Virus record (IMG/VR): IMGVR_UViG_3300015050_000961
Coordinates: 1 to 49,360 of that record
From: a virus
Taxonomy: Duplodnaviria > Caudoviricetes
Length of the DNA: 49,360 nt
Reading direction: 5' to 3' (one strand)
The position numbers and the translations under genes were made by a program. Positions 1-49,360 of this stretch are shown here, one piece after another. A model generated the notes under the pieces. It was given only the letters and a program-made list of their open reading frames with translations. It did no database searches and was not told the DNA's origin. The number at the start of each line of letters is the position of its first letter. Within the stretch, counting starts at the first letter, position 1.

Positions 1-123
1 ACGCAGGATCGCTTGAACGACCGTAACGCTGCCGCCGAAGCTCACGCCGATCGCGGAATTTGTCGTTGAACTGGGATTAAAGATGTAGTCCCGAACCTGG
101 ATGCTGTTGACCGACAGTGAGAA
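1..123. repeat. Terminal direct repeat, identical to 49238-49360 (circular assembly overlap)
   Basis: ACGCAGGATC...GACAGTGAGAA is present at both ends and falls inside one continuous reading frame. Confidence 0.95.
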
Positions 124-1239
124 TCCGCCCGCGTTGACGTTTAAACCGGTAAGAGCAAGCGCATTCACGTTTTCGATCAGAACGTCATCAATCACCGAAG
201 ACGAATAGCCGGCATAGATACCAACGGCGTTCGCCGCCGGGGCCGCGCCGCCAACGTTCCGAATGACGATCCCGCCCATATACTCGCTGGCCGAGCCGTA
301 CAGCATCACGAGACCGGACCCACCAGCCTGCTCGACGTTCACACCATCAACGGTGCAGTTGATGATGTCGCCGAACGTCCACATGTAGGTGCTGAAGGCG
401 GCGGCTTCTTTGGTCTGGAACGAGACCGCATCGTCGCCGCCCATGCCGGATATGTTCTCAACGCGGACATTGGCGGCGAAGCCATAGACCTTCACGATGT
501 CCGAATTTGTCGTCGGGGCCGTGACGTTGCGGGCCAGCGCATCGCGGATCGCGCCGAAGTGGACACAGAACTTTGCAACATCGCGGATGACGAGATCGCG
601 AACGATGACGTTCTGCGCCACGCCGAGAATGATCCCGTGCCGCTCGACAGCGTTGACGCCATTGTTGTTCGGGTAATCGTAGTTCCAGAGGCCGCCCTCA
701 ACCGTGATATTCACGTCAGCGGCGCGGGCGACCACAGTTCCGGTCGGGTTCGTGACGGGCAATCGCAGCGTCGTGTAGGTGAAGTTGTTGGCGTCCGGGA
801 CCGTCGCGACCTTGAAGATGCCGTTGTAATAGCTCTGGTTAGCGCCGCTGATCCAGACGTAGTCGCCAACGCTCTTGCCGTGCCCATTCCATGCAACCGG
901 GACCGAGTTTCCGGTCGGGGCCGATAACGTCACAGACGACGTGGACGCCCTGCCATTGTAGGCGTTGTTGACCAGGAGCGGCAAATTGATGCCCGTGGTC
1001 ATTTTGATCTGTAACATCGGAGCAACGATCAGGCGGGTGTTGCTGTAGATCAGCAGCGTCGCATTGATGTACGCGATGCCGGAGCCGGTCAGCCAGATCG
1101 TGCCGCCGTTGTTGAGCAGCGCCTGAATAGCGGTAACGTTCGCAGCGGCTGCCCCTGTGCTGCCAAGAACGGGCGCGAAGACCACCAACGGCTTCGGGGG
1201 GAAAAGCCCATATTTGATTGCGTCGCTGAGAAAGCTCAC
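1..1239 (-). CDS. Tailspike / depolymerase-like beta-helix protein, N-terminal part (continues at 49237..48596; about 626 aa in total)
   Basis: GTG start at 1239 overlaps the upstream TGA. Open frame MSFLSDAIKYGLFPPKP...AANVTAIQALLNNGG...NVRVENISGMGGDDAVSF...DVLIENVNA reads in frame into the ORF at the other end; pectin-lyase-like V/I/N repeats and a GDD motif. Missing from the ORF track because of the wrap. Confidence 0.8.
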   Translation of the reverse strand, partial: MSFLSDAIKYGLFPPKPLVVFAPVLGSTGAAAANVTAIQALLNNGGTIWLTGSGIAYINATLLIYSNTRLIVAPMLQIKMTTGINLPLLVNNAYNGRASTSSVTLSAPTGNSVPVAWNGHGKSVGDYVWISGANQSYYNGIFKVATVPDANNFTYTTLRLPVTNPTGTVVARAADVNITVEGGLWNYDYPNNNGVNAVERHGIILGVAQNVIVRDLVIRDVAKFCVHFGAIRDALARNVTAPTTNSDIVKVYGFAANVRVENISGMGGDDAVSFQTKEAAAFSTYMWTFGDIINCTVDGVNVEQAGGSGLVMLYGSASEYMGGIVIRNVGGAAPAANAVGIYAGYSSSVIDDVLIENVNALALTGLNVNAGGFSLSVNSIQVRDYIFNPSSTTNSAIGVSFGGSVTVVQAILR

Positions 1240-1538
1240 GTGCGCACCCAACGCGGGTCAGTCGTGACCTTGCCGTTCGTGTAGGCAAATGTCTGGGTCC
1301 ACGTGTTCGTGCCGTCGGTGAAGGAAATCGTGTTGACCGTGCCGTCGCCGTTGTACGTCAGCGTCTTGTTGAAATCGTCAGGAAACACAACATTGCCGGC
1401 GCTATCCTTGGCACCCACCCGAACGCCGTTCGCTGTCTGGTCGAAACGGACAACCTTCGGATTCGTCGAGTTGTATTCGTTGCCGTCGGCGTCAACTTCG
1501 ACAACCGCCTGCCGCATTTCTGGATCGTGGTCTGCCAT
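1236..1538 (-). CDS. Small virion/tail-associated protein (beta-hairpin rich)
   Basis: 100 aa ORF, TLTYNGDGTVNTISFTDGTNTWTQTFAYTNG; translationally coupled to the tailspike. Confidence 0.65.
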   Translation of the reverse strand: MADHDPEMRQAVVEVDADGNEYNSTNPKVVRFDQTANGVRVGAKDSAGNVVFPDDFNKTLTYNGDGTVNTISFTDGTNTWTQTFAYTNGKVTTDPRWVRT

Positions 1539-1591
1539 TTTTCCGTCGCCTTTGGGTCAGTCGTAATATATCACAAAACCCGACGCTCTGC

Positions 1592-4500
1592 TCAATCGCT
1601 GTCCCGCGCTGCCGCGGAACCCGCCAGCAGCCGCCGGACGTGCTTGTTCGAAGCATCGGCGCTCAAGTCACGCACTTTGTTGGTCAGCAGGTACGACGCC
1701 AGGTCCGGATCGAACCATGCGCGCTCGATGACGCGCTGCACCGCCGCGGAATCGTCCGGCAGGGTTTGCGCCATGACGCGCAGCGTGCGGAGGTAGCCGC
1801 CGCCTTTGAGGATGCCGTATTTCGCCTTCAGGCCGGCTTCCGCGAGCCGCCACATCTGCGCCGACTTGTCCGCCGTGTTGGACCCGGAGGTCGCGCGGAC
1901 GGACGCGTTCTTCAGCGGCTCGAGCACGGCGTGCGCCTGCTGGAGCTTGTTCATCTCGTCGGGGTCGTAGACCTTGGCCAGAAGGGCCTCGTTCTGCTTG
2001 AACTGCTTGTCGAGCTTGCCCAATTCCGTGCGGTAGGTCGCACTGGTGCCCGCCTTGCCGGCGTCGATCTTCGCGGTGCCGCTGGTCGTATCGGCCAGCA
2101 CCTCGGAGACCGCCGCCTTCCAGCCGCGGTTCGCCTGCTTGTCGGCGCCGATCAGCTTCTTGATCTCGTCGAGTTCTTTCTCGGCGCCATAACTCTGGGA
2201 TCCGAAGATGCGCCGTGCGGTGTCGCGCGGGTCTTCCTTGAGCAGAGTGCCGATAACGGAACGATTGATCTCGTCTTCCGTCGCCTTTACCGCCTGCTGG
2301 CCGGTGCGCTCGGCAGTCCGAACAGTCTCTTGGCCGGTGCGCTCGGCGCCACGCACGGCGTCGCGGCCGCTGCGTTCCGTCGCGGTCAGTTCGCCGCGGG
2401 CGGCATCCAGGTTGGCCCGTGCTTCTGCCGAAAGCTGCTCGCCGCGACGCGCCGTCGCGACCATATTGTCGAACTCGCCACGAAGCGCGGGGAATTGTGC
2501 AAGGATATCGGCGTTGTTGCGACCCCAAGATGCCGCGCGGTTCGGGTTCAAGGTGCCATCGGGATTCAGCGCCACCATGCCGAAGTCCGACCGCAGATAA
2601 TCGCGCACGGCGTTCTGGCCATTCGGTGAATCGCCCATCATGCGCTGGAGCGCCTGCGCCTTCTCCGGACCCGCAAGGAAGCGCCCGGCCGTCTCGCTGG
2701 GCGGCGTGCTGCCGCGGGCCGGGTCGCGATCGATTTGGCGCGTGAACTTGGCGGCCTCATCGTTGGGCGACGGGCGGAATGTATCGGCGAACTGCCGGTA
2801 ATTGGCGTTAGCCTCGGTGTACCCCGGCGCGGCCTCGATCGTCGTGTTGATGGCACGGCGCAGAGACGCGATGTTGTCCGCTAGGTCGAAGTTGCCCGCT
2901 CGTTGCGCCTGCTCGTACGCGGTTCCGAGATACTTGCGCACATCGGCCAAGTCCTGACCTTGCGCAGTACCGGGGCCGCCTACGTTCACTTCACGCGTCA
3001 GGGGTCGACCATCAGGCCCGAGCACGGCGCTCGGCTGTTGCTGAATGTCCGGCGCCAGACGCTCGAGCCGCTGCACGAATTCTGCCGGGAGCTGGACGCG
3101 CTCCGGACCAAGATCGTTGATGTTCTGCCGAACGCGCTGCGCCGCCGCGATGACGTCGTCGGCCGGGAGCTGTTCGGTACGGCCGGGGGCGGTGTCGAAC
3201 TGGCGGTTCTTCTCGGTGCGAGCTGGGATGTAGCCCTGATCGACAACCGTCGTGTCGAGCCGGCGGCTGGCTTGCGCCTTGGCATCGGTGTTCGCGCTCG
3301 CTGCGATCGGCGCTCCGTACTGCTGGTTTTGCTGCTCGACGGTACGAACGCCACCTTCCGCCTCGGCGGCGCGCGCCTGCGCAGCGGCAATTCGTTCCGC
3401 GGCCGCGCGTTCTGCCGCTTGGACGTCGGTCTGCGCCAGCGTCTCGGCGTCTCGAATGCCTTGACTGGCGCCACGACGCGCTTCGGTCGTCCGCATCGTC
3501 GCTTCGGTGCGCGCAATAGCGGCCGGCTGCGACTGATCCGCCTTCGGATCCCGCAGGCTCTCCACCCGCTCCGTTGCGGCGGCTCGCAGCTTGTTGTCGT
3601 TCTCAATGAACGGCACGCCCTTCTTGGTGCGCGCTGCGGTCTCGGCGCTTTGCAGGCCCACGTCGTCGGACACAAGCCCAATGGTGGGCTGCGGGAGATC
3701 GGCCGCGCGCATCGTCGCGGCATTCTCACGGATGTTGGCAGCCGCAACGTCTGGGTTGCTGGCCACTTCCTGCATCATGCGCGACGCGGTCTCGGACTGA
3801 CCGCGCGTGACGGGCTGGAGCGTCGTCGGGTCAGCCGGGATATTCTTGTCAGTGCGGCCACGGACGAATGCGTCCTTGACCATGCGGCCGCCGGACTGAA
3901 CGCCTTCCTTGAGCGCCGCGCCGCCGACACCGCCCGCGAGTACGGCACCGGCATCCACCAGCGGTTTGTACCACTGGCCTTCGCCGATCTTGTTCTCTTC
4001 GACGGCGTTCATGGCTACGCCGGAACCAACGCCGGACGCCGCGTCGCCGGCGACCACGGATGGCGCGTTGTTGAAGTACGGCCGCACGAACGCGTCCGCC
4101 ATGCGGGGCGTCGCGCCTTCAGCCAGAGACGCTGCGCGAGCCGGCGCCATGGTCGCGAGCGCGCCACCGGTGACAACGCCCTGCGTGCCGTAATCGGAGA
4201 CATCGTACGCCAACCGCTGACGCGGGCTCATCTGCTCGCGCGGGATGGGCGTGCCGCCAACCGCTTGAAACGCCTTGGTGGCGCCGGCTTGCAGCATGTC
4301 GGATGCCGGAGTGGCATACGGGATATTCGTGTCGAACGCGGCGTTGATGCCGCGCGTGATGAGGTTCTGCGCCCCGGCCATAAGATCGAACGGCGCGGAG
4401 ACCGCTTTCGCCAAGCCGCTGCCGGTGCCTTGCGCGCCGATCTGAAGATCGCGGCCCGCGTCACGCAGCGTGTAGTCGTCTGCAACCACGGCACGGCGCA

Positions 4501-4705
4501 ACGGCCGCATCGCGCGAAACGGATCAGCTTCGGCCGGAGCGTCACGCAACGACTGGTCGGCCGCGGGGCTCGCGCCGACGGGCTGAAGCGGCTCGGCAGG
4601 CGCGGCGGTGCCGGTCGCGTAATTCTTCATTACGCGATCGACGACGGCCATGTCGGTGCCGTCGGGGAATTCGTGCATGACGCCGTCCGCCGAGCGAACC
4701 TGCAT
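1592..4705 (-). CDS. Large internal virion / DNA ejection protein
   Basis: 1037 aa, Ala-rich and helical; last of the internal-protein block, as in podoviruses. Confidence 0.7.
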   Translation of the reverse strand: MQVRSADGVMHEFPDGTDMAVVDRVMKNYATGTAAPAEPLQPVGASPAADQSLRDAPAEADPFRAMRPLRRAVVADDYTLRDAGRDLQIGAQGTGSGLAKAVSAPFDLMAGAQNLITRGINAAFDTNIPYATPASDMLQAGATKAFQAVGGTPIPREQMSPRQRLAYDVSDYGTQGVVTGGALATMAPARAASLAEGATPRMADAFVRPYFNNAPSVVAGDAASGVGSGVAMNAVEENKIGEGQWYKPLVDAGAVLAGGVGGAALKEGVQSGGRMVKDAFVRGRTDKNIPADPTTLQPVTRGQSETASRMMQEVASNPDVAAANIRENAATMRAADLPQPTIGLVSDDVGLQSAETAARTKKGVPFIENDNKLRAAATERVESLRDPKADQSQPAAIARTEATMRTTEARRGASQGIRDAETLAQTDVQAAERAAAERIAAAQARAAEAEGGVRTVEQQNQQYGAPIAASANTDAKAQASRRLDTTVVDQGYIPARTEKNRQFDTAPGRTEQLPADDVIAAAQRVRQNINDLGPERVQLPAEFVQRLERLAPDIQQQPSAVLGPDGRPLTREVNVGGPGTAQGQDLADVRKYLGTAYEQAQRAGNFDLADNIASLRRAINTTIEAAPGYTEANANYRQFADTFRPSPNDEAAKFTRQIDRDPARGSTPPSETAGRFLAGPEKAQALQRMMGDSPNGQNAVRDYLRSDFGMVALNPDGTLNPNRAASWGRNNADILAQFPALRGEFDNMVATARRGEQLSAEARANLDAARGELTATERSGRDAVRGAERTGQETVRTAERTGQQAVKATEDEINRSVIGTLLKEDPRDTARRIFGSQSYGAEKELDEIKKLIGADKQANRGWKAAVSEVLADTTSGTAKIDAGKAGTSATYRTELGKLDKQFKQNEALLAKVYDPDEMNKLQQAHAVLEPLKNASVRATSGSNTADKSAQMWRLAEAGLKAKYGILKGGGYLRTLRVMAQTLPDDSAAVQRVIERAWFDPDLASYLLTNKVRDLSADASNKHVRRLLAGSAAARDSD

Positions 4706-6096
4706 TACTGCACCCGATTGCCGGCTGCGTCGTACTGAATGACAGCAGGTGGCGCCCCCGGAGCCGGGGAGGGGGGTGGGGAGGCTCCGGGGGCAGCCTG
4801 CGCAGGCCCAGCGGGGACGGCCGGGCCGCGCAATGCGGATTGGTTGACGCCGTGCATGCGATCGGCGATCGCGTTCAGCGCATCGAGCTTGGCGTGCAGT
4901 TGGCCTTCGTTGGCGAACAGGCTCTCTGGATTGCCGAGGATACCCGTGACCATCTTGATGTCGTGATTGGACGCCTTGCCGACGCCGCCGGCGATCGCAT
5001 CCGCCGCGGTGAGCGTGAGCGCGTGGTACGCACTGCTAACTTGCGGCAAGCGCGGATCGAACGTGAACAGGTTGTTCGCCGTGTTGCTGTCGATGCCGCC
5101 AGATTGCACGCGCTGCTGAATGTTGGCGACGATGTCCTCGGCGCTCTTGATGCCGAGGCCCTTCGCGAGGCCGTCGGCGACTTGCACGATATCTTGCGCG
5201 GCGCCTTTGACCATGCCGGGAATGCCGACGTTCTGCGGCACGATGAGGCTGCGCGCGTAGTCGGCGACGCCTTTCATGCGATCGAGCGCGACGTTGGATC
5301 CCTGAAGCTGGCTCTGCACGGTCTTACTGAGACCCGACTGCTCCGGCGTGCCCTGCACGCTGGCAATTGCACCAGGAGGCAACGGCTGGCCGGTGCGAGC
5401 GTCGGTGATGCCATCGAAAGTCTGCATCATCGCGCCGCCCGCCTGCGGGATGTAGTTGTGCGGCGTGCGCACCTTCTCGTCGTTCGCGCCGACGAAGGTC
5501 TTCTCGGTCGGCGTGAGATTGTTGATGCCGTTCGGCTGATTGATCGCGCGACGGGCGTAATCGCCCTTGACCTTGCCGAGATCTTCCACGGCCGGCTGAC
5601 CGTAGGATTCACTGCGGCGCACGATCTGCGGGCCGCTTGGCGTGCCAACAGTCTGCGGCTGCGAATCAAACTGCCGACGCTGTTCGCCAACCGTCTCGGT
5701 GTGGCGACGATCAAGCCCGGCCTGCGTCTGCTTGAACGCATCGGCCGTGCTGCCGAATCCGCCGCCTGCGCCGACCACGGCGTTGTCCGTGCGCGGATCA
5801 GCCGCGCCGTATGTGTTGGCGTTGTAAACACGCTGCGCCGTGCCGAGCTGGCTCGGATCAATGCCAGCCGAGAATGCGTCGGCCAGCGTGCCGCGCATGT
5901 CGTAGCCCGGCGTTCCAATGTTGCGCACGCCGGCAGACAGTCGTTCGTGGCCTTCGCGCTTGCGCTTCTCCTGAAGCGCGCGCTCCGCAGTGTAGATGTT
6001 CTGGGCGTCGCTGGGTCCGCTCATGAACGCGCGCGCAAGCCCGCTCAACGCCGGAGCGAAGCGGGACGAGTACGGGTTCGGAATCGTGTCAGGCAT
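4705..6096 (-). CDS. Internal virion / ejection protein
   Basis: 463 aa, G/A/Q-rich, coupled start/stop with neighbours. Confidence 0.65.
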   Translation of the reverse strand: MPDTIPNPYSSRFAPALSGLARAFMSGPSDAQNIYTAERALQEKRKREGHERLSAGVRNIGTPGYDMRGTLADAFSAGIDPSQLGTAQRVYNANTYGAADPRTDNAVVGAGGGFGSTADAFKQTQAGLDRRHTETVGEQRRQFDSQPQTVGTPSGPQIVRRSESYGQPAVEDLGKVKGDYARRAINQPNGINNLTPTEKTFVGANDEKVRTPHNYIPQAGGAMMQTFDGITDARTGQPLPPGAIASVQGTPEQSGLSKTVQSQLQGSNVALDRMKGVADYARSLIVPQNVGIPGMVKGAAQDIVQVADGLAKGLGIKSAEDIVANIQQRVQSGGIDSNTANNLFTFDPRLPQVSSAYHALTLTAADAIAGGVGKASNHDIKMVTGILGNPESLFANEGQLHAKLDALNAIADRMHGVNQSALRGPAVPAGPAQAAPGASPPPSPAPGAPPAVIQYDAAGNRVQ

Positions 6097-6773
6097 CAGT
6101 AGAGCGCCCCCTTAAATGCCGGGTTCAACGACGAAGGCATTCCCTTGACTGGAGCACCGAAGCCTCCACCCCGTCCGCCGCTGTACGCGCCGAACGACCC
6201 CGCCAGTTGCATGATGTCGCCGACGCCAGAGTTCGGCCGGAACGCGTTCTTGTAGTTCGCGTCCTGCTCGAGCTTGCCGACACCCGCCGAGGTCTTCGAC
6301 AAATCGGTGTTGAGATCCAGGTTGCGGTTCGTGTCGTTCAAGTTGAGCTTGTTGTTGAATTGGTTCTGGCTGTAGCCGAACAGATTGCCGCGCGCCGTAT
6401 TGGACGCTTTTCCGAGATTGAGAATGTCGCCGACCTTGGTGGCTTCTGCGGTCTTGACGACCGACGGCGCCGTGCCGGAGCTGATCGAGCCGACGGACTG
6501 CGCGGTCGGGGCATTGCCTTGGAAGGCGCTCGCCACGGTCTGCTGATTGTTGGCAAGGTTGGCGGACTGCGTCGCCGGCGCGAAACCGTCGACACTCTTG
6601 CCGAAGATTTCGTTCGACTTCGCCTGGTAACCCTTCTGACGGCCGAGCTCGGCCTGCGTCGCGGCGTTACGCGCCTCGATCATGCTGCTCTGATTTTTAT
6701 TGGTCTCGTATGCGTTCACACCGGCGCCGGCCGCGCTGAGCGCAATCGCACCAATGCTGACTGGATCACACAT
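6096..6773 (-). CDS. Internal virion protein (T7 gp14-like)
   Basis: MCDPVSIGAIALSAAGAG N-terminus is typical of small ejection proteins. Confidence 0.7.
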   Translation of the reverse strand: MCDPVSIGAIALSAAGAGVNAYETNKNQSSMIEARNAATQAELGRQKGYQAKSNEIFGKSVDGFAPATQSANLANNQQTVASAFQGNAPTAQSVGSISSGTAPSVVKTAEATKVGDILNLGKASNTARGNLFGYSQNQFNNKLNLNDTNRNLDLNTDLSKTSAGVGKLEQDANYKNAFRPNSGVGDIMQLAGSFGAYSGGRGGGFGAPVKGMPSSLNPAFKGALY

Positions 6774-7390
6774 TAACCACCCACCACGTAAGCAGCGTTA
6801 CGCGTCGACGATGCGCTGGGCGCGAAGGCGCCGCGGTAGGCCGCCGGCAGACCCTTGTTCTGCCCCGCCATGTACGCCGTGCCGGCGTTGACTGCGCCGC
6901 TGAAGAGATCGCCGAGCGGATTGAACGCCTGCGGAGACTGAAGCGAGCCCGCGCGGCCTGCCGCGGAGATCGCCGACAGCGAGGGGTCCGCCGCGGAGAT
7001 GTTCTGGTTGTAAAGTTCGGTCTTGTTGCCCTCGACGTCGGTGCGGAGCTTGTTGGTCGCGTCGAGCGCGTTCGCTTCAATGCTCTGCCGCTGGTTGTTG
7101 TAATCGTAGATCAGATCGCCGAATGCCTTCTGACCAGGGGTGCCGTCTTCGGTCCCGGCACGCGCCAGGTTGTAATGCAAACCGCGCCGGGCCTCGCCGT
7201 ATTGGCGGTCCACCTGCGGGTTGTAGTAATCGGTGTAGGTCTGCTTGAACTTGTCGTAATAGGCCGGATCGAAGACGCCGAACTGCTCGTCGATCTTCGC
7301 CTTGCCCTGCTGGATGCGATCCTGCCGCTCCTGCTCCTGCTGACGCGCGATTGCTGCGGAATTGTCCTGTGGAGGACTAGGCGTGCACAT
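6773..7390 (-). CDS. Virion structural / internal protein
   Basis: 205 aa, MCTPSPPQDNSAAIARQQEQERQ; position in the ejection block. Confidence 0.65.
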   Translation of the reverse strand: MCTPSPPQDNSAAIARQQEQERQDRIQQGKAKIDEQFGVFDPAYYDKFKQTYTDYYNPQVDRQYGEARRGLHYNLARAGTEDGTPGQKAFGDLIYDYNNQRQSIEANALDATNKLRTDVEGNKTELYNQNISAADPSLSAISAAGRAGSLQSPQAFNPLGDLFSGAVNAGTAYMAGQNKGLPAAYRGAFAPSASSTRNAAYVVGG

Positions 7391-7456
7391 CGTTGATACG
7401 TCTTAACTAATAGCCCCGGCGCGGCGAGCTCCGGCGATGTGCATCCGACAGGCAAG

Positions 7457-7485
7457 AGGGTAGCAGGGAATGTCGGGTTTGTCGA
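7457..7485 (-). promoter_or_regulatory. Predicted promoter for the internal virion genes
   Basis: TCGACA-17 bp-TACCCT; spacer carries CCCGACA; TCGACAAACCCGACA is identical to the promoter at 24085-24113. Confidence 0.55.
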
Positions 7486-7489
7486 GCCG

Positions 7490-7568
7490 ACAAGAGGCGG
7501 GCCGCCCCGAAGGACGGCCCGCAGTTGGGTACAGGAGGACTACAGGAAATGCCGGAGAACCCGGCGCA
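7490..7568 (-). ncRNA. Candidate small RNA with anti-Shine-Dalgarno UCCUCCU
   Basis: Own promoter (7575-7603), 5' hairpin GCCGG-GUUCU-CCGGC, single-stranded UCCUCCU, 3' 11-bp cUUCGg hairpin (7497-7522). Confidence 0.5.
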
Positions 7569-7574
7569 GACAAT

Positions 7575-7603
7575 AAGCTACACCTGTCGGGTTTGTCCGT
7601 CAA
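7575..7603 (-). promoter_or_regulatory. Predicted sigma70 promoter
   Basis: TTGACG-17 bp-TAGCTT with CCCGACA in the spacer. Confidence 0.6.
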
Positions 7604-8069
7604 TGTCTTTCGACAAAACGTAGTGGAAATAATCGGAGCCATCCTTGCCGAAGCCCTCGCGGATGCTCTCCCGGCGCGCGCCCAGCCGCTTTAACCAGCG
7701 GTGCGCCTCTTCGTGCCGCCAGTGAGAATCGCACTGGAGACGATGCGCGCCGAGCTTTTCAAACAGGGTCGGAACCACATGGTCGAGCGCGAACCGCGAC
7801 ATCTCCGCAACGATGCGGCGCGTCATCTCGTCCGTGCCAAACATAAACATTGACCAGACACCTGGATGGATCGGGGCGCCGCCGAACACCGCGCAAGGTC
7901 GTTCGCCGGCCCACGCCACCCACGAGAAACTGGCCTGCGCCATCACGTCGTTCATGAGCAGGAACGGGTTCGGCTCAGCCCTGACGTTGTAAATCTCTTC
8001 CTTGTCCCGCTCGCGCATATTCATCGCGACGTGCAGCACGGTGTCGTGCGTGCAATGCGAGAGCCTCAA
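7578..8069 (-). CDS. GNAT-fold protein (T7 gp13-like internal virion protein A)
   Basis: NMRERDKEEI...GVWSMFMFGT...AHRWLKRLGARRE; canonical position after tail tube B. Confidence 0.75.
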   Translation of the reverse strand: MRLSHCTHDTVLHVAMNMRERDKEEIYNVRAEPNPFLLMNDVMAQASFSWVAWAGERPCAVFGGAPIHPGVWSMFMFGTDEMTRRIVAEMSRFALDHVVPTLFEKLGAHRLQCDSHWRHEEAHRWLKRLGARRESIREGFGKDGSDYFHYVLSKDIDGQTRQV

Positions 8070-10162
8070 GCGGCCTTCTCCGCTTCATAGTGCAAAGCCA
8101 TCATCGAGATGGTCGCGGGGCCGGCCTTGTTGCAACGCAGGATCGGCGCAACCATCGAGGTCTGGCCCGGCATCGGAATGCTGTTCGGGTCCGCAAAGGT
8201 GATGCGGTTGAGGCTCCCGATATTGATCGTGCGATCGTCGTCGTTGGGGTCAACCGCCACTTCGACCGCCCAAGTGTTCGTTGCGGCCAGGTCATAACCC
8301 AGCAGCCCCTTGATAGTGCCGGCCGTCTTACCGGCGAGGAACGGCAATTCAGCCAGTGCCTCGATTTCGTCGTCGTCCGGATATGTCTCGCCGTCCGCGC
8401 CGCCGTAGGTGAAGATGGCGTCTCCGGCTCGCACGTACAGCTTCTTGCCGATGCGGATCATCGCTTGGATGTCGTCGCCGTCGAATTCCTCCGGCTCGTA
8501 GTACGTCCACGCGCTGATCTTCGCGCCGGGGAAGTAACTCAGCACGAAGATGCGGTCCCCGATCGCCATAAGAAGCCGGCCATCGCGCGGCTCGATCGCG
8601 CCGAGCGCGGCGCGATAACGCTGCACGGGCAAGGTGTCGACGTATTCCTGGACAAAGGTGTCGATTGCGTTGCCGACGTCGGACACGAACGGCGCATTGG
8701 TCTGGTCACGCGCCTTCAGGCTGCGAATGCCGGTGATGTCGAGGTAGAAAACATCGGTGTTGCCGTACCCGATCGCAGACTTGCTGGCCTCGGTGCCGGT
8801 CTTCTCGAGCGCCTCGGCAAACGCGAAATTCGCAGGGTCGACGTCAAGATTGAACAGCACAACTTCAGCGCCGCTGAAAATCGCGGCCTGGCCTTGGTAG
8901 CGCGCGGCCACCACGAGCTTTTCGTTGCCTTCGGTTTCCGAGGCCACGTTGACGAAGCCAGAATCGTTGTCCGACGTGGCGTTCGCCGGATCCCAGATGT
9001 CTGCGCGGCTCAACATGCAGTAGCGCCACAGGCTCCCCACGGGGCTGAAGACGCGTTTCTTGTCCACGTAAAGAGATCGGCCAGTGCCGGATGCAAGGCC
9101 CGTAACTTTGTACGCGGTGCCGTCGATCGTGATTGTGAAGGTGTCGGCCGCTTGGAACGTGCCGCTGAGTGCAGCGCGCGTGATCTGCGCGACGGGCTCG
9201 ACCTCGGTGACGCCACCAGCCATCGCGGCCTCGGCGTCCACGGTGACGTTGCCGGTCGTCGTCGCAACGACTTCGTAGCCGTTGGGGGTGGCGCCGGTCC
9301 CAATGCCGGCTGAGATGGTCACGATCTTGTCGATCGCCTCGGCCGAATAGCCGTGCGTGGCGTTGCCGTTGTTGATTTCCGTCGCCAGTTGAATGGCCGT
9401 CGTTCCGTCGGAGCCCGTCCAGTCAACTGGCGCCCCAAGCAGTTCCGTCGCGTTGTTGATGAGAACCGACGAAATGGTGTTCACGCCTGCATCAGCACTA
9501 CCGCCGGTCACTTCCACGGTCGCGGTCGCGCGCACCTCGGCGACTGCCGCCACGTTGGCTTGCACCGTAGTCAGGGTGATGTCCTGGTCGTTATTGGCCC
9601 CGCCGTCGGTCGTCGACTTCGAAATCGTGAACGCCGTCCCCGCTTCTTTCGCAGTGATGGTGAGCGCGCTACCGAACGGCAACACGCTCACCGCGTCGTT
9701 CGATTCGATCTTCTCGGCGAGGGCTTCGGCGACGGTCGTGAAGCTCGCCATGCTGGCGGCGATGACGTCCCAATCGCTGACCCGGGTGCCGTTGTAGAAA
9801 TGATAGACGTGGCCGTCGTCGTACTCCGCGATCGCGTAAAACGATCCGCTAAAGGCACGCACGTCCAAGAGCTTGACCATCGCGGGCGTGCCGGGCGCCT
9901 GGAGCCGCTGGTACTGCACGCCGTTCGGCATCGACGACGCTAGGTTCGCGCTGCCGAACACGTAGAGCTGGCCACGTATGGCGGCCGCGCCCAGCGTGCC
10001 GGGCACACTGTAGGTGGAGACGAATTTCTTGCGGCGCTCGATGTCGCCACCGCGCGTGATGTGGACGTTCTTGCCGTTCCAGAGCGAGCCGGGAAGGCCA
10101 GCGACACGCTTGCGCCGCCGATCCATGCCTGCGTTGAAATTTTCGACGACGATGTACGCCAC
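8066..10162 (-). CDS. Tail tubular protein B / nozzle
   Basis: 698 aa, starts YIVVENFNAGMDRRR...NVHITRGGDIERR, beta-rich; follows the adaptor. Confidence 0.75.
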   Translation of the reverse strand: MAYIVVENFNAGMDRRRKRVAGLPGSLWNGKNVHITRGGDIERRKKFVSTYSVPGTLGAAAIRGQLYVFGSANLASSMPNGVQYQRLQAPGTPAMVKLLDVRAFSGSFYAIAEYDDGHVYHFYNGTRVSDWDVIAASMASFTTVAEALAEKIESNDAVSVLPFGSALTITAKEAGTAFTISKSTTDGGANNDQDITLTTVQANVAAVAEVRATATVEVTGGSADAGVNTISSVLINNATELLGAPVDWTGSDGTTAIQLATEINNGNATHGYSAEAIDKIVTISAGIGTGATPNGYEVVATTTGNVTVDAEAAMAGGVTEVEPVAQITRAALSGTFQAADTFTITIDGTAYKVTGLASGTGRSLYVDKKRVFSPVGSLWRYCMLSRADIWDPANATSDNDSGFVNVASETEGNEKLVVAARYQGQAAIFSGAEVVLFNLDVDPANFAFAEALEKTGTEASKSAIGYGNTDVFYLDITGIRSLKARDQTNAPFVSDVGNAIDTFVQEYVDTLPVQRYRAALGAIEPRDGRLLMAIGDRIFVLSYFPGAKISAWTYYEPEEFDGDDIQAMIRIGKKLYVRAGDAIFTYGGADGETYPDDDEIEALAELPFLAGKTAGTIKGLLGYDLAATNTWAVEVAVDPNDDDRTINIGSLNRITFADPNSIPMPGQTSMVAPILRCNKAGPATISMMALHYEAEKAA

Positions 10163-10165
10163 GCG

Positions 10166-10855
10166 TCACCCGACCCGGATGATGGCTTTTTGGGGAGTGC
10201 CGCCGCGGGGGCCTTGGCCGCCGATGCGGAAGCTCTCCGTCCCGGTCTTGGACCGCGCCTTCTTGCGCAGAAAGCGTTGCTGCGCGGCCATGAGCTTGGC
10301 CTGCACGTTCCTATCTTTCGGCAAAAGCTCAACGGCCGAATAGAGAATCACAAGGTGGTCGTCGACCAAGCACCGATCGGCGTCGTCGACCATCTGGGCG
10401 AATTTCTTGAAGCCGCGGAATTGCATCTCGCCTTCCGCGTCAGGCAACGGCCAAATCTCGACCATCTCTCGGGTGTCGACGAACCGCACGTCCCACCGCT
10501 CCGGCGGGTCCATGCGCGCGTCGGCTTCCGGGTCGTAGATGGCGTATTGCTCGAAGCCGATACCGCGCGTCAGCGGCTTCGGCTTGCCGTTCCACCAGTA
10601 GACGACCTCGTCCGTGGAATCGGCGTCGAGCTCCGCGGGGAAATCGTAGTGCCGCTGGCCGGCGTTGACTGCCTTCTTCGGAGTGATGACCGATAGATGC
10701 GGCCAATCATACTCCTCGTAGATCGTCTCGTAGTTGCGCTGAAGAGTGCGCTTCAGCGACGGCAGGTCCGCAACGCCGGCAGCCGGGTCGACGGATCGAC
10801 CCAGCTCGGCGCGCAAATCGTAAATCAACTGGCCGAATTGGCGACGAAGCGCCAT
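10166..10855 (-). CDS. Tail tubular protein A / head-tail adaptor
   Basis: 229 aa with YDWPHL, GQRHYDFP and EIWPLPD motifs. Confidence 0.75.
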   Translation of the reverse strand: MALRRQFGQLIYDLRAELGRSVDPAAGVADLPSLKRTLQRNYETIYEEYDWPHLSVITPKKAVNAGQRHYDFPAELDADSTDEVVYWWNGKPKPLTRGIGFEQYAIYDPEADARMDPPERWDVRFVDTREMVEIWPLPDAEGEMQFRGFKKFAQMVDDADRCLVDDHLVILYSAVELLPKDRNVQAKLMAAQQRFLRKKARSKTGTESFRIGGQGPRGGTPQKAIIRVG

Positions 10856-10861
10856 GAAGGC

Positions 10862-11290
10862 TTACTCCGCGAAGGAGGGCTCTTGAATCTTTGTGGCTTT
10901 GCCCGCGACCGGCACTTCCGCCGGATCATCGTCTTCTTCCTCGACCACCGGTGCGAGATCGAGCTCTTTCGGCAGAGGGTTGCGGTCGTGGCCGAACAAG
11001 TCGCGGATCATCCGCATCTTCTTGTCGGCGCTCTCGGCAACAGTGGTCGCAGGATTGGCGAACATGGCGACCAAGCGATCGCGTTCCTCTTTGTCGGTGC
11101 GGGGGCGCTTCTTGGTGGCCGAAACCGCGACTTCGGCGATGCCGCCCGTGTCGACGATGCTGACCACGGCGTCCGCGCCGTGCAGCGCACGCAGGAGTTC
11201 GATCTCCGGCGCAGTCACGCCGGACTTCGGCACCTCGTTGAGCACACTGCCCTGGAGCCGCACCTTGCAGTCGTACAGCTTGAAACTCAT
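10862..11290 (-). CDS. Hypothetical head-region protein
   Basis: 142 aa, VTAPEIELLRALHG, good RBS. Confidence 0.65.
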   Translation of the reverse strand: MSFKLYDCKVRLQGSVLNEVPKSGVTAPEIELLRALHGADAVVSIVDTGGIAEVAVSATKKRPRTDKEERDRLVAMFANPATTVAESADKKMRMIRDLFGHDRNPLPKELDLAPVVEEEDDDPAEVPVAGKATKIQEPSFAE

Positions 11291-11310
11291 CCCCTTACTC
11301 CGAAAGTTGT

Positions 11311-11336
11311 GAGACGCGGGCCGAAGCCCGCGTCTC
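11311..11336 (-). terminator. Hairpin after the capsid/decoration genes
   Basis: Perfect 11-bp stem GAGACGCGGGC with cUUCGg loop on the minus strand; weak U-tract. Confidence 0.65.
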
Positions 11337-11348
11337 TGGTTTCAATTA

Positions 11349-12611
11349 TCAACCGGCGTACTGCGCGACACCCTGGTTTCCAGGATCCGGCAGGTTGACC
11401 ACCAGCTTGTAGCCGGCGGTGCCGTCGAGCGTGGTGAGCGGCGTGTAGGTGCCGCGGACATCACCCGTGGTCGCCGTCGCCGTCGACGTGACACCTGCGA
11501 CGAAGGTGCCGCTCAACTGACCGGCCGCCGTGGTGTCGATCTCGATGCAGAACCACAGGTCCGCCGAGGCGTTGAACGCCGAGTCGAGCGCGAGCTCGAT
11601 CGCCGCGTCCTTGGCGATGGCGGTCGAAGCGTGGCCGAGGGTGGCCGTCGCCGTGTCGATCTCACCGGCGACTGCGCTGTTGGCGATCGTGACGACACCG
11701 CCGTCAACCGCCACAGTGGCAATCTTCGCCGTGACCGTGCCGCCGGTCGTGATCGTGCCCTGCGAGACGGTCGTGATCTTGCGGATCGCGCCGGCAACGG
11801 GGGAGACCACGTACATCGAGGTGCCCGCGTCGAGCAGGGCCTCGGTGATCTGGCCGCAGAGGTAGACGACGCCCGGCCGACGCGGCAGAGCCACGCCGTT
11901 CTTCAGTTCGGCGACGATGTACGAGGCATCCGGAATGAAGACCGGAAGACCCAGTTTGCTGCCGGTGCCGACAGTCGCGCCGGTGATGGTCGCGCTGGTC
12001 GTAACCGACGACACCGACTTGAACGCCTTGGTGCCGGTGTGCGACGTGCCCGACGCGGAGGATTCAACGACGGTGTTGCCGTCGACGTCCTTGCCGGTGA
12101 TCGTCAGAACCGCGGCGTTCGACCATGCCGCCACGACGTTGCGGGGCGTATCGAAAACCACGGCGCCATTCGACGCGAGCGCGCCGTTGATGACGAACGC
12201 CGTGCCGGCGCCGGTGACAGTCTGCGAAGCAGCGATGCCGTCGGAGTCGGTTGCGATCGGGCTGCCCAGATCGAGCAGAGCGTACTCACTGCGAACGATC
12301 TTTTCGTTGAGCACCCGCACCCGGTACGGATCGTTGTTGTCCGTGCCGAGCATGTCGAGCTGGAGGTTGACCCGCGAACCGGCGGGCAGCGTGGTCGTGC
12401 CGAGATAGGTCACGGTGATGTACGACGCCGACGCAAACGACAGCGTGAAGCCCGTCGGGTTCGAATACATCTTCTGGTGGCCGGCCGACCACATCTTGTG
12501 GCCGACGGCACCGGAAAACGAACCGGCGTTGGTGCCGGTCGGGTAGCTCACGGTGAACGTGCCGCTGGTGGCGACGTCCGCGGAGAGCGTGGTTTCGGTC
12601 TTTTTGAACAT
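11349..12611 (-). CDS. Capsid decoration / minor capsid protein
   Basis: 420 aa, T/A/G-rich beta protein directly after the major capsid gene; PRNV...GTKAFK...LGLP and TGDVRGTYTP segments. Confidence 0.65.
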   Translation of the reverse strand: MFKKTETTLSADVATSGTFTVSYPTGTNAGSFSGAVGHKMWSAGHQKMYSNPTGFTLSFASASYITVTYLGTTTLPAGSRVNLQLDMLGTDNNDPYRVRVLNEKIVRSEYALLDLGSPIATDSDGIAASQTVTGAGTAFVINGALASNGAVVFDTPRNVVAAWSNAAVLTITGKDVDGNTVVESSASGTSHTGTKAFKSVSSVTTSATITGATVGTGSKLGLPVFIPDASYIVAELKNGVALPRRPGVVYLCGQITEALLDAGTSMYVVSPVAGAIRKITTVSQGTITTGGTVTAKIATVAVDGGVVTIANSAVAGEIDTATATLGHASTAIAKDAAIELALDSAFNASADLWFCIEIDTTAAGQLSGTFVAGVTSTATATTGDVRGTYTPLTTLDGTAGYKLVVNLPDPGNQGVAQYAG

Positions 12612-12625
12612 TGTGCTGCTCTCCG

Positions 12626-13672
12626 TTACGCGATGCTGTAAACGCCGTGGGCGTTACGCTGTTTGCAGACGAGGCCGCCCATGTAGGTCATGGCGCGATA
12701 GAAGACGTACTTGTTCTCCGGACGCGCCGGGAAGTGCTTCTTCATGTTCTCGCCGTCGACCACCCACGGGGTGATGAACCGCTCGTCGATGACGTAGAGA
12801 TACTTCGCCTTCGACAGGTCATCGAGCGTCGGGTCGTACTGGATCTTGTTGCCCTTGAACGAAATGTCGGCCATGCCGGCATCGGTGTTCTTCTGCGAGG
12901 TCCAGCCTTCGAGGGTGTAGTTGCCCTTGGAGCGCAGTTCCTTCTCCATCCACTCGATGAAGTCGGAGCCGGCGAGCCAGGTCTTCGGATTGCCGCCGTA
13001 GCGACGAAGCTGGCGCCATTCCTTCTGAAGCTTCGCGACGACCACCTGCGCGGACGCGTCCGACGTGCTCAGAGCGAGCGACGCGCGGTTGCGCCAGCCG
13101 GAATTGGCCGACTGATCGATGCCGCCAACGATGGTGGCGGACGTCGGGTCGTTGAGGATGATCGACGTCAGGCCCGGTACGAGCTTGGGATCGGACGTGC
13201 CGTCCGCCCAATACATCGCGTTGAAGCCACGGTCGATGCCCTCCATCATATCGTCGAACTTCTCTTCGAGAATGTTGACGAGCGCGGTGAGCTCACGATC
13301 GCTGTGATCCGATTCACCCTTGCCGGTGGTCGTATCGGTGATCGAGATGCCGTCCTTGGCGCATTCGTGCATCGAGAACTGGATGCCGGCGTGAATCAGC
13401 TTCCACGGGTAGCTGTAACGCTTCGTGTTGGCTGGGTTGCTGTAGCCGACCTCGTCGTCGTTCTCGAAGCCCTGAATGGTCGTCGAGTATTCGAACTTGG
13501 CGGCGCCGGTGAGAAACTCTTTGCCACCCGGGAAAGTCTTCTCGTTGGCGCGGAGGGCCTTGAGAAGGGGCTTGTCCTGGAGAGTCTGCGCCTGGACTTT
13601 CCGGCGCTCGAGGTAGAAGTCGAGGGTGGAGTTGGCAATCGTCTCCACCTGCTGAACGGTAAACGAACCCAT
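12626..13672 (-). CDS. Major capsid protein
   Basis: 348 aa after the scaffold; KTFPGGK, YPWKLIHAGI, IQYDPTLDD. Confidence 0.85.
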   Translation of the reverse strand: MGSFTVQQVETIANSTLDFYLERRKVQAQTLQDKPLLKALRANEKTFPGGKEFLTGAAKFEYSTTIQGFENDDEVGYSNPANTKRYSYPWKLIHAGIQFSMHECAKDGISITDTTTGKGESDHSDRELTALVNILEEKFDDMMEGIDRGFNAMYWADGTSDPKLVPGLTSIILNDPTSATIVGGIDQSANSGWRNRASLALSTSDASAQVVVAKLQKEWRQLRRYGGNPKTWLAGSDFIEWMEKELRSKGNYTLEGWTSQKNTDAGMADISFKGNKIQYDPTLDDLSKAKYLYVIDERFITPWVVDGENMKKHFPARPENKYVFYRAMTYMGGLVCKQRNAHGVYSIA

Positions 13673-13690
13673 TTCTTACACCTGCGGTGC

Positions 13691-14776
13691 TTATGCCACC
13701 GACGCTAAAGCTCGCTTCGCCGCCTCTACGGCATTGGCTGGCTTCGACATCGATCGGCTTGAAGCAACGTCTGTGATGGGTGTGACCGCCTTCGGCTTCG
13801 GAGCGAGTCGCTTGAACTCGTCGTTCACGTCGGACAGCGCCTTATCGGCGAACTTGACCGCGTCTTCGGGCGTCCACCGGAAATTCCGGTCCTGACGTTC
13901 CCGCTTCAGCGTCTCAAGCTCCACAAGCTGCATCACGCGCGCTTGCTTCTGTTTCCAATCAGGGTCCGATCCGGCTTTGGAGGATTCCCACTTCGCGACC
14001 GCGTCCGAAACTTGGGTCTGCTGGGTCTCAAAATCCTGCTGCTGCTTGAGCGTCTGTTCGCGAGTGTCGCGCTGCTGAACCTGCTGTGTCGCAAGAGCGG
14101 CCGCGGACTTACTGCGCGCGAGATCGCGAGCATGTGCTTCCGTGATCTGCCCCTGGTTGACCGCCTGTTGGAGGTCTTCAGGGAGCCGAACACCGACCAG
14201 CCCTTCGAGCTGATCCATGATCGGTCGCAGAGTCTCGTAAGCTTTCAGCGGGTTGGTCTTGAGATCCCGCATCACGTCGAAGCCCTGGTTCACCTCGTCT
14301 TTCGAGAGACCAGCTTCTTCGACGTAGCGCACGAGTTGGTCGTACGAAGCCGCTTTAGGCTCCAGTTCGTCCACCCGGCGAGCCTTCGGTTCAAGTTCAT
14401 CAAGCTGACGCTTGAGATTGACCTTGTCGGCCGTCAGGTTCTCGATACGCGCCCGAGTCTTCGGTTTGAGCCGAGCGAGCTCCTCCGGAGTCAGATCGTC
14501 TGCCGCCTTTGCCTGTTCGCCGCCTTCGGCGGGTTTGTCGGCATTGTCGGCTTTCGAACCCTCGGTTTCGGAGGCGGACGATTTCTCCTTCGTGGGATCC
14601 AGCGCTGCCTTTACTCGAGACAGCAGGTCGCCCTTAGCGTCCTGGGGTTCCGCAGTCGACGACTCTACGGGTTGCTTAGCGTCGGCATTTGGTTCGGTCT
14701 GTACGACGTCGACCTTGGTCTCAGCGACCGCGGCCTCACCGCTCTCGACCTTGTCTTCCGGAGACGATCCCGGCAT
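13691..14776 (-). CDS. Scaffolding protein
   Basis: Acidic coiled-coil protein between portal and capsid; ATG at 14776 with GAGAGGG RBS. Confidence 0.75.
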   Translation of the reverse strand: MPGSSPEDKVESGEAAVAETKVDVVQTEPNADAKQPVESSTAEPQDAKGDLLSRVKAALDPTKEKSSASETEGSKADNADKPAEGGEQAKAADDLTPEELARLKPKTRARIENLTADKVNLKRQLDELEPKARRVDELEPKAASYDQLVRYVEEAGLSKDEVNQGFDVMRDLKTNPLKAYETLRPIMDQLEGLVGVRLPEDLQQAVNQGQITEAHARDLARSKSAAALATQQVQQRDTREQTLKQQQDFETQQTQVSDAVAKWESSKAGSDPDWKQKQARVMQLVELETLKRERQDRNFRWTPEDAVKFADKALSDVNDEFKRLAPKPKAVTPITDVASSRSMSKPANAVEAAKRALASVA

Positions 14777-14788
14777 TGCGTCCCTCTC

Positions 14789-14830
14789 TTTGTCGGTTGG
14801 AATAATCCGACAAAGCCGACAAAATGTCAA
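14789..14830 (-). promoter_or_regulatory. Predicted scaffold/capsid promoter with three CCGACAAA boxes
   Basis: TTGACA at 14825-14830 followed by TTTTGTCGGCTTTGTCGGATTATT and an inverted CCGACAAA. Confidence 0.6.
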
Positions 14831-16986
14831 ACAGAAGGCGTGCCGGGTTGCGGCGTCGTGTACTCCGGCTGTGACTGCGGCTCGTTGTTCTGCGTGCTCT
14901 CGGCGTTATCGCCGCCCTGATCGCCTTGCTGATTGGGATCGTTCGGCCCGGCGCCGGCCTGCATGTTCGTGCCGGACATCTTGTTGAGCGACGCCATCGA
15001 CGGCATGCCTTCGACGTAGCCTTCCTCGATGTCCATGTCGAAGAGGGTCAACGCCTTCTGCGCCCACGGGCGCGGGTTCATACCAGGGATCACCTGGATG
15101 TACGGCATCGCGCGCTCCCAGTTCGCCAACTCGGCCGCACGGTTCGGGCGGCCGCTTGATCCGGCCTCGATGCCGAGAACAAGATCCTTCACCACCTGCT
15201 CGCGAGACGGCGGCGTATCGGGCCACACTGCACCGGGACCAACGATCTCGATAACCGTGTCCTTGGTCAGCTCGAGCAGCATCAGTTGGCCCATAGCGCG
15301 CGCGAGCGCAGTCAGCATGGTGTCGAGGTCGTCGACGTCGCTGCCGGCGGCCGTCATGCGGCTCTGTTCGGCGATCGACGTCTCCGTCGCGGTGTCACCA
15401 GACGTGCCGCCGAGGTTCGCTTGCTGACCCCCGACGGACATCTGGAGGTCCGTCATAGTCGTGCTGGTCTCGTAGAGATTGGGATCGACGCCGGGCGTCT
15501 TCAGCCAGCCGATCTGATCCTCGGCCCGTTCGCCAACTTGAACGGAATTCAGTTCAATGACTTCGAAGGGTTCTTTGGTCCTAAACTGCGTAACGTCCTC
15601 TTTGCTCAGCTTTCCCTTGATCGCAACCGGCCGCGGTCGCGCAGCGATGCGGTGCTCGCGCCGACCTTGGCCGGCCGAATTCCATTCCTTCTGCATGTGC
15701 CGCGCGTTCCACACGTCGGACGGCGGGAATATCTCATCTTCATCCTCGATCTCGTTGAGCACGAGCGGAAACAACGTCCAGAAGCGTTCGATCTTCACGT
15801 CGGGCTCAGCCGGCGCTTTCAAAAAGTCAGGATAGCCGTCGCAGACGGTGTAAACCTCGCCGTTGACCTTGTCCTGCACCTCCCAGACACGAGCGCGCGA
15901 CTTTTTGTCGACCGACGTGGTCGTCTTGCCTTCTTTGTTGTACGCCGTGAAGTTCCCGGTGACATCGACCTTGTAGACCTCCAGGATCTTCTCCGGGGTC
16001 ATCTCGAATTCCTGCGACACGCGACGGCAACCGGCGAATGTCTTCAGATGGCGGCAATCGCGATCCGGAATGATCTCGGTAGAGCGTGGGAAGCTCAGCA
16101 CCGGCCCTTCGCGCACGATGATCTCGACCTTGGACTGAAGGTTCTCGATCAAGATTTTCAGTTCTTCCGTCTTTGCGCTGTTCTCCTCGTAGGCAGCATC
16201 ACCCTTGGCCATGCACGCAAGCATCGCTTCGATCTTGGCCACCTGATCGGTCGCATCGGCGATCTTCGATTCGATGTCCGGACGCTTCTCGAGCACGCGC
16301 TGAAAACCCAGCTTGACGTAGCCGACGCCGCAGACCTTTCCGCGACGCACGAGCGCCTTGAGCTGCTCCTTGTAACCGCTGTCCTGCTCGTCGAAATAGT
16401 ACGCGAACAACAACTGCATGGTCTTTGCCATGCGGTCGTAGAGAAGCATCTCCTGTTTCGCGGCCTGCACTTCGGCCAGCAACGCCGCGGCGTTCGGGTC
16501 CGGCTGCGCGACAACCACGGGCTGCTGTGTCGCCGGGTCGATGGTCGGCTGTCCCGTGAGAGGATCAGCGACCGGCGCTATGATCGGCGGCGCGGCAAGC
16601 GCGGCTTGGATGGACGCAGGGTCGCCATCCCAAATCTGGAACAGCAATTTCTTCTTGCGCTTCGCGATCGACGTCGGATTTTTTGCGTACAGCGTTGCGA
16701 CCGCCTGGTTGATGAGGCGGTTGATGATCGGGACGACGTAGCTGCCACTCTCGGCCTCGGCATCCGCCGTCGTGGTCGTGCCGTGCGCCGCCAGCTTCAT
16801 GCAGGTGCGCATGCGCTTGAACGCCGGTGCCCAATGATCTTTGGACGCCTTGATGTCCTTGATGATGTCCTGGACGAGCGCTGTACGCTCGGGAGGTACG
16901 TCGACCGGTGTGACCTGCGTTGCCGCCTGCGGCGTGCCAGTGCCGGCACCGCCTTCGGTCACGTCGCCTTCTTCAGTTACAGCCAT
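14827..16986 (-). CDS. Portal protein
   Basis: 719 aa after TerL; GVGYVKLGF, TATETSIA, IEAGSSGRPN. Confidence 0.85.
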   Translation of the reverse strand: MAVTEEGDVTEGGAGTGTPQAATQVTPVDVPPERTALVQDIIKDIKASKDHWAPAFKRMRTCMKLAAHGTTTTADAEAESGSYVVPIINRLINQAVATLYAKNPTSIAKRKKKLLFQIWDGDPASIQAALAAPPIIAPVADPLTGQPTIDPATQQPVVVAQPDPNAAALLAEVQAAKQEMLLYDRMAKTMQLLFAYYFDEQDSGYKEQLKALVRRGKVCGVGYVKLGFQRVLEKRPDIESKIADATDQVAKIEAMLACMAKGDAAYEENSAKTEELKILIENLQSKVEIIVREGPVLSFPRSTEIIPDRDCRHLKTFAGCRRVSQEFEMTPEKILEVYKVDVTGNFTAYNKEGKTTTSVDKKSRARVWEVQDKVNGEVYTVCDGYPDFLKAPAEPDVKIERFWTLFPLVLNEIEDEDEIFPPSDVWNARHMQKEWNSAGQGRREHRIAARPRPVAIKGKLSKEDVTQFRTKEPFEVIELNSVQVGERAEDQIGWLKTPGVDPNLYETSTTMTDLQMSVGGQQANLGGTSGDTATETSIAEQSRMTAAGSDVDDLDTMLTALARAMGQLMLLELTKDTVIEIVGPGAVWPDTPPSREQVVKDLVLGIEAGSSGRPNRAAELANWERAMPYIQVIPGMNPRPWAQKALTLFDMDIEEGYVEGMPSMASLNKMSGTNMQAGAGPNDPNQQGDQGGDNAESTQNNEPQSQPEYTTPQPGTPSV

Positions 16987-16987
16987 T

Positions 16988-18655
16988 TCACCACCTCGAC
17001 ATCATGTTTGCGGACTTGCGTTCGCGTTCCTGCTTCGCGGTCTGCGCAAGCATCCATTTCACCGAACCGACTCGGACTACGTTGTCGCTACGATGCGGCG
17101 CATCCGCCGCAATCTCCTTCGTGAGACCCATGCCGATGTGCGACAACCAGTCGACGAAGTCGTCATTCGTTCCGTAGGGGAATTTCAAAAGCTGATTGCG
17201 CGCGTCGGCCCACCACGGCGCGAACGCCGGGAAGTGAATCTTCTGCATGCGCATGCGGCCTTGGACGGCGCGAGCACGCGTCTTCTTGTCCTTCGAGACC
17301 GTCACCGGGTCGATCGCGGTGTAAATTTTCTCTTCGAGCATCCGCTTGTGCAGGAACGGCCCGAACGACTTCGAGATGAGCTCGCTCTCCATCCACCACA
17401 GGTCTGGCTTGTGCGCCTTGAACTTCAGAAGCAGCTCGTCGACCGTACGGTCGGTCTCCATGCGTTCCCACACAAGGTCGGGCAACACCCAGATGTCATC
17501 GTTCTCGTCGATGCCGACGCAACCAAGGACCGTGAAGTCCGCCTTCTGCTTTTCGGACACCGCGTGATCGCTGGCGCCGTACTTGCGGATGTTCGTCGGG
17601 ATGTCGGCCGGGCTGTGATACTCGACCAAGTCCGCCGCCGTAAAAAATTCGCCATCTTCCGGCGCGGGCCGGCCCATGCGCAGCGCAGTGAAGCCGCGCT
17701 TGTCGAGCCGCTTCTGCTTGGCCAGGAATTCGAGCGAAAATCGCTGCGGCCAAAGCGCCGCGATCGGCTTCGTGCCGAACTGAGCGCGCACTAGCGGCTC
17801 CTGCTGCACGCGCAGGGTCAACCCCAATGCCTTCGCGAGCGCCGGGTCTTCAACCACGGCTGGGATGTTAATGTGCAACCAATCCTCGGCGATGCCGGAG
17901 TATTTCTTGTGACGCTCCGGGTGGTCCGGATCGCAGAGCCGGCCGATCAGGTCGTCTTCGTGCCATCGCGTATGCACGACGACCATCGCGCTGTCGTTGT
18001 GAATGCGGGTACTCGCCACCTTCGTGAACCAGTTCCACGTCCGGTCGCGATAGAGTTCGCTTTGCGCGTCGTCGTCGTTACGAATCGGATCGTCGACGAT
18101 GAAGACGTCCGCGGGCTTACCGGTGCCGGAACCGCCGACGCCGACGAACGCCAGCTTGCCGCCCTTGGTGGAAATCAGAAGGTCTTTCGCCTGGCCGCCT
18201 TTGCGCAGCTCAAATTCCGGGAAGACCTGATGATGCGAATCCGAGATGAGGATGTTGCGCACGTCATCGCCGAACTCGTTCGCGAAATCCTGATTGTAGC
18301 TGCCGAGAATGGCGTTGAGAGTTGGCCGCCGCCCGAACATCCACGACGGGCCGCGGCGCGACAACACCTCTGATTTGCCGGTCTGCGGGCCAATCGAGAC
18401 AGCCGCGTTCTTGTCGCCGCGCTCGGTGAGGGGTTCGCCACGGGCAATCTTCTCGAGGATCTGGCAAAGCAACTGCGCTTGCGGCGTGATGGTGTAGCGC
18501 GACACCCGTGCGTCATCCGGATCGTTCGGCTCAGGCATCGTGAACAGGATGTACTTGAGCAAACTGTCCTTGGCTTCGCGCGCAGCTTCGAGGCGCTCCG
18601 CTGCTTTCAGCGTCGCCTTGCGAAGTTCAAGATGCCGTTGCTCGGTCGAGGTCAT
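16988..18655 (-). CDS. terL: Terminase large subunit
   Basis: Walker A GPQTGKS, Walker B FIVDDPI, TRWHEDD, nuclease ASDHA and DDFVD. Confidence 0.95.
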   Translation of the reverse strand: MTSTEQRHLELRKATLKAAERLEAAREAKDSLLKYILFTMPEPNDPDDARVSRYTITPQAQLLCQILEKIARGEPLTERGDKNAAVSIGPQTGKSEVLSRRGPSWMFGRRPTLNAILGSYNQDFANEFGDDVRNILISDSHHQVFPEFELRKGGQAKDLLISTKGGKLAFVGVGGSGTGKPADVFIVDDPIRNDDDAQSELYRDRTWNWFTKVASTRIHNDSAMVVVHTRWHEDDLIGRLCDPDHPERHKKYSGIAEDWLHINIPAVVEDPALAKALGLTLRVQQEPLVRAQFGTKPIAALWPQRFSLEFLAKQKRLDKRGFTALRMGRPAPEDGEFFTAADLVEYHSPADIPTNIRKYGASDHAVSEKQKADFTVLGCVGIDENDDIWVLPDLVWERMETDRTVDELLLKFKAHKPDLWWMESELISKSFGPFLHKRMLEEKIYTAIDPVTVSKDKKTRARAVQGRMRMQKIHFPAFAPWWADARNQLLKFPYGTNDDFVDWLSHIGMGLTKEIAADAPHRSDNVVRVGSVKWMLAQTAKQERERKSANMMSRW

Positions 18656-19902
18656 GCAGCCATGCCGGAATCAAGGATGGCGGTTCGCACACGACCGATC
18701 TCACCGAACTCGCGATGGTACGTGATCGCCTGCAAGGATCGGCCGGAGAGGAAGCCCGACCCGTAATGCCATGCGTCTTGCGGGATCGGCGCCTGGTGGA
18801 CCTCCGCGATCACGCCGTTGCCTTCGGTCGCGATCTTCGCCGAGTGATGCAGATGGAAGCCGTGAACGTAACGATATTTGGTCGCGCCCCAATCTTCGGC
18901 GCGTCGATGCGCCATGATCGAGGGCATGTCCTTAATCTTGACGGTGTGACCGTGCGTCGCGCCGATCAGCACCGCGCCGAAGCGATGCCAGAAGAACAGC
19001 GACGGGTCGACGTCGACTTCGACGCGCGGCTCGTTGCGATACCAAGCCAGCAGGAAGTACGCGACCGCGATTGCGCTATGTTCGTCGTGATTGCCCGGCA
19101 GCACGCGCACGATAACGCGCTGGTGACGGCGTAGCGCAGCGTCGACGGTGCGCACCATCAATCGCGTCGCGGCTTCGACGACCTTCGGATAACGGCCGTC
19201 GACGTCGAGCACGTTGTTCGACCGCGCTGTCTGATTGTCCTTGTTGTCGGCATGCAGCAGATCGCCGCCGCCCAACACGATGGCCTCGATCGAGGCGGGG
19301 GAGCGCGCAATGGTGTCTTCGACCGACCGGCCGATGACATCCTCGGCGATCTTCAAGTCCCAGTTCTCGCCGACTTCCTTCGACCAAGCGAACATGCCGA
19401 TGTGCCAGTCATTCGCCGGCAACAGCGTAAGCAGTTGATCGTCTGTGGCTTTCGGCGGCTTTACCGGTTTTGCCGCGGGCTTGTAGCCTTCGAACGCGGC
19501 CTTCAGCTTCTCGGCAACCTGAAGCGGATCAAGAACGCCTTCTCGCGTCTTCGTCCACTTGCCTATCAGATTGCCATGAGCGTCCGTGTACGCCGAGACG
19601 GCCTTGACGACATGCCCGTCGGGCACTTCGAAGTCGGCCTCACGCGCCGGGCGCTGCTGGACGAACTCGCGAACGACGTTACCGTCCTTGTCGGTGACGG
19701 CCGTCGTCTTGCTGATCTCGAAACCCGGAAGGACTGGCTTGGTGCCGAGAAGACCGTACCGCCCGGCCGCCGCTAGTCGATTTTGAAACGTGGGACGAGG
19801 CATCCCCGCCCGCCGTGCCGCCTCTGAAACATTGCCCCCTGCCTGCTGTAAAATTTCTGCCGCTGCGTTCGCATCCTCAAACGAAATACTCTGCTGCGCC
19901 AT
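18652..19902 (-). CDS. HTH-fused calcineurin-like metallophosphoesterase
   Basis: N-terminal GNVSEAARRAGMPRPTF; motifs DWH, GDLLH, GNHD, HGH, FHLHH. Confidence 0.8.
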   Translation of the reverse strand: MAQQSISFEDANAAAEILQQAGGNVSEAARRAGMPRPTFQNRLAAAGRYGLLGTKPVLPGFEISKTTAVTDKDGNVVREFVQQRPAREADFEVPDGHVVKAVSAYTDAHGNLIGKWTKTREGVLDPLQVAEKLKAAFEGYKPAAKPVKPPKATDDQLLTLLPANDWHIGMFAWSKEVGENWDLKIAEDVIGRSVEDTIARSPASIEAIVLGGGDLLHADNKDNQTARSNNVLDVDGRYPKVVEAATRLMVRTVDAALRRHQRVIVRVLPGNHDEHSAIAVAYFLLAWYRNEPRVEVDVDPSLFFWHRFGAVLIGATHGHTVKIKDMPSIMAHRRAEDWGATKYRYVHGFHLHHSAKIATEGNGVIAEVHQAPIPQDAWHYGSGFLSGRSLQAITYHREFGEIGRVRTAILDSGMAA

Positions 19903-20183
19903 TACCAGATCCACCCCTTGATTGTGGCGAGCGCTCCACCTCCGCATAGACCTCCTAAAACACTCACACCTATGGCTCGCTGTTCCCAGTTCTTGACCTT
20001 GGTGACGACCGGCTTGATCTCCGACAGGTCTTGCTTGACGGTCGTCATATCGCTCGAAAGCGTCGTCAGTTGCGATTTGATCCCCGCTGTCTCCCTCTCG
20101 TGTGACGCGGTTCGGCGCAAAAGTTCGGCGTTCTGTGCTTTCAGTTCGCCGATGGCGACTGACACTTCATCGAGAGAGGCCAT
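19902..20183 (-). CDS. Coiled-coil protein with C-terminal membrane anchor (DUF1515-like)
   Basis: SVAIGELKAQ...IKPVV...WEQRAIGVSVLGGLCGGG. Confidence 0.6.
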   Translation of the reverse strand: MASLDEVSVAIGELKAQNAELLRRTASHERETAGIKSQLTTLSSDMTTVKQDLSEIKPVVTKVKNWEQRAIGVSVLGGLCGGGALATIKGWIW

Positions 20184-20245
20184 GCGTTGTAGTTCGTGCG
20201 CAAAAGCCGTCGGCGAAGCGGCAGGTCGGCCCGATTGTCGGGCGT

Positions 20246-20275
20246 AGAGTACCACAATAGCCGACAAAATGTCTA
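20246..20275 (-). promoter_or_regulatory. Predicted promoter for the packaging operon
   Basis: TAGACA-18 bp-TACTCT; spacer begins TTTTGTCGGCT exactly as at 14.8 kb. Confidence 0.55.
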
Positions 20276-20307
20276 GAAAAGCGCTTCCTTAGCGCCAGAC
20301 CTCGGTT

Positions 20308-20589
20308 ATGATCCGAAGCATGGACGGGGAAGCCAAACCAGATCGCTCATTTCGACGGTTTTTCGATTCGATGCGCCTGACGTTCGGGGTCGGTAACGCC
20401 CGGATACGCTGTGATTTTTCCCGGGGTCTCACACCACTCCACGACCTGCACTGGGCCCAAGACGGCGAATTCGTGCAGCACCACGGGAAAACTACCAGCT
20501 TGTACACCTGCAAGAGATGCGGGGAATACTTCATCCGCGAGGACTTAAAGCCTCGAAAAAACACGCTGCCCGCGCACCTCCTCAGATAG
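20308..20589 (+). CDS. Hypothetical protein with CxxC, opposite to the structural operon
   Basis: 93 aa ORF filling an otherwise empty gap; YTCKRCGEYF. Confidence 0.4.
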   Translation: MIRSMDGEAKPDRSFRRFFDSMRLTFGVGNARIRCDFSRGLTPLHDLHWAQDGEFVQHHGKTTSLYTCKRCGEYFIREDLKPRKNTLPAHLLR

Positions 20590-21073
20590 ACACTTTGAAA
20601 TCGAATTCCTGAAGCCATGGGACATTCGACGCGGTGCCCGAAACGCCAAGAAGGCGAAGGTACTGATAAGCTCCCGTGTTGCCGCTTAAGTTAGTCATCG
20701 TCTGGGTTGTGGCGCCACCGAGCGTGAACGACGAACCTATGTCGTAAAATTCGGACCCGTCGTGCGACCCCTGCCACTTCCATGTGCCGTGGCTCGTCGT
20801 ATCCTGTTGGTAGAACTTCGCCTCATCGATACGGACACGCCGACCGAAGTTGAACAGTATCCACTTCGTACTGTCGACAGCGAACGATGTCGCGAATCCG
20901 ATCGCGTCGGATGAATTGTTGCCGAGAACGCCATCAACCAGATTGTTAAGCGTCCCGGAACCGAGCACGCCGACGGCGGCCGTCACCGTGATAAGCGCAG
21001 TTCGGTCGCCGGACCCCAGCGAGTTCGAATAACTAGTGTTCGGCCATGACGGGCCGCCCTGCAGCATAAGCAC
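20582..21073 (-). CDS. Discoidin / F5/8 type C-like carbohydrate-binding tail protein
   Basis: NNLVDG...WILFNFG...WKWQGSHDG...YQYLRL...LQEFDF signature. Confidence 0.7.
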   Translation of the reverse strand: MLMLQGGPSWPNTSYSNSLGSGDRTALITVTAAVGVLGSGTLNNLVDGVLGNNSSDAIGFATSFAVDSTKWILFNFGRRVRIDEAKFYQQDTTSHGTWKWQGSHDGSEFYDIGSSFTLGGATTQTMTNLSGNTGAYQYLRLLGVSGTASNVPWLQEFDFKVSI

Positions 21074-21075
21074 CG

Positions 21076-22377
21076 TTACGTCCCCGTGACGTAGACGACG
21101 TGGAGGTGCTTGTAGGTATTTGTGCGGGTGATGTAGAAAATATGCTTCTTGGTTCCGGTCGAGCTGTAGATGTCGCCGGTCACGACATCGAACCCGGACG
21201 TCGTTATCGCGCCCGCACTGGCATTCGTACACTCAAGAATCAACGAGCAGGTGGCCGCCGGCGGCGCCAGCGTGTGCGCACCGCCATTCGTGTAATGCTG
21301 AATGTTGCCGTTGACGGCGTCGGGCGTGAAGGTGCCGGACGACTTGGTGCCGTTGCTGAAGGACGTCGCTGTGAAACCCGCGGTGAAAGCCGACGTGGTG
21401 TCCGGCTTCACGTAATCGGTGCCGGCAGTCGCGGCGGACGCCACACCGGACGTTGCCTTGACCAGTCCCGTCATCGACGCGCGCTTGCCGGTCTTGCCGC
21501 CGGTGCCGCTCATCAGCACCAGTTCGCTATCAACCGACGACGACGTGTTGGACGAGAAGTCGCCGGTGCCTGCGGGGCCTTGCGAGCCGGAGACGGAGAT
21601 GTTCCAGTCGGCCAGCGTGCCGGAGCCACCGATGTCCGTGATGTTCATAACCAGCGACGTGCCGGAGTAGGACGTCACCGTGCCGTGCATGTAGTTCGCG
21701 GCGTTCGCGTTCGACGCGATCTGCAAGAACTGACCGGCCACGAACAGCTTGCCGCTTTGAGTCGTGAATGATTTCGCACCGGTTGCGATCGCAAGCGATG
21801 ACGTCGACGTTGCGGCGTAGCTGGACGCGTAGTTGGACGCCGCTGTCGCGCTTGCCGACGCGCTCGTCGCCGCGCTCGATGCGGTTGAAGCGGCCGTGGT
21901 CGCTGTCGATGCAGCCGTCGAAGCCGTGGACGCGGAAGCCGCCGCGTTGGTTTCCGAAACCGCGGCCGCAGCGGCATTGGCGGAAATCTCGTCGGAGATG
22001 GCGCCGAAATCCGCGATCAAATCCCACTTCGTCGCGTCGAACGACGCTCCGGAGGTGTGCGCCTCATTGCAGAGGTAGAACGCTTCGACGTGAAAGACCG
22101 TGGAATCGGTCGTATAATCGACGCCCGTCTCCCATGTCGTCGGAAGCGAGAAACCGACGGTCAGCGACGCGTCAAGCTGGTCAACGCCGACCGAGCCATT
22201 CGCCAGTCGGCCATCGGCGCGCGAGAAATTCTGGAGGAACGTAACGATCTCGTCGATCGACGCGGCAACGGCGTTGAGGTCGAGGTTGACGCGATCGCCT
22301 GGCAGCGGCCGTGTCGGATTAGCGTTCTGATACGACTGGAAATCGTACAATCGCTCGTATACGTCGGGGTAGCTCAC
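21076..22377 (-). CDS. Tail fibre protein 2
   Basis: Anchor domain shared with fibre 1, AAASA linker, beta-rich C-terminus. Confidence 0.75.
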   Translation of the reverse strand: MSYPDVYERLYDFQSYQNANPTRPLPGDRVNLDLNAVAASIDEIVTFLQNFSRADGRLANGSVGVDQLDASLTVGFSLPTTWETGVDYTTDSTVFHVEAFYLCNEAHTSGASFDATKWDLIADFGAISDEISANAAAAAVSETNAAASASTASTAASTATTAASTASSAATSASASATAASNYASSYAATSTSSLAIATGAKSFTTQSGKLFVAGQFLQIASNANAANYMHGTVTSYSGTSLVMNITDIGGSGTLADWNISVSGSQGPAGTGDFSSNTSSSVDSELVLMSGTGGKTGKRASMTGLVKATSGVASAATAGTDYVKPDTTSAFTAGFTATSFSNGTKSSGTFTPDAVNGNIQHYTNGGAHTLAPPAATCSLILECTNASAGAITTSGFDVVTGDIYSSTGTKKHIFYITRTNTYKHLHVVYVTGT

Positions 22378-24014
22378 GCCATGATCTCCTCGACCTGCAC
22401 AAAGCTCTTGTTCGCAGTGCTGAACCGCGACGCCGCAGAGGTGCCGTTGAATCCAATCTGCCCCGCGGTAGACGCGCCGGCCCGCAGCTTAAACGTCGTC
22501 GTATCGCCCAACGCAGCCACGGCCGGCAACATCGAATGTGAAATACGAAGCGCGCCGATCTCGTTCGCGGAGCCGCAGTAGAACGCCTCGGCGGCGACGG
22601 CGTTCACGGACGTGTCGTAGAACAACGCCGCCGTGATGTATGCCGCTGCGTCGAACGACAGCACCATCAGCGCATCGATGTCGAGCACGTTGGCCAGCGA
22701 CGTCGGCGTGATCGCGCGGGTTAGGTATTCTTTGCCTTCGGTGTTTTGCGGGATCGTGTCGTCGAACGGCAATTGCGTGGTGCCGGTGTCCCACGTCGTG
22801 CTCTGCGTCTTCATGCGCTGAACACGCTCGCCGGGAAGCGGCACGCCATAACCAGCAAGTTGAATTCGCGTCGGCGAAGCCGCCCACGTGCCGGCGGTGA
22901 CCAGACCGGTCTCCCAAGTCAGGTAGCCAAGCGTGACGTACGCCTTCGAGGTGACGGCGGAATCGGTGTAGAACACATGCGCGCTGTCCGAGCCGGTGCC
23001 GACGGCGGTCGACGACGCAACGCCAAAACCACCAAGCGGGTAGATCGAAACGCCGGAGCGGCAATTGATGACGCCCAGCCGCACGGTGCCGCCGTCGTCG
23101 AACGCGGTCAGCCAAATGCGGGATGCCTCGCCGCCACTGGCGAACCCCATCGTTGCAGTCGACGGAATGACGATACTGAGCGCCGCGGTGACGCTGCGCA
23201 CAACGTAGTTGCCGGTGCCGGCCGTCACGTTGCGGAAGATGAGCTGCACGGGATCGGTTGCGCTCGGATCTTCGCCGGCGAGCGTCTTGATCGCGACCGT
23301 GCAAGCGCTGGAAGCGTGCGACTCGACGATCGTGCCGTTGACCATGCCGACATACGCGAGACCAGAGCCGGCCAGCTTCAACGCGGTGACGGCGGCGGTG
23401 TTGATCTTTGCCGTGGTGACGGCGTCGTCGTTGATCTTCGCCGTGGTGACGTTGCTGTCCGCGATCTTGGCGGTCGTGACGTTGGCGTCGGCGATCTTCG
23501 GGGTGGTAACGGCGCTCGAAACGATCTTCGCCGTCGCGACGGAGTTGCTCGCCAGCTTGTCGGCGGTGACGGCGCCGTCCGCCAGCTTGACGGTCGAAAC
23601 TGCACCATCCTCGAGCGCGGCCGCGACACTGAGGTCGGCGATCAGTTCCCACTTCTCGGCGGCGAGGTCAGTCGCGAAGACGCCGGACGTGTGGTCGGTC
23701 AGGCACAGGTAGAACTTGGCGTCCTTGAAGACAGTCGAGATTTCGGCGTCGTAGGTCGCACCGGTCTCCCACGGGGACGGCGCTTCGAAGCCGATCGTGA
23801 TGCTGCTGTCGAGCTGCCCGCGGCCGACGCTGCCGCGCGCGAGGCGGCCATCGTCGTCCTGGATCAGCCCGAGGTTGGCCTGCGTCTCGTCAAGGCTGAC
23901 CTTGACGGCGTTGAACTCCTGATCCAACGAGGCGCCAGAATGCGGCTCGCCGGGGTTCTGGGCGCTGTACTGGCTGAAGGATGTTTGACGATCGTATTCG
24001 GTGGGGGCGGCCAT
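22374..24014 (-). CDS. Tail fibre protein 1
   Basis: Anchor domain, VTTAKIAD repeats, C-terminal beta domain. Confidence 0.75.
   Translation of the reverse strand: MAAPTEYDRQTSFSQYSAQNPGEPHSGASLDQEFNAVKVSLDETQANLGLIQDDDGRLARGSVGRGQLDSSITIGFEAPSPWETGATYDAEISTVFKDAKFYLCLTDHTSGVFATDLAAEKWELIADLSVAAALEDGAVSTVKLADGAVTADKLASNSVATAKIVSSAVTTPKIADANVTTAKIADSNVTTAKINDDAVTTAKINTAAVTALKLAGSGLAYVGMVNGTIVESHASSACTVAIKTLAGEDPSATDPVQLIFRNVTAGTGNYVVRSVTAALSIVIPSTATMGFASGGEASRIWLTAFDDGGTVRLGVINCRSGVSIYPLGGFGVASSTAVGTGSDSAHVFYTDSAVTSKAYVTLGYLTWETGLVTAGTWAASPTRIQLAGYGVPLPGERVQRMKTQSTTWDTGTTQLPFDDTIPQNTEGKEYLTRAITPTSLANVLDIDALMVLSFDAAAYITAALFYDTSVNAVAAEAFYCGSANEIGALRISHSMLPAVAALGDTTTFKLRAGASTAGQIGFNGTSAASRFSTANKSFVQVEEIMA
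23365..23610 (-). repeat. About eight 30-bp (10-aa) coding repeats, xxVTTAKIAD
   Basis: Seen directly in the translation of tail fibre 1. Confidence 0.85.
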
Positions 24015-24084
24015 CGCGCTCTGGGACAATCGAACAAGCGTGGGGGCCGGCGGCGAAGCGGCTCAGCGATCTGCCGTGCCGGAA

Positions 24085-24113
24085 AAGCTATCACACGCTG
24101 TCGGGTTTGTCGA
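24085..24113 (-). promoter_or_regulatory. Predicted tail fibre promoter
   Basis: TCGACA-17 bp-TAGCTT, CCCGACA in the spacer. Confidence 0.55.
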
Positions 24114-24115
24114 TT

Positions 24116-24289
24116 TCAGGCGATCAACTTGGCAATCTCGCGGTTGAGGCGCGCGAAGTGGTTGTTCAGGAGGATCACCAGTTCTTTGGCCTCCTCGGCG
24201 TCGACGGGGATTGAGACGTCGGGAAGGGTGGGCTCTGTGGTTCTGAGCTTCAGGCGGATCGTGTTGATGAAAGGTTCGATGGCGGCCAT
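24116..24289 (-). CDS. Small hypothetical protein (57 aa)
   Basis: MAAIEPFINTIRLKLRTTEPTLPDVSIPVDAEEAKELVILLNNHFARLNREIAKLIA; fills a gap. Confidence 0.55.
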   Translation of the reverse strand: MAAIEPFINTIRLKLRTTEPTLPDVSIPVDAEEAKELVILLNNHFARLNREIAKLIA

Positions 24290-24498
24290 GTCTCAGATTT
24301 TGCGATGGGGCTGTCGGTTTCGTCAAACCCGATAAACCCGACGAAAGGTTTTGGCGGATTGCAAATTAGCGGAGAAGCCTTGCGGCCTTCGGCGACCGAC
24401 GCGCCGGCCCCCCGCCAGGGGTAGGGGCCGGGCGGCGGGGCCAGGTGGCGCCTCGGATCGCAGGGGGCTGGAGGTAATGAAGCCTCTATCAGGCTGCA

Positions 24499-25014
24499 CT
24501 AATCTAGGTAGTTCAAGGGCTTAGGTGCGGTGCTGCCCTGTTCTGGCGCGTCAAGTGGTGCGCTAACAGGAGTCGCGCGCGCTGCGAGCTCACCTTCCAT
24601 ACGGTCAATCTCGCGTTGGCTGCGCTCGACGTATTGGCGCAGCTCCTCGGCCGTCATTTCGGACAGAGGCTTTTCGTGCGTCTCTGCCGCCTTTGTCGGT
24701 TCAACATGGCCGGCCAGGCGCCCTAGCTTGATCGCAACATCCGCTCGCACACCCTTTGGCGCGGTCTCATCATCGCGGATTTTCCGAAGCACCTTAAAAT
24801 TCGTCGGACCATCGGCAACCAGTAATCTAGCGGTTTCGATATGGACCGCGCGCAGCACATTCGGATTGCGCAATAGCGCATGCGCTATCTGGCCTTCGCT
24901 GTAGCCGGCCATTTCTGCCGCACGCACTGGCGATTCGCCGGCGCCTATGTGCCGCACAAACGTCGCCTGCTGTTCGGTAAGGCCGGAATCCCTCAACACT
25001 TTCAACGTCGACAT
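24499..25014 (-). CDS. terS: Terminase small subunit
   Basis: LTEQQATFV...AAEMAGYS...LLRNPNV HTH signature; LSEMTAEEL tail. Confidence 0.75.
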   Translation of the reverse strand: MSTLKVLRDSGLTEQQATFVRHIGAGESPVRAAEMAGYSEGQIAHALLRNPNVLRAVHIETARLLVADGPTNFKVLRKIRDDETAPKGVRADVAIKLGRLAGHVEPTKAAETHEKPLSEMTAEELRQYVERSQREIDRMEGELAARATPVSAPLDAPEQGSTAPKPLNYLD

Positions 25015-25043
25015 GACCTCAGAAATATCACGTTCAAAATAAT

Positions 25044-25126
25044 CCGACAAACCCGACAAATAATTATTGACAAGGGGAGAACCGAATCCCTATTGTCGGG
25101 TTTGTAAGGCAATAGCAACCGACAAA
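25044..25126 (+). promoter_or_regulatory. Strong early promoter with four CCGACAA boxes
   Basis: TTGACA (25067-25072)-18 bp-TATTGT; boxes at 25044, 25053, 25093 (inverted) and 25119. Confidence 0.7.
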
Positions 25127-25142
25127 ACACAGGGGACACGAC

Positions 25143-25877
25143 ATGACGCGCACTAAGACCATCACGCGCACCCTCTACAAGTTCAATGAACTCGATAACG
25201 ACGCTAAGGAGCGCGCTCGGGACTGGTATCGTCAAGGCGCCTTAGACCACGAGTGGTGGGACGCGGTTTACGACGACGCGGAACGCGCTCGGGACTGGTA
25301 TCGTCAAGGCGCCTTAGACCACGAGTGGTGGGACGCGGTTTACGACGACGCGGAACGCGCCGCCGCGATTCTCGGAATCGAGATAGGCCGGAAAGGCCCC
25401 CGCCACACTCAACAGGCGATCTATTTCAGCGGCTTTAGCTCGCAAGGGGACGGCGCCTGCTTCGAAGGCACCTACGCTTGGAAGGCTTGCGTAAAAGCGA
25501 TTCGCGACTACGCGCCAAAAGACGACGCGCTGCACGCCATTGCTGACACGCTAACCGCGTTGCCTGTTGGTGAAGGATGGTCCGCCGCGACTAAGCACCG
25601 CGGCCACTACTACCACTCCGGCTGCATGTCCGTCAGCGTCGAATTTGACGACGAATTTTATCGGCAAGCGCACGACCACGCGGAAGACAAGCAAGAGCTC
25701 CCGCAGGCCGAATTCACCGCAGGCGAAGAAACAATCACTCAAGCCCTGCGCGACTTCGCAGACTGGGTTTATCGCCAGCTCGAGAAAGAACACGACTGGC
25801 TGGTGGCCGATGAACAGGTCGACGACACCATCGAAGCTAATGACTACGAATTCACGGAAGACGGGGAACTCGCCTAG
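25143..25877 (+). CDS. Acidic early protein (family often auto-annotated as antitoxin of toxin-antitoxin stability system)
   Basis: YKFNEL...AKERARDWY...IYFSGFSSQGDGACF...EANDYEFTEDG; function not established. Confidence 0.75.
   Translation: MTRTKTITRTLYKFNELDNDAKERARDWYRQGALDHEWWDAVYDDAERARDWYRQGALDHEWWDAVYDDAERAAAILGIEIGRKGPRHTQQAIYFSGFSSQGDGACFEGTYAWKACVKAIRDYAPKDDALHAIADTLTALPVGEGWSAATKHRGHYYHSGCMSVSVEFDDEFYRQAHDHAEDKQELPQAEFTAGEETITQALRDFADWVYRQLEKEHDWLVADEQVDDTIEANDYEFTEDGELA
25212..25355 (+). repeat. Perfect 72-bp tandem duplication, in frame
   Basis: 25212-25283 equals 25284-25355. Confidence 0.95.
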
Positions 25878-25930
25878 CAACACCACAACCACGCCCGCAG
25901 TGTCGGGCATTGCGATAAAAGGGGACTGAC

Positions 25931-26422
25931 ATGGACTATGAACCTAAGCATCTGAAACGCTGGGCCATGCCGTCGCACTACGCCGGCGAAGTGTGGCCAG
26001 CCTATTACGGATCCGGATGCGGCCGATCGCGCGACTCGGATTGCCTCGAAGAATCTAATTTTTGCACCATGCTGCAATTGCTCGGAGGCGAGTCGGACAC
26101 TGTGACCGTGGTCCGCGAATCGCATTGGGCCGTCGGCTGGGTTGAATGGATTGCCATTCACCAGGACGACGCCAAGGCGCTTCAAATCGCCGATGAGGCG
26201 CGAGCTCGCTTAGCCGATTATCCGGTCCTAGATGAGGATGACTGGAGCGAACGCGAACAAGAAACCGCGAATCAAATTTGGCGCGAGTGCTATTCGCCGA
26301 AAGAGCGAATCCGCTACGTACGCGACCATCGTTCGCAATTCGATTTTCATGACTTCGCCGATTTGATCGGTTGCATCCGTGGCCAGTTTTTCAACGGCTA
26401 TGCAAGCGAACTCATCAACTAG
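25931..26422 (+). CDS. Hypothetical early protein
   Basis: RSRDSDCLEESNF...HWAVGWVEWI...YPVLDEDD; GGGGA RBS. Confidence 0.8.
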   Translation: MDYEPKHLKRWAMPSHYAGEVWPAYYGSGCGRSRDSDCLEESNFCTMLQLLGGESDTVTVVRESHWAVGWVEWIAIHQDDAKALQIADEARARLADYPVLDEDDWSEREQETANQIWRECYSPKERIRYVRDHRSQFDFHDFADLIGCIRGQFFNGYASELIN

Positions 26423-26455
26423 TTGTCTGACTTTACGGAAAAAGGGGACTGACAA

Positions 26456-26917
26456 ATGCGTTATACCAAAACTCAGGTTGACGAGGCCCGCGCACAACTA
26501 TTGAAGTGGTTGAAACCCGGCGACACGGTCCATACCATTTGCGACAACGTGTCCCGCTCCGGTATGTCGCGCACGCTGCGCGTCGTAGTCATACGCGACG
26601 GGGAATTGCTGCACCCTAATTGGTCGGTTGCCGTATTGCTCGGCCTGTCTCACGCAAAACGTGGCGACGGAATGCGCGTCGACGGCTGCGGCATGGATAT
26701 GGGCTTTCACGTTGTCCATTCGCTCGGCTATGCGCTCTGGGGGAAAGAGGCAAGCGAAGGGACAGGTAAAGAGGCCAACGCGCTACGCCGCGCCATCTTC
26801 AAAGCCGCGGGTTCGTACATGATGCAAGGCCAACGGAAAGACAAGCCAAACCCAAACAAGCCCGATCGTGAATGGTTCGGCGCCGCAGGCTACGCGCTCA
26901 AACACAGGTGGCTTTGA
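26456..26917 (+). CDS. Hypothetical early protein
   Basis: VSRSGMSR and GCGMDMGFH motifs; GGGGA RBS. Confidence 0.8.
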   Translation: MRYTKTQVDEARAQLLKWLKPGDTVHTICDNVSRSGMSRTLRVVVIRDGELLHPNWSVAVLLGLSHAKRGDGMRVDGCGMDMGFHVVHSLGYALWGKEASEGTGKEANALRRAIFKAAGSYMMQGQRKDKPNPNKPDREWFGAAGYALKHRWL

Positions 26918-27201
26918 TGACCACACCCGTTATTTTCAAACGCGAAGGCCACGACGTGTGCGCGTTCTTCCCGACACTACCGGGCGACATGAACCCCGCG
27001 ACCATGAGCTGCTACGCGCACGTTGGCCAACACGGCGCCGCGGACATGGCCTACGTTAGCAACTGCCGTCCCGCACGGCCGCATGAATACGCCGACTTGC
27101 TCGCCGAGCTCCAGCGCATCGGCTACGACGATTTAATTATCCGTCGCCGCATGACACGCCGCGACTACGAAACTCGCGCATCCGAATTGAAGCGAGCCTG
27201 A
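26917..27201 (+). CDS. Hypothetical early protein
   Basis: VIFKR...AFFP...CYAHVGQH...EYADLLAELQRIGY; TGATG coupling. Confidence 0.75.
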   Translation: MTTPVIFKREGHDVCAFFPTLPGDMNPATMSCYAHVGQHGAADMAYVSNCRPARPHEYADLLAELQRIGYDDLIIRRRMTRRDYETRASELKRA

Positions 27202-27206
27202 CGACC

Positions 27207-27296
27207 ATGCTCAACCTCGCCGCATGGATCATCAAAGCCGCGTTGGCCTTGTCCCTCGCAATCTACATAGCGACGAATTGCATCATGCTGCATTAG
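27207..27296 (+). CDS. Small hydrophobic peptide (29 aa)
   Basis: MLNLAAWIIKAALALSLAIYIATNCIMLH, lies just before the terminator. Confidence 0.4.
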   Translation: MLNLAAWIIKAALALSLAIYIATNCIMLH

Positions 27297-27328
27297 GCCG
27301 CCGCGCGCTTCTCAGGACCAAAAACCGC

Positions 27329-27360
27329 AAAGCCGTCGGCTCAACCTAGCCGGCGGCTTT
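27329..27360. terminator. Bidirectional terminator between converging units
   Basis: AAAGCCGTCGGCT-caacct-AGCCGGCGGCTTT. Confidence 0.75.
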
Positions 27361-27885
27361 CCCGTTCTCCAAACCTAACGCAGGCCACTTGCAACACCCA
27401 TTCACGATAGCACCTCGACCGACGCGGGCAAGCTCTGCTTTGCGCGCCTCACCCTTGGCCGTCATGCGATAGAGCCAAAAATCCACTCTCTTCGGATGCA
27501 GGTTTGCCGCCTCGTCATAATCGGGATTGCGAGCGCGCTCGAGCTTTCCCTGATCCATCTGCCGGTGCAGCATCTTGTTCATGCTCCAGGGCGGGGCGCC
27601 TGTCCCGCGGATCAGATCCCGCCGCGTGTACCAGCAACCCGGCTGCATGACCGCATAAAGCCGCGCGGGCCACCTGGGGCGCCGTAGCTTCCGGTTGGCC
27701 GCCTTCCTCTCTTCGAGCTTCCGGAGGAACACGACCCGGGCGCGCGCCTTGGCCTTGGCCGCCCGAACCTTCCGCCGGCGCTCCAGCTCCTCGCGCGATG
27801 GCCGGCCGCGCTGCATCGAAAGCGCGAGCGCGTCCCAGTCGATCGGGGTCTCGATTAGCTTTTGCCAAGGGGTTTTGACCATCAC
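27346..27885 (-). CDS. Basic protein with possible winged-helix C-terminus
   Basis: Arg-rich helix followed by WYTRRDL...MLHRQMDQGKLER...LYRMTAKG. Confidence 0.55.
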   Translation of the reverse strand: MMVKTPWQKLIETPIDWDALALSMQRGRPSREELERRRKVRAAKAKARARVVFLRKLEERKAANRKLRRPRWPARLYAVMQPGCWYTRRDLIRGTGAPPWSMNKMLHRQMDQGKLERARNPDYDEAANLHPKRVDFWLYRMTAKGEARKAELARVGRGAIVNGCCKWPALGLENGKAAG

Positions 27886-27893
27886 CTGTAATT

Positions 27894-28113
27894 CGTCAGG
27901 TGTCAGCCCTGTCAGATGTCAGGCTTCTAGCCTGCCTGACAATCTGACAGTTGAGGGCCGATTGTAAATTACACATTCTGACAGTTCTGACAGTCATGGT
28001 CTAAACCATTGATTTTTTGCGTCTTTCGCCACCAAGCCCGAGTCTGACAGTTCTTGACGCAAGGGGTACAGAGCTGTCCGATTGAGCTTTTTTCCGCGAG
28101 GCCCTTTCTGACA
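27894..28113. repeat. Putative replication origin: inverted clusters of CTGACA iterons plus an IHF site
   Basis: TGTCAG at 27901, 27910, 27917 (CGTCAG at 27894); CTGACA at 27936, 27944, 27978, 27987, 28044, 28108; AATCAATGGTTTA on the minus strand at 28002-28014. Confidence 0.6.
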
Positions 28114-29892
28114 CGACAAAACCGACATTTGCCACGAATCCCAGGGGACTTTGACCCTCTTGAGCAAGTCGGCTTTGTCGGCATTGGAGAGACTTTCGTC
28201 CTCCTCGATCTCTGCGGTGCGCGCTTCGATCAGGCGGTCGAAAACGTCCAGCATCCCCTTCGCCGCGGACGAGAGGCGCTCCTCAAACTCAGTCACAGCG
28301 ACCCACCGAACCACGCACGCGGAGACCGGCCGGCCGTCGGTGCGCGCCCCGATCTCGATGCTGTCCAGCTCGAAGCGCATGTCGTCCGCCTTGCCCATGT
28401 CGCGTTGCTTCTGGATGGACAGAAGGCCGTCGTCGATCTCGATCTCAGTATCGGTCGCAGCGCGCAGCGCAGACGACCCACGGGCGCCCTTGGACTTATC
28501 CTTGCCGGTATGGTGGATCAGGTTGATCGCCGCGCCCGTGGCCGCTCTGAGGCGGTCGCAGTGGCCAACCATCAGGCCCATGTCGACCGACGTGTTTTCG
28601 TCGCCGCCGCCCATCGCCCTGGCCAAGGTATCGACCACAATCAGCGCGCACTTCTGACCGAAGTGGGCTTCCTCACCTCGGATGAGCCGTATCAGCCGCC
28701 CCGTGTCGTTGGCGTCCCCCGTGGCGTGTAGATCAATCGGGCAGGGCACGAGCGAGAAGGGGATGTCCTTGACGCCGTAGTGGCGCTTGTACGCTTCTAT
28801 GCGCTTGCTGAAGCCCTTGCCGCCTTCAGACGCGACATAGACCACCAGTCCGGGCCGCACCTTGTGGCCGTTCCAGTCACGGCCGGCGGCGATGTGAAAC
28901 GCCTGGTCGAGCACCACGAATGTCTTGCCGACATTGCTGTCGCCGTAGGTGACGGCCATAGCGCCCGAATCCATCACCTCATCGATCAGGTAAGGCCGAT
29001 CCAGCTCCGGCTTGTCGTCCACCCAGCGGATTGCGTAGAGGCCCCGACGCTGCGCTGTTCCCGCGGCGGGAGCAGGCTCGACCGCTTCGAACTCCGCTTC
29101 AGGCGATGCGATGCCCGGGGGGCTTTGGCCGTAGCGGTATGCGTTCTCGACGCGGAAGGCGATGTGGTCGTGTTCTCTGGATGATGCGCCTTGCCAGTGC
29201 TCGGCCATCAGCTCGAGCGCGGTCTCCTGGCTGATGCCGAAATCCTTGACGCGGCACGCGACCTTGAACGTGCCGCTGTCGGGGGCGGTTGCTAGATACG
29301 CCGTTGCGCGCTTGATCGCGTCGGGGGTGTCGAGCTCGGAAAGAGCATTTCCACTGCTGTTTTTCCGCTTTGCATCCCGCGCCACACGATCCACGGCGAT
29401 GCCCACGGCCGGCAATGGGCGCATTTCGGATCGCACGCCAACGTAACCGTTGCCGCCGATGGTTGATCCGGGGGCGACGACGTATCCGCCGTATCCTTTG
29501 AGGTCGACATGCTTGCAAAGCTCCTTTGGAAACCCCGACGAATCGTCGACGCTGAAATACCGATGCTGGCCGCCGGAGGCAGTGGTCACCGTGTATGTTT
29601 CGGGGAGCTGCTCGTTGCACGCTTCCCAGAGGCGCAGTGATTCGTCGCCTTTCTTGCCGTCTCGTGTATCGACGTCGACCACGATGACATCGCGATCGAG
29701 CGCGATGCCGATATTGTAATCCTGCTCGGTGCCGAACACAGGATCCGTCCATAGCCGTTCGATCTTGGCGGGATCGCGCGTTGCAACCTCCTGCCAATCG
29801 CCGGTGATGGCCGGGATTTTGCCGTTGGGCACAAGCGGGAAGACGCGAAACCCTTGTTTCGAGAGGCGCAACGCAGACTGAAGTTTGCTCAT
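27994..29892 (-). CDS. Bifunctional primase-polymerase fused to a RepA/AAA_25 helicase
   Basis: GFRVFPL, VVDVD, TASGGQHRYF, GGYVVAPGS; Walker A GDSNVGKT, IVVDTLAR, HHTGKD, RGSSAL. Confidence 0.92.
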   Translation of the reverse strand: MSKLQSALRLSKQGFRVFPLVPNGKIPAITGDWQEVATRDPAKIERLWTDPVFGTEQDYNIGIALDRDVIVVDVDTRDGKKGDESLRLWEACNEQLPETYTVTTASGGQHRYFSVDDSSGFPKELCKHVDLKGYGGYVVAPGSTIGGNGYVGVRSEMRPLPAVGIAVDRVARDAKRKNSSGNALSELDTPDAIKRATAYLATAPDSGTFKVACRVKDFGISQETALELMAEHWQGASSREHDHIAFRVENAYRYGQSPPGIASPEAEFEAVEPAPAAGTAQRRGLYAIRWVDDKPELDRPYLIDEVMDSGAMAVTYGDSNVGKTFVVLDQAFHIAAGRDWNGHKVRPGLVVYVASEGGKGFSKRIEAYKRHYGVKDIPFSLVPCPIDLHATGDANDTGRLIRLIRGEEAHFGQKCALIVVDTLARAMGGGDENTSVDMGLMVGHCDRLRAATGAAINLIHHTGKDKSKGARGSSALRAATDTEIEIDDGLLSIQKQRDMGKADDMRFELDSIEIGARTDGRPVSACVVRWVAVTEFEERLSSAAKGMLDVFDRLIEARTAEIEEDESLSNADKADLLKRVKVPWDSWQMSVLSCQKGPRGKKLNRTALYPLRQELSDSGLVAKDAKNQWFRP

Positions 29893-29899
29893 GCCGATG

Positions 29900-30145
29900 C
29901 TACGACAGCGCCTCGGCGAGTTGCGAGCCGATCAGCTTCGGAAGCGTGATCGGCGCCGGAATGTACTTGTATCGCTTGCCGCGAATCGTGAGGTCGACGT
30001 AGTCGCTGCGCCGGCTGGTGTCGGGCGGTGCCTTATGGCGTGCGCGGCCGTCCATCAGGCTATGCAGCGCCTCGTCGCGCGCGTGGTCGGCGATCGGGTT
30101 GGGGATTGGCCGGACGAAATGATGGTGAGCCAGTTTCGTTTTCAT
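29900..30145 (-). CDS. Hypothetical protein (81 aa)
   Basis: ATG overlaps the upstream stop, GGAG RBS. Confidence 0.55.
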   Translation of the reverse strand: MKTKLAHHHFVRPIPNPIADHARDEALHSLMDGRARHKAPPDTSRRSDYVDLTIRGKRYKYIPAPITLPKLIGSQLAEALS

Positions 30146-30498
30146 GCTGCGATCTCCGATTGTTGGTTGAGGCGTTCGAGGCGCACGCCGACGTTGCGCA
30201 CTGTGCGCAGCCCAAAGCCCCACGCCGCCAATAGCTTGCGGGTGCGGCAGAGTTGGACCTGAACGACTTTGGAAGGTTCTTGCGGCTCCCCGGAGTAGTG
30301 CCACATGCCGCGGATCAGTTTGTCGTGCGGCACGGTCTCGGGGTATTGGCGGGTGAGCAGCGCCATCATTTCGGCGCGAGACGGTCCTAGGCGAATGGTC
30401 TCGCCGCGGAACGAGATGCAGTTTGTGTTGAGATCGACCAGCGGCAGGTCGGTTTTGACGGCATTGCCGCAACAGGGGCAGGTGGTCGACTCGCTCAT
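30142..30498 (-). CDS. Stand-alone OmpR/PhoB-type winged-helix DNA-binding protein with N-terminal CPCC
   Basis: LIRGMW...VVQVQLCRTRKLL...LRTVRNVGVRL. Confidence 0.75.
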   Translation of the reverse strand: MSESTTCPCCGNAVKTDLPLVDLNTNCISFRGETIRLGPSRAEMMALLTRQYPETVPHDKLIRGMWHYSGEPQEPSKVVQVQLCRTRKLLAAWGFGLRTVRNVGVRLERLNQQSEIAA

Positions 30499-30734
30499 GC
30501 CGCCACCCGGAGAATCACCTCATCGATATGTTCGACGATGTCGGATGCGGTGAAGCCTTCGAGGGTCAGGATCGTGGCGACATTGAGTTTGTTTTTAACG
30601 AGCTCGCCCCCGAATTCGGCGTTCTTGAAGCGCAATACACGCGACATGATGTCGATTATGTCGGGCGTTTGTCGGGCGAGGAACCCGACAGGCGGCATGC
30701 CCGAAGTCTCGACGTCCAAAGGATTTTCTATCAT
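30495..30734 (-). CDS. Hypothetical protein
   Basis: 79 aa ending RVAA, coupled to the next gene. Confidence 0.5.
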   Translation of the reverse strand: MIENPLDVETSGMPPVGFLARQTPDIIDIMSRVLRFKNAEFGGELVKNKLNVATILTLEGFTASDIVEHIDEVILRVAA

Positions 30735-30765
30735 CTTGGCGTCCCCGCGATTTGGTTATGTCTGG

Positions 30766-30875
30766 TGTGTCGGTCGAGTCTAACCGACAAAAACACTATC
30801 GCTCGAAAAAATTACCCTTGTCAATCGGGAACATCCATGCGAGTGTCGGTTCATGCCACCCGACAACTTTCGACA
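30766..30875. promoter_or_regulatory. Divergent promoter region of the replication modules
   Basis: ATTGACAAGGG on the minus strand (TTGACA at 30819-30824); several CCGACA/TGTCGG boxes. Confidence 0.6.
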
Positions 30876-31044
30876 AGACGTCGAATCGTTCATGAAAAAG
30901 CACTCGATGTCCGCGACGCGCTTCGGCGTCTTCGCGGCCGGCGACACCAAGTTCGTCAAGACGGTGCGCGACGGGCGGAACGTACGGGAGACCACCAAGG
31001 CCGCCATCCGCAAGTGGATGAAGTCGTACGAGAAAGGGGTCTAG
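30853..31044 (+). CDS. Small Cro-like HTH protein
   Basis: VESFMKKHSMSATRFG...GDTKFVKTVRDGR pattern; first gene of the rightward operon. Confidence 0.7.
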   Translation: MPPDNFRQDVESFMKKHSMSATRFGVFAAGDTKFVKTVRDGRNVRETTKAAIRKWMKSYEKGV

Positions 31045-31046
31045 GG

Positions 31047-31679
31047 ATGCTGATCGGGATCACCGGGCGAAAGCATCACGGCAAGGACACCGTCGCGCAG
31101 ATGTTCGTCGAGCGCGGCTACACGCAAATCCGGTTTGCCGATCCGCTGAAGAACATGCTCCGCGCGTTCTATGCGACCGTCGGCGTCCAGGTTGCCGACA
31201 TCGAGGAACGCATAGAGGGCGCACTCAAGGAGATTCCCTGCGGCTGGCTCTGCGGCGAGACGCCGCGGCGCGCGATGCAGACCCTCGGCGCCGAATGGGG
31301 GCGCGTGCACATCGGCGATCGGTTCTGGGTCGACACCCTGCTGCGCCGTGCGGGCCGCGGCGCCGATGTGGTCGTCTCCGACGTGCGCTACCCAAACGAG
31401 TGCGCTGCAATCAAGTCGAGCGGCGGGCTTGTGTTTCGCGTCGACGCGGGGAAGCGCGTTCCGCAGAACGAGTTCTCAAACCATTCATCGGAAACCGAAA
31501 TCGACAATCTGCCTGTCGACCGGGTCATCGATAACAACGGCAGCGCGGCTCAGCTTCGTGAAGCGATCGATCAACTTTGTCGCGATCTGTCGTGGGTTGA
31601 GTCACCGCCAATGAGCCAAGAAACGAAAGTGTCCAGCGGCATCGAGGAACGAAGCGCAGACTGTTGTTCAACCAGGTAG
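31047..31679 (+). CDS. Deoxynucleoside monophosphate kinase
   Basis: IGITGRKHHGKDT P-loop, FADPLK, TPRRAMQTLG, SDVRYPNE, HSSE. Confidence 0.9.
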   Translation: MLIGITGRKHHGKDTVAQMFVERGYTQIRFADPLKNMLRAFYATVGVQVADIEERIEGALKEIPCGWLCGETPRRAMQTLGAEWGRVHIGDRFWVDTLLRRAGRGADVVVSDVRYPNECAAIKSSGGLVFRVDAGKRVPQNEFSNHSSETEIDNLPVDRVIDNNGSAAQLREAIDQLCRDLSWVESPPMSQETKVSSGIEERSADCCSTR

Positions 31680-31772
31680 CGGTGCCTGTGCATTCTGCGA
31701 ACAAGCGTTGAAAGTTCTGTGTTTGTTCCTAAGTCGTGCTACGTAGAAGATGTGCATCATGAGGGGGCCGGA

Positions 31773-32249
31773 ATGTCAGTTCTGACGCTGGATTTGGGTA
31801 CTCGTACAGGGTGGATGCTGAAGCAGCGCGGCGGCGCGCAAGTCCACGGCATCTGGGATCTCAAGGGCGATCGGTTCGAAGGCGGCGGCATGCGCTACCT
31901 GCGCTTCCGGCGCGAGCTGATGTCGCTGCACGAGCATTCCCCGATCAAGATGATCTTCTTCGAGGAGGTCCACCGTCACAACGGCACGGCCGCGGCGCAC
32001 GTCTACGGCGGGCTCGCCGCCGAGGTGATGGCGTTCGGCGAGGAGCGCGACATTCCGTATGAGGGTGTGCCAGTCGGCACGATCAAGAAGTTCGCGACCG
32101 GAAAGGGCAACGCCGGCAAGGACATGATGATCGCGGCGTGCCGCAAGTGGGGCTTCGAAGGCGTCGTCGACGACAACGAGGCCGATGCGATATGCATCAT
32201 GCAGTTGAAGCTCGAAGACCCGCTCGTGCAGCAAATTCTTGGCCTATAG
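31773..32249 (+). CDS. RuvC-like Holliday junction resolvase
   Basis: LDLGTRTGW, FFEEV, IKKFATGKGNAGK, DDNEADA. Confidence 0.85.
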   Translation: MSVLTLDLGTRTGWMLKQRGGAQVHGIWDLKGDRFEGGGMRYLRFRRELMSLHEHSPIKMIFFEEVHRHNGTAAAHVYGGLAAEVMAFGEERDIPYEGVPVGTIKKFATGKGNAGKDMMIAACRKWGFEGVVDDNEADAICIMQLKLEDPLVQQILGL

Positions 32250-32305
32250 CGTCGGCTTATACGACATTACGCGATACGAGATACCAGACAGAGACCGACA
32301 CGCCC

Positions 32306-33652
32306 ATGGACCTATACCCGTACCAAGTACAAGGCGCTCAGTTTCTCGCTTCGAAGGGGCGGGCGCTGCTCGCCGACGAGATGGGCCTCGGCAAGTCTGC
32401 CCAGGCGATCGCAGCGTGCGATGCGGTGTGCGGCGTCGGCGACAATGTCGAGGTGGTGTGCCCCGCGTCGGTTGTCGAGAACTGGATCCGCGAGATCGAG
32501 CGCTTCAAGAAAGGCCGCTGGACCTACGGCGTGATGTCCTACGATCGTGCGGCGCGCATGGTCGCCGCCGGCAAGATGCCGAGCAGCATTCGGGTGCTGA
32601 TCCTGGATGAGGCGCACTACCTCAAGAATCACAAGGCGAAGCGCACCAAGGCGATCTTCGGCGACAAGTGCGACGGCAGCTCCGGGCTGGTGTCGCGTGC
32701 CAAACACGTCTTCTGTTTGACCGGGACGCCGACGCCGAACAACCCGTCCGAGCTGTGGCCGATCCTGCGTGCGGTGATGCCGCAGGCGATCGCCATGCAA
32801 ATCCAGGGTCTTCAGAATTTCAAGCCGGACGACTTCGTTGATCTAAGTTTGTCGAACATGCACTCGCGCCCCATGGCCTACTGGCCATTCGTGCAGCGCT
32901 ACTGCGTCACACGCGACAACGGTTTCGGCATTCAGATCGTGAAGGGCAAAAACCTCCCCGAGCTTAAGGCGCGCATCGCGCCGTGGGTACTGCGCCGGAA
33001 GAAGGATGAGGTGCTGAAGGACTTGCCGCCGATCCGTTTCGACGAGTTGCCTCTCAAGGGAGACCTCGGCACTTGGCAGGCAAACATCGCGTTGCATCCT
33101 GAAGCGGCGCTCGCCGTTAAGACGCTGGAAGAGAAGGGCGTTGCGGGCTTGCGCGAGATCGCGCCGCACGTCGCGCAGCTTCGCCGGGTCACGGGACTTG
33201 CGAAAGTGGGGCCGGCCGCCGAATGGATTAGCGATTGGTTCGAGAATGGCGGGGTCAAACTGGTTGTCTTTGCACACCATCGCGATGTGATTGACGCGTT
33301 GTGCAAGTCCGCAAAACCGGAGTGGCGCGCTTGCGCGCTTACTGGAAGCGACAGCGTCGAGACCCGTCAATTTATCGTTGATGACTTCCAGCGGGCGAGT
33401 GGTTCAAAGCTGTTTATCGGCCAAATCCAAGCGGCCGGCACCGGTATCACGTTGACCGCGGCGTCCGATCTTCTGTTCGTCGAATCGAGCTGGGTGCCAG
33501 CGGAGAACGAGCAGGCCGCAATGCGCATTCACCGGATCGGCCAGAAGAACGCGTGCATGGTGCGTTTCGCCACCCTGGCCGGATCGATCGACGAGAATAT
33601 CCAACGTGCGGTGATGCGTAAGACCGCGGACATCGCGAAACTTTTTAACTAG
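32306..33652 (+). CDS. SNF2-family helicase
   Basis: LADEMGLGKS, LDEAH, LTGTP, GITLT, QAAMRIHRIGQ. Confidence 0.92.
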   Translation: MDLYPYQVQGAQFLASKGRALLADEMGLGKSAQAIAACDAVCGVGDNVEVVCPASVVENWIREIERFKKGRWTYGVMSYDRAARMVAAGKMPSSIRVLILDEAHYLKNHKAKRTKAIFGDKCDGSSGLVSRAKHVFCLTGTPTPNNPSELWPILRAVMPQAIAMQIQGLQNFKPDDFVDLSLSNMHSRPMAYWPFVQRYCVTRDNGFGIQIVKGKNLPELKARIAPWVLRRKKDEVLKDLPPIRFDELPLKGDLGTWQANIALHPEAALAVKTLEEKGVAGLREIAPHVAQLRRVTGLAKVGPAAEWISDWFENGGVKLVVFAHHRDVIDALCKSAKPEWRACALTGSDSVETRQFIVDDFQRASGSKLFIGQIQAAGTGITLTAASDLLFVESSWVPAENEQAAMRIHRIGQKNACMVRFATLAGSIDENIQRAVMRKTADIAKLFN

Positions 33653-33685
33653 CTTGTCGGCTTTAACGAAGGAGAACGACTGACA

Positions 33686-34129
33686 ATGTCCATCACCCTC
33701 ACGATCACTGAAGAGACCCCGCAGGCGGTTGCCAACGCCCTGGTCGGCATGGCGATCCCGTTCATGCGTAGCGCGGCGGCGCAGGCGCAACCTGCTCCGG
33801 CGCAGGAGAAGGTCGAGACGCCGGAGACCAAGGTGGTCGAGGGCGAGGTCATCCCGCCGACCAAGAAGCGCGAGAAGAAGGCGGACAAGAAAGCCGACGA
33901 GCCGAAGCAGACCGACATCGAGGACAAGATCACCGAGGTCAAGGACGCCCCGGCCGAGTGCAAGATCGAGGACGTCCGCGTCGCGCTCAAGGAGCTCGGC
34001 GAGAGCAAGGGGACTGATGCAGTCTTCGAGTTGCTAGGCGAGTACAAAGTGAAGAACGCGACCGAAGCGTTCAACGCCGGCAAGGGCGCCGAGATCGTCA
34101 AGAAGGCCAACGAACTGGCGGCTGCGTGA
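33686..34129 (+). CDS. Hypothetical acidic protein preceding DUF2800
   Basis: Strong AAGGAG RBS; IEDVRVAL...LLGEYKV C-terminal helix. Confidence 0.7.
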   Translation: MSITLTITEETPQAVANALVGMAIPFMRSAAAQAQPAPAQEKVETPETKVVEGEVIPPTKKREKKADKKADEPKQTDIEDKITEVKDAPAECKIEDVRVALKELGESKGTDAVFELLGEYKVKNATEAFNAGKGAEIVKKANELAAA

Positions 34130-34215
34130 TGAAGAAACTCGCGGCAGCGCTCATCGCATTGGCCATCCCGGTCGCGTGCATAGCGCTGTCGCTCTGGCTG
34201 GGAGCGGTGCGATGA
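34129..34215 (+). CDS. Small membrane peptide (28 aa)
   Basis: MKKLAAALIALAIPVACIALSLWLGAVR; coupled on both sides. Confidence 0.5.
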   Translation: MKKLAAALIALAIPVACIALSLWLGAVR

Positions 34216-34388
34216 GAGCGCTAGGCGGCGGCTACGCAGCGGAGAAGTGGGAGAAGGTCGACAGCTACACCGAGCGCCTCGAGGTGCCTGGCGGGTGGCT
34301 TTACCGCTACACGAAATTCTCGGTGCATCAGCCGATGTGTTTCGTGCCGACGCCCCCACCAATTTACGAAGTGACGTGGCTGCCATGA
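34212..34388 (+). CDS. Hypothetical protein
   Basis: TERLEVPGGWLYR...MCFVP; ATGA coupling. Confidence 0.6.
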   Translation: MRALGGGYAAEKWEKVDSYTERLEVPGGWLYRYTKFSVHQPMCFVPTPPPIYEVTWLP

Positions 34389-34570
34389 CCCCCGAGGACG
34401 CTATGCAGCTCAAAGCGGGCGACACCGTGCTGGTGCGCGCCACCATCACGGTCGCGGACCCGACGCGCGGCGAGGACGTCTGCGTCGCGGTGCATCGGCC
34501 GTACGGCAAGCAGGAATTCTTTGTGGGAACGGGTGAGATTCATGGCCAAGAAGCCGCAAGCGCACGCTGA
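34385..34570 (+). CDS. Hypothetical protein
   Basis: LKAGDTVLVRATI; ATGA coupling. Confidence 0.5.
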   Translation: MTPEDAMQLKAGDTVLVRATITVADPTRGEDVCVAVHRPYGKQEFFVGTGEIHGQEAASAR

Positions 34571-35768
34571 TCGCGACCACGCCACGCTGAGCCCGTCGGG
34601 GGCGTCTCGATGGTTCGAGTGCCCCGGCTCGCCGGCGGCGGAAGCGCCGTTCCCGCGGACGTCCAACGTCCACGCGGATGAGGGCACCGCCGCGCACGAG
34701 CTCGGTGAGATTTGCCTCCGGAACGACTTCGACCCCGTCGAATTCCTCGGCGGCTACGTCGACATCAAGAAGGGCAAGGTCTACCGCGAGGAAGCGGCCG
34801 GCGACGTCGAGCACGACAAGGACAAGGGGCTGTTCACCGTCGATGAGGAGATGGTCGACGGCGCGTGGCTCTACGTCGAGACCGTGCGTTCCCACATCGC
34901 CGAGGGCGACGAGTACGAGTTTGAGGCCAAGCTCGACCTGACGCACATCCCGGGGATGGAGTTCGGCACCGGCGACTTCATCCGCTACCGGCCTTCGACC
35001 AAGGAACTGGTCGTCATCGATTTCAAGTACGGCCGCGGCGTCCGTGTCGACGTCAAGGAGAACGAGCAGCTCCTATGCTACGCGGAGGGCACCGCCAAGC
35101 GTTTCCACAACCGCGGGCTCGACAAGGTCAAGCTGGTCGTGGTGCAGCCGCGCTATCCGGACAAGGAGCGGGTCCGCGAGTGGACGATCGACGCGCTGGA
35201 GCTGGTCGAGTTCCGCTACACGTTGATCGACAAGGCCAACGCCACGATGGTGGAGAACCCTCCACGCATCCCCGGCGACCACTGCCGCTGGTGCAAGGCG
35301 GCCGCGAGTTGCGAGGCGCTGCGCTCGCATAGCCTGAAGGTCGCGGAGATGGAATTCAGCGACGAGCCGCCGAAGGTCGCGGACATGGACGCGGAGAAGA
35401 TCGCGGACCTGATGACCAAAGCGGATGTGGTCGAGAACTGGATCAAAGCGATCAAGAACAGGGCACACGAGATTGCATCGAACGATGGCCTGCCGGGCTG
35501 GAAGCTCGTCCACTCGACGTCGCACCGCAAGTGGAAGGACGACGATGAGGCGCTGAAGTACCTCGGCGCTGTGGTCGAGCTCACCGACGAGCAGATTTAC
35601 GCCGAGCCGAAGATGAAGTCGCCGGCGGCGGTCGAGAAGATCCTCGGTTCGAAGCGCAAGAAGGAAATCGAGGGGCTGATCTACAAGCCGCCAGGCAAAA
35701 TCATCCTGGTGCCGGAGAGCGACCCGCGCGCTCCTGCGAAGGTCGACGCGGAAGAGGAGTTCGCCTAG
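34542..35768 (+). CDS. DUF2800 / Cas4-like PD-(D/E)XK nuclease
   Basis: HATLSPSGASRWFECPGS, EGTAAHE, FGTGD, IDFKYGRG, PGDHCRWCKA. Confidence 0.88.
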   Translation: MAKKPQAHADRDHATLSPSGASRWFECPGSPAAEAPFPRTSNVHADEGTAAHELGEICLRNDFDPVEFLGGYVDIKKGKVYREEAAGDVEHDKDKGLFTVDEEMVDGAWLYVETVRSHIAEGDEYEFEAKLDLTHIPGMEFGTGDFIRYRPSTKELVVIDFKYGRGVRVDVKENEQLLCYAEGTAKRFHNRGLDKVKLVVVQPRYPDKERVREWTIDALELVEFRYTLIDKANATMVENPPRIPGDHCRWCKAAASCEALRSHSLKVAEMEFSDEPPKVADMDAEKIADLMTKADVVENWIKAIKNRAHEIASNDGLPGWKLVHSTSHRKWKDDDEALKYLGAVVELTDEQIYAEPKMKSPAAVEKILGSKRKKEIEGLIYKPPGKIILVPESDPRAPAKVDAEEEFA

Positions 35769-35983
35769 TGGGACCGGTCGTCTTCGAGAAGTGGATCAAG
35801 TTCAGCCGCAAGGGCACCCGCGTGCAGTACCACGTCGGCAACCTGCACTACGATCGCGAGATGAGCCCCGCCGTCGACAAGAAGGCGATTCTGGCCATGC
35901 GTGGTCAGGAGGCCGGCCGGTTGTCGCTCGTACAGCGGCGCATCCGGGAGGGGGTTTGCAGCTACGAAGCCGTACGACGCTGA
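35768..35983 (+). CDS. Hypothetical protein
   Basis: YHVGNL...LVQRR...YEAVRR. Confidence 0.6.
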   Translation: MGPVVFEKWIKFSRKGTRVQYHVGNLHYDREMSPAVDKKAILAMRGQEAGRLSLVQRRIREGVCSYEAVRR

Positions 35984-36049
35984 GCGCCTTGTCGGCTTTT
36001 GAGGATCGGCACGCCCGACGCCGTTGAGATCGGAGCATGGAGAGAAGGC

Positions 36050-36682
36050 ATGAGTAACGAGAACAAGGCATACATCCACCCGAAGACCGGCAACATCGTG
36101 CTGCCGAAGGGCAAGATCCTCTGGAACTCGCTGTTTTCGCCTCGCAAGGGCAAGAAGGGGATCGAGGGCAAGTACGAATACAATCACCTGATCCCGAAGG
36201 GCGCCGACATCAAGGTTCTCCAGGAGGAGGCCCTCAACGCCGGCAAGGACAAGTTCTCGAAGGCGTTCAAGGACGCCAACGGCAAGTGGCCGCAGAGCAT
36301 CAAGAGCCCGTTCAAGCGCACCGAGACCAACGACAAGCTGGTCGCGGGCCTCGAGGACGCGGGCCTGAAGGTTGAGGACTTCCCGTACTTCGTCGCGGCG
36401 CGGTCGAAGGACAAGCCCGGCGTGGTCGGCCCGAACGGCAAGTCCGAGGGCATCGATGCCGAGCAGGTTTACCCGGGGCGCTGGGCGCGCGGTTCCGTGC
36501 AGGCGTACGGCTACGACGTCGACGGCAACAAGGGCGTGTCGTTCGGGCTCATCAATGTGCAGCTCCTCGACAATGACGACGAGCTCGTGATCGGCGGCGG
36601 GCGCGTCTCGGCCGAGAGCGAGTTCGAGGCGGCCGAAGGCGCCGGCGACGACAACAAGTCGTCCGATTCGATGTTCGAGTGA
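36050..36682 (+). CDS. Single-stranded DNA-binding protein (DUF2815)
   Basis: LIPK, KPGVVG, VYPGRWAR, GNKGVSFGLINVQ, acidic tail ending MFE. Confidence 0.88.
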   Translation: MSNENKAYIHPKTGNIVLPKGKILWNSLFSPRKGKKGIEGKYEYNHLIPKGADIKVLQEEALNAGKDKFSKAFKDANGKWPQSIKSPFKRTETNDKLVAGLEDAGLKVEDFPYFVAARSKDKPGVVGPNGKSEGIDAEQVYPGRWARGSVQAYGYDVDGNKGVSFGLINVQLLDNDDELVIGGGRVSAESEFEAAEGAGDDNKSSDSMFE

Positions 36683-36689
36683 GGGCATC

Positions 36690-36977
36690 ATGATCGGACA
36701 CAGAGACAGCGAAGCGTGCGGTCAGGCGGTGACGCCAAAGGCCACGCCATTCCGGTCGCTGCAAGCGGCCGGCGAGAGTGTCGCGCAACTCGTGGCGCGG
36801 TTGGAGGGCCTCAGCGAGAAGCTCGTCGGGGCCGTACCGCAAAATCCCCGCGAAGGCACCACCAAGCTCTCGCAAGGTGGCTTGCTTCCCTCGATGCAAG
36901 ACGCTGCGGAGCAAACCTGCGAGATCGTGCAGCGCGGCAACGAAGCGATCGCGCGTATTGAACGGATGTTGCCGTGA
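36690..36977 (+). CDS. Hypothetical protein
   Basis: 95 aa, GAGGG RBS, coupled to the next gene. Confidence 0.6.
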
Positions 36978-37258
36978 CAGAGCCCGGCGTAGGTCACAAC
37001 AGCCGCGGCAAGGTCGCCAAGGACCAACTCAAAGCGTTCGTCGAGCGCATCGAGCGGCTGGAGGAAGAGAAGGACGGCACCGTGTCTGACATCGGTGACG
37101 TCTACAAGGAAGCCAAAGGCAACGGCTTCGACGTGAAGGCGCTGCGAGCCGCGATCGCGCTTCGGAAGAAGGAGCGCGACAGCAAGGCCCAGCTCCAGGA
37201 GCACAAGGCCATCCTCGACACCTACCTCGACGCACTGGGGATGGACTATCTCCTCTGA
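36974..37258 (+). CDS. gapR: GapR-like nucleoid-associated protein (DUF2312)
   Basis: [16 protein letters not shown]...[16 protein letters not shown]...[10 protein letters not shown]. Confidence 0.9.
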
Positions 37259-37265
37259 CAACTAC

Positions 37266-37299
37266 CCCGACACGGCGGGATTGTGCCTGCCGTGTCGGG
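37266..37299 (+). terminator. 14-bp hairpin built from inverted CCGACA boxes
   Basis: CCCGACACGGCGGG-attgtg-CCTGCCGTGTCGGG followed by TTCT. Confidence 0.5.
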
Positions 37300-37322
37300 T
37301 TCTACGAAACCAGGAGGCCGAC

Positions 37323-37412
37323 ATGGGCTACTACGAGACGATGGCGTTGAAGCGGCTGGGTTGGGTTCTGCTGATCGTGATTCTGCTTGCGACTGCGGTG
37401 AGGCATTCGTGA
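37323..37412 (+). CDS. Small membrane peptide (29 aa)
   Basis: AGGAGG RBS; MGYYETMALKRLGWVLLIVILLATAVRHS. Confidence 0.55.
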   Translation: MGYYETMALKRLGWVLLIVILLATAVRHS

Positions 37413-37882
37413 GTCGGGTTGCCAACTGGCTCTGGCTGTTGATCCTTGCGCGAGTGAGGCGGCCGCCGGATGTTGTTATCGGCGGATCGGAGCGGCCCTA
37501 CATGCTCCGATGGCATCTCATTCCGCGCAACCGACTGTTCAACGTCTATTTGCATCACTTCCTACGCAGCGATGACGATCGCGCGCTGCATGACCATCCG
37601 TGGTGGAACGCATCGTTTCTTCTGCAAGGCAGCTACACCGAGCACACCATCGCGGCCGGCGGCGTTCACTGCCGCAAGCTCTATAACGCCGGTGACATCA
37701 AACTGCGCGGAGCGAAGTCGGCGCATCGCGTCGAGCTGACGCACGGCTCCTGCTGGTCGCTGTTCCTGACGGGGCCGTGGCTGCGGTCGTGGGGCTTTCA
37801 TTGCCCGAACGGTTGGAAGCACTGGAAGGCTTTCACGAAGCCGGGCCGCCCCGGTGAAGTTGGCGAGGGATGTGGCGAGTGA
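37409..37882 (+). CDS. Cupin-like His-rich phage protein
   Basis: YLHHFLRSDDDRALHDHPW...GSYTE...HRVEL...WGF. Confidence 0.75.
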   Translation: MSRVANWLWLLILARVRRPPDVVIGGSERPYMLRWHLIPRNRLFNVYLHHFLRSDDDRALHDHPWWNASFLLQGSYTEHTIAAGGVHCRKLYNAGDIKLRGAKSAHRVELTHGSCWSLFLTGPWLRSWGFHCPNGWKHWKAFTKPGRPGEVGEGCGE

Positions 37883-39912
37883 CCCTTCACGTCGACTTCG
37901 AAACAAGATCCACGGTCGAAATCAAGAAGACCGGTGCGTACGTCTACGCGCAGGATGCCACGACCGACATCTGGTGCCTCGCATACTCGTTCGAGGACGA
38001 GCCGGTCGAGATCTGGACGCCAGGCCAGCCGATTCCACCCCGGATCAAGCAGCACATCGAGGCCGGCGGCACGCTCACCGCACACAACGCCGCCTTCGAA
38101 CGCGCGATCTGGCGCTACATCCTGACGCCGCGCTACGGCTGGCCGGAGCCGGCCGTCGAGCAGTGGCGCTGCACGATGAGCATGGCGTACGCCATGGCGC
38201 TCCCGGGCGCGCTGGAGCACGTCGGCCCGGCGCTCAACACCGGCTTCGAGAAGGACATGCAGGGCCATCGCCTCATGATGGCGATGGCGAAACCGAAGAA
38301 ACCCAAAAAGGGTGAGATCGTACCCGAGTCGGGTATGCTTTGGAGAGACGCTGAAGAAGACAAGCAACGCCTCTTCTCGTACTGCCGCCAGGACGTCGAA
38401 GCCGAGCGCGCGGCGGACAAGCGCCTTGTGCGCTTGCGACCGTTCGAGCAAGACCTTTGGCATCTCGATCAACGAATCAACGATCGTGGTGTGCCGGTCG
38501 ATAAGCTTCTCTGTGACCGCGCGCTGAGCATCGTCGAAGCGCATTCCAAGAAGCTCGACGCCGAGATGGCGAAGGTCACCGACTGGGAGGTGACCGCATG
38601 TACCAACGTCAACCAACTCAAGGAGTTCGTCCGCCGGCACGGCACGGCGTGTGACAGCCTCGACAAGGAGCACATCAACGAGATCCTCGCGCGCGACTGC
38701 CACCCGTCGGTTCGCCGCGCGCTGGAGCTGCGCCAGGAGGGCGGCAAGGCGAGCGTCGACAAGATCGAGGCGCTTCTCAACGGCATGTCGTCGGACGGCC
38801 GGGCGAGGGGGCTCATGCAGTTCCACGCCGCCAACACCGGCCGCTGGGGCGGGCGTCGCTTCCAGCCGCAGAACATTCTCCGGCCGGATGAGAACTTCGA
38901 CATCGATGGCGCGATCGAGGTGCTGCTGAAGTACGAGCCTGCGAAGGCGATGCAGGTTCTCGACGCCATGTTCGGCGATCCGATCACCTGCATCTCCTAC
39001 ACGCTACGCGGCATGATTAAAGCCGAGCGCGGCAACAAAATCGTCGCGGCGGACTACAACAACATCGAGGGTGTGGTCCTCGCGTGGCTATCCGGCGAGC
39101 GCACGAAACTCGATGCGTTCCGCGCATTCTTCGCCGGCAAGGGGCCAGACCTTTATCTCGTTGCAGCATCCGGCATCTACGGCGTTCCGGTCGAGAAGAT
39201 GTCCAAGAAGACGCATCCGGAGGAGCGCCAGATCGGCAAGGTGTCCGAGCTCGCGTGCGGTTACGGCGGCGGCGTCGGGGCGTTTCAGACGATGGCGCAC
39301 ACCTACGGCGTCAAGGTGCCCGACAGCCAGGCGGAAGAAATCAAGAGCGCATGGCGCGACAGCAATCCGAACATCGTGGACTTCTGGCACGACCTCGAAG
39401 ATGCGGCGCTGCGTGCGATCGCCCACCCGGGCAGAGCGGCCGAATGTGGCCCGGTACGCTTCAAAGTGGTTGGGAGTTTCTTGTGGCTGCAACTGCCGAG
39501 CGGCCGCGCGCTCTGCTACCCGTACCCGAAAATCTGTTCCGTCCAGACGCCATGGGGCGAATGGAAGGACGCGATGACGTTCAAGACCGTCCCGAACGTC
39601 TCCAACATGCGCAAGATCGTCGACGACCCGACCAACACGTCGAAGTGGTCGCGCATCTCGACGTATGGCGGCGCGCTGTCGGAGAACGTGACGCAGGCGG
39701 TCGCGCGTGACGTGCTCGCCGAGGCCATGGTCCGGCTCGAGCGCGAAAATTACCCGGTCATCCTTACGGTGCATGACGAATCGGTGAGCGAAGTCGCCGA
39801 GAGTTACGGCTCCGCGGAAGAGTACGAACAGATCATGACCGAGCTGCCGGCGTGGGCGACGGGCCTGCCAATCGCAGCGAGCGGCTTCGAAGCGGAAAGG
39901 TATCGGAAGTGA
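37879..39912 (+). CDS. DNA polymerase family A with 3'-5' exonuclease
   Basis: DFETRS, AHNAAFE, YCRQDV, TGRW, ADYNNIE, RQIGKVSELACGYG, VHDE. Confidence 0.95.
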   Translation: MTLHVDFETRSTVEIKKTGAYVYAQDATTDIWCLAYSFEDEPVEIWTPGQPIPPRIKQHIEAGGTLTAHNAAFERAIWRYILTPRYGWPEPAVEQWRCTMSMAYAMALPGALEHVGPALNTGFEKDMQGHRLMMAMAKPKKPKKGEIVPESGMLWRDAEEDKQRLFSYCRQDVEAERAADKRLVRLRPFEQDLWHLDQRINDRGVPVDKLLCDRALSIVEAHSKKLDAEMAKVTDWEVTACTNVNQLKEFVRRHGTACDSLDKEHINEILARDCHPSVRRALELRQEGGKASVDKIEALLNGMSSDGRARGLMQFHAANTGRWGGRRFQPQNILRPDENFDIDGAIEVLLKYEPAKAMQVLDAMFGDPITCISYTLRGMIKAERGNKIVAADYNNIEGVVLAWLSGERTKLDAFRAFFAGKGPDLYLVAASGIYGVPVEKMSKKTHPEERQIGKVSELACGYGGGVGAFQTMAHTYGVKVPDSQAEEIKSAWRDSNPNIVDFWHDLEDAALRAIAHPGRAAECGPVRFKVVGSFLWLQLPSGRALCYPYPKICSVQTPWGEWKDAMTFKTVPNVSNMRKIVDDPTNTSKWSRISTYGGALSENVTQAVARDVLAEAMVRLERENYPVILTVHDESVSEVAESYGSAEEYEQIMTELPAWATGLPIAASGFEAERYRK

Positions 39913-40259
39913 CGTTGCCTCTTACACCCGACACATTGCGCGCGGCATACGACTTTCTCAATTCGACGCCGCCGTTCAACCGATGGAATTTGCCGGACGG
40001 TGAAGACGTCATCTTCAAGGTGGTGCGCGATCGGACGTACCAAGGCTGGTATCGCAAGATCGGGAAGCGACATGCGATCGGTATTTCGCGGCATTTCATA
40101 GGGCAGACAGATCCGCTCATCCGCGTGATGGGGCATGAAATGGTCCACCTGCACGAGGAGCACGCGCGAGCGCTCGGCCGCGGCGAGCACAGCGCGGCAT
40201 TCCGGAAATGGGCAGATCAGGTTTGCCGGATTCACGGCTTTGATCCCAAGCTTTTTTAA
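39909..40259 (+). CDS. SprT-like HEXXH zinc metalloprotein
   Basis: VMGHEMVHL...HSAAFRKWA. Confidence 0.7.
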   Translation: MTLPLTPDTLRAAYDFLNSTPPFNRWNLPDGEDVIFKVVRDRTYQGWYRKIGKRHAIGISRHFIGQTDPLIRVMGHEMVHLHEEHARALGRGEHSAAFRKWADQVCRIHGFDPKLF

Positions 40260-40325
40260 TTGACAAGGGGATTTGTCGGGAGTTAAATACCGACAAGACC
40301 GACTTAGACCGACTTAGACCGACAC
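40260..40325 (+). promoter_or_regulatory. Promoter followed by four tandem CCGAC repeats
   Basis: TTGACA at 40260, TTAAAT/TAAATA -10; CCGAC at 40290, 40299, 40309, 40319. Confidence 0.7.
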
Positions 40326-40409
40326 AGAGTTTTGCATGCAGCGTCCATCCCCGATCTTGCTGCCATGCCGCCGGTCGCGGTTCTGCCAACCGCGGCCGGC
40401 ACTCTTTCT
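40295..40409 (+). ncRNA. Candidate small RNA or attenuating leader
   Basis: Stem-loop with pyrimidine-rich loop (40334-40368), then a 13-bp GC hairpin (40370-40400) and CUCUUUCU. Confidence 0.4.
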
Positions 40410-40453
40410 GGTCTTGACTGACAAGTTTCAACTTCAACCAACGGAGAATTCGA

Positions 40454-40693
40454 ATGCCTAAGTTCCGTAAGAAGCCAGTTGTGATCGAGGCCGTGCAGTT
40501 CGTCGCGGCCAACTTCAACCAGATCGAGGAGTTCGTTGGCGGCGACGCTGAGTTTCGCGACGGCGAACTGATCGTGGCGACCCTGGAAGGCCCCCTGCGG
40601 GCTGCGCCGAACGACTGGATCATCAAAGGCGTGAAGGGCGAGTTCTACCCGTGCAAGCCCGACATCTTTGCTGCGACCTATGAGCCCGCCTGA
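40454..40693 (+). CDS. Conserved small phage protein (PGDYG-like)
   Basis: KFRKKPVVIEAVQF...TLEG...DWIIKGVKGEFYPCKPDIF. Confidence 0.85.
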   Translation: MPKFRKKPVVIEAVQFVAANFNQIEEFVGGDAEFRDGELIVATLEGPLRAAPNDWIIKGVKGEFYPCKPDIFAATYEPA

Positions 40694-40728
40694 CCGCAGT
40701 TAGCTCTAGAGCGGGAAAGGAGATCCCC

Positions 40729-40950
40729 ATGTCTTTCGTTGTTCGAGACCCAAATCAGATCGTTATGGACGCCCTTCGAAGCGAGGTAGAGGCAAATCTG
40801 GCGCTCTGCACCGAGAGCCAGCGGGCCTTTTTTGCACGCATCTACCCTCACGGCATCCCGAAGATGACCGAGCACGAGCTGCGCAATTCAGTTGGGCTGA
40901 TCGGGGCGACCATTCAGAAGAACGAACGCGCAGCGCCTATCGGCGGCTAG
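40729..40950 (+). CDS. Hypothetical protein
   Basis: AGGAG RBS, 73 aa. Confidence 0.7.
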   Translation: MSFVVRDPNQIVMDALRSEVEANLALCTESQRAFFARIYPHGIPKMTEHELRNSVGLIGATIQKNERAAPIGG

Positions 40951-41003
40951 CGGCGTTCATACGGCGACAGCGAACTGCAATTCGAGAGAAATAGGAGACC
41001 GAA

Positions 41004-41150
41004 ATGACCTTCACCGAAGACGAAATCGAGACGATCAAGGCCCTGCTGGAAGACTGGGGTTTTGAATACTCGCTGTCTGCTGACCGCGAAAAGGTCATAG
41101 CCCTCGCCCAACGCCTCGGTCTTGAGGCGTTGGCAAAGCGGCTGTCATGA
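41004..41150 (+). CDS. Hypothetical protein (48 aa)
   Basis: AGGAG RBS; MTFTEDEIETIKALLEDWGFEY. Confidence 0.65.
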   Translation: MTFTEDEIETIKALLEDWGFEYSLSADREKVIALAQRLGLEALAKRLS

Positions 41151-41278
41151 GCGCTGCGCAGCTAGGGAATTTGGGTCGGTCGGAGGGCGAGATGGCAAGC
41201 CGGGCGCAAACGACACGCGGGGGATTGCATGAAACCCTCCAGACTCCTTCGTGTCACCAGTTAACTCGGGAGCAAGGC

Positions 41279-41509
41279 ATGAGCGAGCAGGGCTTAATAA
41301 GCCGACACGTCTTCCCTATCGACCAAGGGCGAGTCGTTGTCGATGAGCGTTGGGATTTAGACGTTCCGGGGTGCCCTATTGTGCGGCCACCGTTTGGGAC
41401 GCTCCAAAGCGGGCCTCATTTCGTGCGCCAGATCGTTATGACGCCGCGCGAATATAACGCCCGTTTCCCGAACTCGCTTAGCACTTCCGACAACGCGGAC
41501 CGCAGTTAG
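41279..41509 (+). CDS. Hypothetical protein
   Basis: GGGAG RBS; MSEQGLISRHVFP. Confidence 0.5.
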   Translation: MSEQGLISRHVFPIDQGRVVVDERWDLDVPGCPIVRPPFGTLQSGPHFVRQIVMTPREYNARFPNSLSTSDNADRS

Positions 41510-41525
41510 GCCGAAAGCGACAGGA

Positions 41526-41693
41526 CTAGCCCTTATGACGCTCGCGCCGCTTCAACTCCCGCTCTACCGCTTCCCGCAGGAAGTCGGCCTGCCCCTCGTC
41601 CTTTTCAAGGGCTTTTTCGATGCGTTTCAGCGTCCCTTCCGGGAAACGGGCGCTGGCCTGCTCGTGGTTGATCTGGGGGCGTCCTCTGGGCAT
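41526..41693 (-). CDS. Ribbon-helix-helix DNA-binding protein
   Basis: GRP...SARFPEGTLKRIEKAL...ADFLREAVERELKRRE. Confidence 0.75.
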   Translation of the reverse strand: MPRGRPQINHEQASARFPEGTLKRIEKALEKDEGQADFLREAVERELKRRERHKG

Positions 41694-41700
41694 GGGCACC

Positions 41701-41782
41701 ATAATAGATGCTATCACAAATTGTTACAAGCCCCCTTTTTGTTGCTAGCATCTATTGCATCCTCCCGAATTGTTGCTATCAT
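41701..41782. promoter_or_regulatory. Divergent promoters with three TGCTA(T/G)CA boxes
   Basis: Boxes at 41709, 41743, 41774; minus strand TTGTAA-17-TATTAT, plus strand TTGCAT-16-TATCAT. Confidence 0.65.
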
Positions 41783-41807
41783 CAATTCATCAGAACGGGA
41801 GACGGAC

Positions 41808-42011
41808 ATGACCTACCGGGCACACATCGAAGGCTTCACCGGCCACTTCAATACCTGCGGCGAGATGCAGGTATGGGCCGAGGATTTGAACCGCCGCTAC
41901 AGCCTCAAGGGCTGCGTCCTGAAGGTCTGGAAGGCTGTTTGGGTCGCGAGGGACGGCTCTGGCGCTCAGTACAACGCCATCCCGACCCGCGAAATCGTGG
42001 TGGGTGCGTGA
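41808..42011 (+). CDS. Hypothetical protein
   Basis: GGGAGA RBS; MTYRAHIEGFTGHF. Confidence 0.7.
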   Translation: MTYRAHIEGFTGHFNTCGEMQVWAEDLNRRYSLKGCVLKVWKAVWVARDGSGAQYNAIPTREIVVGA

Positions 42012-42235
42012 TGAGCGAGCATCACCACTGCACCGACCGCGAGTGCCCGAACGTCGGTCAACGCACGTCCCCTGGCTGTCGCTGCCACCAAACAGTCGAG
42101 CAGGTTCTGCGTCGGCAGCGCAACGAGAGCCACGCCGCCTTAAAGCTCCTCGTCGAATTGATTTCCACGGATGCTCGCTACGACGAGAGCGAGGCTCTGA
42201 TGAACGCTCGCGCCATCGTAGCGCAGATCCAGTAA
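42011..42235 (+). CDS. Hypothetical Cys/His-rich protein
   Basis: HHHCTDRECP...CRCH; TGATG coupling. Confidence 0.6.
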   Translation: MSEHHHCTDRECPNVGQRTSPGCRCHQTVEQVLRRQRNESHAALKLLVELISTDARYDESEALMNARAIVAQIQ

Positions 42236-42265
42236 CGCGCTTTGGTCGCCGATGAAGGTAACAAG

Positions 42266-42535
42266 ATGAATGAACCCGAAGCCATCAAGCTCTGTGAAGA
42301 CGTGATGAGCCTTGCCACGCAAGCCGCGGGCCGCAAGCTCTATCAGGTCCTCAAGTACGTTGCCGAAGAAGGTGACGCCGAGCGCACGGAACTGCGCGCA
42401 GCGCTGAATGCCCTGCTAGCCAGCCCGGCAGGGTGCGTATTCTGCGACTTTGGAAAGCTTCGCACCCCAACGAAAGACCACGACGACGATTGCGGGTTTG
42501 CGATGGCCTCAAAGCTTGTCGCTCATTCGAAGTAA
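42266..42535 (+). CDS. Hypothetical protein with CxxC...HxxxC
   Basis: CVFC...HDDDC. Confidence 0.6.
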   Translation: MNEPEAIKLCEDVMSLATQAAGRKLYQVLKYVAEEGDAERTELRAALNALLASPAGCVFCDFGKLRTPTKDHDDDCGFAMASKLVAHSK

Positions 42536-42554
42536 CCGAAAACAGGAGACCTAA

Positions 42555-42989
42555 ATGCTTGCTCAAAACTTCAAGACGGCCGCCGATCTTGGGATCAAGG
42601 AGGTCGAGTTCGACGCACTGCAAACCGTTCTCGGGATGCTGGAACGCGGTGAACTGATTTACGGGAAGACCCCGCTCGCAAAGCAGTTCCGGCTACCCAA
42701 CGAATTCAATATGGCCGTTGTGCTCGATGAGAGCGATTGCGGGTCTATTGGCTGCCTGTGCGGCTGGGCGCACATCGTGTCTGGCCGGCAAGCGTTCGCA
42801 GAGCTGATCGGGCGCTCGTGGGAGAATGAATACGAAGTGATCCAGGCCGTGCCGGCGAACCTACGGAGGCTTTTCCGCTTCGGTGCAATCGCTGGGTCGC
42901 TTTACGACATCAAGCCGGAACAAGCCGCCGTCGCTCTCAGAAGCTTCCTTACGACGGGCGAGCCGCGTTGGTCGGAAGCTGTCGCATAG
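42555..42989 (+). CDS. Hypothetical phage protein
   Basis: AGGAG RBS; LGMLERGEL, FNMA, CGSIGCLCGWAH. Confidence 0.75.
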   Translation: MLAQNFKTAADLGIKEVEFDALQTVLGMLERGELIYGKTPLAKQFRLPNEFNMAVVLDESDCGSIGCLCGWAHIVSGRQAFAELIGRSWENEYEVIQAVPANLRRLFRFGAIAGSLYDIKPEQAAVALRSFLTTGEPRWSEAVA

Positions 42990-42998
42990 GAGAGGACA

Positions 42999-43190
42999 AT
43001 GCCGCTGCCAAGGCCAAGCGCGAAGTACGCCGGCATGGGCGCTCTGTCGTTGGCGCGTCTATCGCATCAGTTCGAGGACGAAGAGAACGATGTCGAATTT
43101 CTCGCTGTGCAAGACGCGGTGAGCGTGCTGCTGCCAGGTGAACAGGAAGCCTTCCGCAAAGCTTACATCGACATGCACAAACGGCGCTGA
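42999..43190 (+). CDS. Hypothetical protein
   Basis: GGAGAGG RBS, 63 aa. Confidence 0.6.
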   Translation: MPLPRPSAKYAGMGALSLARLSHQFEDEENDVEFLAVQDAVSVLLPGEQEAFRKAYIDMHKRR

Positions 43191-43213
43191 TGCACCACAT
43201 GAACGAGGTCTAG

Positions 43214-43405
43214 ATGACCAATTCGATTTATCATTTCTCCGGCTGCCACATGAGCAGAGAATATGGAATTGCCTGGTTCAGGGTCCGCGGATACGGGCTG
43301 ATGATCAAGGCCCCGTGGAACGAACCATTGTTCTCCGAACGCTACGGCTATCGCAAGTTCGTCGGTTTATTTGGCTGGCGCGTAGGCGTCTTAACCCCGA
43401 ACTGA
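43214..43405 (+). CDS. Hypothetical protein
   Basis: WFRVRGYGL...LFSERYGYRK; GAGG RBS. Confidence 0.65.
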   Translation: MTNSIYHFSGCHMSREYGIAWFRVRGYGLMIKAPWNEPLFSERYGYRKFVGLFGWRVGVLTPN

Positions 43406-43418
43406 AGGTTCGCATTCG

Positions 43419-43592
43419 ATGACACAGCGCCTGATCGGTCGAGACGAAATCTGGAAGCTATTCGTGGGTCACTACTGGGACAGCTTCGAAAAGGACCGGG
43501 ATCTGATCCTTTGCCACATCGACGCGGTGTTGCAGATGACGCCACCAGTCGTTCTCGGTGAGCAAGCGAGCGATGAAAAGACTGGTGCGTGA
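43419..43592 (+). CDS. Possible hypothetical protein (57 aa)
   Basis: MTQRLIGRDEIWKLFVGHYW; weak RBS. Confidence 0.4.
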   Translation: MTQRLIGRDEIWKLFVGHYWDSFEKDRDLILCHIDAVLQMTPPVVLGEQASDEKTGA

Positions 43593-43807
43593 CGCGCCAG
43601 TGGTTGTCCGGTTTGTCGGTTCTTAGAAACGCGCACCACTGAATTTGCTGATTGAATCGCACCCGACAAAAGCCTACAAAGCCTAAGTAAGGCCATCCGC
43701 TTTCAGCGTCGGGTCTCAAAATTCTTTAGTTGCAGCAATCGCTTGGGTTTGTATGTCGGGTGTCTGTCAGGCGGACATTTGACGAACTGGGGCGCTAACT
43801 GGCGCGT
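43581..43807. other. Probable attP region
   Basis: Non-coding gap downstream of the integrase, flanked by ACTGGYGCGT-like arm repeats. Confidence 0.55.
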
Positions 43808-44034
43808 TATTTCGTCGGGCTTGGCGGCATTTTCCACCACGCTACGGGCTTACGATCGATCCCACCGACGTTTTGTTCCCAGAACCATTTCCACCAAAGG
43901 CGACCAAGCTTGTATCGTCGATCGGGTTCGCCATCCTTTCGCTTCTTCACCGCTGCGTAGTTGGCGCTTGCACCGGGCGGCACTTTGACCTCGCCCCAAT
44001 CGAACACGAGAACCTCGATTCCAAACTTGGCCAT
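43807..44034 (-). CDS. Small Trp-rich protein coupled to the integrase
   Basis: GAGGAGG RBS, TGATG overlap; KDGEPDRRYK motif. Confidence 0.6.
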   Translation of the reverse strand: MAKFGIEVLVFDWGEVKVPPGASANYAAVKKRKDGEPDRRYKLGRLWWKWFWEQNVGGIDRKPVAWWKMPPSPTK

Positions 44035-45107
44035 CACGCCACCTCCTCGATCGTTGAATCCGTCTTCAGATAGTCCGTCGTCGCGTGTGCGTAGGTCTTC
44101 TCGACCGTCGCGATCGTGTCGCCCAGCAGCTTCGCCACCTTGTACGGGTTCTCCCCATCCATGAGCATGTGCGACGCCCGGCTGTGGCGCAGCATGTGCG
44201 GGTGCGCCTTGATGCCGAGGTCGGCCATCAGGTCGACGAACGACGCGTAGAAGTCGCGCGGCGTGCCGAACAGGTACTCGGTCGAGCTCGTCGCCATCAG
44301 CCGCTCGACGGTCGGCCGGATCTCCGGATAAATCGGCACCTTCGGCCGGCGCTTCTTCGTCACCGGTGCGCCTGGCGGGTGCAGATCGACGTAACCGTGC
44401 TGGAGGTTCACCTGCACCTTCAGCATGCGCTCCACGGAACGGCGCCGCGCCGCCCAGTAGTACGCCAGCTTGCAGAAGTCGAGCAGTTGGCCGTCGGCCG
44501 TCGCGAACGCGTGGGCGAGCTGCTGCTTGGTCAGCCAGCCGGTCTCCTTCTTCGCTTCCGAGGGCAGCTCGACGACCGGCATCGGTGTGGGCGGCTTTGC
44601 CGTCGGGCCGATGCGCTTCCAACGCGCGGCGTGGTTCGCAGCGGCCACCAGGACCACGAGCTCGCGTCGGATGGTGGCGTCGGTGCCGACCTGCCCCTGG
44701 CGGCCGCGGCCCTTGCGGACCACGTTGGTCGCGCCTCTACGCCGGACCTCGGCGTACGCCCGCGTCATCGGGATGTCGATTTCGGAGATTGGCGTGCCGG
44801 TGAAGTACGCCTTCAGGTGCGTGATCGCAGCGCGGGCTCGGACCTTGTCGACGACGTTTGGTTGAACGTGTTGTGCGTCGTACCAGTCGAGCACCTGCTC
44901 GGTCATTACTCCAGCATTGCCGACAATGCGGGATCGGCGGGAGCCTTCGGTGATGAAGCGGGCGAAGCGATTGGTTGCCTCGACGGCATCCTTGGTCTCC
45001 ATGCTCTCTCGGCGGGTGCGCCGCTGCCCGGCGTCGTACCAAAGGGCGTACCAGACGCCGTTGCTGCGTCGTTCGAGCCACGGGGTGTCTCGCTTCTGTC
45101 GGGCCAT
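44034..45107 (-). CDS. int: Tyrosine integrase
   Basis: Arm-binding N-terminus GVWYALWYD...RES, catalytic R (AAR), HMLRH, LLGDT, TYAH. Confidence 0.92.
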   Translation of the reverse strand: MARQKRDTPWLERRSNGVWYALWYDAGQRRTRRESMETKDAVEATNRFARFITEGSRRSRIVGNAGVMTEQVLDWYDAQHVQPNVVDKVRARAAITHLKAYFTGTPISEIDIPMTRAYAEVRRRGATNVVRKGRGRQGQVGTDATIRRELVVLVAAANHAARWKRIGPTAKPPTPMPVVELPSEAKKETGWLTKQQLAHAFATADGQLLDFCKLAYYWAARRRSVERMLKVQVNLQHGYVDLHPPGAPVTKKRRPKVPIYPEIRPTVERLMATSSTEYLFGTPRDFYASFVDLMADLGIKAHPHMLRHSRASHMLMDGENPYKVAKLLGDTIATVEKTYAHATTDYLKTDSTIEEVA

Positions 45108-45259
45108 CTCGCTCGTACCTCCGCTTCGTCGAACCGCGCGTGGCCGCCCGCAGTGCGCGAGACGGGCGTCAGCTTGCCTTCGCGGACCCATCGCGTGACG
45201 GTGTCGCGTTCCACGCCGGCGATCTCGCCAACCTTGGTCGGGCCAATGAGTGCCATCAT
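44906..45259 (-). CDS. Excisionase-like MerR/BldC-type HTH protein
   Basis: VGEIAGVERDTVTRWVREGKLTPVSRTAGGHARFDEAEV. Confidence 0.8.
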   Translation of the reverse strand: MMALIGPTKVGEIAGVERDTVTRWVREGKLTPVSRTAGGHARFDEAEVRARWPDRSETPRGSNDAATASGTPFGTTPGSGAPAERAWRPRMPSRQPIASPASSPKAPADPALSAMLE

Positions 45260-45723
45260 TCGTCTCGCTTGAGCATCTGGATGATCTTCAGCGCGACGTC
45301 CTGCGACACCGCCTGATTGATCTGGAGGAAGACGTTACCGTCGGCGAGACCGCGCATGCCGAGCGGCGGCATCCGTGAATCTACTGCTGCGACACCGCGC
45401 GTCGGCAAGATGTCTTCGGGTTTCTTGCCGAGCGCCTTGGCGATTGCGTTGAGCCGCACCGGCCCGGGCGCCGCCATGCCGCGCACGTACTGCGAGACGT
45501 TGTCTCGCGCGAACTTTTTGTCGGGCATGTACTTGGCGGCCGCACGAGCCAAATCCGATTGGTTCATGTTCTTTTCGACCATGAGCTTCTGGATAAGTCG
45601 GCCCATCTCGGCGAGGACCGCCTCGCGAGGCGCCCCCTCGACGAATCCCTTCGGCGGCGGGTTGATGACGTTCGCGCGTCGTCGCGCCATGGAAGTATCC
45701 CCTGTCTCGATCTGGCTTGTCAT
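45256..45723 (-). CDS. XRE-family repressor
   Basis: LMVEKNMNQSDLAR...NVSQYVRG...LNAIAKALG. Confidence 0.88.
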   Translation of the reverse strand: MTSQIETGDTSMARRRANVINPPPKGFVEGAPREAVLAEMGRLIQKLMVEKNMNQSDLARAAAKYMPDKKFARDNVSQYVRGMAAPGPVRLNAIAKALGKKPEDILPTRGVAAVDSRMPPLGMRGLADGNVFLQINQAVSQDVALKIIQMLKRDE

Positions 45724-45738
45724 GTCGCTCTCCCATTG

Positions 45739-45837
45739 CCGACAAACACGACAATACCAGACAACGTCTGGTTTGCAAGGGGAAATGCAACGGCGGCTTA
45801 ACTTTTTTCGTACGCTTGTCGGGAGTTTTGTCGGGTT
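45739..45837 (-). promoter_or_regulatory. Repressor promoter/operator region
   Basis: CCGACAAA at 45739, palindrome ACCAGAC-aac-GTCTGGT, two TTGTCGGG boxes at about 45816 and 45828. Confidence 0.6.
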
Positions 45838-46458
45838 CTAAACCGGACGCTGCAATTTCCGGCGGTGCGCCATTCGTGGCTCGAAGGCTGGATCCGGCGC
45901 ACTCTCTTGTCCCCCGTCAGTTAGCGGCGCGGCGAGATTTTGCGAATTCCCGCCAAATGTCAACGGCATAACGGTTTCAGTGGGCATCGAGTTCACGGAA
46001 AAGGCGCTGGCGACGTCGGTCGCTTGAGGTTGTGGTGAACCCGACATTACCGGGGTATATGGCTGGCCGGCCGCCTTCTGCGCAAAAGATAGGCGCGCGC
46101 CCTCTGAGTTATCACCGTACCTTATGTACCGTCGCAGCGCGGCATTGGCGCCCGGGATGTCGGTCGCGGCCATGAAGCCCGACGCGTTGCGCGCCTCCGG
46201 GCCTTTCATCTCGTGGCCGATGTAATCGAGCTGGGTGTCGCGATCGAACGGGCTGGTGCCGCGGGATGCGGCGAAGTTCTGGAGGTTCTGCCAGCGGTCC
46301 AACCGCCATTGCAGGAGCCCGTGAGCCCCTTCGCCTTGATTGATGGCGCCGGGGTTGAAGTTGCTCTCCTGCTGCATGTTGCCGACGAGCGCGGCCGCCT
46401 GGTGCGGCGCCCAGCCTCGTTGCATCAGCGCAGAGTAGAGGTCGGCGACTTCAGCCAC
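45838..46458 (-). CDS. Phage tail-lysozyme (Phage_lysozyme2)-type muramidase
   Basis: AAALVGNMQQES...GLLQW...QLDYIGHE. Confidence 0.85.
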   Translation of the reverse strand: MAEVADLYSALMQRGWAPHQAAALVGNMQQESNFNPGAINQGEGAHGLLQWRLDRWQNLQNFAASRGTSPFDRDTQLDYIGHEMKGPEARNASGFMAATDIPGANAALRRYIRYGDNSEGARLSFAQKAAGQPYTPVMSGSPQPQATDVASAFSVNSMPTETVMPLTFGGNSQNLAAPLTDGGQESAPDPAFEPRMAHRRKLQRPV

Positions 46459-47125
46459 GGCCGAGCAACTTGCAAACAGTCGGTGAAGGGACCATGAGGC
46501 CGAAACGCGTCATGGCGATGGAACTGAACGACAGCATCACGCGCTGCACGGCCACTGTGATACCGACGATCTCGCCGGCCTTGTTGAACACGGGGCCGCC
46601 GCTCATGCCGGGCACCACAGTCGCGTCGATCGCCTGGATGGACGCCCAGCGCTCGTTCGGGCCGAACGCCTTGCCGGCGACAACACCGTGCGTCTGCGCG
46701 AACTCCAGATCGCCGGGATTGCCGACGGCGCGGATCGCGGTGCCGGCCTTAGCATCGCTGCAATTCAACTTCGCGGTTCCGGCGTCGTAGTCGGCGTCCA
46801 CGGTCTCGAGCAAAGCAATGTCGTAGTCCTTCGCGATCCACACGACCTTGGCGTCGCTCTCGTGGCCGCTCTCGGTAATGATCTTCACCTTCTCACGGCC
46901 CTCGATGACGTGTGCGGCAGTGATCGCCAAGCCGTTACCGATCGAAACGGCCGAGCCGTGGCCGCCTTCGGTCTCGACGCGCAGGACCGATAAGTTTTGC
47001 GCAGGCTCAGCCTTGCCGGCGTACGTGAACGCGACGGCCATGATGCCGAGTGCGAAGATCGCGCAGATGACTGGCACAGCCAGTTCCTTGGCGAGCTTCT
47101 TCGCGCGGGGTCTCACTTCCAGCAC
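46451..47125 (-). CDS. Trypsin-like (S1) serine protease with N-terminal signal/TM helix
   Basis: TAAH, DIALL, GMSGGP catalytic triad motifs. Confidence 0.9.
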   Translation of the reverse strand: MLEVRPRAKKLAKELAVPVICAIFALGIMAVAFTYAGKAEPAQNLSVLRVETEGGHGSAVSIGNGLAITAAHVIEGREKVKIITESGHESDAKVVWIAKDYDIALLETVDADYDAGTAKLNCSDAKAGTAIRAVGNPGDLEFAQTHGVVAGKAFGPNERWASIQAIDATVVPGMSGGPVFNKAGEIVGITVAVQRVMLSFSSIAMTRFGLMVPSPTVCKLLGRG

Positions 47126-47352
47126 CGCTTGTTGATGCCGGTCTGGTTATGCTGGCGAATGCCGGTGATGGTGCGGGCGTGGTCTTCGTTCGCCGTGTAG
47201 CTCAGCTTCCGCCAGCCGGCGCAGCGCGCTTGCTGCTCAGCAGCCTTGCTCACTTGTCCGCCAGTTGTCACGGTTGCACGGGTCGTTCCGCACGCTGTCA
47301 GGAGTGTCGCGAGCGATAGTGCGCTCAGCATTTTCACGAGCTTCATTGCCAT
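47113..47352 (-). CDS. o-spanin (Rz1-like lipoprotein)
   Basis: Lipobox LTAC, overlaps the end of the i-spanin, C-terminal HN...C. Confidence 0.75.
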   Translation of the reverse strand: MAMKLVKMLSALSLATLLTACGTTRATVTTGGQVSKAAEQQARCAGWRKLSYTANEDHARTITGIRQHNQTGINKRCWK

Positions 47353-47590
47353 TTTCGATCTCCTCCGCGAGGGCTGCTTCGAGGCGGGCGATCGTACGTT
47401 CGTGCTCGTCACGAATGCCCACGGTGTAAGAGGTGGTGAGCCCGACCAGGAGGCAGATCGCGCACGCGGCTGCGACCTTGGCTTTTACGCCGGGGATGTA
47501 GATGACGACTGCCAATAGCGCGAGCGTCGCGCCGCCGGAGGCGATGTATTTCCAGACGATTGGCCATGTGCCGATCAGTGAATCGAACAT
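47237..47590 (-). CDS. i-spanin (Rz-like)
   Basis: N-terminal TM segments, coiled coil, DPCNRD tail. Confidence 0.7.
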   Translation of the reverse strand: MFDSLIGTWPIVWKYIASGGATLALLAVVIYIPGVKAKVAAACAICLLVGLTTSYTVGIRDEHERTIARLEAALAEEIENGNEARENAERTIARDTPDSVRNDPCNRDNWRTSEQGC

Positions 47591-48117
47591 CAATCCTCCC
47601 GCATGCACCAAGCGATCTCACCCCACTTGGGATCGAAGCGCCGATTCTGGAGACCGCGAAGAACCTTGCCGTTCGCGCGCACGTACATGCCCATGGCGTC
47701 GCATGCGGCTTTGACGTTGCCGGCGTTGAACTCACGGGCGATGGTGCCTTTGCAGATGCGCGCGGGGCCGAGGTTGTAGCTGAACGAAAGGAGCGCGACC
47801 TGACGATGCGGCGGCATCGAGTAGTAGGTCGGGATGCACTGCGCGATCGGCTCGATATATTTCGGAAGAACCTTGGTGAACGCCTCGGCGCACTGCGCAT
47901 CGGTGAACTTCATGCCGGGCTTGATCCACTTGTAGTCTGGATCCAGGTTCGTGATCCCGTGGCAAACGGTGTAGACGCCCGGCGGGTCGATGCTCTGCTG
48001 CCGGACAGTCGTGTCCATGCGGCCGCCGCTCTCCCAGTGTGGGATGAACACGGCGGCAAGCGCCATAGCGCCAGCTCCGAGGCTTCCTGCAACTTTTTGT
48101 TTGCGCGTAACGGGCAT
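47590..48117 (-). CDS. Endolysin, GH24 lysozyme with SAR-like N-terminus
   Basis: G/A-rich hydrophobic N-terminus, WE...D...TVCHGIT, SFSYNLG, GLQNRR. Confidence 0.9.
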   Translation of the reverse strand: MPVTRKQKVAGSLGAGAMALAAVFIPHWESGGRMDTTVRQQSIDPPGVYTVCHGITNLDPDYKWIKPGMKFTDAQCAEAFTKVLPKYIEPIAQCIPTYYSMPPHRQVALLSFSYNLGPARICKGTIAREFNAGNVKAACDAMGMYVRANGKVLRGLQNRRFDPKWGEIAWCMRED

Positions 48118-48339
48118 CTACTCGCTCCGGTCCTGGGCCACGAAGCGGGCGACGCCGGCGGCGATGGTGACCACGCCGGCCAGAGCCGCGAACAACCCGG
48201 CCGGGATCGGCGGCTTCACTGAAAAGGCGACGGCCACCTGAATGGCGACTTCGAGCCCCGATAGAACGAGCGACAGCGCGAGGAGCCGGACGCTCCACGC
48301 GCGTTTGAGGACAAAATCGAAGTCGTCGACCAGCTTCAC
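48118..48339 (-). CDS. Holin
   Basis: MKLVDD...RAWSVRL, two TM helices, ARFVAQ. Confidence 0.8.
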   Translation of the reverse strand: MKLVDDFDFVLKRAWSVRLLALSLVLSGLEVAIQVAVAFSVKPPIPAGLFAALAGVVTIAAGVARFVAQDRSE

Positions 48340-48512
48340 GACAGGATCGCCTTCGCGGCGGTGATGAGGATCGCGAGCGTGCCGAAGGCGATCAGGCTGG
48401 TCATGGCGGCGTCTTTGAAAGTGGCCACGCTGTGCCGGCGAACGTCATCGAATAGCGTCCAGCCGATAAACGCGCCGAAAATGGCCGAGGCCAGGGCAAT
48501 GAGGGTAAACAT
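48336..48512 (-). CDS. Small two-TM protein (58 aa), possible antiholin or second holin
   Basis: GGAGG RBS; MFTLIALASAIFGAFIGWTLF...LIAFGTLAILITAAKAILS. Confidence 0.6.
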   Translation of the reverse strand: MFTLIALASAIFGAFIGWTLFDDVRRHSVATFKDAAMTSLIAFGTLAILITAAKAILS

Positions 48513-48526
48513 GGAACCTCCGGGAC

Positions 48527-48567
48527 TGTCGGTCGGAAATTATCCCATAACCCGACGCAAAAGTCAC
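48527..48567 (-). promoter_or_regulatory. Predicted lysis-cassette promoter
   Basis: GTGACT-17 bp-GATAAT, GTCGGG in the spacer, CCGACCGACA just downstream. Confidence 0.55.
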
Positions 48568-48595
48568 GGCGCTGGCGTCATGTCAGTGAGCGCGT

Positions 48596-49360
48596 TCAAT
48601 ACTGAAGCGTCGGGTCGCCTTGCAGCCGCCACGAGTTGGCCGCGGTGCCCTGGCAGACTACTGGTCCAGCCGCGCCAAGGGTGCCGAGGGTGGTCTTTGT
48701 GTTGTAGCAATAGTTCCCGGTAGCCCTGGTGATGCCCGTTACGTCCAGATCGACTTGCACGTCAAAAGACTTCGGGTGGATCACTGGCGTTCCAGACGGG
48801 ACGACGATCCAAGAGCCGGATGCCAAGGTGTTCCCCGATCCGGCAATGGTGATTGTGGGCGTCCCGCCGGTCCGCACGACACCGTTCGTTGCCGCACCAA
48901 ATCGATTGCCGTTTATTGTGAGATTTATCGACGCGCTCGTGTTGATGATCGCCGTTGCGTCAATATCGCAGTCGCGAACCGAAACGGCAGGCGTTCCAGT
49001 TACCCCGGACGACACCACCAGAAAATTGTCGGCGTTTGAGCTTCTGTAGGTGACGTTCTTGATGCTGAGCAATCGGCCAACCGCGGCGGCGCTATAGTTC
49101 AAGAACCGAGTGCTGCCGCCGCTGCTTGCGGTGCGGATTTCGCAGTCCTCGACGACAAGGCTATCTATGTTTGCTCCTTGGGCGATCAGGTACGCGGCGC
49201 TGGCTGAGAGCCAATTCGCACTGTTCAAAGCCAGGCCACGCAGGATCGCTTGAACGACCGTAACGCTGCCGCCGAAGCTCACGCCGATCGCGGAATTTGT
49301 CGTTGAACTGGGATTAAAGATGTAGTCCCGAACCTGGATGCTGTTGACCGACAGTGAGAA
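48596..49360 (-). CDS. Tailspike, C-terminal part (same gene as 1..1239)
   Basis: Frame is continuous across the 123-bp overlap. Confidence 0.8.
   Translation of the reverse strand, partial: FSLSVNSIQVRDYIFNPSSTTNSAIGVSFGGSVTVVQAILRGLALNSANWLSASAAYLIAQGANIDSLVVEDCEIRTASSGGSTRFLNYSAAAVGRLLSIKNVTYRSSNADNFLVVSSGVTGTPAVSVRDCDIDATAIINTSASINLTINGNRFGAATNGVVRTGGTPTITIAGSGNTLASGSWIVVPSGTPVIHPKSFDVQVDLDVTGITRATGNYCYNTKTTLGTLGAAGPVVCQGTAANSWRLQGDPTLQY
49238..49360. repeat. Terminal direct repeat, identical to 1-123
   Basis: Direct sequence identity. Confidence 0.95.

Follow-up and report, generated by a model that had tools for sequence, protein, structure and literature searches.

A lineage-specific non-coding insert in the virion operon of a temperate podovirus: putative transcription punctuation and a predicted short RNA

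The window analyzed here, that is, the whole stretch of 49,360 bp, represents a virus record that is complete and carries direct terminal repeats of 123 bp. The genome encodes an integrase, a CI-type repressor, a DNA polymerase and a primase-helicase along with a podovirus-type virion module, and the phage is a temperate podovirus. Given that a PHROGs scan of 49 ORFs (E up to 1e-5) turned up no phage RNA polymerase, the phage most likely depends on the RNA polymerase of its host. A search of the window for tRNA and tmRNA genes yielded none. The virion module is encoded on the minus strand (Table 1) and includes a 719-aa ORF which lacks a family match and which we take to be the portal protein from its position after the terminase. 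The 205-aa protein of this module, which served as the anchor for the comparison of homologous loci and is followed by three larger proteins of the same module, has 70 homologues; two of these are named from Bradyrhizobium assemblies (~50-kb contigs in the B. stylosanthis and B. neotropicale assemblies), which makes a Bradyrhizobium-like host a candidate. Comparison of the 3 kb around the site with the GenBank phage collection produced no matches, and a 261-nt query against the same collection gave only 33-nt matches to the hairpin, with an E-value of 0.9, in 77 actinobacterial phage records.

The subject of this analysis is a gene-free gap of 187 nt between the 163-aa and 205-aa virion genes, surrounded by genes that are all on the minus strand. 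Every element that the original prediction had placed here is present, all on the minus strand: a promoter-like site (P1), two hairpins separated by an open tract, and a further promoter (P2) behind the second hairpin.

Table 1. Features of the gap, its flanks and the virion module (positions in the window)
Feature	Position	Strand	Details
Large terminase	16988-18655	-	virion module
719-aa ORF	14827-16986	-	putative portal, from position after terminase; no family match
Major head protein	12626-13672	-	
SU10-type adaptor	10166-10855	-	
698-aa protein	8066-10162	-	
Upstream virion gene, 163 aa	7578-8069	-	internal virion protein type; phrog_308 "internal virion protein", E 3.9e-11
P1 promoter-like site	7575-7603	-	TTGACG (7603-7598), 17 nt, TAGCTT (7580-7575)
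13-nt regulatory motif GACAAACCCGACA, copy 1	7585-7597	-	P1 spacer, inside coding sequence
Hairpin 1	7551-7565	-	GCCGG / CCGGC, loop GUUCU; at or near predicted RNA 5' end
Open 28-nt tract AUUUCCUGUAGUCCUCCUGUACCCAACU	7523-7550	-	CCUCC at 7538-7534; two CCUGUA words
Hairpin 2, terminator-type stem-loop	7497-7522	-	11 bp (10 G-C), UUCG loop, -25.1 kcal/mol
3' tail CUCUUGU	7490-7496	-	weak U-tract
P2 restart promoter	7457-7485	-	TCGACA (7485-7480), 17 nt, TACCCT (7462-7457)
Conserved 5' leader of the 205-aa gene	7391-7456	-	CCGGAGCUCGCCGCGCCGG at 7434-7416; kept in 4/4 aligned phages
Downstream virion gene, 205 aa (p205)	6773-7390	-	starts MC...; anchor for homologous loci

The two hexamers of P1 are spaced within the 16-18 nt range of sigma-70-type promoters. 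The site is carried by the final 26 bases of the 163-aa gene, and the TAG of its -10 element (7580-7578) doubles as the stop codon of that gene. Such sites are rare in this genome: the pattern TTGACR-N16-18-TAnnnT matches twice in the whole window, both strands included, versus 0.47 matches expected, and the other match, at 25067, is located in the divergent early control region. A stricter, TATAAT-based promoter scan of positions 4000-11000 yielded no promoters on either strand, and thus P1 fails it as well. The TT of the P1 TTGAC is supplied by an ATT codon, a minority choice that accounts for 21% of the Ile codons in the genes of the window. In one of the related loci described below (L003), the place of P1 is taken by TTGACT-17-TAGTGT (one match versus 0.02 expected in the locus), in which TAG again is the stop codon and the TT comes from CTT, a codon that represents 14% of the Leu codons when the genes of the window are used as a proxy. 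At the sequence level, P1 appears to be as good a sigma-70-type match as the conserved P2, and as credible, and it is predicted to fire.

The spacer of P1 holds a copy of the 13-nt motif GACAAACCCGACA, which occurs in the window 17 times with up to 2 mismatches (1.33 matches expected), including 4 exact copies, and is found at other promoter regions of the phage as well. The motif recurs in the nearest relatives, and the reversed control pattern produced no matches. In P1 the motif occupies the spacer, in contrast to the P2-type promoters, in which it overlaps the -35 element. An exact copy is also present at the end of the 163-aa homologue in a second related locus (L004), where its reading frame differs from that in the window, suggesting that the motif is constrained as DNA rather than as protein. 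Exact copies flank the unit at 7597-7585 and 7483-7471, 114 nt apart; because only the 13-mer is identical and the flanks differ, these copies seem to reflect selection on both sites rather than a fresh duplication.

The second of these flanking copies is part of P2, the promoter that had been proposed to restart the operon right after the hairpin, and this proposal is supported at the sequence level. P2 belongs to a class of the form TCGACA-AACCCGACA-N8-TAnnnT, has a twin of the same architecture at 24085-24112, and is conserved in all four phages aligned (the window, L003, L004 and L036), with the T, A and T of TAnnnT invariant. The counterpart in L003 is TCGACA-17-TATAGT, with a promoter scan score of 10/12; in L004, which lacks the insert, the P2-type promoter is located inside the end of the 163-aa homologue. 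Taken together with the conservation of the leader that follows it, P2 is a well-supported prediction of a real promoter and is presumably active.

The RNA predicted to start at P1 is ~78 nt long, extends from about 7567 to about 7490 on the minus strand and contains no ORF. An 83-nt RNA folds as the original prediction described, with a minimum free energy of -36.5 kcal/mol and a z-score of -3.2; only 1 of 200 shuffled sequences was as good. Hairpin 1 consists of 5 bp and is itself terminator-like according to a simple scan. The open tract is unpaired in both the minimum free energy and the centroid structures, and the unpaired probability of its CCUCC is 0.87-0.95. Among sequencing runs, none was listed as an RNA run containing the phage; one run contained a fraction of 0.12 of its sequence words, and mapping of three runs gave no depth over 7372-7591 in one of them and none anywhere in the other two, a result that carries no information on expression.

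Hairpin 2 is, by its sequence, a generic terminator hairpin. At least 119 viral contigs contain its central 20-mer without change (about 240 by the scan estimate), mostly, as judged by eye among the matches listed, in non-coding DNA. Of 103 distinct contexts from the matches listed, 75 have at least 5 T in 8 nt behind the 20-mer and 92 have at least 4 T. When 201 nt were compared by BLAST with 301 genomes of the candidate host family, 32 of these matched, mostly to hairpin 2, and neither the open tract nor the whole unit gave a match. Because the hairpin is generic both in viral contigs and in host-family genomes, its resemblance to hairpins elsewhere carries no information on homology of the unit. 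Behind hairpin 2, the best 8-nt window contains 4 T, one fewer than the 5 of 8 that the terminator scan requires; termination is predicted from the stem, and with this U-poor tail its efficiency is uncertain. Other intergenic GC-rich hairpins of the phage, at 11311-11336 (also with a UUCG loop) and at 40370-40400, have similarly U-poor tails.

To place the gap in an evolutionary context, we compared the loci around homologues of the 205-aa gene, 32 from viral records and 24 from metagenomes, one of the latter (L035) being the window itself; a p205 alignment search of genome contigs produced no confirmed locus. Of 31 viral loci, 24 have the closest open frame on the upstream side ending no more than 31 nt from the p205 homologue or overlapping this gene. 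In nine related loci, a 163-aa homologue lies directly upstream of the p205 homologue, and in these the spacers measure 2 nt (L008-L010), 12, 16 and 25 nt, with one overlap, 68 nt (L004) and 269 nt (L003); L003 is the only one in which the spacer exceeds 100 nt. The insert thus is absent in most relatives, and the 187-nt gap appears to be a lineage-specific insert. The order of elements in L003 is the same as in the window, namely, a P1-type site over the stop codon, a non-coding stretch that starts with a hairpin, a strong hairpin (here 14 bp, followed by GUGUUUUU), a P2-type promoter and the same leader. The non-coding stretch, about 80 nt in the window, is about 190 nt in L003, is unrelated in sequence and contains no CCUCC; in the Rfam search, its best match is an unrelated leader (E 0.48). 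Judging from this comparison, the architecture is kept between the two phages and the RNA content is not. The relatives that were read are distant, their flanking genes having protein identities of 38% and 60%; judged by protein, the closest relative is the contig encoding P0001 (neighbour protein, 90% identical), which lies outside this set. As to a conserved seed or a structure with compensatory changes, none of the relatives read carries the RNA sequence.

The presence of the element in one genome only, between two exact 13-nt repeats 114 nt apart, is what would be expected if the spacer had no function and were debris of a past recombination between the motif copies, with P1, the hairpins and CCUCC retained by chance. 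The restriction of the identity to the 13-mer between different flanks, the recurrence of the P1-and-terminator layout in L003 and the z-score of the fold all argue against this explanation, which we consider very improbable.

The explanation that we favor, tentatively, is that this lineage-specific non-coding insert serves as transcription punctuation in the virion operon, with the short RNA as a by-product. Under this scenario, hairpin 2 would end or attenuate transcripts arriving from upstream, and P2 would restart transcription for the downstream genes of internal virion proteins. P1 would fire into hairpin 2 and yield the ~78-nt RNA with its 5' hairpin and open CCUCC tract; this RNA would be a by-product with no dedicated target, comparable to the short terminated RNAs made from other phage promoters. 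The activity of P1 and P2, termination at hairpin 2 and accumulation of the RNA are what we infer from the elements described above. A promoter-to-terminator unit making a ~78-nt RNA is plausible given the quality of P1, the layout of L003 and the terminator hairpin, and to this extent the original proposal of a stand-alone, ORF-less unit followed by a restart promoter is supported by the sequence, unlike the proposal that its RNA is a trans-acting silencer, which is unsupported (see below).

Several features of the locus run counter to punctuation. P1 looks too good for idleness, and its design is kept in L003. The exact 13-nt motif is kept within P1 inside coding sequence, and in another frame in L004; the TTGAC is built from the minority codon ATT. 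A promoter aimed at a terminator suggests a role for either the short RNA as such or regulated read-through. The occurrence in the open tract of CCUCC, which is depleted in the sense RNA of this genome, and the 21-bit match to the BjrC1505 family discussed below, higher than in all 83 control and related records, also are counter to this explanation, as is the U-poor tail with its uncertain termination efficiency.

A known precedent for a phage promoter directly before a terminator is the short pR'-tR' transcript of lambdoid phages, which gives StxS; the short RNA from such an arrangement is described as a by-product of transcription control that can act as an sRNA (PMC7547250). The pR'-tR' unit heads the late operon and depends on the Q antiterminator, whereas the unit described here interrupts the virion operon midway and has its own restart promoter behind it. 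By analogy, the downstream genes could be controlled by P1 as a regulated promoter, with hairpin 2 terminating conditionally: a phage factor that modifies RNA polymerase would allow read-through, as Q does at lambda pR'-tR'. The 13-nt motif in the P1 spacer would then be the binding site of this factor, and the ~78-nt RNA would be the terminated leader. The location of the conserved motif exactly in the P1 spacer and its presence in other promoter regions of the phage agree with such a mechanism, and so do the weak U-tail, which fits partial or conditional termination, and the conserved layout of L003. A second promoter-leader-terminator-gene arrangement is found at 40262-40455, with the promoter-leader-terminator unit at 40262-40410, where no restart promoter is seen behind the hairpin by eye. 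However, because the conserved P2 is directly behind hairpin 2, the downstream genes need no read-through; furthermore, the P2-type promoters carry the motif over the -35 element rather than in the spacer, and the PHROGs scan of 49 ORFs (E up to 1e-5), many of which have no annotation, brought up no recognisable antiterminator gene. On balance, we regard a regulated leader as decidedly unlikely.

The original prediction assigned the RNA a different role, that of a stand-alone, trans-acting RNA that silences translation by pairing with Shine-Dalgarno regions. In this case, the ~78-nt RNA would be made from P1 as a non-coding moron, and its CCUCC and CCUGUA tract would block the Shine-Dalgarno regions of host or phage mRNAs, possibly imitating the 3' module of the host sRNA BjrC1505. 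The exposure of CCUCC is compatible with this role, as are the quality and rarity of P1, the matching P1 of L003 and the combination, in this unit, of a terminator hairpin of its own with the absence of an ORF. CCUCC is depleted in the sense RNA of the 49-kb genome. Nevertheless, 33 copies are present there, and of the 103 distinct viral contexts, unrelated to the window, in which the identical hairpin was listed, 6 have CCUCC within the 45 nt preceding it, so that its occurrence at the present position is only mildly unusual (roughly 2-6%). The open tract had been described as the exact complement of a ribosome-binding site plus start codon; so it is, but this follows automatically from CCUCC with CAU 10 nt away.

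Read on the plus strand, the same letters could represent a real ribosome-binding site, AGGAGG, upstream of an ATG at 7549 from which a peptide of 24 aa (7549-7623) would be expressed, antisense to the last part of the virion gene. AGGAGG, ATG and an open frame of 24 codons (the frame of ORF 7525-7623) are all present, and GGAGG is depleted in the genome. Against this stand the spacing of 10 nt between AGGAGG and ATG, which is long, the lack of a promoter on either strand in the scan of 4000-11000, the minus-strand orientation of all neighbouring genes and the absence of the sequence from the relatives read, 24 aa being too short for a homology test. We consider a plus-strand peptide extremely improbable.

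The search for targets did not favor a trans-acting silencer. The mean duplex energy of the open tract with 71 heuristically defined start regions of phage genes is -13.59 kcal/mol, compared to -13.64 kcal/mol for shuffled sequences; complementary 8-mers number 12 versus 24.8 expected, and the sole 9-mer is on the wrong strand. The ribosome-binding sites that had been quoted as partial matches, ACAGGAGAC at 42542 and CAGGAGG at 37311, do exist; they are, however, Shine-Dalgarno sites of the ordinary kind, and such matches show no enrichment. For the host, one 17-mer complement, with up to 2 mismatches allowed, was searched in five genomes of the candidate host clade and gave 2 matches versus 2 for the control. 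Complementarity to the RNA thus is not enriched in phage gene starts or in the five host-clade genomes, which speaks against trans-acting anti-Shine-Dalgarno silencing. An exact 18-mer of the open tract was found in no IMG/VR contigs, and matches across the 301 genomes of the candidate host family are mostly to the hairpin alone. The original prediction had also named the lack of conservation of UCCUCC and the hairpins in homologous loci as the finding that would count against it; UCCUCC and the RNA sequence are indeed absent both from L003, which has a different insert, and from L004, which has none. The anti-Shine-Dalgarno interpretation comes down to a single CCUCC pentamer, and at the level of the sequence it is unsupported and not established.

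Comparison with known RNA families provides another angle on the sRNA hypothesis. An Rfam search of the whole window at gathering scores produced no matches, and five weak matches were found in the region at E-values up to 10. Among 4227 families, the best match of the region is BjrC1505 (RF02356), with 21 bits at 7492-7635 on the minus strand, far under the gathering score of 50 bits; the E-value is 0.14 in the 701-nt search with all families and 0.0024 for the single family against the genome. This score is reached by none of 50 phage records with the identical hairpin (of at least 119; best 15.2 bits) and by none of 33 related records (best 13.4 bits). BjrC1505 is a trans sRNA of Bradyrhizobiaceae and other Rhizobiales, a clade that also contains some homologues of the phage proteins, and expression of the family has been reported from Northern blots in Methylorubrum (bioRxiv 10.1101/2022.01.24.477521).

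Using a pattern written from the Rfam consensus, we found 120 host BjrC1505 loci and aligned 24 host copies. The 3' module of these copies consists of the hairpin GAGUGGCUCCUGUCCACUC, the open sequence UGUUUGACGCCUCCCUGUUAUCAACUU and a terminator followed by U6-8. The phage unit has the same parts in the same order and with the same spacing, that is, a short hairpin, ~28-30 open nucleotides and a GC-rich terminator hairpin, and the open tracts have CCUCC, UGU and CAACU in common, the host stretch of ~30 nt carrying CCUCCCUGU...CAACU; the layout of a hairpin, a CCUCC(C)UGU...CAACU tract and a terminator hairpin is therefore present in the phage. In contrast, the hairpin and tract are nearly invariant among the 24 host copies, whereas the phage hairpin differs throughout and its tract differs outside the shared words; the phage RNA ends in CUCUUGU in place of the U6-8 run, and Hfq-type sRNAs usually need a U-run tail. 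The 5' half of the BjrC1505 model aligns, with low confidence, only to phage coding sequence, and the 5' part of the host RNA has no phage counterpart. In IMG/VR, the BjrC1505-type motif is found at 23 loci, nearly all plainly chance occurrences; at one of these (L300), the motif is followed by a hairpin, and the locus had no BjrC1505 match at E up to 1. The likeness to BjrC1505 appears to be a resemblance of design, possibly by distant descent or imitation, rather than membership in the family.

Two other groups of alphaproteobacterial sRNAs were considered. AbcR1 and AbcR2 of Rhizobiales combine an exposed C/U-rich anti-Shine-Dalgarno seed with a terminator, and are characterized by tandem genes and CUCCCA motifs. 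Neither of these features was seen in the phage sequence, and no AbcR (alpha-r15) family was matched at E up to 10 or at the gathering score. The cuckoo RNAs (alpha-r14 / RSs0680 / CcsR) are described as having an exposed C/U-rich motif that resembles an anti-Shine-Dalgarno sequence, in the form of two to four adjacent hairpins each with CCUCCUCCC in the loop (PMC4615179). The unit is not a cuckoo RNA: its loops are GUUCU and UUCG, the single CCUCC is in the linker, and CCUCCUCCC is lacking.

The insert also bears comparison with phage morons at the sequence level. Morons are autonomous inserts between conserved genes that consist of a promoter, a cargo and a terminator, and variable cargo at one insertion point is expected of them. 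The unit is inserted between genes that are adjacent in most relatives, has its own promoter-like site and terminator-type hairpin, and differs in content between L003 and the window, a variability that fits the sRNA hypothesis. Unlike typical morons, it has a non-coding cargo, and the presence of the regulatory motif of the phage in P1 means that independence from the lytic programme is not implied.

Altogether, the production of a dedicated trans-acting sRNA stays under consideration because of the quality of P1, which is hard to dismiss, the exposed and mildly unusual CCUCC, and a resemblance to BjrC1505 that exceeds that of all controls; in view of the sub-threshold score, the divergence from the near-invariant host copies, the U-poor tail, the absence of the sequence from L003 and L004 and the lack of enriched targets, we rate it as possible but rather doubtful. 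A bolder version of this hypothesis, which we consider unlikely, would make the insert a non-coding moron of a temperate podophage of a Bradyrhizobium-like host, namely, a 78-nt look-alike of BjrC1505 (5' hairpin, open CCUCC...UGU...CAACU, terminator) that takes over part of the host sRNA regulon or masks Shine-Dalgarno sites in lysogeny or late infection, with the slot in a sister phage occupied by a different RNA cargo.

Our search of the literature for phage-encoded small RNAs with an anti-Shine-Dalgarno function ("phage-encoded", "small RNA" and "anti-Shine-Dalgarno") found only work on the sRNAs of Caulobacter itself, and phage sRNAs in rhizobia-type bacteria are essentially unexplored. 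Should the RNA be produced and have a trans-acting role, it would represent a case, in these bacteria, of a phage carrying a look-alike of a host sRNA. If, as we tentatively prefer, the locus is transcription punctuation only, it would show how the virion operon is split in this group of phages, by a terminator followed by a conserved class of promoters, TCGACA-AACCCGACA-N8-TAnnnT, which is built on the 13-nt motif and is kept even inside coding sequence.

In the sister phage L003, the slot matching the window's insert upstream of the 205-aa virion gene holds a 12-bp hairpin located immediately 3' of the stop codon, a mini-frame (GGGAGAGAG...AUG AAG CUG UAA), and a 14-bp terminator with GUGUUUUU. 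The two phages share the architecture of this region and differ in the cargo. The upstream leader of the 205-aa gene, which contains GCGGACGCAGA..CCGGAGCUCGCCGCGCCGG, is retained in four phages (the window and its relatives L003, L004 and L036). This leader may act in cis as a regulatory RNA, or it may bind a protein. The gene itself starts with ATGTGC, and inspection by eye revealed no Shine-Dalgarno sequence upstream of the start.

The open-tract word UAGUCCUCC recurs with 9 of 9 identities in the first codons of this downstream gene (MCTPSPPQD); because both copies are on the same strand, the genic copy is not a pairing partner of the open tract. Longer internal repeats were observed in other genes: the ORF at 25143-25877 contains two tandem 72-nt copies that are 93% identical (25198-25341, plus strand), and the tail-fibre gene (22374-24029) contains six copies of a 30-nt period at 23373-23603, which encode a ten-residue repeat.

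A tract nearly identical to the open tract of BjrC1505 (RF02356, an sRNA of Rhizobiales), CCTCCCTGTTATCGACTT, was found in the 7227-bp IMG/VR contig L300, within a segment (about 330-470) in which a terminator precedes the tract and a terminator-like hairpin follows it; no match to BjrC1505 itself was detected in this contig at E <=1.

The window contains a second putative promoter-leader-terminator unit, in which the promoter-like sequence precedes four CCGAC-N-AGA repeats; a GC-rich hairpin comes next and, 3' of the latter, a gene starts at 40455. No restart promoter was seen by eye behind the hairpin within this plus-strand unit (40262-40455), and the arrangement suggests read-through control. 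Another UUCG hairpin, with a U-poor tail, is located in the 58-nt gap separating the 420-aa and 142-aa virion genes.

Coordinates of the sequence features (window unless a relative is named)
Feature	Position	Strand	Details
Conserved leader	7391-7456	minus	
Conserved leader, L003	2937-3000		
Conserved leader, L004	2933-3000		
Conserved leader, L036	1-83		
Insert, L003	2732-2925		~190 nt
UAGUCCUCC copies	7371-7379, 7534-7542	minus	
TTGACA-18-TAAATA, leader, hairpin, gene	40262-40455	plus	
GC-rich hairpin	40370-40400	plus	13 bp; tail ACUCUUUCU
Second UUCG hairpin	11311-11336	minus	11 bp; -23.6 kcal/mol
GACAAACCCGACA, example copies	7471-7483, 7585-7597, 24099-24111	minus	
GACAAACCCGACA, example copy	25046-25058	plus	
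GACAAACCCGACA, clusters	14527-14821, 24312-24343, 25046-25106, 28115-28179, 30678-30771		

The 13-nt motif GACAAACCCGACA, which consists of two CGACA half-sites, is strongly over-represented in the window (17 matches with at most 2 mismatches, against 1.33 expected). The copies occur in both orientations, for the most part in intergenic or divergent control regions, and are frequently paired with TTTTGTCGG; the motif is also present in the relatives L003, L004 and L014. Probably a phage regulator binds this motif, or the motif is a component of a promoter class.
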